From Candidatus Rariloculus versatilis (GTDB lineage: Bacteria; Pseudomonadota; Gammaproteobacteria; Steroidobacterales; Rariloculaceae), in NCBI GenBank assembly GCA_028278665.1, contig JAQAJI010000030.1:1-63335 (forward strand): DNA of 63,335 nucleotides. Direction: 5' to 3'. The notes beneath the pieces were generated by a model that was not told where the DNA came from, did not search any database, and worked only from the letters and a program-made list of their open reading frames with translations. Position 1 is the first letter of the stretch, and each line of letters begins with the position of its first letter. Below, piece by piece: positions 1 to 63,335 of this stretch. Position numbers and translations under genes: made by a program.

Positions 1-683
1 TCGTCCCTGCCGACGAACGGGTTGTCCTCGGGCACGCTGCCGTCGTCGCGAATCCTGAGCGTCTTGCCGACGTGGTTCTCGAGGCTCTGTGCCTTGATGC
101 GCAGGCTTGGGTCGTCCTCGCCTATGCAGCAAAGGCGGTCGCGGTCGCCCACGGTGATGTAGAGCGTTTCATCCGGCGCGAACATGATCCGGCCGCCGAG
201 ATTGCCGCCCGTTTCCCAGGCATCGGCGACAAATACCTCTTCCACATCGACGAGCGTTTCGCCGTCGAGACGCCCCCTCGATATGGCGAGCGTCGTACCG
301 AGCTCCCCCCATTTGACGTGCGACATGTAAACGAGACCGTTCCCGGCGAAACCGGGATGCACGGCCAGCGCGTGCAGCCGCGTATTGTTGGAACCGGCCC
401 GCACGCCGTCGGGCGCGAGCGGTGCTTCCCAGACCGGGTCGGGGAGCAACGCGCCGTCTCGGATCATGCGCATCCTGCCGGCGTGCTCGTAGACGAGCAG
501 CGTGCCGTTGTCGGGCAGGAACCCGATGCTCCATGGATGGACCAGCGCGTCCGCATTGGGTACGACGCGATAGGCCACGCCGCGCCACGCGAATTCGACC
601 GGCGCGGTCGGGTTGACGCAGCGGGCAGGCGGTTGCGCCGCACTACCGCCGGCAGCCAGAAGCAGTGGGGGTCGCGAACCTCG
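1..683 (-). CDS. PQQ-dependent sugar dehydrogenase (soluble glucose/sorbosone dehydrogenase family), 5' part only; gene continues left of the window
   Basis: Absent from the ORF track because no stop codon is inside the window. My own minus-strand translation reads ...AYRVVPNADALVHPWSIGFLPDNGTLLVYEHAGRMRMIRDG...NTRLHALAVHPGFAGNGLVYMSHVKW...GGRIMFAPDETLYITVGDR...LENHVGKTLRIRDDGSVPEDNPFVGRD, the pattern of the GSDH/YliI beta-propeller family. The frame is open up to 683. The first canonical in-frame start is GTG at 578 (see the finding on the start region). Confidence 0.7.
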
Positions 684-943
684 TCAGAGCTGTCACTTCG
701 GCAGGCCTCGCGGATCGGCTGACAATCGGATCGCGCATCGTAGCACGGGATTCAGACGGCGCAGACTCCGCTGCGTGAAAGGCGACAACGTCGGCAGCGG
801 CCGTGCTTCGGCCGCGGTTGCGCTCGATACGATGGCAGACCCAACCCGACGATCAGGAACAAGACCTGAATCCTGTCCAACAGCGACGCGCGTACTGTGG
901 CGATGATCGATTGGAAGTGGGACGTCGGGGGTCAGGTGTTGGG

Positions 944-2455
944 TCAAGCTCCGACGAGCGCGATCCCGAAGATGCGCTGCAGTATCAGGACCAGGCACAT
1001 GCCGGTGAACACCACCAGGCTGGTCCAGCCGAACCAGGTCGCGAATGTCGATGGATAGAACATGCGGTCGTGCTTCGGGATCACCTTGAAGCAATAGTAG
1101 AGGTTAAGGAAGAAGATCACCGGCGCGACGAAATAGGCGAGCGCCGACGCGATGAGCACGAGGTAGACCGGCCGCGGCACGCCGCCGATTATCGCGACCG
1201 AAGAGATCAACGAGAACATCATCGCGGCGCGATAGAGGTTGTATTCGGAGTACCAGCGCCGGCGGTGTTCGGAGCCCAGTTCGTCTTTTGCGGTTCCCGG
1301 CAGCGACGCGGTGCCCCGGAAGAGATTTCGGCAGCAGGCGCCGACGAGGCGCGCGCGGCCGTCGAAATAGTTGAACGCCGTGGAATACGTGGCGGCCAGC
1401 GCGCCCGCGAGGAAGACGATCATCATCTCCGGACCCACGCTGTCGGTGAAGATGCGCGCAATCTCGCCCATGACCGCGTTGCCCTCGACATCGCTCGGAT
1501 AGAGCCAGACTGCAGCGAGCATCAGAAAGATCGTGGCAAGCAGAAAGGAAATCACGTGGCCGACGCCGAAATCCAGCAGCCCGATGCGGAACCAGCGGCG
1601 GCAGTACTCCCGGGCATGGCCCGGAAGCCGCTCCGTATCCACTGCGAGGTCGTGGCCGCCCTGGGCGAAGGGGTCGAAAGGCTTCGCCAGGCCCAGGTTT
1701 TCAAGCGCCGGGCGGATCCGCCCCATTCCCACCTTCTTGGCCTTGCCCCATTCGGACGCCTGCAGCGAGACGTCTATGCCGGTCGGCAATAGCCCGAGAA
1801 ACGATGCGATGATGAGCCATGAGCCCTCGGGCGCATCGAGTTCGAAGAAGTGCACGAATTCGCTCGCTGGAGCCGGCTGCACGAAATACACCACGATTAT
1901 CGATGCGACGAGCACCCCCGCAGCGACCTTCGTGGCGATCTCCACGGCCGCGAATTTGCCGCGCAGGATGATCGTGACGGACATCACGGCGAGGATCAGG
2001 GCGTACAGGGCAAGTTCCCGATCATTGTCTAGCCCCGGAATATCCACACCGAGATATTGGTTGAAAAAGTAGAGCACCACGGCGGCCGCAGCGATGAGCC
2101 TCCCGGCCTGCCCGACCGCCGCCTGGATCACCGTAGTGATCAGCACGTACCAGACCGGCAACTTCTTCCATGCCGTTGCGTACGCGTCGACGATGCTGCG
2201 TCCGGTTGCGTGCGTGAACCTGAACGCCATCTCGAAGCCGTAGTACTTGAAGATGTAGGCGATCGGAATGCACCACAGCAGCGCGTATTCGAAGCGCCCG
2301 CCGGCCGCGGGCGCGGTGACGAGATGACTCGTGCCAATGCCGGTCATCATGAGGATCATGCCCGGCCCGAATTTCCGGAGCACGCTGCCCGGCGCCATGG
2401 ACGGCAGTTCGAGTGACTCGAGTTCGCTTTGGGCGGGTTCGTTGCTGGCGGTCAT
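944..2455 (-). CDS. NRAMP-like (COG1914-type) polytopic membrane transporter, probably divalent metal
   Basis: 503-aa ORF with many hydrophobic segments. The N-terminal GPGMILMMTGIGTSHLV...FEYALLW resembles the first TM pair of NRAMP/MntH-related transporters, but the canonical DPGN motif is not present. Confidence 0.5.
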   Translation of the reverse strand: MTASNEPAQSELESLELPSMAPGSVLRKFGPGMILMMTGIGTSHLVTAPAAGGRFEYALLWCIPIAYIFKYYGFEMAFRFTHATGRSIVDAYATAWKKLPVWYVLITTVIQAAVGQAGRLIAAAAVVLYFFNQYLGVDIPGLDNDRELALYALILAVMSVTIILRGKFAAVEIATKVAAGVLVASIIVVYFVQPAPASEFVHFFELDAPEGSWLIIASFLGLLPTGIDVSLQASEWGKAKKVGMGRIRPALENLGLAKPFDPFAQGGHDLAVDTERLPGHAREYCRRWFRIGLLDFGVGHVISFLLATIFLMLAAVWLYPSDVEGNAVMGEIARIFTDSVGPEMMIVFLAGALAATYSTAFNYFDGRARLVGACCRNLFRGTASLPGTAKDELGSEHRRRWYSEYNLYRAAMMFSLISSVAIIGGVPRPVYLVLIASALAYFVAPVIFFLNLYYCFKVIPKHDRMFYPSTFATWFGWTSLVVFTGMCLVLILQRIFGIALVGA

Positions 2456-2640
2456 GAATTCACCTCGTCTCCCGTCCTGCTGCAGGAATCAGACCCGACC
2501 GGAAGGGAACACGGCCGCGCAAGGGCAATCCGACACGAAAGGCGCGCGACGGACGCCGCAGCGCGCCCCGTCGAGAGCGGGCCCGCCGGCAACTCGATCT
2601 GTACGCTCCCCGAACGGGAGCCGAAGGAATCGCACGTCCT

Positions 2641-2674
2641 CGCTTTCGCGACTTCCTAACGCGCTGGCTCCTGG
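2641..2674. mobile_element. degenerate MITE terminal fragment
   Basis: CGCTTTCGCGACTTCCTAACGCGCTGGCTCCTGG compared with the element's CGCTTTCGCGACTTCCTACGGCGCACACTCCTAG. It overlaps the last 6 codons and the stop of the serine hydrolase gene. Confidence 0.4.
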
Positions 2675-3939
2675 GCCACGACGGACTGCATGACCGCGTC
2701 CTCGAATTCGGGCCGCATGCCGCGAACCGGTGTCTGGATCATGAGCACGCCGACGAGATTCTCGGTGGGATCGACCCAGAAATGCGTGCCGTAGGCGCCG
2801 CTCCAGCCGAAGCTGCCCTTTGTCAGGTAGGTATCGCGGGCCACGGGGTCGGTGACGACGCGTACGCTGAGCCCGTAGCCCTCACCGGCCGGTCGGCCGG
2901 GCAGGCTGTCGGGGATGTATGCCGAGCCCATGAGTTGCACGGATCTCGGGCTCAGGATCCGCACGCCGTCAAGTTCACCGCCGTTGGCGAGCATCATCGC
3001 GAAGCGCCCGTAGTCCGAAGCCGTGGTCATGAGACCGCCGGCGCCGGAGGAGTAGTTCGGACCGGACATGCTGTCGGGGTTCTCGCGCGGCTCGAGACCG
3101 TCGTCGGTTCGCGAATACGAGTTCACAAGGCGCTCGCGCTGTGCGGGGCTAGGCCAGAAGGTCGCATCCTCGATGCCGAGCGGCCCGAAGATCCGCGCCT
3201 GGAGAAACTCCTCGAAGCGTTGGCCGGAGACGACTTCGACGATGCGGCTCAGGACATCGAACCCTGCCAGCGCGCTGTAGGCCCAGCGGGCACCGGGCTG
3301 GAACTCGAGCGGCGCCGCGCCGAGCTCGTCGACCCACGCGAGGCCGACATCGTGACGCGTGGTCATCATGTCGCGGCCGACGCTGTTGCCCATGGGACCG
3401 CTCAAAACGCCGGAAGTGTGCGTGAGCAGGTCGCGCACCGTGACTTCCCTGTCCGCCGGGACCGTGTAGAACTCCGGCGGCGGCCCGCCGAAGCCGCCAT
3501 AGCCTCCGCCGGGCCGGGCGTCTCCCGAACGCTTGCCGACCTCGGTGCCCTCGAACGACGGCAGAAAGCGCGACACGGGATCGCGCAGGCGAACCTTGCC
3601 TTCCTCGACGAGGATCATGATCGCGACGCCGGCGACAGGCTTTGACATCGATGCGATCCGGAAGATCGTATCGCTGCGCATCGGAGTCCGGGATTCGATG
3701 TCCATGACTCCCTGCGCTTGAAGGTGCGCGATCTGGCCGTTGCGCCCCACGAGCGTTACGGCGCCTGTGATGTCGCCCTGCTCGACATACCGGTCGACCA
3801 GTTCGTTGATTCTTTGCAGTCGTTCCGACGAGAGGCCAACGCTCTCCGGTTGCACGACCTGCGCCGTCGAGACAGCCGCAAGGCCCGACAGTAAGACGGC
3901 CGCCGCGTACCGCAAGATCCAGGATTTCGATGTATTCAT
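2656..3939 (-). CDS. beta-lactamase-related serine hydrolase (class C / EstB-like), secreted
   Basis: SxxK motif in FRIASMSKPVAGVAIMIL. Signal peptide MNTSKSWILRYAAAVLLSGLAAVSTAQ. Start trimmed from 4014 to the ATG at 3939. Confidence 0.8.
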   Translation of the reverse strand: MNTSKSWILRYAAAVLLSGLAAVSTAQVVQPESVGLSSERLQRINELVDRYVEQGDITGAVTLVGRNGQIAHLQAQGVMDIESRTPMRSDTIFRIASMSKPVAGVAIMILVEEGKVRLRDPVSRFLPSFEGTEVGKRSGDARPGGGYGGFGGPPPEFYTVPADREVTVRDLLTHTSGVLSGPMGNSVGRDMMTTRHDVGLAWVDELGAAPLEFQPGARWAYSALAGFDVLSRIVEVVSGQRFEEFLQARIFGPLGIEDATFWPSPAQRERLVNSYSRTDDGLEPRENPDSMSGPNYSSGAGGLMTTASDYGRFAMMLANGGELDGVRILSPRSVQLMGSAYIPDSLPGRPAGEGYGLSVRVVTDPVARDTYLTKGSFGWSGAYGTHFWVDPTENLVGVLMIQTPVRGMRPEFEDAVMQSVVAQEPAR

Positions 3940-4180
3940 ATTTTGTTCCCGGTGTATCCCCGACTCGCCCGAATCGTACAATGGTAGCGGGCCTGTGACC
4001 AACGACGACGACACGCGGCGAGCGTCGTTATTGCGGACCCGCCAGGGACACCGGCGACATGCCGGGCTGACGTTTCGGCCGCGAGCGCTTGAATTCGCCC
4101 TGCGACTCGGGCTTGCGGACCGCCTGCGCAGGCGTTGATGCCAGGTCGGCGCGACAGCTCCGGGGACGCAGCAGACCGGG

Positions 4181-5089
4181 TTGCCGTGGCGGTCGGTGAC
4201 GGCAGACTCGCGCGACGGTCCACGACGTGAAACCGCGCGGGAACACGACTGCGCGCAAAGTGGGACAGCGGTTGACGATGCAGGGATTCAGGGCTTGAAA
4301 AGCGGCGACTGGCAGAACCTGGCGACGACGGACTTCGGAGCCGTCGATGCCGAAACGACTATCGCTCTGTTACCGGTTTCGGCGATCGAGCAGCACGGGC
4401 CGCATCTGCCGCTCTCGACGGACGCCGTGATCGCCGACGGCATCGTCCGGGCGGCGCTCGACGGCCTGCCGACACCGCCGACGGTGCTCGTGCTGCCCGG
4501 CTTCGTCGTCGGCGACAGCGTCGAACATACGAATTTTCCAGGCACGCTCAGCATCGATGCGCAAATTCTGGCCGCCTCCTGGTTAGATATCGGCCGAAGC
4601 GTAGCGCGCGCCGGGATCCGCAAACTCGTGATCCTCAACAGCCACGGCGGCCAGAAGGCGCTCGTCGATCTCGCGGCCATGCGGCTGCGCGCGGAACTCG
4701 CGATGCTCGTCGTTCGCGCCAACTACTTTTCCTTCGGCATGCCTGCCGGGCTCTTCGACGAACGGGAGATTCTGCACGGCGTGCACGGCGGCGAGATCGA
4801 GACCTCCCTGATGCTGCATTTGCGCCCGGACCTCGTACGCCGAGATGCCCTGGACAATTTCGCCGGCCTGCCCGAAGCGCTTGCCGACCGCAACGTCGTG
4901 CTCGGCGCCGAAAAACCGGCCGGTTTCGCGTGGATGAGCGAGGACCTGCACCCGGCCGGCGTCTGCGGCGACGCGGCGAGCGCCGACGCCGATCGCGGCG
5001 GCCGCTACCTGAACTACCTTCGCGAGCGCCTGCGCACCCTGCTCGTCGAGCTTGGCGAGACGCCGCTCGGCATCATCGACAAGGGCTGA
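4181..5089 (+). CDS. creatininase-family amidohydrolase
   Basis: LLPVSAIEQHGPHLPLSTDAVIADGI and ILNSHGGQ are typical of the creatininase/ArfB family. Start uncertain: TTG 4181 as in the track, or in-frame TTG 4295, which leaves the usual roughly 20 residues before the EQHG block. Confidence 0.75.
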   Translation: MPWRSVTADSRDGPRRETAREHDCAQSGTAVDDAGIQGLKSGDWQNLATTDFGAVDAETTIALLPVSAIEQHGPHLPLSTDAVIADGIVRAALDGLPTPPTVLVLPGFVVGDSVEHTNFPGTLSIDAQILAASWLDIGRSVARAGIRKLVILNSHGGQKALVDLAAMRLRAELAMLVVRANYFSFGMPAGLFDEREILHGVHGGEIETSLMLHLRPDLVRRDALDNFAGLPEALADRNVVLGAEKPAGFAWMSEDLHPAGVCGDAASADADRGGRYLNYLRERLRTLLVELGETPLGIIDKG

Positions 5090-5340
5090 CCGCCCCGGCG
5101 CGGCAGCGATCCCGCTCGCGGGGCGGTGTGACGGTTCGGCCCGGCGCGAACCGTTCCAGCGGTCCGTGGCAAAGGTCCCGCGTCGCACCGAGACCGACGA
5201 GGTGCCCGGCTGACGAGGTGTTTCGCCCCATGCCGCGGGATTTCTGCCACGGGCTGCTGCGGCCGCACAGTCACGCCGGGTGGTAACATTGCGCCCCCAC
5301 GAGCACGAGGAGCGGGCGACGGGTGGCCCGCTGCGACCCA

Positions 5341-6954
5341 ATGAGCCGAATCGCTCTTTACGACACGACGCTGCGCGACGGCTGCCAGTCCGAGGATGTC
5401 GCATTCACGCTCGAGGACAAGCTGCGCATCGCCGAGGAACTCGATGCCTGCGGAATCGGCTACATCGAAGGCGGCTGGCCGGGCTCCAACCCGCGCGACC
5501 AGGAGTTCTTCCCCGCCGTAAGGGAACTCAATCTCCAACACGCGAAGGTGGCGGCCTTCGGTTCGACGCGCAGGGCCGGCACGGCGGTCGAGGACGACCT
5601 CAACCTGCGCCAATTGCTGAAGGCGCAAACCCCCGTCGTCACGATCGTCGGCAAGACCTGGGACCTGCACGTGCGCGACGACCTGCGCATCTCCCGGGAT
5701 GAGAACCTCGACATCATCGGCGAGTCGATCGCCTACCTGAAGCGGCGCGTCGACGAAGTGATTTTCGATGCCGAACACTTTTTCGACGGCTACAAGGCCG
5801 ATCCCAAATACACGCTCAAGTGTCTCAAGGCGGCGGCAGACGCGGGAGCGGACGTGCTGGTGCTCTGCGACACGCGCGGGGGCAGCATGCCGCACGAGAT
5901 TCGCGAGGCCGTCGGGGCGGTCGCGACGCTCGGGGAGAATGCGCTCGGCATCCATTGCCACAACGACTGCGAACTCGCGGTCGCCAACTCGCTTGCGGCC
6001 GTCGAAGCCGGCGCGACGCAGGTGCAGGGCACGATCAACGGCTTCGGCGAACGCTGCGGCAACGCGAATCTCTGCTCCGTGATCCCGAACCTGCAGCTCA
6101 AGCTCGGCCTTCAGTGCGTCAGTCCCGAGCAGTTGAAGCTGCTGCCGCACGTGTCCGGCGTCGTCTATGAACTCGCGAACATCGAGCCCTTCAAGCGTCA
6201 GGCCTACGTCGGTGCAAGCGCATTCGCCCACAAGGGCGGATTGCACGTGGCCGCCGTGCAGAAGAACAGCGAAACCTACGAGCACATCGCTCCCGAACTC
6301 ATCGGCAACACGCAGCGCGTGCTCGTCTCGGACCTGTCAGGACGCAGCAACGTCATCTACAAGGCCAGGCAGTTCGGGTTCGATATCGATTACAGCAATC
6401 CTGCCGTCAAGACCGTGCTTGAGAAGGTCAAGCAACTTGAGAATGCCGGCTACCAGTACGAAGGCGCCGATGCGTCGTTCGAGCTGCTAATCCAGGAAGC
6501 GCTCGGCGGAGCGCGCGTGCATCACTTCCGCCTGATGAGCTTCCGGGTCAGCGACGAGAAGCTCAAGGACGGCGAGCCGGCCCTGTCGGAGGCGACCGTG
6601 CGGATCGAGGGGCCGGACGGCAGGATCGAGCATACCGTTGCTCAGGGCAACGGCCCGCTCAACGCGCTCGACCGGGCGCTGCGCAAGGCCCTGACACCGT
6701 TCTATCCCGAACTCAACGAGCTGGAGCTGCTCGACTACAAGGTCAGGGTACTCGGCGGCCGGGCCGGCACGCAGGCAACAGTCCGGGTGCTCATCGAGTC
6801 GGGCGATTCCCGCGGCAAGTGGGGCACGGTCGGCGTCTCGACGAATGTTCTCGAGGCAAGCTGGCAGGCGCTCGTTGACAGCATCGACTACAAGCTCTAC
6901 AAGGACAAGAAAGAAAGGCGCAATACAAAGTCAACGGGGGAAGGGCAACGATGA
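5341..6954 (+). CDS. cimA: (R)-citramalate synthase (long LeuA-family form)
   Basis: [57 protein letters not shown], an [13 protein letters not shown] metal site and a C-terminal regulatory domain. Start trimmed to the ATG at 5341. Confidence 0.85.
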
Positions 6955-7343
6955 AAAAACATGCGATTCAGTTGGTCGTGATGAGCGGATTCCTCATGGT
7001 CGCAGCCAAACTGCCGGCTCATCATGCCGTGGCGAGCGTGTATGACCTCAATACCGAAGTGGTCCTCGAAGGCCGGCTCACGAAATTGAACTATCGCAAT
7101 CCGCATGCGAACCTCCTGCTCGAGGTGCCGAACGAAGACGGCAGTTCAACAGAGTGGACCCTGACGACAGCCTCCACGCAGGTGCTGGGCCGGGCGGGCG
7201 TCAACAGGGACTCGATGACCCCGGGCCAGATCCTCAAGATCACGATTCTTCCGGCGAGAAACGGGAACCCCGCCGGGTTCATCCGAACGCTCGAACTCGG
7301 CGACCGCGCAATCGAACTGTTCTTCCGCGACCGTCCGAACTAA
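6951..7343 (+). CDS. small secreted protein, DUF6152-like
   Basis: 130 aa. A signal peptide is followed by HHAVASVYD..., the N-terminal His-His of DUF6152-type proteins as I remember them. The ATG overlaps the cimA stop (ATGA). Confidence 0.55.
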
Positions 7344-7418
7344 CCGCAGAAAACAGCCCTGCTCTGCCGCGCGGGGGTACCGCCACGCGCTGCCTATTGC
7401 CACACAAGGGGGATTGCG

Positions 7419-8351
7419 ATGTCACCTCGACGATCGATCATCACAGCAGCGTTCGCCATAGCCGTTGCGATGGGTGTCGCGCTGCCGGCCGCCGCGCAGT
7501 TCTTCGGCAGGCCGCCTGCGTATACTCCGGAACCCGGCGCCCGGGATCTCAAGGCGACCCTCTTCAATTGGGCCTGGCACATGGGGATGCTGCGCGGCCA
7601 GGCCGAACCCGAACTCGTCGCGACGCTCGAATACCAGGCCGAAGGCACCGTTCAGATCGACGGACAAGCCTGCTCGCTGACCGGCTACCGCATCAGCGCC
7701 AATTACCGGATCCCGGGCTACCGTACGCAGATCGACTGCACGCTGCCCGACGGGCAGTCGTACTCCAACATCGAAACGATCAGCGGGGACTACTCCTGGG
7801 ACGAGGACACCCCCGGCGCCGAACTCATCCCCGGCGACGGCACTGCCACCCCGCGGCCCGCCGCGCTCGAGGAACGGCTGATCCGGCTGTGGGCCAGCCC
7901 CCATGGTGCGCCGAAGTCGGCCATCGCCGCCGCGGCGAGTGTGCCGGTCTCCGAATCGTTTGCCTTCAACCCGGCCGAATTGCTCGACGAGCAGGCCGCC
8001 GCAGGTGTGGAATCGATGACGACTCTGGAGTGGCAGGCTGACCGGGCGGTGCTCACGTTCCCGCTCCCCGGCATCGCCGGAGCCACGGCGACCGCCACGC
8101 TCGACGAGACCTTCCTGCCCGAAAGCGTGGTCGTCACGTACGGCGATAACACGACGGAGTTCCTCTACGGGAACTTCCAGGATTTCAACAACCCGCTGCA
8201 CCGGATCGAAGCGCTGTACGCCGGCACGATCGTCGAACGCCTGAACGGCGAGGTCGTGCGCGAGCTCGAGACGACGTTGACGGAGGTCGGCCAGGTGTAC
8301 GTGGTGGTGCCCGTACCGGACAGCGTCCGGGCGGCGGCCGCCGGGAACTGA
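7419..8351 (+). CDS. secreted hypothetical protein
   Basis: 310 aa with signal peptide MSPRRSIITAAFAIAVAMGVALPAAAQ. Codon usage is consistent with the neighbours. I recognise no domain. Confidence 0.6.
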   Translation: MSPRRSIITAAFAIAVAMGVALPAAAQFFGRPPAYTPEPGARDLKATLFNWAWHMGMLRGQAEPELVATLEYQAEGTVQIDGQACSLTGYRISANYRIPGYRTQIDCTLPDGQSYSNIETISGDYSWDEDTPGAELIPGDGTATPRPAALEERLIRLWASPHGAPKSAIAAAASVPVSESFAFNPAELLDEQAAAGVESMTTLEWQADRAVLTFPLPGIAGATATATLDETFLPESVVVTYGDNTTEFLYGNFQDFNNPLHRIEALYAGTIVERLNGEVVRELETTLTEVGQVYVVVPVPDSVRAAAAGN

Positions 8352-8395
8352 CGGAGTTCCAACCATGAAGAACGCGAACTGACGGAGTTCGGACC

Positions 8396-9336
8396 ATGAA
8401 GAATACAAAGCGAATCGGGACACGTTATCCGGCGACTGCTGCGAGGGTCTTCGCACAGGATGGCTTGGAGACGTCGCGCCGGAGGGTTGGAGCTGCGGTC
8501 CCGGCGATCGCGGCGATGTTCCTCTGCGTTGTCGCGACTTCAGCGCAGGCGCAGTTCGGCGGCGGGCCCGATCCTGATGCGGCTCTGGCTGAGACGCCGA
8601 GGCACGCTAACGGCAAACCCGATCTGTCAGGCTCCTGGCGGGGAGTCGGCGGCGGGCCGCAACGCGTTCCGGGCGGGATGTTCCGGCGCTGCAGCCCATT
8701 CCAGGACAACTGCATGGAGTGGACCAATCAGAGCGCGGATTTCGTGTTCATGGCGTCGTCGCGGCTCGACATGAATCAACCCTTGTACAAGCCCGAGCAC
8801 TGGAACCGGGTTCAGGAACTCGATCAGTGGACCAACCTCTACGATCCCGACATGACCTGCCTGCCACTCGGCCTGCCGCGCCCCGGGCCGCCCGCGCGGA
8901 TATTCCACACGGACAGTCACATCACGATGCTGTACCGGGGCGGTCTGGACGGCGGCGGGGGCTATGCCGAGTGATCGGATTCGACAAGACCGAGCACGCT
9001 CCCGACGACATCTATGCCTATCGCTACTATGGCGTTCCGGTTGCAAGCTGGGACGGCGACACGCTCGTGCTCGAGTCGGTCGGGTTCACCGACGAGACCT
9101 GGTTCGGGCGCGGCGGCTTCTTCCATTCCGACCAGATGCGGCTCATCGAGCGGTTCACGAGGACCGGCAACGAGCTGCTCTATGAAGTGACCGTGGACGA
9201 TCCGGAGGTGCTCGTGGAGCCCTGGGTCATGCATCCGCGTATCCTGCAGATCACGAACAACCCGACGATCATCGCCGAACGCGGTTCCTGTACGGAGACC
9301 GAGCTGGACCAGGTCGCGACCCAGATTCGGCACTAG
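8396..9336 (+). pseudogene. secreted hypothetical protein, reading frame broken near 8957-8974
   Basis: ORF 8396..8974 carries a signal peptide and ends ...HITMLYRGGLDGGGGYAE*. It continues seamlessly in the next frame (ORF 8719..9336) as VIGFDKTEHAPDDIYAYRYYGVPVASWDGDTLVLESVGFTDETWF.... A G5 run lies at 8957-8961. Confidence 0.6.
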
Positions 9337-9393
9337 GAGTTTTCGCGGCGGTAAACGGCGCGCTGACATTGAGGGAGGAAGATGCTTCCATGT

Positions 9394-9443
9394 AAGCCCG
9401 CGCCGCAGGAAGTCGCGAACGCGAAAATTCGCTATCGCCGCCC
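9394..9443. mobile_element. MITE left-arm fragment
   Basis: AAGCCCGCGCCGCAGGAAGTCGCGAACGCGAAAATTCGCTATCGCCGCCC compared with the element's GAGTGTGCGCCGTAGGAAGTCGCGAAAGCGAAAATTCGCTATCGCCGTCC. Confidence 0.45.
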
Positions 9444-9563
9444 GCTGCTGGCCCGCGGCTGACCGGCGCGCAGCGCCGGGGGTGGCGCGGTTGCGCGACT
9501 GAATGGGGCGAAACCGCCGCGCGCGCGCGTTGATCCACCGATATTCGCTGGAGGAGCGGAGCC

Positions 9564-10559
9564 TTGTCCGAGAAGTTGCCCGCCGAGCCAGGAAGTGCAA
9601 TCCGGCAGGGAGTCGTGCAGGCCGACGCCGCCTGGCGCGCGTTGCTCGAGGCGGCAAGGCGGACTCGGGACGAGGACGGCTTCGCTCCAGGCCCGGATGC
9701 TGCAGAACCTGCCGCGAATTCGGTCCGCGACCCGCACATCGACGCCGGTGGGGGGCTGCTCGTCCGGGACTCGGGCGGCCGCTGGGCGCGTGGAGCTTCG
9801 GTCCCTGCCGAGGCGGCAGCGCTGCTCGATCTTTACCTGCCCGTATGCAATGCGCGGCCGGAGTCGCCGCTGACCGTCGGTCATCTCGGCCAGAGCCTCG
9901 ACGGCTACATTGCGACGGACTCCGGAGACTCCAACTTCGTGACGGGTCCGGCCAACATAGTGCACCTGCACCGGATGCGGGCGCTGTGCGACGCCATCGT
10001 CGTCGGCGCCGGCACGATCGCCAGCGACGACCCGCGGTTGACGACGCGGCTGGTAGAAGGCGCGAATCCCGTTCGCGTCGTCCTCGATCCTTCGCGCAGG
10101 CTCGATGCGCGCTACGGGGTGTTTTCGGACGGCCAGGCCGAGACGATACTGATTTGCGACGAGCAAGGAGCCGCAAATGGAGCGGAGTCGTGCGGCCTTG
10201 CCGAGGTCATCGGGGTACCGGTCGACGCCGGGCGACTCGATCTCGAAGCGCTGCTCGCGCGTTTTGCCGAGCGCGGTCTGGCCGCGGTGTTCGTCGAGGG
10301 CGGCGGCAGGACGGTATCGCGATTCCTCGAGGCCGGCCTGCTCGACCGCCTGCAGATTGCGATCGCGCCGCTCGTCACCGGCGCCGGAACTCCGGGTCTC
10401 CGCCTGCCGGGATGCGACGAGATGGCCGAATGCCTGCGGCCTGCGCATCGCGTGTTTTCGATGGGAGACGATGTGCTCTTCGACTGCGATCTCGGGGCCG
10501 GGGCTTCGCCGCCGCGCGGCGCTACGCAACAGCAAGAGCAGCTCAGTCGGATCGTTTGA
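9564..10559 (+). CDS. RibD C-terminal-domain (DHFR-like) reductase with an N-terminal extension
   Basis: PLTVGHLGQSLDGYIATDSGDSNFVTGPANIVHLHRMRALCDAIVVGAGTIASDDPRLTTRL and VFVEGGGRTVSRFLEAGLLDRLQIAIAPLVTG. About 95 N-terminal residues have no recognisable domain. TTG start. Confidence 0.7.
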   Translation: MSEKLPAEPGSAIRQGVVQADAAWRALLEAARRTRDEDGFAPGPDAAEPAANSVRDPHIDAGGGLLVRDSGGRWARGASVPAEAAALLDLYLPVCNARPESPLTVGHLGQSLDGYIATDSGDSNFVTGPANIVHLHRMRALCDAIVVGAGTIASDDPRLTTRLVEGANPVRVVLDPSRRLDARYGVFSDGQAETILICDEQGAANGAESCGLAEVIGVPVDAGRLDLEALLARFAERGLAAVFVEGGGRTVSRFLEAGLLDRLQIAIAPLVTGAGTPGLRLPGCDEMAECLRPAHRVFSMGDDVLFDCDLGAGASPPRGATQQQEQLSRIV

Positions 10560-10568
10560 GCCGGCCGC

Positions 10569-11441
10569 TTACCTGCCTCGGACGTAGGCGAGCAGGTCTT
10601 CGTGGCCGACGAGAATCCCGGAGCCTGACGCGGCGAGCGCCGCGCGGCGTCTTTGGCGCCAGCGCGAAAGCGCGCCATCGTCGCCGTCGTCCATGTCGAG
10701 CGCCGCTTCGAACCAGCCATCGAGCAGCATTGCGTGAAGCTGCTGCTCATCGTCGCCGAGACGCCAGTCGCTGCGCTCGCGAACCACGCGGTAGCCGAAC
10801 TCGGAGAGGATCGTCGCTGCCGCGTCCGGCGCCGCGGGCCCGAGTGCAGGTCCGAAGCCCTTGTCGCTGCGTTGGTGGCGGTTGACGAGCGTACGGACAT
10901 GCGCGTCGCCCGCATCCTCGGGGTTCAATTGGATCCGGCCGTCATAAGTCAGTGCAAAGAGCAGTGTCGCCTTGGAATCGCGCGACCGGGCCGCGACGCC
11001 GCGCAGCCATGACTCCGACACGAGATCGAGAAGGGCGGAGCAGGTGACGAGCGCCGATTCGGGCCAGACGAGATTCGCAGGATCGGCCGCAAGGTTTGCT
11101 CTGATGAACTCAGCGCGGCATTGAAACGACTCGCCGCTTACGGTGAAACCGTCCGCGGTTTCGGTGAACTGCGCGCCCAGTTCCTCGGCCCAGGCACGTG
11201 TGAATCCAGTGGTCGTCGCGAGCACCCGGGGATCGTCGTCGACGAGCTGCCAGCGCTGCCGGCCGCCGAGCCGCGGCGCGAGATAGCGAAAGTTCGCGCC
11301 GGTACCGCTGCCGAGATCGACTGCCGCGAGAGTCTCGTAGTCACCAAGCCGCTTGCGCAGCGAATCCACGAGCGCCACGGCCCGCGACCTCGCATCGACT
11401 GGCTCCCGTGCGGCCAGCCATTTCGGCGCGAAGCCGCTCAT
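10569..11441 (-). CDS. class I SAM-dependent methyltransferase
   Basis: SAM motif I in AAVDLGSGTGANFRYLAP, followed by WQLVDDD. Start trimmed from 11756 to the ATG at 11441 (MSGFAPKWLAAREP...). The upstream part of the track ORF is Arg-rich out-of-frame sequence. Confidence 0.7.
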   Translation of the reverse strand: MSGFAPKWLAAREPVDARSRAVALVDSLRKRLGDYETLAAVDLGSGTGANFRYLAPRLGGRQRWQLVDDDPRVLATTTGFTRAWAEELGAQFTETADGFTVSGESFQCRAEFIRANLAADPANLVWPESALVTCSALLDLVSESWLRGVAARSRDSKATLLFALTYDGRIQLNPEDAGDAHVRTLVNRHQRSDKGFGPALGPAAPDAAATILSEFGYRVVRERSDWRLGDDEQQLHAMLLDGWFEAALDMDDGDDGALSRWRQRRRAALAASGSGILVGHEDLLAYVRGR

Positions 11442-11530
11442 ATTCGAGCCAGCCTCGCAAGCGCGGCAGCCCACGACCTCGCGTCGGCCGGTTCCCGCGC
11501 GGCCAGCCAATCGGGCGCGAAGCCGCTCAC
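11367..11530. repeat. diverged tandem duplication (offset 89 nt) of the methyltransferase 5' end
   Basis: On the minus strand, GTGAGCGGCTTCGCGCCCGATTGGCTGGCCGCGCGGGAACCGGCCGACGCGAGGTCGTGGGC (from 11530) matches ATGAGCGGCTTCGCGCCGAAATGGCTGGCCGCACGGGAGCCAGTCGATGCGAGGTCGCGGGC (from 11441) at about 51 of 62 positions by my count. Confidence 0.6.
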
Positions 11531-12579
11531 GACCGTGCAACTCCCGCGAGCGCCGCGGCGAATCGTTCGACCGTCCGGTCCCAATCCGGTAGCGCCGTGC
11601 GCGCAGCAAGTGCTGCTTCGCAGAGTCCGGCGAGCACGCTTCGATCATCCATGACGCTCGCCAGTGCCCGTGCCAGTGCCGCGCTGTCACCCGGCGGCAC
11701 GAGGATGCCCGCCCCGGGCGCGACCGTGTCGGGTATTGCGCCCGCCGTGGTCGCAACGATCGGGATGCCCCGGGCCAGTGCTTCGGTCAGCACCATGCCA
11801 AAGCCCTCGAGCGCGGACGCAAGAACGAACAAATCGCAGTTCGCGTACTGCGCGGCAAGCTCTTCGGGACCGAGTTCGCCGGGGAAAACGATCCGATCTC
11901 TGAGGCCAAGCCGCTCGATCCGCGCCCGGAGACCGGCGGCGAGCGCCGGGTCCCTGGTCAGGCTGCCGGCACACACGAGCCGCCAGTCCCTGTCGGCCAA
12001 CTGCCCGAGCGCGTCGAACAGCGTGGCGTGACCCTTGCGGGCGGTCAGCGACCCGACGCAAAGCAGCCGCAGCGTCGTGCCGCTCGACGGACGCCGCGGC
12101 GGTGCGGGGTCAACGCCGGGCTCCACGACCGTGATCCGGTCCGCGCCGACGCCGTAGCCGGCCAGCGCACTCCGGGTCCACCGGCTCGTGACGATGACGT
12201 GACTCACGGCCGCGAGGGACTCGGTTTCCGCGTTCTTCAGGGCGGCTGCCTGCAAAGCGTCGAGGCCGGTCTCGAGCGCCAGAGGGTGGTGCACGAGAGC
12301 GCAGAGCCGAAGCCGGTCTGCGGCCGGGCGCAGAATGGCGGCACTGCCGCCAAGCGCGAGACCGTCGATGACGACGTGACGGCCGCTCGGGATGCCCGCG
12401 ACCACGCTTCGGGCCTGGTTCACGGCGCTGCGGGTCGGCATCGGGAAGCTCGTGTCGAGCGAATGCACGGATGTCGTCCAGCCCAGTGTTCTGAGTCCCT
12501 CCACGACGCGGCGGTCGTAGATGTAGCCGCCGGTCAGCGTCCTTATGTCGCCCGGTACGATGAAGTCGACGGAGGTCAC
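11527..12579 (-). CDS. GT-B fold glycosyltransferase (GT4/GT1 family)
   Basis: C-terminal FVLASALEGFGMVLTEALARGIPIVATTAGAIPDTV (EX7E region). 350 aa. Confidence 0.8.
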   Translation of the reverse strand: MTSVDFIVPGDIRTLTGGYIYDRRVVEGLRTLGWTTSVHSLDTSFPMPTRSAVNQARSVVAGIPSGRHVVIDGLALGGSAAILRPAADRLRLCALVHHPLALETGLDALQAAALKNAETESLAAVSHVIVTSRWTRSALAGYGVGADRITVVEPGVDPAPPRRPSSGTTLRLLCVGSLTARKGHATLFDALGQLADRDWRLVCAGSLTRDPALAAGLRARIERLGLRDRIVFPGELGPEELAAQYANCDLFVLASALEGFGMVLTEALARGIPIVATTAGAIPDTVAPGAGILVPPGDSAALARALASVMDDRSVLAGLCEAALAARTALPDWDRTVERFAAALAGVARS

Positions 12580-12620
12580 GCGGCGGCGATGAAATGCAGC
12601 GGGGCTTTCGCCACGGGTTG

Positions 12621-13025
12621 CTAAACCTCTACCTTGTTTTCGTACGCGGCCCAGGCGACGTGCGATTCGTGCAGCGTGACCCGCATCGAGGCGATCTGCC
12701 GGGCGTTCTCGCCGAGCGCGCCGCCTGCGATACGGTCACGGAACCGCTCGAAGATGACGGCGGCGAGGAACTCCGTCGTCGTGTTCCGGCCCTCGAACGC
12801 TTCCTCGTCGTCTAGATTGCGGAAGTTGAGCTGCGCGAGAATGTCCTTCAGGGCCTCGCCCGCGAGTCCGATATCGACGACGACGCCGTCCGAATCGAGC
12901 TCGGGACGCCGAAACTCGACATCGACCACGTAGGTCGCGCCATGCAATTGCTGTGCCGGGCCAAACACCTCGCCTTCGAAGCTGTGGGCGATCATGAAGT
13001 GATCGCGGACCGAGACTGTGTACAT
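12621..13025 (-). CDS. 6-pyruvoyl-tetrahydropterin synthase / QueD-family protein
   Basis: 134 aa. [12 protein letters not shown]...[12 protein letters not shown]...LNFRNLDD is typical of the PTPS/QueD T-fold. Confidence 0.8.
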
Positions 13026-13042
13026 GACGCTACCTCAAACGT

Positions 13043-13236
13043 GGACGATGCGATGGCGGAGCGCGCCGCCGCCCCGGCCGGAACGACGCGACTGCAGGGT
13101 GTGCTGCGGCCTTCGGCATGAACGACGCGCTGGCGGAGCGCACCGCCGCGTCCGGCGTGAACGACGCGATGATCGAGAACACCACCGCCTCACTCATAGA
13201 CGATGCGATGGCACATTGCGCCGCCGGGCCGGGCGG
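13043..13236. repeat. five degenerate tandem copies of a 39-bp unit spanning the dehydrogenase 3' end and the downstream spacer
   Basis: Units start at 13043, 13081, 13120, 13159 and 13198 (GAACGACGCG / GGACGATGCG / AGACGATGCG heads). The last unit encodes the C-terminus ...CHRIVYE. Confidence 0.7.
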
Positions 13237-14173
13237 CCAGACGCGCAAGTACGCTCGGCAGATCTTCAAAGCTGTCCTCTCCCGAGATCAATGCATCAAG
13301 GTCCGGATCGCCGAGCAGCTCGAAGACCAGGTTCATCTGCCGTTTGCCGGTCCAGCGTGCACGTTGCGCCGGTGAAATAGAGCCGACCTGCGACGACTTG
13401 AGCGTCAGTCTCCGGCTGTGAAAGCGTTCGCCGAGCCTGAGCGCGGCCGGCCGGTCCCCGTACCAGCTCAGCTCCACGATGGTGGCCTCGAAGCCCGCGA
13501 TCTCTAGCGCCGTTGAAAGACCCTCCGGGTTGCCGCTCGCATGAACGACGACATCGGCTTCCGGTTGTGCACCCGCAGGCGAGCGGAACGCAACGCCGAG
13601 GCTCGCGGCGACCGACGCCTTCGCCGGGTCGATGTCGACGAGTTCAACGCGGCAGCCGCAGATGCGTGCCGCGAGCCAGGCAGCGAGGCAGCCGACCGTG
13701 CCCGCGCCGATGACGCAAACGCGGTCGCCGATCCTGGGCGCTGCGTCCCAGAGTCCGTTGACGGCGGTCTGCAGGTTGGCCGCGAGTACGGTACGCGCCG
13801 GCGGCAGACCCTCGGGCAGCACATGAACGGCGTCGGCCGGCACGATATAACGCGTCTGATGCGGGTAGAGACAGAACACGTTGCGGCCGACGAGCGCTGC
13901 CGGTCCCTCGCTCACGGTTCCGACGTTGGCGTAGCCGTACTTGACGGGTGCGGGGAAGTCGCCGGACTGGAACGGCGCGCGCATTCGCGCGTATTCGGCG
14001 GCCGGGACGCGACCGTTGAACACCAACGCCTCGGTGCCGCGGCTGACTCCGCTGTAGAGCGTGTTGACGGCGATGTCGCCCGGCTTCGGTTCGGGGAGGA
14101 CCTCCCCGCGGATTTCGCCCTTTCCTGGCGCCGTGACCCAGAACGCACGCGCGTCGTCGCAGGTCTTGGGCAT
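13190..14173 (-). CDS. zinc-type medium-chain alcohol dehydrogenase family protein
   Basis: MDR pattern: GVSRGTE in the N-terminal domain and a VCVIGAGTVGCLAAWLAARI Rossmann motif. 327 aa. Confidence 0.75.
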   Translation of the reverse strand: MPKTCDDARAFWVTAPGKGEIRGEVLPEPKPGDIAVNTLYSGVSRGTEALVFNGRVPAAEYARMRAPFQSGDFPAPVKYGYANVGTVSEGPAALVGRNVFCLYPHQTRYIVPADAVHVLPEGLPPARTVLAANLQTAVNGLWDAAPRIGDRVCVIGAGTVGCLAAWLAARICGCRVELVDIDPAKASVAASLGVAFRSPAGAQPEADVVVHASGNPEGLSTALEIAGFEATIVELSWYGDRPAALRLGERFHSRRLTLKSSQVGSISPAQRARWTGKRQMNLVFELLGDPDLDALISGEDSFEDLPSVLARLAARPGGAMCHRIVYE

Positions 14174-14256
14174 ACGGGATTATCGGCTGGCGGCGGTTCA
14201 GGCAATACTTGCAGGACGATGTTTGACATGCAAGCCTGCCGCGATGCGTAGCCGGT

Positions 14257-14310
14257 CAATCAGGCCTTGCGAGGCGGTCTTCCGCCAATCAGGTCTTGCG
14301 AGGCGGTCTT
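14257..14310. repeat. two 25-nt direct repeats with 29-bp period
   Basis: CAATCAGGCCTTGCGAGGCGGTCTT (14257-14281) and CAATCAGGTCTTGCGAGGCGGTCTT (14286-14310), 24 of 25 identical, in the divergent intergenic region. Confidence 0.7.
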
Positions 14311-14372
14311 GCTCCCCATTCAGCAGTCTTCGGCGACGCGGTTTTGCGTCGCCTGCGGCGCGGCACCAGATG

Positions 14373-14517
14373 CCAGGAGCCTGCGCCGAAGGAATTCGCG
14401 GCTGCAAATCCGCTCTCATCCGCCCCTTCGCTTGATCGATTTCGTCAAATATGGCTCGATATTCTCCTCAATCGATCAACCGAAGGGACGGCGATAGCGA
14501 ATTTTCGCTTCTCCTGG
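14373..14517. mobile_element. MITE copy of the same family, opposite orientation, rearranged
   Basis: It matches the reverse complement of 42889-43033 over roughly the first 60 nt and again over roughly 50 nt. A different central segment (about 29 nt) sits between them, and most of one terminal repeat is lost. The ends are CCAGG...CCTGG. Confidence 0.55.
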
Positions 14518-14562
14518 CCGCCTGGCGTGAACGCGCGGCCCAAAGCGTTCAGCGGCGCAACC

Positions 14563-15279
14563 ATGTCCACGCCCGCGGCGAGTGTCCTGTTCCTGTTCGC
14601 CACTCTCGCCTGTGCCTCGATTCTCGCCGCAGATCGTTTTCAACTCGGCGCCGCATATCCCGTCAAAGTACTTGTCGGATTTGCGTTTATTGGTGCAGTC
14701 GTGATCGTGCTCGCGCGCAGGCGCCTGGCCGCACCGTCCTTCGGAGCGGCCAATCGGATCACTCTCGACCGTGCGGCCCTGACAGCACTTCTCATCGGTT
14801 TGTTCGGGGAACGCGCAACGCCCGGTCTTGCCTGGATCGCGCTGGCTGTCGCGATCGCCGTGTTGATTCTCGACGGCGTGGACGGGGCGGTCGCGCGCAG
14901 ACGCGGCCAGGAATCGCGATTCGGTGCGCGATTCGACATGGAAATCGACGCCCTGCTGATACTGGTGCTTGCCGGGCTGACGTTGCAGTTCGCCAAGGCC
15001 GGTGTGTGGGTCCTTGCCGGCGGACTGCTGCGCTACGCATTTGTCGCTGCGGGCGCCGTCCTGCCGTGGCTCGCTGCGCCGCTGCCGCCGAGCCGGCGGC
15101 GGCAGGCCGTGTGCGTCGTGCAGGTCGTATCGCTGCTCGTCTGTCTCGCGCCGTTCACCCTGACACCGTGGAGCGCCATCGCTGCAGCGCTCGGCATCGC
15201 TGCGCTGATCTGGTCCTTCACCGTGGATGTCGTGTGGTTGGCTCGCAATCGCCGCAGGAGCGTTCAATGCAAGTCCTGA
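14563..15279 (+). CDS. CDP-alcohol phosphatidyltransferase family protein
   Basis: DGVDGAVARRRGQESRFGARFDMEIDALLILVLA matches D(x)2DG(x)2AR...G(x)3D(x)3D. Several TM segments. Start trimmed to the ATG at 14563, because the upstream part of the track ORF reads through a MITE copy. Confidence 0.75.
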   Translation: MSTPAASVLFLFATLACASILAADRFQLGAAYPVKVLVGFAFIGAVVIVLARRRLAAPSFGAANRITLDRAALTALLIGLFGERATPGLAWIALAVAIAVLILDGVDGAVARRRGQESRFGARFDMEIDALLILVLAGLTLQFAKAGVWVLAGGLLRYAFVAAGAVLPWLAAPLPPSRRRQAVCVVQVVSLLVCLAPFTLTPWSAIAAALGIAALIWSFTVDVVWLARNRRRSVQCKS

Positions 15280-16745
15280 CAGTTCTCGTCTACACGTTTG
15301 TCATGATGGTCGGCCTCGGCGTGCTCGCGGCCCTGATCGTGTTCGTCGTCGACATTTCGCAGACTCACGACGCAATCCGCCGCAATTTTCCGGTCCTCGG
15401 CCGGTTCCGCGGCTTGTTCGAGCGCCTGGGCGAGTTCTTCAGACAGTACTTCTTCGCGCTCGACCGCGACGAGTTGCCGTTCAACCGCGCCGAACGGAAC
15501 TGGGTCTACCGCGCTTCGAAGCAAGGCACCAACACGATCGCGTTCGGTTCGACGCGCGAACTGCGGCCCGTCGGGACGGTGCTGTACGTCAACAGCGCAT
15601 GGCCGCTACTTGAGCAGGATGTCGCCGAGCCTGCATCGGTGACGTTCGGACTGGCCTGCGAGCGGCCCTACACGACAAATGCGCTCATCAGTATCTCGGC
15701 GATGAGCTACGGGTCGATCTCGCGGCCGGCCGTTCGTGCGCTGTCCCGAGGCGCGAAGAGTGCCGGCATCTGGCTCAACACCGGCGAGGGAGGTCTGGCA
15801 CCGCATCACCTCGAAGGCGGCTGCGACATCGTGTTCCAGATCGGCTCGGCGAATTACGGCGTGCGCGACGCCGAGGGCCGCCTCTCCGACGCCAGGCTCG
15901 CCGAGGTCGCTGCCCACGAGCAGGTCAGGATGTTCGAACTCAAGCTGAGCCAGGGCGCGAAGCCCGGCAAGGGCGGCATCCTGCCGGCCGTCAAGGTCAC
16001 CAGGGAAATCGCGTCGATCCGGGGCATTCCCGTCCACCAGGCGTCCATCAGCCCGAACCGTCATCCGGACATCGACAGCGCGTCCGACCTGCTCGACGTC
16101 ATCGGGCGGATTCGCGACGTCACCGGGAAGCCCGTCGGTTTCAAGGCTGTCATCGGGGAATTCGCCTGGCTCGATGAACTCTTCGAGGAAATCTACCGGC
16201 GCGGGATCCACAGCGCACCAGACTTCATTACGGTCGACGGCGGCGACGGCGGCAGCGGCGCCGCCCCGATGCCGCTCATGGACAACGTTGGCATGGTCGT
16301 TCGCGAGAGCCTGCCGCTGCTCGTCGACCGGCTCATCGGGAGCGGGCTGCGCGAGCGCATCAAGGTGATCACGAGCGGCAAGCTCATCGTCCCGTCGGAG
16401 GCGGCCTGGGCCTACTGCGCCGGCACCGATTTCGTCGCGTCGGCACGCGGCTTCATGTTCGCGCTCGGCTGCATTCAGGCCATGCAGTGCAACAGGAACA
16501 CCTGTCCCACAGGCGTCACGACTCACAACCGGAGACTGCAACGAGGTCTCGATCCTGCCGACAAGGCCGAACGCGTAGCGCGTTACGCCCGCACGATTTC
16601 GAGGGAGATCGCCATGATCGCCCACTCCTGCGGAGTCAGCGAACCCCGCCAACTTGAGCGCCGCCACTGCCGCATCGTGACCGAATCGGTCCGCTCGGTG
16701 CCGCTCGACGAGATCTGTCCGCCCGCAAGCCTGCCCGGCGGCTGA
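15267..16745 (+). CDS. FMN-binding glutamate synthase family protein (GltB domain-2-like) with N-terminal TM helix
   Basis: MQVLTVLVYTFVMMVGLGVLAALIVFVV, then ISAMSYGSIS, LNTGEGG, LKLSQGAKPGKGGILP and ITVDGGDGGSGAAP. The ATG at 15267 is preceded by GGAG and overlaps the previous gene by 13 nt. Confidence 0.8.
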   Translation: MQVLTVLVYTFVMMVGLGVLAALIVFVVDISQTHDAIRRNFPVLGRFRGLFERLGEFFRQYFFALDRDELPFNRAERNWVYRASKQGTNTIAFGSTRELRPVGTVLYVNSAWPLLEQDVAEPASVTFGLACERPYTTNALISISAMSYGSISRPAVRALSRGAKSAGIWLNTGEGGLAPHHLEGGCDIVFQIGSANYGVRDAEGRLSDARLAEVAAHEQVRMFELKLSQGAKPGKGGILPAVKVTREIASIRGIPVHQASISPNRHPDIDSASDLLDVIGRIRDVTGKPVGFKAVIGEFAWLDELFEEIYRRGIHSAPDFITVDGGDGGSGAAPMPLMDNVGMVVRESLPLLVDRLIGSGLRERIKVITSGKLIVPSEAAWAYCAGTDFVASARGFMFALGCIQAMQCNRNTCPTGVTTHNRRLQRGLDPADKAERVARYARTISREIAMIAHSCGVSEPRQLERRHCRIVTESVRSVPLDEICPPASLPGG

Positions 16746-17208
16746 AGCCGCAATGCCGGTAAGGGGCCGCCGGGGAGCTCGAGGCAAGCGACTCTCGAAA
16801 ACCCTACCCGCCAAGACGGCATCCGGCGCGCAGCCGAGCGCAGCGAGCGCCCGACCTCCGCTCAGCCGTTCAACGCGAGCGCCCGGCGGCTGAAGCCGCA
16901 ATGCCGATAAGGGGCCGCCGGGGAGCTCGAGGCAAGCGACTCTCGAAAACCTTACCCGTCAAGACGACATCCGGCGCGCAGCCGAGCGCAGCGAGCGCCC
17001 GACCTCCGCTCAACCATTCAACGGGAGCGCCCGGTGGCTGAAGCCGCAATGCCGGTAAGGGGCCGCCGGTGAGCTCGAGGCCAGCGACTCTCGAAAACCT
17101 TACCCGCCAAGACGACATCCGGCGCGCAGCCGAGCGCAGCGAGCGCCGTGCCCCCACTCAACCACTTGGCGTGAGCGGTCCCCGGCGGCCCCTTATCGGC
17201 GTTGCGGC
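16741..17208. repeat. tandem array of three 148-bp units bounded by 30-bp inverted repeats
   Basis: Units start at 16741, 16889 and 17037 (GCTGAAGCCGCAATGCCGGTAAGGGGCCGCCGGGGAGCTCGAGGCAAGCGACTCTCGAAAACC...). The array ends with TCCCCGGCGGCCCCTTATCGGCGTTGCGGC (17179-17208), which is the reverse complement of 16747-16776 with 2 mismatches. Confidence 0.85.
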
Positions 17209-17223
17209 CCCCCCGTCACCATA

Positions 17224-18795
17224 CTAGGCGTGATGGCTCAGGTCGCCCGGATTGAGCAGGTCCGGCGCAGTCCAGCCGTCAAGGTCGTACTCGGCCAGAC
17301 ACGCGTCGGCGAAGCCCATCATGCGTTCGGCCTCGCCGGAAGCCATCGCACCGAACAGCGCATAGCGCCGGATCTCCTCGGTCGAGCCGCTGTAGTTGAT
17401 CTCGTACAGCTCATGCCGGGCTCCAAACTCCGAGCCGATCGCGTCCCAGAGCAGCTTCATGAGCTTGACCCTGGCTTCGGCGTCGTAGCCGTTGGAGCCG
17501 CGCAGGTAGCGGTCGATATACGGGCGAATGTCCGGGTTCTTGAAGTCCTTGACGTGTGAATTCAGGTAGATGAGCCCCGAGGCGCAGGCCTGCTCGATGA
17601 TGTACTTGATCTTGGGATAAGCCTGCGGCGCGAGCACCTGGTAGGCGCCGGCGGAGCCCGGGTTCGGCAGCACGTAGTCGTCAACCCAGGGTACGGGGTT
17701 CCTGACCATCGCTTCGCTCAGCGACCAGAACATGTTGCGCCAGGCGATGACCTCGCCGACGTGCGCCTGAACGCCGCGGAAGTCCTTCGTGCCCGCTGCA
17801 TCGACGGCCTTGAGCAGACAGCCGGCGATGAAGTCGAGCTTGACCGACAGGCGCGTGCAGCCGTGCAGCATGGCGCGCGGCAGGAAGCCGGTCCGCGGGA
17901 AGAAATTGTTGGCGCCGTCGACGTCGGCATAGATGAACACGTTCTCCCATGGGACCAGCACGTCGTCGAGCACGAACACCGAGTCGTTCTCGTCCACGCG
18001 GCTCGACAGCGGGTAGTCGAACGGGCTGCCCATGACGGTGGCCATCATTTCGTAGGACGGGCGGCACAGGAACTTCACGCCCTGGGCATTCGACGGGACC
18101 ATGAACACGCAGGCGAAGGACTTGTCCTGCACCGGGATCAGGCCGTGATGCGCGACGAAGGTGTAGTTCGTCAGCGCCGAACCCGTCGCCACGACCTTGG
18201 CGCCGGAGACGATGATTCCGGCGTCGGTTTCCTTCTTGACGTGCACGCACACATCCTTGATCTCGTTCGGCGGCCGGTTGCGGTCGATCGGCGGATGGAT
18301 GATCGCGTGATTGACATAGGCGACGCGTTCCTGGCTGTAGCGGTACCAGCGCTGCGCGTTCTCCGGGTAGGTGTAGAACGAGGAGTTCGCACCGAGCGTG
18401 GCAAGAACTGCGGCCTTGTAGTCCGGGGAACGGCCGAGCCAGCCGTAGGTCAGGCGCTGCCAGTTGGCGATCGCGTCGCGGCCGGCGACGGCTTCCTCGA
18501 CGCTCTTGGGCGCCCTGAAGTACGGATGGGTCTTGCCGCCGTTGCCGGTATCGGTGTCGACAAGGTACTTGTCCTGTTCCTCCGGGTCGTGCAACGCGTC
18601 GTAGAGCCGGGCGAGCATGCGGGCGGAGTTCCGGAACGCCGGGTGCGTCGTGATCCTGTCGACTTTTTCGCCGTAGATGGAGATTTCACGCCCGTCGTGG
18701 ATCGATTCGAGATACTCCGCGCCCGTCATCGGGCTCGCGTTCTCGATGCTGCCGGTCGCTTCGCCGCTTGCAGCGGTTTGCCGTGAGGTTGCCAT
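17224..18795 (-). CDS. hpaB: 4-hydroxyphenylacetate 3-monooxygenase oxygenase component family protein
   Basis: 523 aa. [53 protein letters not shown] and [14 protein letters not shown] follow the HpaB (two-component flavin monooxygenase) pattern along the full length. Confidence 0.8.
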
Positions 18796-19159
18796 TCGAT
18801 TCCCCTTGAGATGATCTGTTCCTGAATCACTGCGACGGGCAGATTCCGCCGCACGTCACGTTCGAAAACCGAAGGATAGGCGAATGACGGCGCGCGTGCA
18901 CCAACCGGCCGGTACGCTTGTTGTAAGACTGTTTTGACAACGATGCTAAGGCGCGGCTGCACAACACGGACGGGCTTGGCGGTACAATCGGAACGATCAG
19001 GACAGCCTCGAAGTACATTGGAGACTTCGGCATTGCAACGGAGTGCGGTTTCGGTCGACGCCCAGTCACACAATTTTCCGAGCATCCACAAAAGAAGCTG
19101 CAAGTTTCCTCGGGCGAACATGAATTATTCCGACTCATCATGAATCAGAGGCACGTGAA

Positions 19160-20722
19160 ATGAGCTCACACACCAACGGTGACTATGGCGAAGCGAATCA
19201 GGTCCACGTCAGAACCGGGGCTGACTACCTCAATGCGCTCAACGATGGCCGCCGCGTTTTCGTCAACGGCCAGCAGGTCGAAAATGTCGCAACGCATCCG
19301 CTGACACGGGACTACGCCAATACGGTCGCTTCCTGGTACGACGCGCATCATGATCCGGAGTACCGGGACATCATGACGTTTGTCGACAAGGACGGTGTGC
19401 GCCGCGCCAAGACATGGTTCCTGCCCACGACCAGGGAAGAGCTTGAGTCCAGGCGCATATATCACGACACGGTTTGCAGGATGTTCGGCCGCTCGTTCTT
19501 CGGGCGGATGCCGGACGTCAACAACGCCATTTTTCTGACTTACATCGATGATCCGAAGCCGTGGGAAGAAAACACCGTCGGCTACGATGCGGCCGGATTC
19601 GCCGACAATATTCGCAGCTTCTGGGCGAAGATGGTCGACGAGGACATCAATCTCGCACCGGCGGTCATCGATCCCCCGGTCGATCGTTCACGCCCTGAAG
19701 CCGAGGCGGAATCGCCCAACTGCCGCGTTGTCGAATATCGCGACGACGGCATCGTGATCGATGGCGTCAAGGCGGTGGCTACCGGAACGATATTCGCAGA
19801 CTGGATCATGGTCGGCGTGTTCTGGCGCCCCGGCATGCCGGAAGATCAGGTCATGTATCTGGTGATGCCCGTGAACACGAAGGGTGTGACGCTGCTGTCG
19901 CGCGAGTGCCTGTCGCGCCCGGATGTGTCCGAAGAAGAGCACCCGCTGCTCGGTCAGGGCGACGAGCTCGACAACTCGATCGTGTTCGACAACGTTTTCG
20001 TGCCGCGCAAGTACATCTTTCACCTCGGCAATCCGGAACATGCGATGTACTACCCGCAGCGCCTGTTCGACTGGCTGCACTGGATCGACCTGGTTCGGTT
20101 TGGTGTAAAGACGGAACTGATGGCGGGGCTTGCCCTGCTGGTCGGCGACGGTTCCGGGTTGCTCAAGATTCCGGCCACCGCAAGCCGAATCGCGGACATT
20201 ATCCGCTTCCGCGAGACGATTCGCGCCTTCCGTGTCGCAGCCGAGGCCACCGGGTTCACGACGCCGGGAGGAATGTACAAGCCCAATAACATTCAGCTCG
20301 ATTTCGGGCGCGCGTTCTATCAGGAGAATTCAAAGGACATCATCAACGAGCTGCTCGACCTGAGCGGCCGCAGCTCGATCATCCAGCCGGCGGCCAGCGA
20401 CTTCGGCGAGTTCGGCGATTTGCTCGACACGATGCTGCGCGGCGCCTGGAAAGACGGCAAGCAACGCCTCAAGGTATTTCGCGTGATCCGCGACATGTTC
20501 CTCAGTGACTGGGGCGACCGCGGCCGCATGTTCGACCAGTTCAACGGAACGCCGCTCAACACGATCCGCATGCTGACGATGCACCGTACGGAGTTTCAGC
20601 CCAACGGGCCGATGACCGCGTTCGCCCGCGAAGTCTGCGGCATTCCCCTGGTGGAGGGGCAGGGCACAGTGAAGGAGCAGGTGGCCGCCTACGTTCGGGC
20701 GCAGGACGTCAAGACTGAATGA
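19160..20722 (+). CDS. HpaB-family flavin-dependent monooxygenase, divergent paralogue
   Basis: 520 aa. GADYLNALNDGRRVFVNGQQVENVATHPLTRDYANTVASWYD and VIDPPVDRSRP show the same architecture as the neighbour, but the sequence is clearly diverged. Confidence 0.7.
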   Translation: MSSHTNGDYGEANQVHVRTGADYLNALNDGRRVFVNGQQVENVATHPLTRDYANTVASWYDAHHDPEYRDIMTFVDKDGVRRAKTWFLPTTREELESRRIYHDTVCRMFGRSFFGRMPDVNNAIFLTYIDDPKPWEENTVGYDAAGFADNIRSFWAKMVDEDINLAPAVIDPPVDRSRPEAEAESPNCRVVEYRDDGIVIDGVKAVATGTIFADWIMVGVFWRPGMPEDQVMYLVMPVNTKGVTLLSRECLSRPDVSEEEHPLLGQGDELDNSIVFDNVFVPRKYIFHLGNPEHAMYYPQRLFDWLHWIDLVRFGVKTELMAGLALLVGDGSGLLKIPATASRIADIIRFRETIRAFRVAAEATGFTTPGGMYKPNNIQLDFGRAFYQENSKDIINELLDLSGRSSIIQPAASDFGEFGDLLDTMLRGAWKDGKQRLKVFRVIRDMFLSDWGDRGRMFDQFNGTPLNTIRMLTMHRTEFQPNGPMTAFAREVCGIPLVEGQGTVKEQVAAYVRAQDVKTE

Positions 20723-21009
20723 GGCCGGGGTATGGGATCCCTCGGGTTCCGAGAATCACCTCGGGGATCGATTCTGCGTGGGAGCGGACCGAGCCGGGGT
20801 CTGCGGGAGCGGCTTCGCAGCCCGTCCGTCCGGCCGATTGGCGATCATGACACGAATATCATTGCTCACAAAGCGTGAATTGCCCTGGCGGACTTCGCTG
20901 CATATGGGATTGCGCGGTTGATTGGCTCGATGCTACGCGGTAGCTTGTTTTGTACTGACTTCGGTGCGGAAATCGCCACACGTCAAACAAGCGATGAGGG
21001 CGGACAGCG

Positions 21010-21608
21010 ATGAATAACGGAACGGTCGCGGCGCGGCTCCCGGCGACGATACTGGTCGCGGCATTCGCCGTGGCGGCCCCGGTGCTGGTTTTTGCGCAGG
21101 GCGCCGATGTGTCCGCCGGACACGAAGCGCATCAGCACGACCCCGCGCCGGCATTGCCGTCGAGCGACGTGCTCGGCGACGTCCTCGTCGATTTCGCGCT
21201 TGTCGATGCACACGGCGGCATCCTGAGCGACGAGGATTTTCGCGGCCGCTACATGCTTATCGGGTTTGCCCGCTCATGGCCGCAAACTTGGCGTTGGCGC
21301 TGCGTTCGACGGAGCAGGATGCGGTCGGAATCTTCATCAGCGTGGATACCGAGCGCGACGACCCGGAGCGAACGCACGCTTATGCGTCGGCATTCAGCGA
21401 GCGAATGATCGGTCTCGGCGGCAGTCATGAACAGGTCGCTGCCGCGGCCGGCAATTTCAAGGTCAGCTTCGCCGTAACGAAGACGCAGTCAAGCTATTCG
21501 GTGCAGCATTCGAGTCATCTCTTTCTCGTCGATCCCGGCGGCGAACTGCTCGATGTCTTCGCGCTCAATGCGAATCCGAATCTCATCGCGGAGGCGATGA
21601 GCCGCTAG
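21010..21608 (+). pseudogene. SCO1/SenC-family copper chaperone, frame broken at the CxxxC site
   Basis: ORF 21010..21408 carries a signal peptide and ...FRGRYMLIGFA. ORF 21276..21608, in another frame, carries ...(V)CPLMAANLALALRS...GIFISVDTERDDPERT...YSVQHSSHLFLVDPGGEL. Together these make a normal SCO1 protein except around 21255-21280. Confidence 0.6.
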
Positions 21609-21877
21609 TCGAACCGCGAATCACTCGCAAGCGCGTACGGCTGCGCGTTCCTGCGGCGCGCGTTTGTAGCCTGCACGACCCGTGCGTGGCTTCGGCAGCC
21701 TGGCAGCCCGTGCCAGGAGTCCCGCTGCACGCGGCGGAACACCGCCTCGCCGGTCTCGGCGCGACGCGGGGCTTTCGCCACGAACTGCCAGACATGCGTG
21801 GTACCATCGACGTATCCGGGCCGCTCCTATTCCGGAAGCCCGACGAACCAAAAAATCTTCAAACGCAGGGGGTTGCG

Positions 21878-22888
21878 ATGGGCATCAGGTACAGTCTCTT
21901 GACCGTGGCGGGAGCGTTTCTGCTCACGGCGTGTGGATCGGAAATGGCCGAGCCGCCGGCCCCCGAAGCTCCGCCCGCCGCGGACGAAGCTCCGGCAGAG
22001 GCCGCTCCGCCCGCCGCGGAAACGGACGGCGACGGCGGACTGCCGGCGAGAATCGTCGCCGAGCGCGGCGGCTTCATCCCCGAGGGCGTCGAATACGATA
22101 TGGCAAATGGCCGCTTGCTCACCGGTTCGATCGCCGAGGGCACGATCTTCGAGATTCACGCCGACGGCAGCATGACCGCGTTCGTCAGCGACCCCGATCT
22201 CGGTGCGACGATCGGCATCGAGGCCGACGAACCGCGCGACCGGCTGCTCGTTGCGAACTCGGGCGGTTTCGGCGAGGCTCCGGGCCAGGCGATGCTGGGC
22301 GTATTCAGCCTGACGACCGGCGAGCGAATCGCGATGGTGGATCTCATGGCGACACTCGGCGAACTGCCCGACGGCGCCACCGTTTTCGCAAACGACGTTA
22401 CCGTGGCCGACGACGGCACGGTCTACGCGACCGACACCCGGATGAATGTCGTCTACGAGGTGGACGGCGACTACAACGCCTCGGTCATGCATGCCTTCGA
22501 GGGGGTTGAAGGCATGGCGCTCAACGGTCTCGTCCATCATCCGGACGGCTACCTGCTCGTCGCGGACCTCGGCAACGGCGGCATCTACAGGATTCCGGTC
22601 GACGATCCCGTGGCCGCGAGCGAAGTGGCGTTGCCGGAGCCCATGGCCGGCGCCGACGGACTCGTCTGGGACTCCGCCGGGAACCTCGTTGTCGTCTCCA
22701 ACAGCAGCGGGATGATTACGGCGCTGCAAAGCGATGACGGCTGGGCTTCGGCGACGATCGCTGCCGTGGGGCCGTATGAAGGCCAGGCGACGACCGGCGC
22801 TGTGGTCGGCGACGACATCTATATCGTGCATCCGTTCTTCCAGGATCCGGAAGCGCTGCCGATCATCGAGCGCGTCACGTTCCAGTAG
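21878..22888 (+). CDS. lipoprotein, probable SMP-30/gluconolactonase/strictosidine-synthase-like beta-propeller
   Basis: Lipobox in MGIRYSLLTVAGAFLLTAC, then a Pro/Ala/Glu linker. Blade-like segments follow (ADDGTVYATD, HPDGYLLVADLGNGGIYRI, DSAGNLVVVSN). Start trimmed to the ATG at 21878. Confidence 0.55.
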   Translation: MGIRYSLLTVAGAFLLTACGSEMAEPPAPEAPPAADEAPAEAAPPAAETDGDGGLPARIVAERGGFIPEGVEYDMANGRLLTGSIAEGTIFEIHADGSMTAFVSDPDLGATIGIEADEPRDRLLVANSGGFGEAPGQAMLGVFSLTTGERIAMVDLMATLGELPDGATVFANDVTVADDGTVYATDTRMNVVYEVDGDYNASVMHAFEGVEGMALNGLVHHPDGYLLVADLGNGGIYRIPVDDPVAASEVALPEPMAGADGLVWDSAGNLVVVSNSSGMITALQSDDGWASATIAAVGPYEGQATTGAVVGDDIYIVHPFFQDPEALPIIERVTFQ

Positions 22889-23073
22889 CGGTACGTTTCT
22901 GAAGCGTCCACACGCCTGCTCACATCATGTCCCCCTCCCCGCGGGTCAGCTCGGAGGGGTCGGGGGGACAAGATGCGATCGGTCGCTTTACCACCGGACA
23001 CACGCGCCCGGGCGCCACAACCGGGGACGGATGCGGGCTGCTAGAATCGCCCGTTCCGCCTCAGAAGAAGTTG

Positions 23074-24048
23074 ATGTCGCTACAACAGAAGTTCCTGCGG
23101 CTCGAAGCCCACCTGAAGCAGCTCGTCGTGGGTCAGGAGACGCTCCTGACCCGCATGCTGACGGCGCTGCTCTGTGACGGGCATCTGCTGGTCGAAGGCG
23201 CGCCCGGCCTCGCCAAGACGCGGGCGATCAAGGTGCTCAGCCATGGCGTGGAGGGCGACTTTCACAGGCTGCAGTTCACGCCCGATCTTCTGCCGGCGGA
23301 TCTCACGGGCACCGAAATCTATCGGCCGGAAACGGGCTCCTTCGTGTTTCGCCAGGGGCCGCTGTTTCACAATCTCGTGCTCGCCGACGAGGTGAACCGT
23401 GCCCCGGCGAAGGTCCAGTCGGCGCTGCTCGAGGCCATGGGCGAACGGCAGATCACCGTAGGATCGGTGACCTATCCGCTGCCGGAACTCTTCATGGTCA
23501 TGGCGACGCAGAACCCGATCGAGCAGGAGGGGACCTACCCGTTGCCCGAAGCTCAACTCGATCGTTTTCTCCTGCACATCATGGTGGACTACCCCGATGC
23601 CGACGGCGAACGCGCGATACTCGATCTGAATCGCGGCGAGCAGCGCAGGTCCGTACCGGACGAGGAGCTGTTCAGGGCCGCCGAACCGCTGTCGCAGGCC
23701 GAGGTCATGGCGGCGCGGCTCGAGGTGCTCGACGTGCATCTCGCCGAGCCCCTCGAAGAGTATCTCGTGCAGATCGTGCTTGCGACGCGCGACGCCGGGC
23801 GCTACGGCGACGACCTCGATGGCGTGCTCCAGTTCGGTGCAAGTCCGCGCGCGACGATCGCACTTGACCGGTGCTCGCGGGCGACGGCGTGGCTCGCCGG
23901 GCGCGACTATGTGACGCCCGAGGACATTCAGGTCATGGCGCACGACATATTGCGGCACCGGATCCTGATCAGCTTCGAGGCCGAGGCAGCGGGGCTGCGT
24001 CCCGACGAGTTTGTCGACACTCTTCTTGAGCGGATCGGCGTGCCGTAA
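23074..24048 (+). CDS. MoxR-family AAA+ ATPase
   Basis: LVEGAPGLAKT (Walker A), LLADEVNRAPAKVQSALLEAM, MATQNPIEQEGTYPLPEAQLDRF. Start trimmed to the ATG at 23074. Confidence 0.85.
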   Translation: MSLQQKFLRLEAHLKQLVVGQETLLTRMLTALLCDGHLLVEGAPGLAKTRAIKVLSHGVEGDFHRLQFTPDLLPADLTGTEIYRPETGSFVFRQGPLFHNLVLADEVNRAPAKVQSALLEAMGERQITVGSVTYPLPELFMVMATQNPIEQEGTYPLPEAQLDRFLLHIMVDYPDADGERAILDLNRGEQRRSVPDEELFRAAEPLSQAEVMAARLEVLDVHLAEPLEEYLVQIVLATRDAGRYGDDLDGVLQFGASPRATIALDRCSRATAWLAGRDYVTPEDIQVMAHDILRHRILISFEAEAAGLRPDEFVDTLLERIGVP

Positions 24049-24980
24049 TGGTTGCCGCGGCGGTGACAGCCGAGCGCTCGCCGGTTCGCGTCGAGCTCAA
24101 GGACCTGATCCGGGCAAAACCCGCCGGGGAATCGATCGGGCTCACGACACCGCGGGTGCGTGCCTTCGTATCCGGCGGACACCTGTCGCCGTTCAAGGGA
24201 CGCGGCGTGGAATACGACGAGTCGCGGCCCTACCAGGCCGGCGACGACCTGCGGACGATGGACTGGCGCGTCACGGCGCGCACGGGCAAGCCTTTCACGA
24301 AGGTCTTTCGCGAGGAACGCAATCGCCCCGTGATCGTGTGGCTGGATCTGCGCCGGTCGATGCACTTCGCGACGCGCGGCGCCTACAAGTCGGTGCTCGC
24401 GGCCGACGCCGCGGCCCTGGTGGCCTGGAGTGCTGTTGCGAACGGCGACCAGCTCGGCGGTCTCGTGTTTTCCGAATACGAGCATCACGAACTGCGGCCG
24501 CGGCTCGGAAGCCGCGCCGCGCTGAGGTTGCTGCAGCTCATTGCCGAGAACCCCTGTTGGCAGCCGGCCGGTGCCGATGCGGCGGGCGAGGGCGAGACGG
24601 AACGCTCCCTGCTCCGCCTGACAAGGGTCGCGCGTCCGGGCAGCATGATGTTTCTGCTCAGCGACTTCCGGAACTTTGGCGCAGACGGCGAAACGTATGT
24701 CAGACAGCTTGCAAGTCATGGAGACCTGTACCTCATCCACGTTTACGATCCGCTCGAAGCCGAACTTCCGCCGCCGGGCCGTTATCGGATCCGCAAGGAC
24801 CAGCGCGCGTTTGCGATCGAGACCTCCGATCCCGGCGCCCGCGTACGCTATCGTGACCGGTTTGCAGCGCGCGTCGCGCGTTTGCAGGCGCTGGCCCGTC
24901 TGCAGGGAGTCAACGTTCTCGATTGCGCGACGACCGACAAACCGTTCGACGTACTGACGAAACGGTTCGCTCCGAAATGA
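24048..24980 (+). CDS. DUF58 domain protein (MoxR partner)
   Basis: RGVEYDESRPYQAGDDLRTMDWRVTART is the characteristic DUF58 block. The ATG overlaps the MoxR stop. Confidence 0.8.
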   Translation: MVAAAVTAERSPVRVELKDLIRAKPAGESIGLTTPRVRAFVSGGHLSPFKGRGVEYDESRPYQAGDDLRTMDWRVTARTGKPFTKVFREERNRPVIVWLDLRRSMHFATRGAYKSVLAADAAALVAWSAVANGDQLGGLVFSEYEHHELRPRLGSRAALRLLQLIAENPCWQPAGADAAGEGETERSLLRLTRVARPGSMMFLLSDFRNFGADGETYVRQLASHGDLYLIHVYDPLEAELPPPGRYRIRKDQRAFAIETSDPGARVRYRDRFAARVARLQALARLQGVNVLDCATTDKPFDVLTKRFAPK

Positions 24981-24987
24981 ACACGCC

Positions 24988-25473
24988 ATGAACCCGATCG
25001 ACTTCAGCCAGATTCCGCTCAGGGACATCCACCTGCCCGGAGCCGTGGGCTGGTGGCCGCCGGCGATCGGCTGGTGGGTCGTGGCAGCGCTCGTGGTCTC
25101 CGCGTGCGTTGTCGCCTGGGTTCACTACCGCCGCCACGCGCGCGAGCGCGCCGCGCTCAGAACGCTGCGGTCCGTGCTGAAGGCGCTCGACGACGGCCGG
25201 GAGCCCGCGCGTTGCCTGCAGCAAATATCGCTCGTCACGAGGCGTTTTGCGATGTCGATCGCGGACGCCGCGACGCCCGTCGCCGGGCTTACGGGCGAGC
25301 GCTGGCTCGCGTTTCTCGACAGCCGCTGGGAGCACGATACGTTCACAGGGGGCGCCGGCCGGGCGTTGGCCGTCGCGCCCTATCAACCCGCCGATCGTGT
25401 CACGTATGCCGACGTGCAGGAGCTCGGCGGCTTGTGCCTGCAGTGGATCACCACGCAGCGGTCCGGGGACTGA
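24988..25473 (+). CDS. DUF4381-like membrane protein
   Basis: 161 aa. IHLPGAVGWWPPAIGWWVVAALVV has the Trp/Pro-rich TM start typical of the small protein found between DUF58 and BatA. Confidence 0.6.
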   Translation: MNPIDFSQIPLRDIHLPGAVGWWPPAIGWWVVAALVVSACVVAWVHYRRHARERAALRTLRSVLKALDDGREPARCLQQISLVTRRFAMSIADAATPVAGLTGERWLAFLDSRWEHDTFTGGAGRALAVAPYQPADRVTYADVQELGGLCLQWITTQRSGD

Positions 25474-25476
25474 GCC

Positions 25477-26553
25477 GTGTGGACTCTTGCCTGGTGGTGG
25501 ATGCTCTTCGCCTTGCCCGTGCCCTGGCTCGTTCGGCGCCTTGTTGCCGCGCAGCCGCTGGATAACGACGCGGCGCTCAGGGTCCCCGCGGCGAGCCAGT
25601 TCGCCGATTTCACGGGCGGCGCCGGCGTCAGCCCGCGGCGGCAGTGGCGCCATGCGGCGCTCTGGCTGATCTGGGCCGCGGCGGTGTTCGCCGCGGCACG
25701 GCCCCAGTTCGTCGGCGACCCGGTCGCGTTGCCGGTCAGCGGCCGCGACCTGCTGTTGGCGGTGGATTTGTCGGGCAGCATGGAAGAGCAGGACTTTCAG
25801 CTCGACGGGCAGTGGGTGGACCGCCTGACCGCCACGAAGTCCGTGGCCGACGAGTTCATCGCGAACCGAGTCGGCGACCGGCTCGGACTGATCCTGTTCG
25901 GCCGCGAGGCCTATCTGCAGATACCGCTGACATTCGACCGGGCCACGATCCAGACGCTGCTCGACGAATCGGTCATCGGCCTTGCCGGCAAGGAAACGGC
26001 GATCGGCGACGCGATCGGCCTCGGGATCCGGACGCTCGACGATGCCGGCGTCGAGGAAGGCCGGCGTGTGCTGGTTCTGTTGACCGACGGCGCGAATACC
26101 GCAGGTTCCGTCGAACCGCTCAAGGCCGCCGAACTCGCGGCCCAGCGCGGCGTCATCATCTATACGATCGGCATCGGCGCCGATGCGCTCACGGTTCGCT
26201 CGCTGTTCGGTCTGCGCCAGATCAACCCGTCGGCCGACCTCGACGAGCAGACGCTCAATGCCATCGCCGAGCTGACCGGGGGGCGCTACTTTCGCGCTCG
26301 CGATACCGAGGAACTGGCCGAGATCTATGCGCTGCTCGATGACCTTGAGCCTGCGGAGACCGACGAGGAGGGGTTCCGCCCGGTGCGCGAACTCTTCCAC
26401 TGGCCGCTTGGTCTAGCGTTCGCGATAGCGGCGCTCGCTGCGGTGCTGGGCTCGCTCTGTGCGCGGCAACTCCTGGCGCGCCCGACAGTGCGGTCCGGAA
26501 GCAGCAACAACGGATCATCCATGGGAGTTCAAGAAGAGGCTTTCAGGCCTTGA
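25477..26553 (+). CDS. batA: VWA domain protein BatA
   Basis: N-terminal TM, MIDAS DLSGSM in LLAVDLSGSMEE, LLTDGANTAG, C-terminal TM. GTG start. Confidence 0.8.
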   Translation: MWTLAWWWMLFALPVPWLVRRLVAAQPLDNDAALRVPAASQFADFTGGAGVSPRRQWRHAALWLIWAAAVFAAARPQFVGDPVALPVSGRDLLLAVDLSGSMEEQDFQLDGQWVDRLTATKSVADEFIANRVGDRLGLILFGREAYLQIPLTFDRATIQTLLDESVIGLAGKETAIGDAIGLGIRTLDDAGVEEGRRVLVLLTDGANTAGSVEPLKAAELAAQRGVIIYTIGIGADALTVRSLFGLRQINPSADLDEQTLNAIAELTGGRYFRARDTEELAEIYALLDDLEPAETDEEGFRPVRELFHWPLGLAFAIAALAAVLGSLCARQLLARPTVRSGSSNNGSSMGVQEEAFRP

Positions 26554-26583
26554 ACGTCCAGGGAATTGACAGCGTGTGCGGTC

Positions 26584-28434
26584 ATGGCTGAGTTCCACTT
26601 CCTCAGGCCGTGGTGGCTCATTGCGCTGCCGTTCGGCGTCTGGCTGATCTGGCGGCTGTTCTGGGCCGAAGCCGGCCGAAAGAGCGGTTGGCGGGCCGTC
26701 GTCGATGAAGCGCTGCAACCCTACGTGCTCGGCCGGGTCGAGGCGCTCGTCAATCGGCGCTGGCCCATGCTCGTCGCGCTCCTGGCATGGCTGGCTGCGG
26801 TTCTCGCGCTCGCGGGGCCGACGTGGGATCGTATGCCGGTACCGGCCTTTCGTTCCGACGAGGCGCTCGTCGTCGTGTTCGACCTGTCCAGATCCATGGA
26901 CGCGGCCGATCTCGAGCCGAGCCGCCTGGACCGCGCAAAGGTCAAACTGTTGTCGCTGCTCGAGCGGCGCGCGAGCGGTCAGACGGCGCTCGTCGTGTTT
27001 TCGGCGCATGCGTTCACGGTGACGCCCCTGACGGCTGACACCGACACCATCGCGTCGCTCGTGGGGGCGCTCTCGAGCGACATCATGCCGAGCCGGGGCA
27101 GCCTCGCCGAAGCCGGTCTGCAGCGTGCCGGCATGCTGCTCCGGCAGACGGGACTGACCGCCGGCGAGGTCCTGCTCGTAACCGATACCGAGGTTTCGCC
27201 TCGGGCTCAGGACATCGTGCGCGAACTCAGGCAGGAGCGCTACATCACGCATGTGCTTGCCGTCGGGACGGAGGAAGGCGCGCCGATCCGAGAACCCGAC
27301 GGCGGCTTCGTCACGGACGCCTCGGGCCGCGTGGTCATACCGGGCGTCGACGTTGCCGCGCTGCGCAGCCTCGCGGCGGCCGGAGGCGGGCGGTTCGCGC
27401 GGCTCACGGCGAGCGAACGCGACCTCGAGCTGCTCTTCCCGGACACTGTCGGCGCGGGTTCGTTGCGCGGCGCGGCCGACGACGAGCAGGAATACGAGGC
27501 CGACATCTGGCGCGATCAGGGCGTCTGGCTCACGCTGGCGGCGCTGCCGTTTCTTGCGCTGATGTTCAGGCGCGGCTGGATCTGCGTGCTGCTCGTGGGG
27601 CTCGTCGCGCCGCTGCCGCGTGCCGAGGCCTTCGAATGGCGCGACCTGTGGGTACGCGCGGACCGGCAGGGCTTTGAGGCCATGCAGGCCGACGATCCGG
27701 ACCGGGCGCTCGCCCTCTTCGAGGATCCGGCCTGGCTCGGCGCTGCGCAGTATCGCGTCGGCGATTATTCGGGCAGCGTGGCGACGCTGAGCGAGCTGGA
27801 CAGCTCCGAAGCGAATTACAACCGCGGCAATGCCCTGGCCCGGTCCGGCGAGCTTGCGGGCGCGATTGAAGCCTACGACCGCACGCTGGTCCTTGACCCG
27901 GAACACGAGGACGCGCGCTTCAACCGCGAACTCGTGGCGGAACTCCTCGCGCAGATCGAACAGGAAAGCGAGGCGCAGAGCCGGCAGGGCGAGGAAGGTC
28001 AGCAGCAAAGCGATCCGAACGAGGAAGGCCGGAGTGACAGGACGGATGAAGCGTCCGAATCCGGCGAGCCTACCGACAGCGAGGACGGCAGTTCCGACCG
28101 TCAGCAGCGCTCCCAGGCCGACTCGTCGAACAGCCGCGACAGCGAGCAACGCGAGCCGTCGGACGATCCGGGCGAAAACGGTCAGGACCCTACAGAAGCG
28201 CTCGATGCCGCTGCCGGGGAAGAGGAGTCGCCCGACTTCGATCCCGACTCCCTGCCGGGGCCGGAGGAAATCGAGCAGTGGGCGTCCGAACAGGCCGCCG
28301 ACCAATGGCTCAGGCGCATACCGCAGGACCCGGGTGGACTGCTCAGGCGCAAGTTCCTGTATCAGTATCAGCGGCTCGGAGTGGATCAGGACGGCAACTT
28401 CGTCTGGCCGGGCGACGAGTCCGCGCCGTGGTAG
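26584..28434 (+). CDS. batB: VWA plus TPR protein (BatB with BatC-like TPR region fused)
   Basis: MAEFHFLRPWWLIALPF, VVVFDLSRSM, TPR-like NYNRGNALARSGELAGAIEAYDRTLVLDPEHEDARFN, then an acidic tail. Start trimmed to the ATG at 26584. Confidence 0.75.
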   Translation: MAEFHFLRPWWLIALPFGVWLIWRLFWAEAGRKSGWRAVVDEALQPYVLGRVEALVNRRWPMLVALLAWLAAVLALAGPTWDRMPVPAFRSDEALVVVFDLSRSMDAADLEPSRLDRAKVKLLSLLERRASGQTALVVFSAHAFTVTPLTADTDTIASLVGALSSDIMPSRGSLAEAGLQRAGMLLRQTGLTAGEVLLVTDTEVSPRAQDIVRELRQERYITHVLAVGTEEGAPIREPDGGFVTDASGRVVIPGVDVAALRSLAAAGGGRFARLTASERDLELLFPDTVGAGSLRGAADDEQEYEADIWRDQGVWLTLAALPFLALMFRRGWICVLLVGLVAPLPRAEAFEWRDLWVRADRQGFEAMQADDPDRALALFEDPAWLGAAQYRVGDYSGSVATLSELDSSEANYNRGNALARSGELAGAIEAYDRTLVLDPEHEDARFNRELVAELLAQIEQESEAQSRQGEEGQQQSDPNEEGRSDRTDEASESGEPTDSEDGSSDRQQRSQADSSNSRDSEQREPSDDPGENGQDPTEALDAAAGEEESPDFDPDSLPGPEEIEQWASEQAADQWLRRIPQDPGGLLRRKFLYQYQRLGVDQDGNFVWPGDESAPW

Positions 28435-28478
28435 CCGTGGCCGTTCGCGCTCTTGCCGGGCGGGCGAGACCGGGCCGT

Positions 28479-30131
28479 ATGCTCCGCCGAGCGCTCATCG
28501 GTGGATTGCTTGCTGCGGCGATGCTCACCGCGCATGCCCAGGACACGCTCGTCCGGGCAAGCGTCGATCGGGCGACCGTACGCGAGAACGAGTCCTTCAC
28601 CTACTCGATCGTCGCCGAAGGCAGTGTCCGCGACGATCCGGACACCAGCGCCATCGAGCAGCAGTTCGATGTCCTGAGCCGCTCCAGCCGAACGCGCATC
28701 GAGATCGTCAACACCCAGCGCCGCCAGGTCGTCGAATGGGACTTCGAGCTCTTTCCGACCGGGGCGGGCAACTTTGTGCTGCCGCCGAGTTACGTCGCGG
28801 GAGCGGCATCCAACACGGTCGAGGTGGAGATCCTGCCCGCTCCGGTGTCCGACGAGGAGCTGCCCGACGTTTTCATCGAAGTCGATGCAGAACCGTCGGC
28901 ACCGTATGTGCAGGCGCAGGTCCTCTATACGCTCAGGTTGTTCGTCGGCGTCAACACGGGCCGCGCGACGCTGACGGCGCCTCGGGTCAGCGGCGGTGAG
29001 GCGATCGTCGAGCGTCTCGGCGAGGATCGCCAGTACCAGACCACTCGCGCCGGCAGGAGCTTCTCCGTGCGAGAGCGGCGCTACGCGATATTCCCGCAGC
29101 AGACGGGCACTTTGAGCGTGGGTCCCGCCACCTTCGAAGCGATGGTCGTCCCGACGCGCGGTTTCTCGAGAGTCCAGCGACTGCGTTCGGATTCGCTCGA
29201 AATCGACGTCAGACCCGCCGTCGCTCCGCCGCCCGAGTTTCCGGACGCCGTCTGGCTGCCGGCGCGCGCCCTGACGCTCACGCAGGACTGGGTTGACGAG
29301 CAGGGCCGGTTCTCGCTCGGCGTACCGCGCACCCGCCTGTTGACCGTCGAGGCCGATGGCGTGCTCGAGACGCAAATCCCCGAACTGGTTCTCGCAACGG
29401 CGGCCGGGATCAGGCAATACCCGGATCAGCCGGAGCTCGACCGGCGGACATCCGAGCAGGGCGTACAGGGCCGGCGGGTCGAGCGATACGCCGTCATTGC
29501 CCAGAACACGGGCGAGATCGAGATTCCGGGGCAGGAACTCGTGTGGTGGAACGTCGATGAGGCGCGCTGGGACATCGCCGGTATCGAACCGACAGTCGTT
29601 GCCGTACTGCCCGGAATCGAACCCGTATTGGACGAACCCGTTCCAGACACCTCGGAAGCGTCACAGGGCGCTCAGCCGGCGCCGCCTGCAACGAACTACT
29701 GGACACTCGTCAGCGCCGTCCTCGCGGCAGCCTGGCTCGTGACCCTTGTGGCGTGGCTCAGAACCCGGTCGGCAGACCGGGCGGCAGGCGTTCAGCCCGC
29801 ACGGGCCCCGCGCCGTTCGAAGAACCGGCGACTGCTGCGCAAGCTGCGCGCAGCGTGCGAAGAGAACGATGCCGCCGCTGCGCACGGCCTCCTGCTGCAG
29901 TGGGCCGAACTGCGGTTTCCCGAGTCGCCGCCGCAGAGCCTTGGCGTATTGGCCGGCCGGCTGCCGCCGGCGGTTGCCGCCGAAATCGCCGTGCTCGAAG
30001 CCTGCGTCTACGGGACGGGCGCCGAGGACTTCAACGGCAAGGGTCTGGCGGCTGCGCTCAAGGGCGTGGATGCGGTCGCCAGGGCAGGCTCGAATGACAA
30101 GCCCGACCCGTTGCTGCCGCTTTATCGTTGA
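28479..30131 (+). CDS. batD: BatD-family (oxygen tolerance) protein
   Basis: Signal peptide MLRRALIGGLLAAAMLTAHAQ, then VDRATVRENESFTYSIVAEG and a late TM segment (YWTLVSAVLAAAWLVTLVAWL). Start trimmed to the ATG at 28479. Confidence 0.7.
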   Translation: MLRRALIGGLLAAAMLTAHAQDTLVRASVDRATVRENESFTYSIVAEGSVRDDPDTSAIEQQFDVLSRSSRTRIEIVNTQRRQVVEWDFELFPTGAGNFVLPPSYVAGAASNTVEVEILPAPVSDEELPDVFIEVDAEPSAPYVQAQVLYTLRLFVGVNTGRATLTAPRVSGGEAIVERLGEDRQYQTTRAGRSFSVRERRYAIFPQQTGTLSVGPATFEAMVVPTRGFSRVQRLRSDSLEIDVRPAVAPPPEFPDAVWLPARALTLTQDWVDEQGRFSLGVPRTRLLTVEADGVLETQIPELVLATAAGIRQYPDQPELDRRTSEQGVQGRRVERYAVIAQNTGEIEIPGQELVWWNVDEARWDIAGIEPTVVAVLPGIEPVLDEPVPDTSEASQGAQPAPPATNYWTLVSAVLAAAWLVTLVAWLRTRSADRAAGVQPARAPRRSKNRRLLRKLRAACEENDAAAAHGLLLQWAELRFPESPPQSLGVLAGRLPPAVAAEIAVLEACVYGTGAEDFNGKGLAAALKGVDAVARAGSNDKPDPLLPLYR

Positions 30132-30364
30132 AGAGCGCGTTGTGCGGGCGCGGCCAGCGCAAGCCGTCACCGGCGCGACGCCATTGACTGTCGAACAAAC
30201 CTCTGAAAATCATTGGCAATTCGCCATATAAAGCGCGGCTTGGTGCAATTTTCGGGTTGGCCGCGCCCGGTTCGTTTGCAGCACACGACGCGTGGGGCCG
30301 TCGGAGTATTCCGTAGTCGAAAACAGCTTGTTGTATTCGGACCCTGCGCGCGAGGATGCCGGCG

Positions 30365-30784
30365 CTACCAGATGCCCGTATTTTCCATCGAATGCCAAGG
30401 CTCGGCGGGAGCCAATGCGGCGCCCTTCTGCAGCAGCTCGATCGAGATATTGTCGGGCGAGCGAATGAACGCCATCTTCCCGTCCCGGGGCGGCCGGTTG
30501 ATCGTGACACCGACATCCATGAGCCGCTGGCAGGTCTCATAGATGTCCTCCACTTCGTAGGCCACGTGACCGAAATTTCGGCCTTCGCCGTACGGTTCCG
30601 GATCCCAGTTGAAGGTCAGTTCGAGCGCGCAGTCTTCCTGTCCTTCGGCCGCGACGAAAACCAGCGTGAACCGCCCGGCTTCGTGGTCATGGCGGCCCAC
30701 TTCCCTGAGCCCGAGCTTGTTGCAGTAGAAGTCGAGGGATGCCTCGAGATCAGTGACCCTTACCATTGTGTGCAGATACCGCAC
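30365..30784 (-). CDS. gloA: lactoylglutathione lyase (glyoxalase I)
   Basis: (V)[25 protein letters not shown]...ELTFNW...GHVAYEV...IELLQ aligns in my memory with E. coli GloA starting MRLLHTMLRV. I chose GTG 30784 over GTG 30802. Confidence 0.85.
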
Positions 30785-31027
30785 GGCCTGTCCCCATTTC
30801 ACGATCGCCAGGCGCAGAGCATACCCCGTGGGCGGCCGCCGCTGAAGGATCGGGAAACCTGAGCGTTGTCCCGGTCAACGCCCGAAGACCACGCGGCCGC
30901 TCGCCAGCAACCGCCATGGAGCTGCGCGCCGGGGTCTGCCGGCCTCTTCGATAACTGGCTTACCGTACTGCTGATGCCGGGGAACCTGGCGAGGCGCCCG
31001 CTCTCGCCGGTCCGTTCGGCGCCGGCG

Positions 31028-32473
31028 TCATTCGCGCTGCGGCTCGATCCTGACGTCGATCCGCCGGTTGCGGGCGCGGCCGGCCCCCGTTTCGTTGTTC
31101 GCGATCGGCCGCGTCTCGCCGTAGCCGACCGCGCTGATGCGAAACGCCGGTACGCCGAGTTCGCTCGAGAGATACTCGCTGACGGCCTCAGCCCGTCGCC
31201 GCGACAGGCTGAGGTTCGACACGTCGCCGCCATAGGAATCGGTGTGCCCCTCGACGATGATCTGCGAGCGCGGAAACACGGAGGCTGCCCGGGCAATCTT
31301 GTCGAGCAATCCACGAAACTCGGCCTGGACCCGGGATTCGCCGCTCGCGAAGTTCAACGCGACGAGACGGATCACGACATCGTCGCCTTCGCGCAGCACG
31401 CGCGCTTCGTCACGCGTGAACATGGCGGTGACCGTATCGAACTGCTCCCTGATTCGTGCTTCGGCTTCGAGCCGCTGCACGAGTGCCACGCGTTCCTGCG
31501 TAATCCCGCCGAGACGTTCGTCGAGGTCGCGAATCTCCTCTTCGAGATCCGCCACCCGAACGCGCATCGCTTCGAGGTTGAGCTCGGACTGACGCGAGCG
31601 CTCGCGCAGTTCGTCGATGAAGCCGACGAGTTGCGTCACGATGGGTTCGACGCCGGTGTCGAAGCGCGCAACGAGGTCTGCGGCCGCGGCGACGCGCTCG
31701 AGCGGTTGCTCGTAACTCAGGATGAGGTCTTCTTCCGAAATGTCCTCGCCGCGGATCGCCATGACCTGCTCGGCGAGCGAGAGGGCGTGACGTGCTTCGT
31801 AATTCGCGTGCTGGGCGAGGCTGCGCGGCAGATCGGTGTCATAACGGTTCTCGTTGAGCTCCCTTTCGGCCTGTTCGAGCAGAGCGCGGGCGCGCTCGAA
31901 GGTGATCGGCGCGTAGCGCGGGACGTTGGCTTGTCGCGCCTGCGCGAGCAGTGCGCGCGTCTGGCTCAGGTACTGAGCCTTGATCGCGGTGAGTTCGGCG
32001 TCGCGGTAGAGAACCTCGGCTTCCTCGGCGCGCTCGCGCGTGTTCGGGATGTCGCCGGCTTCAAGCCGCCGGGCCGCGCCGTCGAACGTGTCCTCCGCCT
32101 CGTTCCAGAGCTCAACGGCAAACGTCTCGGCGTTCGCGTTGCTTGCGTCGTCACGGATCTTGATCAGGGCGGCCAGGGTGACGCTTGCGAGTTCCGCGGC
32201 CTCCGCGGCCTGCGAGAAGCGCTCCGCCGCCGTGGCAAGCGAATTGCGGATGCGCTCGAGGCTTCTGCCGCGCTCGAGATCGGCTTCGGCGTCGCGGTAG
32301 GCATCGAGGCCGCGGTCGTAACTCTGGGGCGCCAGGAGCTCCGCGTTGGCTGCCCGGGCCGCCTCCAATGCGAGATCGGCTTGCTCGAACAGGGCGTCGC
32401 GCACATCCTGGGCGCTTGCGATCGCAATCACGCCGAAGCAGATGGCAAATGGCAGCCAGTTCTTCGTGGGCAT
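31028..32473 (-). CDS. OmpA-family protein with long coiled-coil N-terminal region
   Basis: Signal peptide MPTKNWLPFAICFGVIAIASAQ. C-terminal VEGHTDSYGGDVSNLSLSRRRAEAVSEYL...VGYGETRPIANNETGAGRARNRRIDVRI. Confidence 0.8.
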   Translation of the reverse strand: MPTKNWLPFAICFGVIAIASAQDVRDALFEQADLALEAARAANAELLAPQSYDRGLDAYRDAEADLERGRSLERIRNSLATAAERFSQAAEAAELASVTLAALIKIRDDASNANAETFAVELWNEAEDTFDGAARRLEAGDIPNTRERAEEAEVLYRDAELTAIKAQYLSQTRALLAQARQANVPRYAPITFERARALLEQAERELNENRYDTDLPRSLAQHANYEARHALSLAEQVMAIRGEDISEEDLILSYEQPLERVAAAADLVARFDTGVEPIVTQLVGFIDELRERSRQSELNLEAMRVRVADLEEEIRDLDERLGGITQERVALVQRLEAEARIREQFDTVTAMFTRDEARVLREGDDVVIRLVALNFASGESRVQAEFRGLLDKIARAASVFPRSQIIVEGHTDSYGGDVSNLSLSRRRAEAVSEYLSSELGVPAFRISAVGYGETRPIANNETGAGRARNRRIDVRIEPQRE

Positions 32474-32536
32474 TGGCTCGCTCCCGACAAACCGTGAGAT
32501 ACTTCACGACCCCGTACTTGAATCATATCAGTCCAG

Positions 32537-33523
32537 GTGAGTGAGTTTCGCGGCGTTCCCGTAACCGTTTCGGGCGCCAAGTACCGCACCGCGCAAGGTT
32601 TCTCCGCGATCAAGAACGGCGTGAAGCGCCGCGCGGGGTCCGACGGTGCGGCGCCGTTGCCCAAGCCCCCGTGGCTCAAGGCACGGTTCCCGGGCGGCCA
32701 GAAGTATGCGTCGGTGCAGCGTACCGTTCGCACGCATCGCCTCGCGACGGTCTGCGAGGAGTCGATGTGCCCGAACATCGGCGAGTGCTGGGCCAATGGC
32801 ACGGCGACGCTCATGCTCATGGGCGCGGTCTGCACGCGGGCCTGCCGCTTCTGTGCGGTCGATACGGGCAACCCCGGAGGCTGGCTCGACGCGGAGGAAC
32901 CCGCCAACTGCGCGCGCTCGGTCGAGCTCATGGGATTGGAATACGTCGTTTTGACATCGGTGGATCGCGACGATCTGGCCGATGGCGGAGCAGGGCACTA
33001 CGCGGCATGTGTGCGCGCCGTCAAGCAGACATGCCCGGAGACGGCCGTCGAGGCGTTGACGCCGGATTTCTCCGGCCGGTTCGCCGATGTCGAAACCGTG
33101 ATCGATTCCGGTGTTGACGTCTTCGCGCAGAATCTCGAGACGGTCGAGCGCCTGACGCGCCGCGTCAGGGACCCGCGCGCCGGGTATTCGCAGACGCTGT
33201 CTGTACTCGGGCAAGCGAAGCGCTACCGCCCGCGGGTCCTGACCAAGACCAGCCTGATGCTCGGTCTCGGCGAGACCGATCGCGAGATCGTCGAGGCGAT
33301 GGATGACCTCAGCGACGCCAGCGTCGACATCCTGACTTTCGGTCAGTACCTGCAGCCGACGCGCAATCATCTGCCCGTCGAGCGCTATGTGCATCCGGAC
33401 GAATTCGCCCGCTATCGGCGATGGGGACTCGAGCGCGGATTCATGGAAGTCGTGGCCGGGCCGTTGGTTCGCTCCAGTTACCGCGCCGAGCGCGTCTTTC
33501 AGAAAAACAACGTGGGCCTTTGA
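32537..33523 (+). CDS. lipA: lipoyl synthase
   Basis: [13 protein letters not shown] and [10 protein letters not shown] cysteine clusters, and PDFSG. Confidence 0.9.
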
Positions 33524-33526
33524 TCG

Positions 33527-34504
33527 ATGGCCGAGTTTCTTGCCGAATTCGGCATGTTCGCGCTGCAGCTTGTGACCATCGTGGTGCTGGTAGCGATCGC
33601 AATAGTCTTCGTTACCACTTCCGCGCGCCGTTCCGGACACCCCGACGGCATCACGGTCAAGCACCTGAACAGGCAGTTCGAGGACGCGGCGAACGTGGTC
33701 AGGCGCGCCGTGCTCGGCAAGGACGCTTTCCGCAAGGAAGCCAGGGCGGCGAAGAAGCTTCGAAAGAAGCGAAAACGCAGCAAGGACGAGAAGCGGCAGC
33801 GGATCTTCGTGCTCGACTTCAAGGGCGATCTGCGCGCCTCGGCGACCGCGTCGCTGCGCGAGGAAGTTTCGGCGGTACTCGCCGTCGCGAAGGAGGGCGA
33901 CCAGGTCCTGCTGCGGCTTGAGAACGCGGGAGGCGCGGTACACGAGCATGGGCTCGCCGCCTCGCAGTTGATGCGGATTAAGCAGCGCGGACTGCCTTTG
34001 CTGATCGCGGTCGACAAGGTCGCGGCGAGCGGCGGCTACCTCATGGCCTGCGTGGCGGACCGGCTCATGTCCGCGCCGTTCGCGATCATCGGCTCGATCG
34101 GCGTGCTCGCCCAGTTGCCGAACTTCCGTCGACTGCTCCAGGACAAGGGCATCGATTTCGAGCAGATCACGGCCGGCAAGTACAAGCGGACCCTGACGCT
34201 GTTCGGCGAAAACACGACCGAAGGGCGCGAAAAGCTCAAGGAAGAGCTCGAGGAGGTGCACGAACTGTTCAAGAGCGAGATCGCCGAGCATCGCCCGCAG
34301 GTCGAACTCGACCGCGTCGCCACGGGCGAATACTGGTACGGCACGCGGGCTCTCGACCTCAAGCTGGTCGACGAGATCGGCACGAGCGACGACTTCCTCG
34401 CCGAAGCCGCCGGGGAGAACGATCTCTACCAGGTCGCATTCAAGCGGCGCCGGACCTTCCCCGAACGGCTGCGGGCGGGTGCGGAGAGCCTTCTCGGGAG
34501 CTGA
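33527..34504 (+). CDS. sohB: S49-family protease SohB
   Basis: N-terminal TM, basic linker KKLRKKRKRSKDEKR, and peptidase block VDKVAASGGYLMAC. Confidence 0.8.
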   Translation: MAEFLAEFGMFALQLVTIVVLVAIAIVFVTTSARRSGHPDGITVKHLNRQFEDAANVVRRAVLGKDAFRKEARAAKKLRKKRKRSKDEKRQRIFVLDFKGDLRASATASLREEVSAVLAVAKEGDQVLLRLENAGGAVHEHGLAASQLMRIKQRGLPLLIAVDKVAASGGYLMACVADRLMSAPFAIIGSIGVLAQLPNFRRLLQDKGIDFEQITAGKYKRTLTLFGENTTEGREKLKEELEEVHELFKSEIAEHRPQVELDRVATGEYWYGTRALDLKLVDEIGTSDDFLAEAAGENDLYQVAFKRRRTFPERLRAGAESLLGS

Positions 34505-34669
34505 GTTCCAGCTTACTCAAGCTCTCCCGCAGGCATGCGGGGAGGTGCGCAGCCCGTCGCTCGAGACACGCGGTAAATACAACCATGTACGCTCCGCGCG
34601 CGCATCCCTGCGGGCGAGAGTCTCAAGCGACCGGCAGCACACCTCCCCTTGACGTTCGCGGCAGGCGTG

Positions 34670-37600
34670 TCAGCCACGCGGTGCACCGAAGCCGCCGCCT
34701 CCCGGCGTTTCGATCACGATGCAGTCGCCCGGTCCGAGTTCGAACTCGGCCGCGGCCGGGAGTGGCTCTACGTCTCCGGAGGCACGCACGACGGCGTTCT
34801 TCCCCGGCGCGCCGTCGCAGCCGCCCGCAAGGCCGAACGGCGCGACCCGTCGGCGATTGGACAGGATCGCGCCTCGCATCGCGCGTAGCGACTCGATCTC
34901 CCGGATCACGCCGTCGCCGCCGCGATGCTCGCCGTCGCCGCCCGATCCGCTGCGGACCTCGAAGCGCCGCAGGCGCACCGGGTATCGCCACTCGAGTACC
35001 TCCGGATCGGTCAGCCGCGAGTTGGTCATGTGCGTGTGGACCGCACTCGCGCCGTCGAAGCCCGGGCCCGCACCGGCGCCGCCGCAAATGGTCTCGTAGT
35101 ACTGGTAGCGGTCGTCGCCGAAGGTGAGGTTGTTCATCGTGCCCTGCGCCGCGGCCGCGACGCCGAGCGCGCCAAGCAGCGCGTCGGTGATGCACTGCGA
35201 AGTTTCGACGTTCCCCGCGACGACCGCGGCCGGATGACGCGGGTTGACGAGGCTCGATTCCGGCAGCCGGATTGTCAGCGGCTTCAGGCAGCCTTCGTTG
35301 AGGGGGATCGCGTCGGCGACCAGCGTCCTGAATACGTACAGCACCGCCGCCCGCGCGACCGAGGCGGGCGCGTTGAAGTTGCCGGGGCTCGCGGCGCTCG
35401 TGCCCGCGAAGTCGATGATCGCTTCGCGCGTGCTCGGATCGATCGTTACCGTGACGACGATGCGTTCGCCGGAGTCCAGTTCCAGTGACCAGCGCCCGTC
35501 GCGAAGAGCCGCAATCGCGTCGCGCACGCAGGTCTCGGCGTTGCGCTTGATGTGGGTCATGTAGGCGTGCACGACGTCGATGCCGAAGCGCTTGACCATC
35601 CTCGCAAGCTCGGCGATGCCCTTGGTATTCGCGGCGATCTGGGCCTTGAGGTCGGCGACGTTGCGGTCGGGATTGCGCGCCGGCCACGCGCTGGCAGCGA
35701 ACGCGGCCCTGACCGCCCGTTCGTCGAAGCGACCGTCGCCGACGATGCGCAGGTTGTCGAGGACCACGCCTTCCTCCTCGATCGAACGGCTCGTGGCCGG
35801 CATCGATCCCGGCGTGATGCCGCCGACGTCGGCGTGATGGGCGCGGTTGGCGACCACGAACCGCAGGTCCTTGCCGCCCTCATCGAAAACCGGGGCGACA
35901 ACGGTGATGTCGGGCAGATGCGTGCCGCCGTTGTAGGGTGCGTTCAGCATCCAGGCGTCGCCCGGCCGCATCGCGTCGCGATTGGCGTTCAGCACGGTGC
36001 GCACGCTGTCGCCCATCGAGCCCAGATGCACGGGCAGGTGCGGCGCGTTGGCGATGAGTTCGCCGGCGCCGTCAAATACGGCGCAGGAGAAGTCGACGCG
36101 TTCCTTGATGTTGACCGAGTGGGCCGTGTTTTGCAGCACGACACCCATCTGCTCGGCGATGTGCATGAACAGGTTGTTGAATACCTCGAGCATGATCGGA
36201 TCGCTTTCGCGGCCGATGCGCTCGCGCAGTTCGCGGGGTGTTGCCCGGTCGAGCACCAGGTAGCCGCGCGAGTCGACCTCAGCTCGCCAGTCGGGTTCGA
36301 CCACCGTTGTGGCGTTCGCCTCCACGATGATCGCCGGGCCCGCGATGGCCGCGCCCGCACCGAGCGCCGTGCGCTCGTACACCGGGGCCTCGGTCCAGGC
36401 GTCGGCCATCCAGACCCGCGCGCGGGCGACCGGCTCGATCGCGCCCGGGCCCGCGGAAAGTTCCGCTTCCGGTGGTTTGGCTGTCACGCCGACCGCTTCG
36501 ACCTCGATCGACTCGACAACGACCTCCTCGTCATCGATGACGAAACCGAAATGCCGCTCGTGTGTGCGCCTGAAATCGTCGAGGGTCTTCTCGATCGGCG
36601 TGCCGGGTTCCCAGGCGACCGGCAGTGTGGTGTCGGAACCGTGAATCTTGAGGAAAAGCCGCGCGTCGACTTCGATCCGCCCGGTCGGCACGCGCTGGGC
36701 TGCGATTTCCGCCGTCGCTTCGTCGCCGAGCGTCGTGCGAAGCTCCCCGAGCCGCTTGAGGCAGCGGGTGTCGAACGCGGCCTCCACGGCGCGCTGCCTG
36801 ACGCTGCGCAGATCCGCAACGCCCATGCCGTAGGCCGACAGCACACCTGCGAGCGGGTGGATCAATACCGTGTCGATGCCAAGCGCGTCGGCGACCTGAC
36901 CGGCGTGCTGGCCGGCCGCACCGCCAAAACACGACATGGCGAAACGCGTCACGTCGTGACCGCGCTGTATCGAGATCTGCTTGATCGCGTTCGCCATGCG
37001 TTCCACGGCGATGCGCAGAAAGCCGGCAGCCAGCGCTTCGGGAGCGATGCGTTCGCCGTTCTCATCGGCGATGCGCTCGGCGAGCGCGGCGAATTCCCTG
37101 GCCGGGCGTGCCGCGTCGATCGGTTCGTCGGCGTTCGGACCGAACGCGGCCGGGAAGAACCCGGGCTGGATCCGGCCGAGAAAGACGTTCGCGTCCGTCA
37201 CGGTCAGGGGGCCGTCGTTGCGGTAACAGGCAGGTCCGGGGAACGCGCCGGCGGATTCCGGGCCGACCTGCAGCCGCCCGGAAGCGAACTTGAGGATCGA
37301 GCCGCCGCCGGCCGCCACCGTGTGAATGCGCATCATGGGCGCCGCGATCCGTACCCCCGCGACGACGGCCGATGCCGTCCGTTCGTAGCGTTCGTCGAAC
37401 AGCGACACGTCGGTCGAGGTCCCGCCCATGTCGAAGCCGATGACGCGCGCGTATCCCGCCGCGGCTGCCGAACTGGCCATGCCGACGACGCCTCCGGCGG
37501 GCCCGGAGAGCACGCAGTCCTTGCCCCGGAACTGCCGTGCCTCGATCAATCCGCCGTGACTTTGCATGAAGAGCAGCGCCGCGTCGTTGCGGTGTTCCGC

Positions 37601-38287
37601 GAGCCCCGCCGAGAGCGTGTCGATGTAACGTTTGAGCACGGGCGTGAGGTAGGCGTCAACGAGCGTGGTATCGCCGCGCGGCACGAGCTTCATGAGGGGA
37701 TTGATCCGGTGCGACACCGAGATCTGGCCGAACCCGACGCTTTGCGCGATCTCCGCGATCCGCTCTTCGTGGCGCGGAAACGCGTAGCCGTGCAACAAGA
37801 CGATCGCGACGCTGTCGAAGCCCGCTTCGCGGGCGGCTTGGAGATCGGCCGTTATTCGGTCTTCGTCGAGCGCTGTGACGACCTCACCGTCGGCGGCCAG
37901 GCGCTCGCGCGCTTCGACGACCCTGCTGTAGAGCATCTCCGGCAAGCGGATGTCGAGCGCGAAGATGTCCGGCCGTTGCTGCGTTGCGATCCGGATCGCG
38001 TCGCCGAGCCCCGCGGTGGTGACGAGTAACGTCGGTTCGCCGCGCCGCTCGAGCAGCGCGTTCGTCCCCACCGTCGTGCCCATCCTGATCGAGACGGCAG
38101 CGCCTGGCGCGGGCGCCCGGCCCAGGAAATGCTCGATGCCGGCGAGGGCCGCATCGCTGTAGCGGCCCGGGTTGTCCGACAGGAGTTTGAGCGAACCGAG
38201 CGAACCGTCCGGCGCGATCGCGACGATGTCGGTGAACGTCCCGCCGCGATCGATCAGAAACTGCCAGGCTGCCTGTTTTGTCGCCAT
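34670..38287 (-). CDS. fused hydantoinase A/B-type 5-oxoprolinase (ATP-hydrolysing)
   Basis: 1205 aa. The N-terminal half begins [16 protein letters not shown] (HyuA-type). The C-terminal half has [12 protein letters not shown]... and GGGFGAP (HyuB-type). Confidence 0.85.
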
Positions 38288-38485
38288 GAACTACCGCAGG
38301 AGATCGGAGTGCCGCAAGCGCGCCGCAGCGGTTTCTCTGCAACGCGTGGGTTCGCCGCGCGGCCGGAAATCTGCAGTGCCGATTGCCGCCCCGCATATCT
38401 CTCCAAGCCGCGACTTACCATGGAGCATAACGGGTGAATTGCTGGCGTTTGCGAGACGACCAGGCGCGTCGCGCCGGTGAACGCT

Positions 38486-38515
38486 CTCGCGACTTCCTAC
38501 GGCGCAGGCTCCTAG
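38486..38515. mobile_element. MITE terminal fragment
   Basis: CTCGCGACTTCCTACGGCGCAGGCTCCTAG is one terminal repeat. Its CTAG contains the stop codon of the EF-G paralogue. Confidence 0.45.
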
Positions 38516-40569
38516 TCGTCGGCTTTCGGCTTGAATTCCTTCTCGAGCGCCTTTTGCACGATCGGGGGGACCGTCTCGTAGTGATCGAACTCCATCGTGA
38601 AACTGCCCTCGCCGCCGGTCAGCGACTTGAGCGTCGCCTGGTAGTCGCCGAGTTCCGCGAGCGGCACGTTGGCCTGAATCTTCGATTGGTTGCCGGCCAG
38701 CGAGTCGCTGCCGGCGATGCGGCCGCGGATTCCGGACAGGTGTCCGGTGATGTCGCCGACGTAGTGGTTGGGCGTCGTGACCTCGACCCTCGCGATCGGT
38801 TCGAGAACGATCGGATTCGCCCTGGCGACCGCGTCCATGAACGCTTTCTTGCCGGCCGCGACGAACGCAACTTCCTTCGAGTCGACCGAGTGGTGCTTGC
38901 CGTCGTAAACGATCACACGCACGTCCTGCAGCGGATTGCCGCTGATCGCGCCTTCATTGAGCACCTGCTTGACGCCCTTCTCGACGGCCGGGATGAACTG
39001 CCCGGGAATCGTGCCGCCGACAACCTTGTTGACGAATTCGAAGCCCTCGCCGCGATTCATTGGCTCGATCCTGAGGTACACCTCGCCGAACTGGCCCGCA
39101 CCGCCGGTCTGCTTCTTGTGCCGGTGGTGCCCCTCGGCATTGCGTGTCACCGTCTCGCGGTAGGCGATCTTGGGCGGGCGCGTCGAAACCTCGACGCCGA
39201 ACTCGTCCTTCATGCGCTCCATCAGCAGTCTCAGGTGATACTCGCCCATGCCGCGCAACACGGTCTCGTTGGCTTGCGCGTTGAATTCGAGCCGCAGGCT
39301 CGGATCCTCGGCCGTGAGCTTGTGCAGGGCGTCGGAGAGCTTTTTCTCCTGGCCGCGCTGACTGAGCTCGAGCGCCACGCCATGCATCGGCGCCGGAATG
39401 CTGGCAGACCGCATCCTGAGCGAGTCTTCGTCGTGACTCGCATGCAGCACATCGTCGAACTGGATGTCCTCGATCTTCGATACCGCACAGATATCACCGG
39501 GGCCCGCCGTTGAAACCTCCTCGAGGTTCTTGCCCTGCACGCGGTACAGGTGCGCGAGCTTGATGGCCTTGCGGCGCTCGCCGACATAGATCTGGTCGCC
39601 GGAATTCAATTGCCCCTGGTGGACGCGAAATGCGGCAAGCCGGCCGACGTATGGGTCCACGTTGACCTTGAAGACATGGCCGACGAAGTGGCCATTGTGC
39701 GCGTCGCGATCGACGCTGAACGACCCGTCAGCGTCGTCTCCGAGCGAGAATTCGGCGGGGTTGGCCTCAAATGGATTCGGCATGAGTTGCGAGAAGACGC
39801 GCAACAACTGCCGCAGTCCCGCTCCGGTTTCGGCAGACACGAAGCACACGGGAATCAGATGCCCCCGCCGCAAGGCGCGTGCAAACGGTGCGTGAAGCTG
39901 TTCCAGGGCGATCTCCTCGCCCTCGAGGTACTTCTCCATGAGGTCGTCGTCGAGTTCGACGATCTGGTCGACGATCTCCGTGTGGGTCGCGTCGACCGAG
40001 GAAAAGTCGGGAGTTTCGTCGGCCGGCTCGAAAAAGCAATCCGCCACGGCCTGGCCCTTGCGCGCCGGCAGATTGAGCGGCAGGCATTCGCGCCCGAACG
40101 TGTCGCGGATCTTGCCGAGCACTGCTTCAAGATTCGCTTCCGGCGAATCGATCCTGTTGACGATGATGAGCCGGCAGAGCTTGCGCGCGGCTGCAGCGTC
40201 CATGACGCGCTGTGTGACGAGTTCGATGCCGCTTTGTGCGTTGACGACGACCGCGACGGTCTCGACCGCCGGCAGCACGGCAAGCGTCCTGCCGAGAAAG
40301 TCCGGGTAGCCCGGCGTGTCCAGAATGTTGACGGATACACCGTCGTGTTCGAGGTGGCAGAGGCTAACGTCGAGCGAATGCTGCAGCCGCTTTTCCTGAT
40401 CGGTGAAATCGCAGACCGTCGTGCCCTTGTTGACGCTCCCGGCACTGCGGATTGACCCTGCCGCCAGCAGCAGGGCTTCGATCAACGTTGTTTTTCCTGA
40501 ACCCGCGTGACCGACGATGGCGATGTTGCGGACGCCTTGTGCGTCATGGACCTGTTGCGCTTCACTCAC
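38512..40569 (-). CDS. elongation factor G paralogue (EF-G2-like GTPase)
   Basis: AIVGHAGSGKTTLIEALL (G1), DTPGYPDF (G3), NRID (G4), then EF-G domains II-V. Start trimmed to GTG 40569, which is preceded by AAGGGA. Confidence 0.85.
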   Translation of the reverse strand: MSEAQQVHDAQGVRNIAIVGHAGSGKTTLIEALLLAAGSIRSAGSVNKGTTVCDFTDQEKRLQHSLDVSLCHLEHDGVSVNILDTPGYPDFLGRTLAVLPAVETVAVVVNAQSGIELVTQRVMDAAAARKLCRLIIVNRIDSPEANLEAVLGKIRDTFGRECLPLNLPARKGQAVADCFFEPADETPDFSSVDATHTEIVDQIVELDDDLMEKYLEGEEIALEQLHAPFARALRRGHLIPVCFVSAETGAGLRQLLRVFSQLMPNPFEANPAEFSLGDDADGSFSVDRDAHNGHFVGHVFKVNVDPYVGRLAAFRVHQGQLNSGDQIYVGERRKAIKLAHLYRVQGKNLEEVSTAGPGDICAVSKIEDIQFDDVLHASHDEDSLRMRSASIPAPMHGVALELSQRGQEKKLSDALHKLTAEDPSLRLEFNAQANETVLRGMGEYHLRLLMERMKDEFGVEVSTRPPKIAYRETVTRNAEGHHRHKKQTGGAGQFGEVYLRIEPMNRGEGFEFVNKVVGGTIPGQFIPAVEKGVKQVLNEGAISGNPLQDVRVIVYDGKHHSVDSKEVAFVAAGKKAFMDAVARANPIVLEPIARVEVTTPNHYVGDITGHLSGIRGRIAGSDSLAGNQSKIQANVPLAELGDYQATLKSLTGGEGSFTMEFDHYETVPPIVQKALEKEFKPKADD

Positions 40570-40748
40570 TGAATATCCCTTTTGCTTGTTGGCCTGGCGA
40601 CGTATCTGGCGGGGCGCATATCGTAGCAACTCGCCGCAAACGCACAAGTCCCGAAACGCGCACGCCCGGAGCAGGCGCGGAGATTCGACCCATTGCCGGC
40701 CGGGCGCCTGGCCGATTTCGCTGCGGCACGGGGTTCTGCCACTGGCTA

Positions 40749-41690
40749 CTACCGTTTTCCGAGAAGGGTTCTCAGTCCGAGGAAAGCGGGTACGGGTTCG
40801 GTGATGACGCGGGTCGGGATCGATGCCATGTAATCGCAGTAACGGCCTTTCGCTTCGAAGCGCTCGCGAAAGTCCGATGTGGCGAGGAGGTCAATCAGCC
40901 GCGGAACGATGCCGCCTGCGACGTAGACGCCGCCCCTCGCGCCGAGCGTCAGTGCGAGGTCGGCCGCGACCGTACCCAGCAAGGCGAAGAACATTGCGAG
41001 CGTTTCCATGGCGAAAGGGTCGCCCGCCCGCGCAAGCTTCGTTACTTCAGCCGCCGTGACCGGCGTACCGCTGCGCCCGGCGAGCTCGCCGAGCGTCGCA
41101 TGCAGCCTTTCGATACCCGGTCCCGAGAGCACGCGCTCGGCCGAGCAGTGTCCGGTCCTTTCCCTGATGTGCCCGATCGCCTCGGCTTCGGCCGATGTAG
41201 CGGCCGCCAGCGTCACGTGGCCGCCTTCTCCGGCCACGGCCGTCCAGCCGTCGCTCGAAGGCACCAGGCTCGCGACGCCGAGCCCGGAGCCTGGCCCCAG
41301 AACGACCAGCGGTGCGCGCGCAGCGGCGTTTCCGCTGCCGATCTGCGTGTAGTCCGAAGCCCTGAGCGCGGGCAGCCCTCGGGCGACCGCGGCGAAATCG
41401 TTGACGATGTGAAGTTCGCGAAGCTCGAGCGATTCCTGCAGTCCGTTGCGTGAGAATCGCCAGCCCAGATTGATCATTTCGAAATCGTTGCCGACCTCGG
41501 GCGCCGCGACGGCCAGTGCAGCGCGGCGCGGCCGGCCGAGCGCGCGGCACTCGTCGAGATACGCGCCGAGCACGCTCTGGATGTCGGCGAATTCGCCATT
41601 GGAGAACCTCTGCTGAGCACGCGTCCCGGCGTCGTCATCGAGCAGTGCGCAACGAGTGTAGGTCGCCCCGATGTCGGCTATGAGGTCCAT
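40749..41690 (-). CDS. glk: glucokinase
   Basis: MDLIADIGATYTRCAL... and GGVYVAGGIVPRL fit the bacterial Glk pattern. 313 aa. Confidence 0.8.
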   Translation of the reverse strand: MDLIADIGATYTRCALLDDDAGTRAQQRFSNGEFADIQSVLGAYLDECRALGRPRRAALAVAAPEVGNDFEMINLGWRFSRNGLQESLELRELHIVNDFAAVARGLPALRASDYTQIGSGNAAARAPLVVLGPGSGLGVASLVPSSDGWTAVAGEGGHVTLAAATSAEAEAIGHIRERTGHCSAERVLSGPGIERLHATLGELAGRSGTPVTAAEVTKLARAGDPFAMETLAMFFALLGTVAADLALTLGARGGVYVAGGIVPRLIDLLATSDFRERFEAKGRYCDYMASIPTRVITEPVPAFLGLRTLLGKR

Positions 41691-41818
41691 GGATCCAATG
41701 GTAACCGGGACGTATTCGAGCGGGCCATCGGTGACGGCGCGAGGATCGGAGAACGGTGCAGACCGGACCGGACGGGCCGGCCGGCAAGGGTTTCAGTGAT
41801 TTGCGCCGGTTCGGGCTC

Positions 41819-42034
41819 TCAAGCGTTCAGATCCGGAATTCGCGCACTTTCGAGCTGTGTGATCATGTCCTTGAGCATGAGCTTGCGCTTCTTCAGTCGT
41901 CGGAGCATGACCTGATCCACATGGGGATCCTCTACAAGCCGGGTGATTACCTGATCCAGATCCTTGTGCTCTATTCGTAACGCCTTGAGCCGTTCCACGT
42001 TCCTGAATGTCCGTGTTTCGATCTTTTGATCCAC
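41819..42034 (-). CDS. DUF465 (YdcH-like) small protein
   Basis: 71 aa. LKALRIEHKDLDQVI...LRRLKKRKLMLKDMI is the typical DUF465 coiled-coil pattern. Confidence 0.7.
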   Translation of the reverse strand: MDQKIETRTFRNVERLKALRIEHKDLDQVITRLVEDPHVDQVMLRRLKKRKLMLKDMITQLESARIPDLNA

Positions 42035-42843
42035 TATCGGTTTTTGTTGAATGCCAGCCAGTCGCGTCGATCGTCGCCAAACGCCAGGAAGTGCGGGTTG
42101 AGCAGGTGATCCCTGGAATTGTATCTCAGCGGCTGACCCTCAAGATCAATCATACTCCCTCCAGCCTCGTGCAGGATAGCCTGCGCGGCGGCGGTATCCC
42201 ACTCCGAGGTGGGTCCGAGCCGAGGGTAGATATCGGCGCTCCCGTCGGCGACGAGACAGGTCTTCAGTGAGCTGCCCATGGGCTTGAGAACATAGGGTTC
42301 GAGGCTTGCCAGATACGCCTGAAGCGCGGTGCCCGGATGGCTGCGGCTGCCGACGACGCGCACCGGGTCGCCTGCTTCGCGGCTGACGGCGATGCCCTGA
42401 AGTGCGCCGCCCACGTCGGACCGGAATGCGCCCTGCCCCGCGATGGCGCTGTATTCCACTTCGATGGCCGGTGCAAGCACGACGCCGAGTACCGCTTCGT
42501 GCCCGTCGATGAGCGCGATGTTGACCGTGAATTCGCCGTTACGCTTGATGAACTCCCGCGTACCGTCGAGCGGATCGACGAGCCAGAAGCGGTCCCAGTT
42601 TCGACGACCGGACACGTCCGCCTCGGGCGACTCCTCGGAGAGGATCGGTACGCTCGGATCGATTGCCGTCAAGTCGCGCACGATGAGTTCGTGCGATTTT
42701 CGATCGGCCTCGGTGAGCGGCGAGCGATCGTCCTTGAGCTCGACGGAAAAACCCTCGCCGTAGATTTCAAGAATCGCGTCGCCGGCCCTGCGGGCGATGG
42801 ACCGGACCTCGGTACAGAGCGCCGCGTCGATCGCGAGAGTCAT
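42034..42843 (-). CDS. cysQ: 3'(2'),5'-bisphosphate nucleotidase
   Basis: ILSEE...WLVDPLDGTREFIKRNGEFTVNIALI and the WDTAAAQAIL inositol-monophosphatase-family motifs. Confidence 0.85.
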   Translation of the reverse strand: MTLAIDAALCTEVRSIARRAGDAILEIYGEGFSVELKDDRSPLTEADRKSHELIVRDLTAIDPSVPILSEESPEADVSGRRNWDRFWLVDPLDGTREFIKRNGEFTVNIALIDGHEAVLGVVLAPAIEVEYSAIAGQGAFRSDVGGALQGIAVSREAGDPVRVVGSRSHPGTALQAYLASLEPYVLKPMGSSLKTCLVADGSADIYPRLGPTSEWDTAAAQAILHEAGGSMIDLEGQPLRYNSRDHLLNPHFLAFGDDRRDWLAFNKNR

Positions 42844-42888
42844 CTGTCGGCCACGGCCATCGGCGCCTGAAGCATTCGGCGCAGTTTC

Positions 42889-43033
42889 CTAGGAGTGTGC
42901 GCCGTAGGAAGTCGCGAAAGCGAAAATTCGCTATCGCCGTCCCTTCGGTTGATCGATTGAGGAGAATTGATCGGGCGAAGGGGCGGATGAGAGCGGATTT
43001 GCAGCCGCGAATTCCTACGGTGCAGGCTCCTAG
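42889..43033. mobile_element. 145-bp hairpin MITE, full copy with CTAG at both ends
   Basis: CTAGGAGTGTGCGCCGTAGGAAGTCGCG...CGCGAATTCCTACGGTGCAGGCTCCTAG. The two arms are an imperfect inverted repeat along most of their length. Lies between the rhlB stop and the cysQ start. Confidence 0.6.
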
Positions 43034-44337
43034 CTCCGGGATCCACCGGACGTGGATCGATTCCGGGTGCTGTGTCGGCGCGGCGGCCGTCTGCGCCGGT
43101 GTTTCGAACCCGCAGCGCTCTTGTTGAGCGACGCCGCGACCGTGGCGAGCTTGTCGCGGTCCACTTCCGCCACCGGGATCTTGTGGCCGATGTAGGCCTC
43201 GATCTCGGGCAGCGATATCGCGTAGTCCTCGCATCCGAAGCTGATCGCGTCGCCCGTCGCACCGGCGCGAGCCGTACGGCCGATCCGGTGCACGTAGTCC
43301 TCGGCATCCTGGGGCAGGTCGTAGTTGAACACGTGGCTGACGTCGGGGATGTGCAGCCCGCGCGAAGCAACGTCAGTCCCGATCAGCACCGGCAGCCTTC
43401 CGCTTGCGAAGTCCGTCATCATCCGCAAGCGCTTCTTCTGCGGGACGTCGCCGGAGATCGCTTCGGCGTTGATGCCGTTGCTTTCGAGCCGCTCGCGAAG
43501 CCTCTCCGCGGCCCGTTTCGTGTTGACGAACACCATCGTGCGGCTCACGTCCATCTCTCCGAGCAACATCATGAGCAGCGGGATCTTCTCGTCGTTGGCC
43601 GGAAAGTAGATGCACTGCGTGACCCGGTCGACCGTCATTTTTTCAGGCTCGATTCGGACGAGCTCCGGGTCATTCATGTGTTCGTAGGCGAGTTCGAGGA
43701 CGCGATGGGTCAGCGTCGCCGAGAACAGGAAGTTAAGCCGCAGGTCGCGCTCGGGCAAACGGCGCAGGATGTACCTGATGTCGCGTATGAAGCCGAGGTC
43801 GAACATGCGGTCGGCTTCATCGAGCACGAGGACCTGCACTCGCCTGAGGCCATAGACGCGCTGCTTGAAGTAGTCGATGAGCCGGCCGGGCGTGCCGATG
43901 AGGATGTCGACGCCGTCAACGAGTTGCTGCCGCTGCTTCTCGTAGTCGATCCCGCCGAACACGAGGCCGAACCTGTAGGGAAGGTGCTTGCCGAGCGCCG
44001 CGGCATCCTTGTGAATCTGCACGGCGAGTTCGCGTGTGGGCGCCACGAGCAGCGCGCGCGGACCGGGCTCACGCGCCTTGAGCGGGGCGTTGCGGTCGAG
44101 GTGTTCGAAGAGCTCTATGAGGTAGGCCGCCGTCTTGCCGGTGCCGGTCTGCGCCTGTCCGGCGACATCCCGGCCCTGAAGTGCGAGCGGCAACGCCTGA
44201 CTCTGGATCGGCGTGCAGAGCGTGAAACCCAGCTCCGAAATGCCCTGCCGCAACGAGTCCGACAGGGACAACTGGGCGAAACTCAGCAACGTGCCGTGCT
44301 GGCCGGAAAAGGGGTGCGAATCTGAACCGGACTCCAA
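43030..44337 (-). CDS. rhlB: ATP-dependent RNA helicase RhlB
   Basis: TPIQSQALPLALQGRDVAGQAQTGTGKT, VLDEADRMFDLGF, SAT, HRIGRTARAG and a basic C-terminal tail. The track ORF starts at 44508, but its 57-aa extension looks non-coding. I suggest TTG 44337 (LESGSDSHPFSGQHGTLLSFAQL...). The start is uncertain. Confidence 0.8.
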   Translation of the reverse strand: MESGSDSHPFSGQHGTLLSFAQLSLSDSLRQGISELGFTLCTPIQSQALPLALQGRDVAGQAQTGTGKTAAYLIELFEHLDRNAPLKAREPGPRALLVAPTRELAVQIHKDAAALGKHLPYRFGLVFGGIDYEKQRQQLVDGVDILIGTPGRLIDYFKQRVYGLRRVQVLVLDEADRMFDLGFIRDIRYILRRLPERDLRLNFLFSATLTHRVLELAYEHMNDPELVRIEPEKMTVDRVTQCIYFPANDEKIPLLMMLLGEMDVSRTMVFVNTKRAAERLRERLESNGINAEAISGDVPQKKRLRMMTDFASGRLPVLIGTDVASRGLHIPDVSHVFNYDLPQDAEDYVHRIGRTARAGATGDAISFGCEDYAISLPEIEAYIGHKIPVAEVDRDKLATVAASLNKSAAGSKHRRRRPPRRHSTRNRSTSGGSRS

Positions 44338-44598
44338 GGAGTGTTTTCCAAATCGAAGATGAAATTTGAAGGATAAAAGCCGAAACTTGCCGCAGGCAAT
44401 GTCGGCAAGCGTGTGATATACATGCACATGTTGCGGGAAGCGCCGGACGCACGCAAGCTTCGGCCCGCCATGGCAGCAGCCGACGAACCGGCCGTGTGAA
44501 CTTGCCATGAAACACGGCTATACTCGTTCGGTTGCTGCACCATCGTCTCCAGGGGCGGCCACCGTCGTTCACGGATCAGGCACGAGAGGCGCGTTCGT

Positions 44599-45519
44599 AT
44601 GCAGTTGATTCTCCTGTCCAACATACGGGGCCCGGTCGGCCAGCTTTGCCTGACCTCGCACCGTGTTCGGCTGGGGCTTGCGACCATCGCGCTCGTTGTC
44701 GGCGCCGGCATATTTTATGCCGGCTACCGCATGGCCGGCGCCACAGGTCCCGCTCAAGGCGTGGTGTCCCTGCGCAGCGATCTGGCCGAGCAGGAGTCCA
44801 CGCTTCAGGCAACGCGCCGGGCGCTGCAGCAGAATGTCGATGCGCTCGCGCTCCGGCTGGGGCTCATGAACGCCCAGGTGGTCCGGCTGGAGGCCCTCGG
44901 CTCGCGACTGACCCAGGTCGCCGGATTCGATGACGGCGAGTTCGACTTCTCCGCGCCGCCCTCGCTTGGCGGCCCCGAGCAACCATTGGCCATGGGCGAC
45001 GAGATGCAGCTCAACGACGTCGTCTCGACGCTTGACGCACTCGATCAGCAACTCGCCGACCGCCGCCAGCAGCTCCGTGTGCTCGAAGACTTCCTGCTGA
45101 GCCGCAAGCTTCAGGATCAGGTGGTGCCGGATGGGCGGCCCGTAGCCGGCGGGTACATCTCGTCCGGATTCGGCACCCGTACCGATCCTTTCACGGGTCG
45201 TCGGGCGTTTCACCAGGGCGTGGATTTCGCCGGGCGCCCGGGCGGTGAGGTGATCGCCGTCGGTTCAGGTGTCGTGATCTGGTCCGGGTCGCGGTTCGGT
45301 TACGGAGAGCTCGTTGAAGTCAACCACGGCAACGGTTACGTGACCCGTTATGCGCACCTCGCCGACAACTTTGTCACGCTCGGCGACATGGTGACACGCG
45401 GCCAGGTCATCGCAAAGGTGGGCCGAACGGGCCGCGCCACAGGCCCCAACCTCCACTTCGAGGTGCTTCGCAACGGGCTGCCGGTCAATCCGCTGAACTA
45501 CATCAGTGCGAACCAATAA
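44599..45519 (+). CDS. M23-family peptidoglycan metalloendopeptidase
   Basis: N-terminal TM, then a coiled-coil region. HQGVDFAGRPGGEVIAVGSGVV...VNHGNGYVTRYAHL...GRTGRATGPNLHFEV. Confidence 0.8.
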   Translation: MQLILLSNIRGPVGQLCLTSHRVRLGLATIALVVGAGIFYAGYRMAGATGPAQGVVSLRSDLAEQESTLQATRRALQQNVDALALRLGLMNAQVVRLEALGSRLTQVAGFDDGEFDFSAPPSLGGPEQPLAMGDEMQLNDVVSTLDALDQQLADRRQQLRVLEDFLLSRKLQDQVVPDGRPVAGGYISSGFGTRTDPFTGRRAFHQGVDFAGRPGGEVIAVGSGVVIWSGSRFGYGELVEVNHGNGYVTRYAHLADNFVTLGDMVTRGQVIAKVGRTGRATGPNLHFEVLRNGLPVNPLNYISANQ

Positions 45520-45553
45520 GGACCTGACAGGGATCGCCAGGTCCCTTTAATTT
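45520..45553 (+). terminator. probable Rho-independent terminator after the M23 peptidase gene
   Basis: The stem GGACCTG (45520-45526) pairs with CAGGTCC (45538-45544) around an 11-nt loop. It is followed by CTTTAATTT, immediately after the TAA stop at 45517-45519. Confidence 0.5.
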
Positions 45554-45587
45554 CCGGTCCGCCGTCCAAACATTAGAATAGGTCCGA

Positions 45588-48614
<3,027 letters not shown>

Positions 48615-48651
48615 GGGACCCGGAATCGATCCGATTCACGTTGTTGTAGGG

Positions 48652-49056
48652 TTGATCGGCGACGAACACGGCCGGGTGCTGATCGGCCAGCGGCATGCCG
48701 CCACGCACATGGGTGGTGCGTGGGAGTTTCCCGGCGGCAAGTGCGCGCCGGGCGAGCTGGCGCGGGATGCGCTTTGCCGTGAACTCGACGAGGAACTCGG
48801 GATCGCCGTCGAGCACGCCGAACCGTTGCTCGACTACGTGCACGATTATCCGGATCGTCGCGTGAGGCTCGACGTCTGGCTCGTGCATCGCTATCGCGGC
48901 GAACCGCACGCTCGCGAGGGCCAGCGCCTGCGCTGGGTGCGCGTCGACGAGCTCGCCGAGTCAGGCCTGTTGAGTGCCGACCGGCCGATCCTCGATGCGC
49001 TTGAGAGTCAGGAGCCCGTTAGGGCTGCCGGTCAGCACAAGGCAAGCAGAAACTGA
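48652..49056 (+). CDS. mutT: 8-oxo-dGTP diphosphatase (Nudix) MutT
   Basis: Nudix box GGAWEFPGGKCAPGELARDALCRELDEELGI. The start is problematic (see finding). Confidence 0.8.
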   Translation: MIGDEHGRVLIGQRHAATHMGGAWEFPGGKCAPGELARDALCRELDEELGIAVEHAEPLLDYVHDYPDRRVRLDVWLVHRYRGEPHAREGQRLRWVRVDELAESGLLSADRPILDALESQEPVRAAGQHKASRN

Positions 49057-49835
49057 AGTTCCCCGGAAACCTGCAGCGGACGGCTGTCGACGCCCTGCCA
49101 TTCAACGAAACGGATCGTGAACTGGTGCTTGCCTGCACTGAATTCCGGGTAGATGCCGTTGCCGGCCGGCAGCATGACGCGGATCAGATTGTAGTGCGTC
49201 CTGCGATCGAGCTTGTGGATGTAGTGGCCGTCGTACGCGATGCGTTCGACCGGATCGCTCGTCTCGCGAAGCAGCGTGAGCACTTCATCGACCGCATTGC
49301 ATAGCGGCTTGAGATAGTTGGCCCACACCAGGAGCTGATCGGCGCGTTCGGCGTAGGGAAGGTTCAGCCAGTAGCCGTATTCGGGCAGGTCGAAACCGCA
49401 AGTCCCGCCGGGAATCCAGCTGCGGTGCTTGATCGCGCTCAGAAACTCATTGTCCTTCAGTGGACCGACGAGGTGCGGGCCGTAGGATGCAAGTTCGCTT
49501 TTGAGATTGCCGATGCCTTCGATGATCGAATCGAGACGATCGGTATCGACCTCGGAAGTCTGCCGAAACCGGTTCAGCATACCGTCGATGCGATCGAGTT
49601 CCTGGAGCGCCTCCGCCCGCACGTCGCCGTGCGCGAGGATCGAAAGAATGCCGAGCAGGCTGTTCACCGCTTCGCGCGAACTCAGATCGGTTTCGCTGTT
49701 CGTATGAAACAGCGCCTGCCGGTACAGCAACTCTATCCGAAGAAACGTTCGGATTCGTTCGGACAGCGGCTGCTCGAACTTTACGAATTCCTCGCTGGGA
49801 ACCGCTTCCGGAAGATTCTGCACAGTGCTCGCCAT
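49032..49835 (-). CDS. zapD: cell division protein ZapD
   Basis: FEQPLSERIRTFLRIELLYRQ is the ZapD signature. I chose ATG 49835, which lies 4 nt after the coaE stop, over 49886. Confidence 0.8.
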   Translation of the reverse strand: MASTVQNLPEAVPSEEFVKFEQPLSERIRTFLRIELLYRQALFHTNSETDLSSREAVNSLLGILSILAHGDVRAEALQELDRIDGMLNRFRQTSEVDTDRLDSIIEGIGNLKSELASYGPHLVGPLKDNEFLSAIKHRSWIPGGTCGFDLPEYGYWLNLPYAERADQLLVWANYLKPLCNAVDEVLTLLRETSDPVERIAYDGHYIHKLDRRTHYNLIRVMLPAGNGIYPEFSAGKHQFTIRFVEWQGVDSRPLQVSGELQFLLALC

Positions 49836-49839
49836 CGGG

Positions 49840-50463
49840 CTATTCTGCGCGACGTTGCCCTGCTCGGCAAACGCGGGCGAGATCAAGATAGCGTTTGTGC
49901 AGCTTCTCGACCTGCCGTCGGGTCGAAGCCCGCCGGCCCCCGGCGCTGATCACATCGTCGGCGGCCGCAAGCCGCGCAGCCCGGTCGGCCTGTGCGCCGA
50001 TCGCTGCTTCGGCTGCGGTTCGATCAATGCCGTCGCGTAGCATCAGCCGTTCAATCCGAGTTCCAACCGAGCAGTCTACCACCAGGACGCGCGAAACATG
50101 TTCGGCGAACCCGGTCTCCACGAGCAAAGGGACCGCGGCGATCACGTAGGGACCCTCGGCCTGCTCGAGCAGGGCCAGCGTTCGTTCGCGAATCCGGGGG
50201 TGCAGGATGGCTTCCAGGTCACGACGCCGGTCCGCATTCTCGAAGATGATCCCGCGCAGCGCCCGTCGATCCAGCTCACCGCGCGGGTCGATAACGCCTG
50301 CGCCGAAAGCGCGGCGCACTTCCTCGAGCGCAGCTTGCCCCGGCGCCACGACCTCGCGGGCGACCGCATCCGTGTCGACCAATGCGGCGCCGAGACTCGT
50401 GAACATGTCCGCGACCGTTGACTTGCCGCTCGCGATGCCGCCCGTGAGTCCGATGCGCAACAC
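49840..50463 (-). CDS. coaE: dephospho-CoA kinase
   Basis: IGLTGGIASGKSTV P-loop at the N-terminus. 207 aa. Conserved position between pilD and zapD. Confidence 0.85.
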   Translation of the reverse strand: MLRIGLTGGIASGKSTVADMFTSLGAALVDTDAVAREVVAPGQAALEEVRRAFGAGVIDPRGELDRRALRGIIFENADRRRDLEAILHPRIRERTLALLEQAEGPYVIAAVPLLVETGFAEHVSRVLVVDCSVGTRIERLMLRDGIDRTAAEAAIGAQADRAARLAAADDVISAGGRRASTRRQVEKLHKRYLDLARVCRAGQRRAE

Positions 50464-50507
50464 GCTATTGAGCCTTCCCGTTCATCCTGAATTTCCCCTT
50501 GCCCGCG

Positions 50508-51392
50508 CTAAAGCGGAAGGTGCCGGTACATGTTCATGAGATCGGTTCCCCAGAGCAGGGCGATCCAGCCGGCGGCCGCGAGATACGGGCCGAACGGCAG
50601 CGCCGCGCCCCGCGATCTCCGGCCTGACGCAATCAGAAAGATCCCGACGATCGAGCCCGCCGCGGCGGACAGGACGATGACAAGGGGCAGGAGCTGCCAG
50701 CCGAGCCATGCACCAAGCGCCGCGAGCAGCTTGAAGTCACCGTAGCCCATGCCGTCCTTGCCGGTCACGAGCTTGAACAGTTGGTACACGATCCACAGGC
50801 TCAGGTACCCCGCCGCGGCCCCGATCACGCTGTCGCGCAGCGTCGCGAAGAGCGGCGCGCCGTCGACCGCGACGAGCGCAAGCAGCAACCCGGCCCACAG
50901 CAGCGGCAACGTCAGGCTGTCCGGCAGCAGCTTGTGTTCGCCGTCGATCACGGCGAGCGCCACCAGCGTCCACGTGAACGCGAGTGCGGCGACGGTCTGC
51001 CAGCTCGGACCGAATACCCAGGCGACGGTCAGGCTCGCGACTGTCGCGAAGATTTCCACGAAGGGATAGCGAAGCGAAACTGCCTCTGCGCAGTGTGCGC
51101 ACCGTCCCTTGAGCCAGAGGAAACTCAGGACCGGGATGTTGTGCCGTGCGGCAACTCTCTGGCCGCAATTCGGGCATGCGGACGGAGGCCATCGGAGGTT
51201 GAACGTGGAGCCCCGGGCGTGGGGAGGTGGTGCGAACGGTTGGTCCTCGGCTTCGCTGCACTGCCGGCGCCAGGCGATCTCCATCATGATCGGGAGACGC
51301 CAGACGACGACATTCAGGAAGCTGCCGGCCACCAGGCCCAACACGCCACAGGCGAGGAAAAGTGCCGCCGGCCAGATCTCGAAGACTTCCAC
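50508..51392 (-). CDS. pilD: prepilin peptidase / N-methyltransferase (A24 family)
   Basis: CPNCGQ...CAHC cysteine pairs, GYGDFKLLAALGAWLG, multiple TM segments. Confidence 0.9.
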   Translation of the reverse strand: MEVFEIWPAALFLACGVLGLVAGSFLNVVVWRLPIMMEIAWRRQCSEAEDQPFAPPPHARGSTFNLRWPPSACPNCGQRVAARHNIPVLSFLWLKGRCAHCAEAVSLRYPFVEIFATVASLTVAWVFGPSWQTVAALAFTWTLVALAVIDGEHKLLPDSLTLPLLWAGLLLALVAVDGAPLFATLRDSVIGAAAGYLSLWIVYQLFKLVTGKDGMGYGDFKLLAALGAWLGWQLLPLVIVLSAAAGSIVGIFLIASGRRSRGAALPFGPYLAAAGWIALLWGTDLMNMYRHLPL

Positions 51393-51657
51393 GTGTACTT
51401 ACCGCGCCTGCCCGTTGCCCGGTTCGGGAACCGACGTCATGGTCGACCCTGTTCACCGACGACGGCCCGCAGGAAGTGGCGTCGCTGTGCTCACCGGGCG
51501 GATACGCTCACTATTGTCACCGGGCGGAAAGCGGGTTTCCATAGGTTTCTATGATCGGCCAGCGCAAGAGGTCACCCGCGTAATTCCTGGATCGTCATTC
51601 AAGTATTTGAAAAACGAAGGTTGTTCCGAATTTCAGGTGTCTTGCTTGAAATTCTCG

Positions 51658-52875
51658 CTAGATGACGGCGCCCATCCTGAAGATCGGCAGATACATCGCG
51701 ATGACGAGTCCGCCGACGAGGACGCCGAGCACGGCCATGACGAGCGGCTCGATCAGGCTCGACATGCTGTCGACGGCGTGGTCGACCTCTTCTTCGTAGA
51801 ACTCCGCGACCTTTGCCGCCATTTCGTCGAGCGACCCCGATTCCTCGCCGACCGCGACCATCTGATTGACCAGATTGGGAAACAGATCCGTGCTCTGCAT
51901 CGCCTGCTGCAGCTGCTGCCCGGCCGCGACATCGTCGCGCAGCCTGAGCACCGCGGTTTCGTAAACGCAGTTGCCGGTCGCACCGGCGACGGACTCCAGT
52001 GCCTCGACGAGCGGCACGCCGGCCGCAAAGGTCGTGGCGAGCGTACGCGCGTAACGGGCGATGGCCGACTTGGTCAGGATGGAACCGACGACCGGTGCTC
52101 CGAGCGCCACCCTGTCGGTAAAGCGGCGCACGCTTCGATAGCGGCGCTTTGCCTGCAGATATCCGGCGACGGCCACGACGACCGCAACCGCGATGGTCCA
52201 GCCCGTGTCGCGCACAAATTCGGAGATGGCGATCACGACTCGCGTGAAGGCGGGCAAGGCGGCGCCGAACCCCTGAAACAGTGACTCAAACTCCGGAATC
52301 ACGTAGATCAGCAGGATCGCGGTGACAACCACGGCGACCGCCACCACGGCAGCCGGGTAGAACAGGGCGCGCTGGACCTTTCTCTGGATCGACTCCGACT
52401 TCTCCTTGTACGACGCGATCTTCTCGAGCAAGGTGTCGAGCGCTCCGGCGCGCTCGCCTGCGGCAACGAGCTTCACGTAGAGATCGTCGAAGTGTTTCGG
52501 ATGCCCCGCGAGCGCATCGGCGAGCGCCGTGCCGCCCTCGATGTCGGACTTGATCGCCAGCACGAGCTTCTGCATCGCCGGCTTGTCGTGCCCGCTGCCG
52601 ATGATGTCGAACGCCTGCACGAGCGGAATGCCGGCGTTCATCATCGTTGCCAGTTGCCGCGAGAAGATCGCGATATCGCTCGTGGTGATGCGCCGCGTTG
52701 CCCCGTGAAACCGGGACTGCCTGCGTACGCGCCTCGGCGCGACCCCCTGCCGGCGAAGCTCCCGACGCACCGCGGCGGCGTTGACCGCGACGGTCCTGCC
52801 CCTGACCGACCGACCCGTGCGGTCGGTTCCTTCCCAGCGGAACGGGAGCTGTCTATGCCTGGTGGATCGAGCCAT
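51658..52875 (-). CDS. pilC: type IV pilus platform protein PilC (GspF family)
   Basis: 405 aa with two GspF-type repeats (FSRQLATMMNAGIPLVQAF... and FARTLATTFAAGVPLVEAL...) and three TM segments. Confidence 0.9.
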   Translation of the reverse strand: MARSTRHRQLPFRWEGTDRTGRSVRGRTVAVNAAAVRRELRRQGVAPRRVRRQSRFHGATRRITTSDIAIFSRQLATMMNAGIPLVQAFDIIGSGHDKPAMQKLVLAIKSDIEGGTALADALAGHPKHFDDLYVKLVAAGERAGALDTLLEKIASYKEKSESIQRKVQRALFYPAAVVAVAVVVTAILLIYVIPEFESLFQGFGAALPAFTRVVIAISEFVRDTGWTIAVAVVVAVAGYLQAKRRYRSVRRFTDRVALGAPVVGSILTKSAIARYARTLATTFAAGVPLVEALESVAGATGNCVYETAVLRLRDDVAAGQQLQQAMQSTDLFPNLVNQMVAVGEESGSLDEMAAKVAEFYEEEVDHAVDSMSSLIEPLVMAVLGVLVGGLVIAMYLPIFRMGAVI

Positions 52876-52979
52876 GCGTCAGTCCGGGCGCGGGATCGCC
52901 GGGCATGACGACACGCGAATCCGCTTTCGCCGGGCGAGTCGAGGCATGAGTCGGCGTCCGGGCTGAATCGTCCGTGAGG

Positions 52980-54578
52980 TCAATCGACGGTGATCCGGTT
53001 GATCTCCTCGAGACTGGTGATGCCTTCCCTGACCGTTCTGAGGCCCGACATCCTGAGATCGGCCACGCCGTCTTCGGCGGCCTGCTCGGCGATCTGCATG
53101 ACATTGCCTCCCTGCATGATGATCCGGCCGATCGGTTCGGTCACCGGCATGACCTGGTAGATGCCGATCCGCCCGGAGTAACCGCCGTTGCAGCGGTTGC
53201 AGCCCGTGGCCTGGAACACGCTCGTCATCGCCTCGACATCGGCCGGCGCGAACCCTTCGCCGAGCAGCGCTTCGGCCGGCAACTCGACGGCTTTCTTGCA
53301 GTTGTTGCACAGGCGGCGCGCGAGACGCTGCGCGATGATCAGGCTCACCGAGCTTGCGATCGCGTAGGGCTTGACGCCCATGTCGACCAGGCGGGTCAGC
53401 GTTCGCGGCCCATCGTTCGTATGCAGCGTCGACAGGACAAGGTGCCCGGTCTGCGCCGCCTTGATCGCGATCTCGGCAGTTTCCAGATCGCGTATCTCGC
53501 CGACCATGATGACATCGGGGTCCTGACGCAGGAATGCGCGCAGCGCCGAAGCAAACGTCAGCCCGACTCTGGGACTGACGTTGACCTGGTTGATGCCGGG
53601 CACGTTGATCTCCGCCGGATCTTCCGCGGTTGAAATATTCCGGTCCACGGTGTTCAGTACATTGAGCCCCGCGTAGAGCGAAACTGTTTTACCGCTGCCC
53701 GTTGGCCCGGTGACGAGGATCATGCCGTAGGGCTTCATGAGGTTGTCGACATAGGCGCGTTTCTGGGCGGCGTCGTAACCGAGCGAATCGATCCCGAGAC
53801 GGACGCTCGAGGGATCGAGCAGGCGGCAGACGATCTTCTCTCCGAAGAGCGTCGGACAGGTATTAACGCGAAAGTCGACGCTGCGAGTGCCCGACAGCCG
53901 CATCCTGATGCGGCCGTCCTGCGGGATCCTTCGTTCGGCGATGTTCAGCCGCGCCATGACCTTCAGACGCGCCGCGACCTTCATCGCGAGCGACGCCGGC
54001 GGCCGGGCGATTTCCTCGAGCACGCCGTCCATTCGCAGGCGGACGCGGCAGTACTTCTCGTAGGGCTCGAAGTGAATGTCGGACGCAGATCGCCGGATCG
54101 CGTCGTGCATGATCCGGTTGACGAAACGCACGATCGGGGCCTCCTCCACATCGGCGCCGGCCGTGTCCGTGGGCGCGCCCTCATCGGCCGTGGGAGCGTC
54201 GATGTCGGCGTCGTCGAACTGTGCGTCATCGAAACTCGCAAGCGTCGTGTCGACCGCTTCAATGGCGCGCGCGACGCGGGCTTCGAGCTTGTCCTCTTCG
54301 ACGACGACGGGTTCGACGCGCAGCGATGTCTGAAACCTGATGTCATCGAGCGCCTTGACGTCGGTCGGGTCACCGATGCCGACGTAGAGGCGATTGCCGC
54401 GTTGCTTGAGCGGCAGCACGCGATGCCTTGCGAGCAGTTCTTCATCGACCAGCCTGACGACCTCGAGATCGAGTTCCATCGCATCGAGGTCGAACACCGG
54501 GACGCCGAACTTGCGGCCGGCCGCAACCGCGGTTCTGCGATAACTGCCCGAGTCGGACCCGGCGGACAGCGGAGTCAC
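52980..54578 (-). CDS. pilB: type IV pilus assembly ATPase PilB, N-terminally short
   Basis: LVTGPTGSGKT, MVGEIRDLETAEIAIKAAQTGH and a CNNC...CNRC tetracysteine. Start trimmed from 54680 to GTG 54578, which overlaps the pilA stop as GTGA. Confidence 0.85.
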   Translation of the reverse strand: MTPLSAGSDSGSYRRTAVAAGRKFGVPVFDLDAMELDLEVVRLVDEELLARHRVLPLKQRGNRLYVGIGDPTDVKALDDIRFQTSLRVEPVVVEEDKLEARVARAIEAVDTTLASFDDAQFDDADIDAPTADEGAPTDTAGADVEEAPIVRFVNRIMHDAIRRSASDIHFEPYEKYCRVRLRMDGVLEEIARPPASLAMKVAARLKVMARLNIAERRIPQDGRIRMRLSGTRSVDFRVNTCPTLFGEKIVCRLLDPSSVRLGIDSLGYDAAQKRAYVDNLMKPYGMILVTGPTGSGKTVSLYAGLNVLNTVDRNISTAEDPAEINVPGINQVNVSPRVGLTFASALRAFLRQDPDVIMVGEIRDLETAEIAIKAAQTGHLVLSTLHTNDGPRTLTRLVDMGVKPYAIASSVSLIIAQRLARRLCNNCKKAVELPAEALLGEGFAPADVEAMTSVFQATGCNRCNGGYSGRIGIYQVMPVTEPIGRIIMQGGNVMQIAEQAAEDGVADLRMSGLRTVREGITSLEEINRITVD

Positions 54579-55063
54579 GGCCGGCAGGCGCCAGGCAGGT
54601 GTTGCGGGGCGATGGTCGTGGCGCCCGGGTTCGTATTGGCGCCCATGGGGTTGGCGATCGTCGGCGCCGCGAGGCCGCACTGCCAGATGATGCTGTCTTC
54701 GGCCGTCAGGTGCGGAGTCATCACCAGAGTCTGACCGGCAAGGTTCGAGGCGTTGGCGTCATTGCCGTAGGTGATGATGACTTCGCCGTCGACGATCTCC
54801 AGTTGCGCGACATATCTGCCTTGCGTGTTGGTGGCGGCGGCGCTGAGCCCGGCGGCCTCGCGGTTGGCCGGCGCCGTGCCCCGATAGAGATAGGTTTCGG
54901 CGATCGCGGCCTGGGCAGCCGACGCAAGGTTGATGCCCTCGGCAACCTGGGAACGGACAGTGTAGTCCTGATACGAAGGGATGGCGACCGCCGCGACGAT
55001 TCCGATGATTGCGATCACGATCATCATTTCGAGCAGCGTGAAACCCGAATGGATCTGCTTCAT
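54575..55063 (-). CDS. pilA: type IVa major pilin
   Basis: Leader MKQIHSG followed by FTLLEMMIVIAIIGIVAAVAIPSYQDY. C-terminal Cys pair (WQCG...PGACRP). Confidence 0.85.
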   Translation of the reverse strand: MKQIHSGFTLLEMMIVIAIIGIVAAVAIPSYQDYTVRSQVAEGINLASAAQAAIAETYLYRGTAPANREAAGLSAAATNTQGRYVAQLEIVDGEVIITYGNDANASNLAGQTLVMTPHLTAEDSIIWQCGLAAPTIANPMGANTNPGATTIAPQHLPGACRP

Positions 55064-55275
55064 TTCGGTGCGCCTCGAGTTTGTGTCCTTGTGCTAGGCA
55101 TCGTGCGGCATATCCGCCTGGGCGGGGTAGCCCGGAATAGGGCGAATGTGGCCGGAAATTGACGTGCACTCGGAGTTGTTGCGCGCGCAGCAATCACTGT
55201 CGAAGGATGGTCTTGAATGCGACTCACCAAGCACAACTTCGAGCGCCAGCTTGCACTGAATCGCGAAGACGTCGG

Positions 55276-55875
55276 TCAAGACAGAGGCAACGACTCGAGG
55301 TGTCGATTCCGTATCAGCGACACGAAATGATCTTCGATCTGCCTTGCGATCAACCGGGAATCGATCAGGAGACCGAGTTCGATATTGCGCTCCTGAGCTG
55401 CCTCCGTGAAATTCGCGGAGGTCACAAGCGCCTCCTGGCCGTCGATGACCACGCACTTAGCGTGCAACGCGCTGGCTGTCCGAGCTGAAGGTAGCAGGGA
55501 TCGCGGGTCGTAATAGACGCGAGGCAGTCGTTTCCCAGGCCACTCGTCACGCACGAAGTCAGACGCGAAGCGCCTGACGATGTCTCGTTCCACGGTGGTG
55601 CTCCCATGCTGGCGGCGAACGTCGATGCAGAGGATGGCTTCGAGCGCGTCGTCATTGTCGAGGCGATCTGCCAGCGCCTTGAACACCGCCCGTCCCTGAT
55701 GGACGGCAAAACCGACAGCCAACACCCGCTCTCGCGCTTTGCCGAAGAGCTGCCGAGTGACCACGCCGGTATCGCGGGCGCCCCCGCTTGAATCCGGTCC
55801 GCTGACGACGACCTCGACACGCGGCGACACATCATCCGAGGGCTGGGCGCCGGCAGCGTAAGCGCGAAGTAGCAA
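55276..55875 (-). CDS. drmC: DISARM DrmC-like phospholipase-D (single HKD) nuclease domain; 3' portion of a frameshifted gene
   Basis: ALHAKCVVIDGQEALVTSANFT is an HxK(x)4D(x)6GSxN-type HKD motif. It is the last gene of the helicase/DUF1998 operon. Confidence 0.7.
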   Translation of the reverse strand: MLLRAYAAGAQPSDDVSPRVEVVVSGPDSSGGARDTGVVTRQLFGKARERVLAVGFAVHQGRAVFKALADRLDNDDALEAILCIDVRRQHGSTTVERDIVRRFASDFVRDEWPGKRLPRVYYDPRSLLPSARTASALHAKCVVIDGQEALVTSANFTEAAQERNIELGLLIDSRLIARQIEDHFVSLIRNRHLESLPLS

Positions 55876-56074
55876 CGCGATTTGCCGGGGTCGCAGGTCT
55901 TGCCGAGCCAGGTGCCCCGAGGCACTGCGCGATCACAGTCGCACACTCGTCCGGAATGTGGTCGCGCAGCGCCAAGACACCGTAAGGCGGTGTGAGGAGG
56001 CTGGCATCGAGGAGATCCGCCAGCCGCAGGAGATCGCCTCGGCGCAGAGCGGCCAGCACGGCGAAATCCGTCAC
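55832..56074 (-). CDS. probable 5' fragment of drmC in another frame
   Basis: The GTG start at 56074 overlaps the drmB stop (GTGA). The 80-aa ORF runs into the PLD ORF, and removing one base from a G4 run (55915-55918) fuses the two into a roughly 265-aa protein. Confidence 0.45.
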   Translation of the reverse strand: MTDFAVLAALRRGDLLRLADLLDASLLTPPYGVLALRDHIPDECATVIAQCLGAPGSARPATPANRVATSRLRCRRPALG

Positions 56075-57879
56075 GGTTCGTACTTGGGCAGATCGAAGAA
56101 CGCCGCATCGGCGACCGCAACCGTCGGGACGACGAGCGCCCGGTCGAGAAAATCGTTGCGCTGCTCGCAGCTCGTTTCAGCGATCAGCAGGCAACCGTGA
56201 CACGCTGCGCCCTGCAACATGCGGCCCTCAAGCCGGGAATTGGGCGCGTGTTCCGCGCACACGGGGTCGTTCGAGCACAGTCGACCTTCGTTCAGCGCGC
56301 GGCGAAGGTGGGATTCGATCCGGCGCCCCGTCTCGACCAGGCCGCCCAGCGTTCCTTCGGAGTCGGACGAGCCTGTATAGATCAGGATTCCGTAGCCGCC
56401 GTCTCCGGCGTAGACGCGTTCGCGCAGCGAACTGGCCGGATAACCGCAATCAAGCGCAATTGACGTCATCAACATGTGCGACAGAGAGTGCAGCATCACA
56501 TAAGGGAGACCGGGAAACCCGTCCTCCGGCCGACGACGCTCGGCGGCCCAGGCGCGCCAGCCTTTCTCGATGCGTCGACCGCGCTCCCGGACGCCGGACC
56601 GCTCGATCCAACGATCGATCGCGTCGTTTCGGAACGACAGAAATATCCCTTCACCACGATTTTCTACAGCGGGCAGCCAGGTGATCGTTTCGGCGAGCGA
56701 CGCACGGGCGACCTCAAGGTCAAGCTCGCCGTTCTTGTCGGGGCTGATGGCCTCGAAGCGCGTAAATCCGAGCAGGGAGACCACTTCACGCAAACGATGC
56801 ACCAGAACCAACTTGTCAATGCTTGCCACGAGCCCGTCCCGTCCGGAATCCCAAGCTTCGCGCGGCAGCGTTTCCGCATGGAATCGGGAGCGTGGTTCAT
56901 GCTCGCCAATGACCGGGTCGCCCTTGTCGAGTATGTCGAACTCCGCGGACTTGACCGGAATGTCGTCCCGTTCCCCGTCCCCTTTTTGGCGGCGGAATTC
57001 TGCGCTTACCGTCTCATCGGCGATGCCGTCGAATGCTGCGTCGAGTTCCGGGATCATCCGGAAGTTTGCCAGTGCGCCAAGATCATCGGCTGCCTTCAGG
57101 CGTTCATAGTGCGTCGAAACTTTTGCAGCCAGCCCGGCGTCGTATTCGGGCAGCGAAATAACGCTCATGATTTGCGGGAAATACGCGTTGCTCGCCGTGC
57201 GCACCAAAAGCCGGTAGGGCTCTCCGCAACCTTCCCGGGCGTACTGTCCGATCCACGGCCGCTTGCCCTCACAGTGGCCAAGCGCACCGGTGCCGGGCAT
57301 GGAGGCCTCGTACAGCGAACGTTCCTCTCCGCAATCGCATACGCCGAAGGTGTCACCAATGTCGGCGCCCGTTCCCCGCTCTTCCAGCCACAGGGGACGC
57401 TGGCAGGCGTTGCCACCCTGGTGAACGAACCACCGCCAATCGAGATCGTCGATGTGGCCCCGCCGGCAGCCGCACACGAACCGTACCGGAACGACCGGCT
57501 TGCGTTTGCCGTCTTCGTCGCGGAACTGGCGCTTTTCGAGGTGATCCCACCGGACCAGTCGGCGGCGGCGCCATTGCCGGTTGCGGGGCGATGGGCGGGC
57601 GTCCTTGACGATGAACCATGTCGGGAAGATGCGCGCGCCGACGGGCGCAACTTTTCGCGCGTTCTCTTCGTGGCGCGGCGGTGTCCACAGCTCCAGCGTG
57701 GGAACGTCCAGCAACCGTCGGAGCTTTGCGGTCAAACGGGGCTCGTCGATTTTCTCGCGCCGCAGATGCGCCCAGTCCTGCAGGCCGGAGACAATTACGG
57801 AATAGTCCGGAAGATCGATCATCGCGCCCGGTCCGTGGGTCGTGATTAACTGACTCTGTCGGAGGATATTGTCGGCCAC
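56071..57879 (-). CDS. drmB: DISARM DrmB-like DUF1998 protein
   Basis: 602 aa. Cys-rich blocks VRFVCGCRRGHIDDLDW and CDCGEE. C-terminal MLHSLSHMLM...GGLVE...ACHGCLLIAETSCEQRN is typical of DUF1998 proteins paired with helicases. Starts 5 nt after the drmA stop. Confidence 0.8.
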   Translation of the reverse strand: MADNILRQSQLITTHGPGAMIDLPDYSVIVSGLQDWAHLRREKIDEPRLTAKLRRLLDVPTLELWTPPRHEENARKVAPVGARIFPTWFIVKDARPSPRNRQWRRRRLVRWDHLEKRQFRDEDGKRKPVVPVRFVCGCRRGHIDDLDWRWFVHQGGNACQRPLWLEERGTGADIGDTFGVCDCGEERSLYEASMPGTGALGHCEGKRPWIGQYAREGCGEPYRLLVRTASNAYFPQIMSVISLPEYDAGLAAKVSTHYERLKAADDLGALANFRMIPELDAAFDGIADETVSAEFRRQKGDGERDDIPVKSAEFDILDKGDPVIGEHEPRSRFHAETLPREAWDSGRDGLVASIDKLVLVHRLREVVSLLGFTRFEAISPDKNGELDLEVARASLAETITWLPAVENRGEGIFLSFRNDAIDRWIERSGVRERGRRIEKGWRAWAAERRRPEDGFPGLPYVMLHSLSHMLMTSIALDCGYPASSLRERVYAGDGGYGILIYTGSSDSEGTLGGLVETGRRIESHLRRALNEGRLCSNDPVCAEHAPNSRLEGRMLQGAACHGCLLIAETSCEQRNDFLDRALVVPTVAVADAAFFDLPKYEP

Positions 57880-57884
57880 GGCAG

Positions 57885-60800
57885 CTATTCGATGTCCTGT
57901 CCTTCAGGAGTCTTGATGCCCAGGAGCACGCTGGGTTCGACGTCCCGCAACGAACGGGGCGCCCGAAACCGAAGCTGCGTGTCGTTCAGCACATCGCGCT
58001 CCGGGTCGATCATCTCCCGCAACAACGGCGTCGCGATGCCGGTGCCGTAACGCGTGTAACCGAACTTGACGCCTCCCTCGCCGGCTTGGCGAGCGAGGCT
58101 CGCCCAGTCGTCGATCAGGCTCAGCACGCGGTTTCTGACGTGATCGCCGAAACTATCGGGGAGGTCGTCTGCGTGCGCTTGCGCTCGTTCACCCACCGCC
58201 TTCGCCAGTTCCGCGGAATGAGTGCCGTGACTCTCGACATCCCCGGCCGCGGCCATCGCCGTCAGCTCGGGAATCCCGAGCCGGGCCAGGGCCACCGATA
58301 CCGCCGGCAGTCCCCGATCCATCGCCCGGGGGGAAAACGGAGTCACGCCCGTTGCCTCCACGCCACGGTAGAAGGACTCGTGCCATGCGGAGAAGCGCTC
58401 GTAATGGGAGCGGTCGCGCGGTTTGTGGACATTCAGCAGGGCAACGACGAGCCCGGGCCGATTCGGGTCGCGACCCACCCGGCTCGTCGCCTGGATGTAT
58501 TCCGCGGTGGTTTTCGGCTGGCCCGAGACGACCATCAGCCCGAGCCGCGTAATGTCGAGCCCCACCGAAATCATGTTGGTCGCAAGCGCCACGTCCACAC
58601 GGTCGTTCCCGGCGAAACCCAGGGCGAGTTTGCGCTTGGCTTCGGCGACGGCGGCCGTGCCGACACGCGAGGTCAGCTCGACCGGATCGAACCCGATTCG
58701 CCTGTCCGCAAACAGCGGCGCCGGATCGTTGAGGCGCCTGCGCCCGGAATACGTCTGGAGCCGCGAACTGACCTCGTCCTCGACAATGCGGCGGGCGCTC
58801 CCGAGTTCCCGCAGCGCATTGAAGTAGGCGACGAGCGTCATGTACGGATCGGCGGGGTTCGGGTCCGCTTGTCCCGCCGCAGCGTCCCAGACCGCCTGCG
58901 CCGCAGCCATCAGCGTGATCGCGCTGCGCAGGAACACCACTTTCGGCCCGCGACCCTGGGCGGCGATGCCGAGATACAGACGCGGGTTCACTGTCGATGC
59001 CGGCGCCTGCTCGGCAATGAACGAATCTCGCCGGTCGATGCCCGGCGGCGGGAACACCGCGACGGAGTTTCGACCGAAAAGTGCGCGAATCTGCTTGTTG
59101 GCAAGCCGCACAGTGGCGGTCGATGCGATGATCTTCGGGCGCACCTTCTTGCCATCGACACGGCGCAGGCAAAGCTGATCGAGCGCGGTTTCATAAAGTC
59201 CGGCCATCGTGCCGAGCGGACCCGAAATCAGATGCAACTCGTCCTGGATGATGAGGTCGGGCGGGCGCGGATCGGTTGGGTCGCCGCCCCTGAAGAACCC
59301 CGCCGTCTCGCCGGTCCATGGCATGGCGGCGAACTTGTCGGCGGTGGCGATCATGAAGGCCGGCAGGCGCTCGTAGATCGGCTCGTCCACCGCGACAATG
59401 GGCAGCGAACGCTTCGCTCCGCGGAAGTCGCAACGCCGATTGACGCAGCGCACCAGCAGATTCGAGGGGTTGTTGGTGTCGGGCGTCAATTGGAAGGAGT
59501 GTTTCGCGAATTTCGTGCCGCACCAGGGGCACTGGTCCAGCGGCAGCGGTGGCTCATTCGAGCTATCGCGGGAAAAGCGCAGGGTGCGGATGCGGGCGCT
59601 CTTGTCGGATCGGTCGCCGTTCTTGCCCATGTAGTTGGGGGTCGCGGCGCGGCCCACCCACAACGCGATTTCAAAGGGCCAGGCGCCGAGCCTGTCCGGC
59701 GCCACTTCGCGCTCCAGTTCCAGCGCGCAGATCAGGGCCGCTGCACGACCGAGCTGGTCGAGCGTCAGCAGCCGGAGCGTGTAGCGCATGAGCACGGACA
59801 GCCCGCGATGCACGGGATCCGGGTCGCGCAGACGGCGCAGGACAAGCGTGAACGCGGCCAGCCCGAGATACGCCTCGGTCTTGCCGCCGCCGGTCGGGAA
59901 GAAAAGGAGATCGACGATCTCACGCTCCACATGGTTTGGCTCGGCGATGCCGCGCAGGTTCATCAGGATGTAGGCAAGCTGAAACGGGCGCCAGGCCGGG
60001 GGATGGACGGCTTCGGGGGCACGTCCCTGTTCCTGCGCCCGACGCCGCCGCGAAGCCGCGGCCATGGCGCGATTGGCGATACGGAAGGCTGCCAGAAGTT
60101 CGGGGTCTTCGAGAAGACTGATGCCAGCCTCGATGCGGTTCGCCGCGACCGCTGCCCTGCGCACCAGTTCGTTCGCCACCTCACCGCGTCTGCCCGTAAA
60201 TGTCTGCGCCTCCTCGCCTTGAGCCTCGATCCACTTGCGGTAAGCGCGGACCAGCGGAATCAATGCCCGCTTCGCAGCAGCGCCGTCCTCCAGAGCGCCC
60301 AGCGCCTCCATTGCGAACTCGACATCGGGAATTCCGGACGGTTCGACTCGCTCCACAACTGCAAGCGGCATCCATTCGGTATGGACTTGCCGACACTCGC
60401 CATCGACGGCTTCGGTACGTGTCGACACGTTGTGGCCGACTGCGTATTCGGCCGCGTCCCGATAGTGCAGGTCGGCCAGACGCTCATCCCAATCCTCGCT
60501 GTCAAGACCGCTCGGGTCGAATCGCGGAAGGAACGGGCGATCCGCGGTCGCGGACATTTCGACTTGGAAGGCGTATGCGGTATCTGCCATATCGTCGTCT
60601 TCCGCCGCTTGGCGCCGGTTGACCACGAACACGGAAACGGCGCGGGCACCGGTTTCGCCCTCGGGTTGGCGGAGCCGAGTGGGCCGAGCCAGGCAAACGA
60701 CCTCAAGGCCGTTACTGTACTGGAGGATGCGATGCGCGGGTGTGCCGCCTTCAAGGGATGCGAGATCGAGGGAAACGCTCGCCGCGCGTGGGTCACGAAC

Positions 60801-61265
60801 CCACGGAGAAAATCGGCGGCGGCCGGAGGATCCGGCGGTAACGGCGCCGGAGGGATCCGGTTCGGTGGCTGCGTGGCTCTTCTGTTCTTCCTCAGGTGCG
60901 TAGTCGCCCCAATTCACAGCGATATCAAGGCGCGTGGCCGATGCGTCCAGCAGTACGCTGAATCCCATTGACGACGGTAGAAAGGCGCGCTTGCCGCTGC
61001 CTCGCTCCGGCTCCCGTGCATCGTCCGCGCCCTGCGGCGGTTCGACGGGCTCGTCGATTTCCTCTTCAATGTCCTGGGCTCGCTGCCCTTGCGGCGCGTC
61101 GGACGGCACCAGGAAGCCGGTGAGATACCAGCGGGACGGCGCTTGCGGCAGGCGTTCGCACTGGAGGGCTTCGTCGTTGGACCTTGGCCCGATCAGGTCG
61201 AGCCGCAGCGCGTCCACAAGGCGAGCGCGGACTTCCGCGCTATCGGATGGCGGCGCGCCCATCAC
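57885..61265 (-). CDS. drmA: DISARM DrmA-like superfamily-2 helicase
   Basis: 1126 aa. N-terminal LDLIGPR...PSRWYLTGFLVP, FFPTGGGKTEAYLG (motif I), IIQDELHLISGPLG (DExH), ATNMISVGLDITRLGLMVVSGQPKTTAEYIQATSRVGR (motifs V-VI). Confidence 0.8.
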   Translation of the reverse strand: MMGAPPSDSAEVRARLVDALRLDLIGPRSNDEALQCERLPQAPSRWYLTGFLVPSDAPQGQRAQDIEEEIDEPVEPPQGADDAREPERGSGKRAFLPSSMGFSVLLDASATRLDIAVNWGDYAPEEEQKSHAATEPDPSGAVTAGSSGRRRFSPWVRDPRAASVSLDLASLEGGTPAHRILQYSNGLEVVCLARPTRLRQPEGETGARAVSVFVVNRRQAAEDDDMADTAYAFQVEMSATADRPFLPRFDPSGLDSEDWDERLADLHYRDAAEYAVGHNVSTRTEAVDGECRQVHTEWMPLAVVERVEPSGIPDVEFAMEALGALEDGAAAKRALIPLVRAYRKWIEAQGEEAQTFTGRRGEVANELVRRAAVAANRIEAGISLLEDPELLAAFRIANRAMAAASRRRRAQEQGRAPEAVHPPAWRPFQLAYILMNLRGIAEPNHVEREIVDLLFFPTGGGKTEAYLGLAAFTLVLRRLRDPDPVHRGLSVLMRYTLRLLTLDQLGRAAALICALELEREVAPDRLGAWPFEIALWVGRAATPNYMGKNGDRSDKSARIRTLRFSRDSSNEPPLPLDQCPWCGTKFAKHSFQLTPDTNNPSNLLVRCVNRRCDFRGAKRSLPIVAVDEPIYERLPAFMIATADKFAAMPWTGETAGFFRGGDPTDPRPPDLIIQDELHLISGPLGTMAGLYETALDQLCLRRVDGKKVRPKIIASTATVRLANKQIRALFGRNSVAVFPPPGIDRRDSFIAEQAPASTVNPRLYLGIAAQGRGPKVVFLRSAITLMAAAQAVWDAAAGQADPNPADPYMTLVAYFNALRELGSARRIVEDEVSSRLQTYSGRRRLNDPAPLFADRRIGFDPVELTSRVGTAAVAEAKRKLALGFAGNDRVDVALATNMISVGLDITRLGLMVVSGQPKTTAEYIQATSRVGRDPNRPGLVVALLNVHKPRDRSHYERFSAWHESFYRGVEATGVTPFSPRAMDRGLPAVSVALARLGIPELTAMAAAGDVESHGTHSAELAKAVGERAQAHADDLPDSFGDHVRNRVLSLIDDWASLARQAGEGGVKFGYTRYGTGIATPLLREMIDPERDVLNDTQLRFRAPRSLRDVEPSVLLGIKTPEGQDIE

Positions 61266-61336
61266 GGATTCCAGGAAGCGGTCGCGGACACGTTGTCAGA
61301 AATGCCGCAGAAATTCCGCCGCCATGCGCTCATGAT

Positions 61337-61531
61337 TCAAAAGGCCTTGTTCAGACCGGCCTGCGCGAGCACGGCATTCGCAGTGTGCCGCGACTTGATG
61401 TTGCCGTCCACCGGGAAATGCTTGCCGGAAATGGGGCTGAACCAGATTTCGTGGTCCCCTCGCCCCTGACGTACCCGTCGGCAACCCGCTTCCCGCAATT
61501 TCCCTTTCAGCGGTCTCGTAAAGCCGGCCAC
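61337..61531 (-). CDS. hicA: HicA-family toxin (mRNA interferase)
   Basis: 64 aa. LREAGCRRVRQGRGDHEIWFSPISGKHFPVDGNIKSRHTANAVLAQAGL follows the HicA/YcfA pattern. The GTG start overlaps the upstream stop by 1 nt. Confidence 0.7.
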   Translation of the reverse strand: MAGFTRPLKGKLREAGCRRVRQGRGDHEIWFSPISGKHFPVDGNIKSRHTANAVLAQAGLNKAF

Positions 61532-61776
61532 TATCCCGCCAAACGAATCGTTTCCAGTCTGCTTGACATCATGCGCAGGGGAATCGCTTCAACCGCCAGT
61601 TCATCGAAGAGCTTCCGGTTGAGCTCGTACAGTTCAGGTACGAGTTCGCGGATCTTGTCCTGCAATTCGCGCTCCGAGGCCGCTTCGGCAACCAGGCCCG
61701 GAAAGTTGGTGTCCGAGACGTACCAGACACCGGCTTCCTCGTCCCGGGAAATCTCCGCAAAATAGTTATGATCCAT
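61531..61776 (-). CDS. DUF1902-type (HicB-like) antitoxin
   Basis: The last 81 codons of track ORF 61531..62232. MDHNYFAEISRDEEAGVWYVSDTNFPGLVAEAASERELQDKIRELVPELYELN is the DUF1902 pattern. The ATG at 61776 is preceded by GGAGG. Confidence 0.7.
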   Translation of the reverse strand: MDHNYFAEISRDEEAGVWYVSDTNFPGLVAEAASERELQDKIRELVPELYELNRKLFDELAVEAIPLRMMSSRLETIRLAG

Positions 61777-61811
61777 GTCGCCTCCGGGGCCGTTCCGCCG
61801 AGGTAACGGAA

Positions 61812-63335
61812 TTATGCCCTTTTGTCCCTGTTGTCGGCCATGACCTTCGACCGGGGCCGCGCAGCCATCCGTTCCTCGATTGCGCGTTCTGCGTTCAGGG
61901 CCATGAGCCTTGCGAGCATTTCGTCGCGGACTTCGTCCGGCCAGCGGTAGCGGTAGGGTTTTTTCTTCCTGCCCCAGGTCTCTTCGTCGATCTCGTAGTC
62001 CAGCAGGAACTCGCAATCGGTGGGGATGTCGGTCCAGCCGTAGGCGTCGAGAACGGCGCGGTCCACGGCCGCGTGCAGCTCTCGAAGCTTCGCTATCCGG
62101 GGATCGCGCTCGTCCGGATTGTGAAAGCGGTTGTAGGTCTTCGTCATACCCTCGTCGTTCTCGACCATCAGAGCCGCGCGGAAGCTGTAATACGTTTCGC
62201 CAGCGGCTTCGAGCGAGGGGCTTGTTTCCCAATCCGGCGGGAAGGGGAAGGTCTCGAAGCAGTCGGAGGGGGTGTAGCGGAGGTCGTCCTTCATGGACGA
62301 TCCGAAGAAACGCGCCCAGATTTCATGGGGACGGGATTGAAGCGCGCAGAAGGCGGCGTGGGTGTCGAATGGGAAAACAACGCATGAGTCGCTGTGGATC
62401 ACTTTGCCGGGCAGTAAGGTAAAAGCAGCGTGTTGCCCATAGCGAGAAATCGCAACTACGCGATCCATGCCGTCGATGGAGGCATTTAGCTCCTTCGCTT
62501 GGTGGTAAAATTGCCACCAGATTTTCGCCCTTCGCCCATGACTCGATTTGCTGTTCTTAGAGGAATTTTCACGCTCAGGTCTGACTTTCTCGTCGACAAT
62601 CTTCAAAAGTTCCGGCCAGTCTTGTGCTACTGAGTGGGGGTAGTCCACAGGGACAATGCCGCTTCGACGCCATTCTTGCCGTTGGTGCTGGTCTGCGTCG
62701 CGCCACAGAGCACCCAATTCCATTCGACACAGCGGCCGGTTGCGGAAGTTGATGACGTAGCGATGGTGTGCATGAGTCGGGCTCGTGTTGACTTCCTCGC
62801 CGCCGATGTAGGGAACAATTACGTTACTGTTAAGCGGGTTTTGCTCGATTAGACGGCGGATTTCGGTGAGCGGTGAGGCAACGCCCTTCTTATCGGTGTC
62901 GTCGAACGTGAAACCCATGCCGAGGAGGAGGCTGCCTCGGAAGCTCTTGCCGACGTTGGACTGTAGTTTCTCGGGGTCGTCATGACCGCCGTCGTGAAAT
63001 AGGAAAGCGGTGATCCGATCGACATCGTTCCCATCGAGACGGCATGGAACGTGACGATGTCCCTTTGTAACGTGGACCACGCTCACCACCACGGCAGCCA
63101 CACCGGGCCATCTGAGGCGGCGCTGAACTCGAAATATCTCACCGCCGTTCACGCATATCCAACGTAGTCCCGACGCTCGGGTGTCGCCCTGCCCAATAGT
63201 GTTCGTGGCAATTAGTCCGAACGTACCTCCAATTCCGAACAGATTGAATGCCCGACGAAAAAAATGCGCCACCAAGTCGCACTTGCCCCCACTTCCGAGA
63301 TGGATTTGGCGAAGCCAATCCGTGTAGCCGCGCAC
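61812..63335 (-). CDS. drmMI: C-terminal part of a large N6-adenine DNA methyltransferase (DrmMI / MmeI-YeeA-like); 5' end beyond the window
   Basis: CDLVAHFFRRAFNLF...GLIATNTIGQGDTRASGLRWI and C-terminal TYNRFHNPDERDPRIAKLRELHAAVDRAVLDAYGW resemble the non-catalytic C-terminal halves of MmeI/YeeA-class methyltransferases. The catalytic NPPY region would lie upstream of 63335. Confidence 0.65.
   Translation of the reverse strand: MRGYTDWLRQIHLGSGGKCDLVAHFFRRAFNLFGIGGTFGLIATNTIGQGDTRASGLRWICVNGGEIFRVQRRLRWPGVAAVVVSVVHVTKGHRHVPCRLDGNDVDRITAFLFHDGGHDDPEKLQSNVGKSFRGSLLLGMGFTFDDTDKKGVASPLTEIRRLIEQNPLNSNVIVPYIGGEEVNTSPTHAHHRYVINFRNRPLCRMELGALWRDADQHQRQEWRRSGIVPVDYPHSVAQDWPELLKIVDEKVRPERENSSKNSKSSHGRRAKIWWQFYHQAKELNASIDGMDRVVAISRYGQHAAFTLLPGKVIHSDSCVVFPFDTHAAFCALQSRPHEIWARFFGSSMKDDLRYTPSDCFETFPFPPDWETSPSLEAAGETYYSFRAALMVENDEGMTKTYNRFHNPDERDPRIAKLRELHAAVDRAVLDAYGWTDIPTDCEFLLDYEIDEETWGRKKKPYRYRWPDEVRDEMLARLMALNAERAIEERMAARPRSKVMADNRDKRA

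Follow-up and report, generated by a model that had tools for sequence, protein, structure and literature searches.

The minus strand of 55276-63335 holds a class 1 DISARM of the ordinary kind, an anti-phage operon that is cut at the edge of the window (the whole 63,335-nucleotide stretch of DNA analysed here). Its visible order is the C-terminal part of drmMI, hicB, hicA, drmA, drmB and a split drmC (Table 1). We put the probability of the whole proposal, a horizontally acquired class 1 DISARM with hicBA as autonomous cargo, at about 0.82. The region would then be the downstream two-thirds of an acquired operon with the full order drmD-drmMI-(hicB-hicA)-drmA-drmB-drmC, its insertion site adjoining pilA (type IV pilin) in a gammaproteobacterium of high GC content and its drmD expected beyond 63335.

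Gene content of the locus

A sequence-only reading had previously proposed a class 1 DISARM operon here. ORF translation and profile searches recovered its gene set, strand and coordinates, and its spacings were reproduced: the drmMI-hicB gap is 35 nt, the hicA-drmA gap 71 nt and the drmA-drmB gap 5 nt, and drmB overlaps drmC by GTGA. Not listed in that reading is a 1-nt overlap of the hicB stop with the hicA start, which fits translational coupling of the pair. Class 1 identity, a call for which PADLOC needs all five genes and prohibits drmE, is supported for drmMI, drmA, drmB and drmC by three profile libraries (PADLOC, Pfam and NCBIfam) and by synteny conserved in more than 70 related loci. 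DrmE had no PADLOC match among the seven products of 55276-63335. The toxin-antitoxin (TA) pair within the operon and the broken drmC frame, both described in that reading, are present.

Table 1. Positions of the genes and other features of the DISARM locus in the window
Feature	Position	Strand	Evidence
Spacer downstream of drmC	55164-55275	.	blastn of L117 against the window
drmC, single-HKD PLD-family nuclease gene, +1 frameshift	55276-56074	-	PADLOC DrmC on both pieces
Extra base breaking drmC	55914	-	C (minus-strand reading) directly after GGGG
drmB, 602 aa, DUF1998/MZB zinc-binding domain	56071-57879	-	PADLOC E=1.2e-74; PF09369
drmA, SF2/YprA-type helicase, 1126 aa from GTG	57885-61265	-	PADLOC E=1.8e-273; NCBIfam DISARM_DrmAS NF038325
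hicA-like toxin gene, 64 aa	61337-61531	-	Pfam HicA_toxin; AlphaFold2/Foldseek
hicB-like antitoxin gene, 81 aa, DUF1902	61531-61776	-	Pfam PF08972; PDB 1wv8
drmMI 3' part, C-terminal 507 aa	61812-63335	-	PADLOC DrmMI E=1.7e-158 and 7.2e-143; MmeI_TRD
Divergent drmMI segment, target-recognition region	62140-63335	-	nt identity to L116 and L115

The 1126-aa SF2 helicase of the earlier reading was identified as DrmA. Its translation contains the motifs PTGGGKTEAY, DELH and QATSRVGR, and it scored 1107.9 bits on the NCBIfam equivalog NF038325 (cutoff 950) and 29 bits on Pfam Helicase_C (pfam00271, cutoff 23.5). In relatives, gene callers chose the ATG at 61262 as the drmA start. The 602-aa product of the gene directly downstream, read earlier as a DUF1998 protein, scored above the cutoffs for both PF09369 (MZB, the former DUF1998; 37.9 bits against 24.2) and NCBIfam DrmB_fam (564 bits against 240). 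Exact-product look-ups for DrmA, with either start, and for DrmB gave no identical match. A plus-strand ORF of 961 aa (58086-60971) lies antisense within drmA; it is probably a shadow ORF that arises from the high GC content of drmA.

The drmMI frame is open up to the window edge, and the fragment aligns to positions 891-1323 of the 1347 in the PADLOC DrmMI profile. It scored 43.4 bits on Pfam MmeI_TRD (cutoff 27) and had no NCBIfam match. Full-length DrmMI relatives comprise 1325-1393 aa with N6_Mtase, MmeI_Mtase and Eco57I domains; about 885 aa of the window's DrmMI, including the catalytic domain, thus probably lie beyond 63335.

The drmC frameshift and the state of the operon

The description of the last gene as a frame-broken, single-HKD PLD nuclease was borne out. 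Its N-terminal piece (55832-56074) covers positions 4-50 of the DrmC profile in a frame that ends at 55832. The C-terminal piece (55276-55875), in a frame open from 55875, covers positions 66-265 (E=3.3e-64) and contains PLDc_2 (pfam13091) and one HKD motif (HAKCVVID...TSAN). Profile searches proposed in the earlier reading have therefore assigned all three of DUF1998 (PF09369), PLDc_2 and Helicase_C. The frame switch is also visible by tblastn of the DrmC of a related locus (L050). Because the +1 frameshift at 55914 splits the gene, no intact DrmC product is encoded. When repaired, the product scored 152.9 bits on the NCBIfam DrmC equivalog (cutoff 133); it was scored as …CLGHLARQ…, where relatives L116 and L115 imply …CLGDLARQ…, a difference of one residue that does not materially change the scores. 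The extra C is absent from all 15 aligned relatives (13 including L050, plus L115 and L116), and the 120 listed DrmC homologues are all about full length (235-287 aa). Homopolymer error was not favoured as the cause: the base follows GGGG and extends no C run, which is untypical of a homopolymer miscall. An indel introduced by sequencing or assembly is possible.

Close relatives place this lesion in context. The closest intact one, L116, shares 90.3% nucleotide identity over 8040 nt and encodes an SNF2 DrmD (1113 aa), DrmMI (1393 aa), HicB (81 aa), HicA (64 aa), DrmA (1125 aa), DrmB (602 aa) and an intact DrmC (287 aa). Amino acid identity to the window is 95% for DrmA and DrmB, 98% for HicA and 93% for HicB. 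The drmD-drmMI-hicBA-drm unit is also found with a different flank in L115, whose DrmA is likewise 95% identical; there, drmMI is split and hicA disrupted. A conspecific locus (L117), with 97.1% nucleotide identity over 8.5 kb of pilA-secA, carries hicB (97.5% aa identity) and hicA (100%) intact at the same site. Its DISARM was destroyed by at least four deletions, leaving only scraps of drmMI and drmA, with drmB, drmC and drmD absent. Past the island, the L117 flank is sucC. Intact L116, the frameshifted window and eroded L117 form a natural series, and the DISARM looks to be decaying in this lineage because the conspecific site has been shredded by deletions.

The window locus might on this evidence already be a non-functional remnant, with the drmC frameshift as its first lesion and only hicBA under selection. 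Such an account would fit the uniqueness of the frameshift among aligned relatives, its position outside a C homopolymer, the loss of all but hicBA in L117 and the two lesions of L115. Against it, DrmA (1126 aa) and DrmB (602 aa) are intact, as are the 507 aa of DrmMI that can be seen, and outside the divergent drmMI segment they are 95% identical to intact relatives; the extra C could itself be a sequencing or assembly artefact. Furthermore, drmC is experimentally dispensable in both class 1 and class 2 DISARM (DISARM literature), and the frameshift therefore need not abolish defence. We regard complete loss of function as possible but rather unlikely.

Horizontal acquisition of the operon, as in our preferred reading, is suggested by GC3, which is 0.68-0.77 for the DISARM genes and 0.80-0.85 for their neighbours on the flanks, and by flanks for which no similarity to related loci was found. 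Homology to L117 on the pilA side resumes at 55164, and the pilA-side island border therefore falls within 55164-55275. No island-flanking repeat was detected beyond short matches at chance level, and no tRNA is present in the window. Consensus scans of the region found no promoter-like site; terminator-like sites numbered 4 where chance predicts 7.5, and a weak hairpin spans part of the stop codon of hicA. Rfam gave no match at E <= 0.1 in the region. Genome and metagenome scans for the window's own contig found relatives at 78% identity or less, and an exact look-up of HicB returned a Logan contig of 2.1 kb that matches the window exactly; run SRR35761419 holds an identical stretch of that length.

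hicBA at the drmMI-drmA junction

HicA toxins act as mRNA interferases. The adjacent small genes between drmMI and drmA were assigned to a HicAB-type pair. HicB scored 41.6 bits on Pfam DUF1902 (PF08972, cutoff 22) and matched PDB 1wv8 (TTHA1013) with E=1.1e-6; its copies in L115, L116 and L117 are 92-98% identical. With 81 aa, it seems to lack a DNA-binding extension. HicA matched Pfam HicA_toxin just under the cutoff (E=1.3e-5; 25.7 bits against 27), and its fold assignment was confirmed by structure prediction. The AlphaFold2 model (pLDDT 83.7) has alpha-beta-beta-beta-alpha (H-E-E-E-H) topology, and its best Foldseek matches in the PDB were the HicA structure 6g26 (TM 0.71-0.75, probability 0.99), 1whz and 4p78. 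The weak Foldseek E-values (0.1) arise from the length of only 64 aa. A PDB sequence search with HicA gave only Rieske-protein matches, which were discarded as spurious. Neither HicA nor HicB matched an NCBIfam family or a PADLOC model.

The pair looks autonomous because hicB and hicA are intact in L117, where the DISARM is shredded. In a further locus, L118, the pair (86% and 89% aa identity) also stands free, with no Drm genes within 8 kb. A TA pair that outlives the defence system around it bears on defence-island turnover and on the accumulation of TA pairs in such islands.

The drmMI-drmA junction, which separates a drmD-drmMI module from a drmABC module, is where extra genes are preferentially embedded in this DISARM lineage. 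Counted in a DrmMI-selected sample of related loci, 43 of 76 have 0.5-9.4 kb inserted there, against 1/60 at drmA-drmB, 3/46 at drmB-drmC and 8/73 at drmD-drmMI. The cargo in relatives includes PDC-M50 (a membrane protein paired with a ThsB-like TIR protein), IetA/IetS, HEC-01, an NsnB-like ATPase and a PIN+HTH pair. Nearly all embedding in this lineage is thus at one junction, which holds varied defence cassettes. In L016, drmA itself has three interruptions of ~1.1 kb each; they were rejected both as inteins (no continuous ORF) and as copies of one IS (the inserts share no repeats). The sequence-only reading had regarded the embedded pair and the broken drmC as two departures from the canonical layout. 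Given the frequency of inserts at this junction and the experimental dispensability of drmC, they turn out ordinary, and the window supplies a further locus of class 1 DISARM.

Genes embedded in DISARM have been described under the term 'guilt-by-embedding' and argued to be mostly defence genes (Payne et al. 2024 bioRxiv 10.1101/2024.01.29.577857); the text of that paper contains 0 occurrences of HicA. By this argument hicBA could serve this DISARM lineage as a functional accessory, for instance as a regulator or as a backstop through abortive infection, and not be selfish cargo. It lies in the orientation of the operon at close distances (35 and 71 nt), consistent with co-transcription, the other cargo at the junction consists of bona fide or candidate defence systems, and the unit, with hicBA in it, is found in at least two genomic contexts and therefore moves as a block. 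We nevertheless find the accessory role doubtful, as hicBA, looked for in more than 100 related loci, is limited to a shallow clade (>=90% nucleotide identity), survives deletion of the DISARM in L117, stands free in L118 and lacks a PADLOC model match. A broader version, held more tentatively still, would make hicBA a selected functional layer (an abortive-infection backstop or island-stabilizing addiction module) and the junction a dedicated docking site for second-line effectors. If true, the docked effector would be a classical RNase TA pair, not yet listed as defence cargo.

drmD, drmMI and comparison with known systems

DrmD is the SNF2-like helicase (pfam00176) of class 1 DISARM. Among the 74 non-redundant related loci with enough upstream sequence, 73 have drmD upstream of drmMI, and in 65 it is directly adjacent; in the remaining locus, no DrmD match was found over the ~7 kb that precede drmMI. 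DrmD and full-length DrmMI were confirmed by PADLOC in L050 and L002. An undescribed reduced variant, consisting of drmMI-hicBA-drmABC only, had been raised for the case that drmD is absent. It would be compatible with the lack of a visible drmD in the window, with the one locus that yielded no DrmD match and with the protection against some phages that partial Serratia systems still give (DISARM literature). We judge it improbable because drmD is upstream in 73 of the 74 loci including L116; in both L116 and L115, near-identical and hicBA-bearing, a 1113-aa SNF2 gene abuts drmMI.

Within drmMI, nucleotide identity to L116 and L115 falls to 52-77% over the target-recognition region (Table 1), against ~95% over the rest of the locus. 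At the protein level, DrmMI identity is 71% to L116 and 62% to L115 (residues 4-388), while that of DrmA is about 95%. The segment looks like a mosaic or recombination tract. Since the loci are otherwise 95% identical, confinement of the divergence to the target-recognition region points to a switching of specificity.

The earlier reading had named as a refuting outcome that the methyltransferase is part of a type IIG restriction-modification or BREX module, unrelated to the helicase operon beside it. We consider this highly improbable: the fragment has an MmeI-like target-recognition domain (TRD) and also matches PADLOC type IIG REase-MTase profiles (E=5e-59), but the DrmMI profiles are far stronger (E=1.7e-158), PADLOC gave no PglX match for the fragment, E-values of full-length relatives are 0 for DrmMI and about 1e-11 for PglX, no BREX genes are present in the window and no BREX match was found among the seven PADLOC-scanned products of 55276-63335, and in dozens of loci from many phyla the same methyltransferase has its fixed place between drmD and drmA-drmB-drmC.

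We infer all biochemical activities and the co-transcription of the genes, and model the DISARM mechanism on the class 1 system characterised in Serratia and on cryo-EM work on DrmAB. DrmMI would mark self by m6A methylation of host DNA, its MmeI-type target-recognition domain determining the motif. The DrmA-DrmB helicase complex would be held autoinhibited by a trigger loop until activated by invading DNA with a 5' overhang; unmethylated DrmMI sites would boost the response, and the activated complex would then block phage and plasmid DNA. DrmD (SNF2) would contribute to defence, and the PLD protein DrmC would be dispensable, so that its frameshift need not end defence. hicBA would be an autonomous type II TA cassette that landed between the drmD-drmMI and drmABC modules and is probably co-transcribed with the operon. 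Most likely it acts as an addictive stabilizer or independent backup and is no integral DISARM subunit.

Type IIG MmeI-family enzymes and BREX PglX share with the window's DrmMI the MmeI-type target-recognition domain. Its high variability between near-identical loci is as expected of a specificity-determining module. DrmMI differs from them in its best-scoring profile, its fixed DISARM gene order, and the absence of BREX partners and of a stand-alone arrangement.

Compared with characterised HicAB type II TA systems (Burkholderia pseudomallei, PDB 6g26; Yersinia pestis HicA3B3, PDB 4p78), the window pair shares a HicA (64 aa in the window) with a predicted dsRBD-like fold and an adjacent small HicB-like partner with overlapping start and stop codons. 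It differs in its short DUF1902/TTHA1013-type antitoxin (81 aa) encoded upstream of the toxin and in the sub-threshold sequence match of its HicA to the Pfam model. As in the embedded genes of Payne et al. 2024, extra genes are nested in a multi-gene system in matching orientation, and the related loci hold PADLOC HEC/PDC candidates, IetAS and TIR pairs at the drmMI-drmA junction. The window cargo differs in being a classical HicAB-type TA pair without a PADLOC model.

The definition of class 1 DISARM comes from Ofir et al. 2018, and its characterisation was done in Serratia sp. SCBI (Aparicio-Maldonado et al. 2021; Bravo et al. 2022). The window stops short of the expected drmD and of the catalytic half of drmMI, and differs from that class in the drmC +1 frameshift and in the hicB-hicA pair between drmMI and drmA. 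The Serratia system has an additional cytosine methylase, drmMII, with none in the visible part of the window locus. Shared with the class are the DrmA helicase and the DrmB DUF1998 protein; together with a PLD-type drmC, here split, and the visible C-terminal part of DrmMI, a predicted MmeI-type adenine methyltransferase, they stand in canonical order, tightly coupled on a single strand. In close relatives, SNF2 drmD is directly upstream.

Gene content and the upstream end of the locus

Class 1 DISARM is defined by drmD (SNF2) and drmMI (an N6-adenine methylase) ahead of a drmA-drmB-drmC core. The gene series at 55276–63335 is an additional system of this already known type, as the sequence-only reading had correctly recognised, with accurate coordinates and details. 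The genes are densely packed on the minus strand, and ORF coordinates reproduced the spacings it reported (35, 71 and 5 nt, with a GTGA overlap joining the 602-aa ORF to the next); the hicB and hicA ORFs share 1 nt. Profile matches (PADLOC, Pfam and NCBIfam) and fold matches were collected gene by gene, and every domain named earlier is therefore present. The DrmMI fragment matched type IIG profiles far more weakly (E=5e-59) than the DrmMI profile. The second drmC piece carries PLDc_2 and one HKD motif. The AlphaFold2 model of HicA has an alpha-beta-beta-beta-alpha topology, with Burkholderia HicA (6g26, TM 0.71–0.75), 1whz and HicA3 (4p78) as top PDB matches. In general, toxins of the HicA type act as mRNA interferases independently of the ribosome, and HicB neutralises them.

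Genes of the DISARM locus with their profile and structure matches
Gene	Coordinates	Strand	Matches
drmMI, C-terminal part (507 aa)	61812-63335	minus	frame open to window edge; PADLOC DrmMI E=1.7e-158, profile positions 891-1323/1347; Pfam MmeI_TRD
hicB (81 aa)	61531-61776	minus	Pfam DUF1902 over threshold; PDB 1wv8 (TTHA1013) E=1.1e-6
hicA (64 aa)	61337-61531	minus	Pfam HicA_toxin 25.7 bits vs cutoff 27; AlphaFold2 pLDDT 83.7
drmA (1126 aa)	57885-61265	minus	PADLOC E=1.8e-273; NCBIfam equivalog 1107.9 bits vs cutoff 950; Helicase_C
drmB (602 aa)	56071-57879	minus	PF09369 (MZB, formerly DUF1998); NCBIfam 564 bits vs cutoff 240
drmC, two overlapping frames (55832-56074; 55276-55875)	55276-56074	minus	DrmC profile positions 4-50 and 66-265

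Whether drmD lies beyond the window edge was judged by comparison with related loci. Scans with the DrmMI fragment yielded 80 genome and 33 metagenome loci (103 non-redundant). A DrmD homologue was found upstream of drmMI in 73 of the 74 loci with sufficient upstream sequence, directly abutting it in 65, and PADLOC detected DrmD together with full-length DrmMI in loci L050 and L002. The closest relatives, L116 and L115, surfaced through a DrmC search. L116 (90.3% nucleotide identity over 8 kb) encodes an SNF2 protein (1113 aa), DrmMI (1393), DUF1902 HicB (81), HicA (64), DrmA (1125), DrmB (602) and an intact DrmC (287). L115 (93% identical) carries the same SNF2-DrmMI-hicBA-DrmABC unit with a different downstream flank. 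The reduced, drmD-less variant raised earlier as a possibility is thus unlikely, given drmD upstream in nearly all relatives and the SNF2 protein in L116. We consider it very probable (roughly 0.85–0.9) that drmD lies just past 63335. By analogy with L116, drmMI is predicted to start near 65990, where drmD would end, and drmD to start near 69330. In L115, drmMI is called as two genes (64–4531; 430 and 1028 aa), the second fused to a DUF1902 HicB domain, and hicA matches are split over two frames (4531–4720), reflecting either further decay or assembly indels.

The drmC frame break and erosion of the conspecific locus

The frame break in drmC noted from sequence was confirmed. Using an intact relative as tblastn query, the reading frame switches at residue 53, and DNA alignments placed one extra C at 55914, immediately after GGGG, which is missing in L116, L115, L050 and twelve further relatives. 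Among the matches listed from a large protein collection, all 120 DrmC homologues were approximately full length (235–287 aa), the best of them reached 87% identity, and none of the recorded sequences is an intact version of the same protein. The extra C lengthens no homopolymer, and the window's other long genes have uninterrupted frames; a true mutation is therefore slightly favoured over an assembly error. The break had been read as a departure from the canonical layout, but the novelty this suggested is not supported, since drmC is reportedly dispensable for defence in class 1 and class 2 DISARM alike.

The best HicB homologue (98%) lies in a conspecific genome, L117, on a 2.0-Mb contig (ENA ERZ25070917 ctg125676) with 97.1% nucleotide identity to window 46613–55164 (pilA-pilB-pilC-pilD-zapD-nudix-secA). 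Its pilA-adjacent counterpart (9487–11705) of window 55164–62952 has been eroded by at least four deletions. Two scraps of drmMI and three fragments of drmA (residues 1–295, 868–921 and 1010–1068) remain, L117 has no drmB, drmC or drmD, and hicB (97.5% aa) and hicA (100% aa) are intact; sucCD is next, upstream of the eroded locus. From the scraps and the intact pair, DISARM with hicBA was ancestral at the pilA site and was destroyed in L117, the toxin-antitoxin pair being conserved. This erosion, and a free-standing hicBA pair in another locus (L118), lend plausibility to the window's drmC lesion being a real first stage of decay. Intact, frameshifted and eroded loci form a series in which the pair survives, a by-product of modest interest.

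Mosaicism, island borders and the wider lineage

Nucleotide identity to L116 and L115 is about 95% from hicB through most of drmC, falls to 52–77% over 62140–63335 (the DrmMI target-recognition region), and is about 68% over 55253–55540. This last ~290 nt of the alignment takes in the drmC 3' end, including its HKD motif, and the opening bases of the spacer downstream; it is a second mosaic breakpoint at the pilA-side end of the island. The pattern is as expected for exchange of specificity domains (TRDs), a by-product of modest interest, and predicts a methylation motif that differs from that of L116/L115. In Serratia class 1 DISARM, drmA and drmB mainly mediate protection against phages and plasmids, which is enhanced when unmethylated methylase sites are recognised. 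A trigger loop keeps the DrmAB complex autoinhibited until DNA with a 5' overhang displaces it. If the window locus works likewise, as we assume, a DrmA-DrmB core under trigger-loop autoinhibition would act here, with enhancement at unmethylated sites.

GC3 of the DISARM genes (0.68–0.77) is below that of flanking housekeeping genes (0.80–0.85), and no flank similarity was found between the window and other related loci; both fit horizontal acquisition. The conserved housekeeping block that the island abuts on its pilA side (45588–55063) comprises secA, NUDIX/mutT-like, zapD, coaE, pilD, pilC, pilB and pilA, named from translations, ORF lengths and the L117 gene table; pilA was the one gene of the block scanned against a profile library, and no integrase was recognised near the visible island border. 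There is no tRNA anywhere in the window. Scans at the locus gave no match to an Rfam family, no significant repeat and no consensus signal for a promoter or terminator.

Relatives from the DrmMI-fragment genome and metagenome scans are 60–85% identical in amino acids and come from many phyla, including Alpha-/Gammaproteobacteria, Acidobacteriota, Bacteroidota, Chloroflexota, Actinomycetota, Planctomycetota and Spirochaetia. Many bear record names pointing to sponge symbionts (RHO and APA bins, Poriferisodalis, Spongiisociaceae). This range of hosts and names suggests that the DISARM lineage has spread widely by horizontal transfer within a single habitat. Gabija GajA/GajB (E=1e-220, 1e-183) lies immediately downstream of drmC in L002 (17570–21135), and GmrSD-like HEC-05 (E=7e-217) immediately upstream of drmD in L050 (2069–3817); both loci are located in defence islands. 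In relative L016 (11509–18189), three unrelated inserts of about 1.1–1.3 kb interrupt drmA. They share no repeats and leave no continuous ORF, so inteins and copies of one IS were rejected.

The nested hicBA pair

Across more than 100 related loci, hicBA homologues occur inside DISARM only in L115, L116, L001 (an identical short contig) and the eroded remnant L117; the insertion is therefore recent. L118 carries a pair (8001–8437) 86% (HicB) and 89% (HicA) identical in amino acids to that of the window, with no Drm genes within 8 kb. Retention of the pair in L117 after DISARM loss, and its presence in L118, point to hicBA as an autonomous cassette that maintains itself rather than a DISARM subunit. 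A further free-standing copy of this HicB family, also outside any DISARM, lies in L119 (8001–8243); the 86% amino-acid identity applies to the L118 and L119 copies. L119 shows no hicA match, and its copy may be an orphan antitoxin.

The drmMI-drmA junction is tight (about 45–200 nt) in 33 related loci and holds 0.5–9.4 kb of extra genes in 43 of 76. Inserts elsewhere are rare (drmA-drmB, 1/60; drmB-drmC, 3/46; drmD-drmMI, 8/73), and this bias toward a single junction is again of modest interest. Junction cargo was observed among loci L003–L111, for example at L009:11427-12488, L021:11543-14986 and 18740-20293, L037:19424-20014, L006:11508-12584 and L015:11627-12982. Cargo was highly varied and included PADLOC PDC-M50 (a membrane protein and ThsB-like TIR pair; 8–12 loci), IetA/IetS, HEC-01 (AAA_15/21 ATPase with DUF4276), an NsnB-like AAA_21 ATPase and a PIN + HTH_17 pair. 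PADLOC matched neither of two conserved cargo proteins encoded in L032 (13714-14937 and 14934-16001) and present in L039 and L092 as well. The pair had been read as a departure from the usual layout, but embedding is common and already published for DISARM (Payne et al., bioRxiv 10.1101/2024.01.29.577857). From that report and the cargo at one junction in 43 loci, the nested hicBA is thus an instance of known embedding, at the site preferred in this DISARM lineage.
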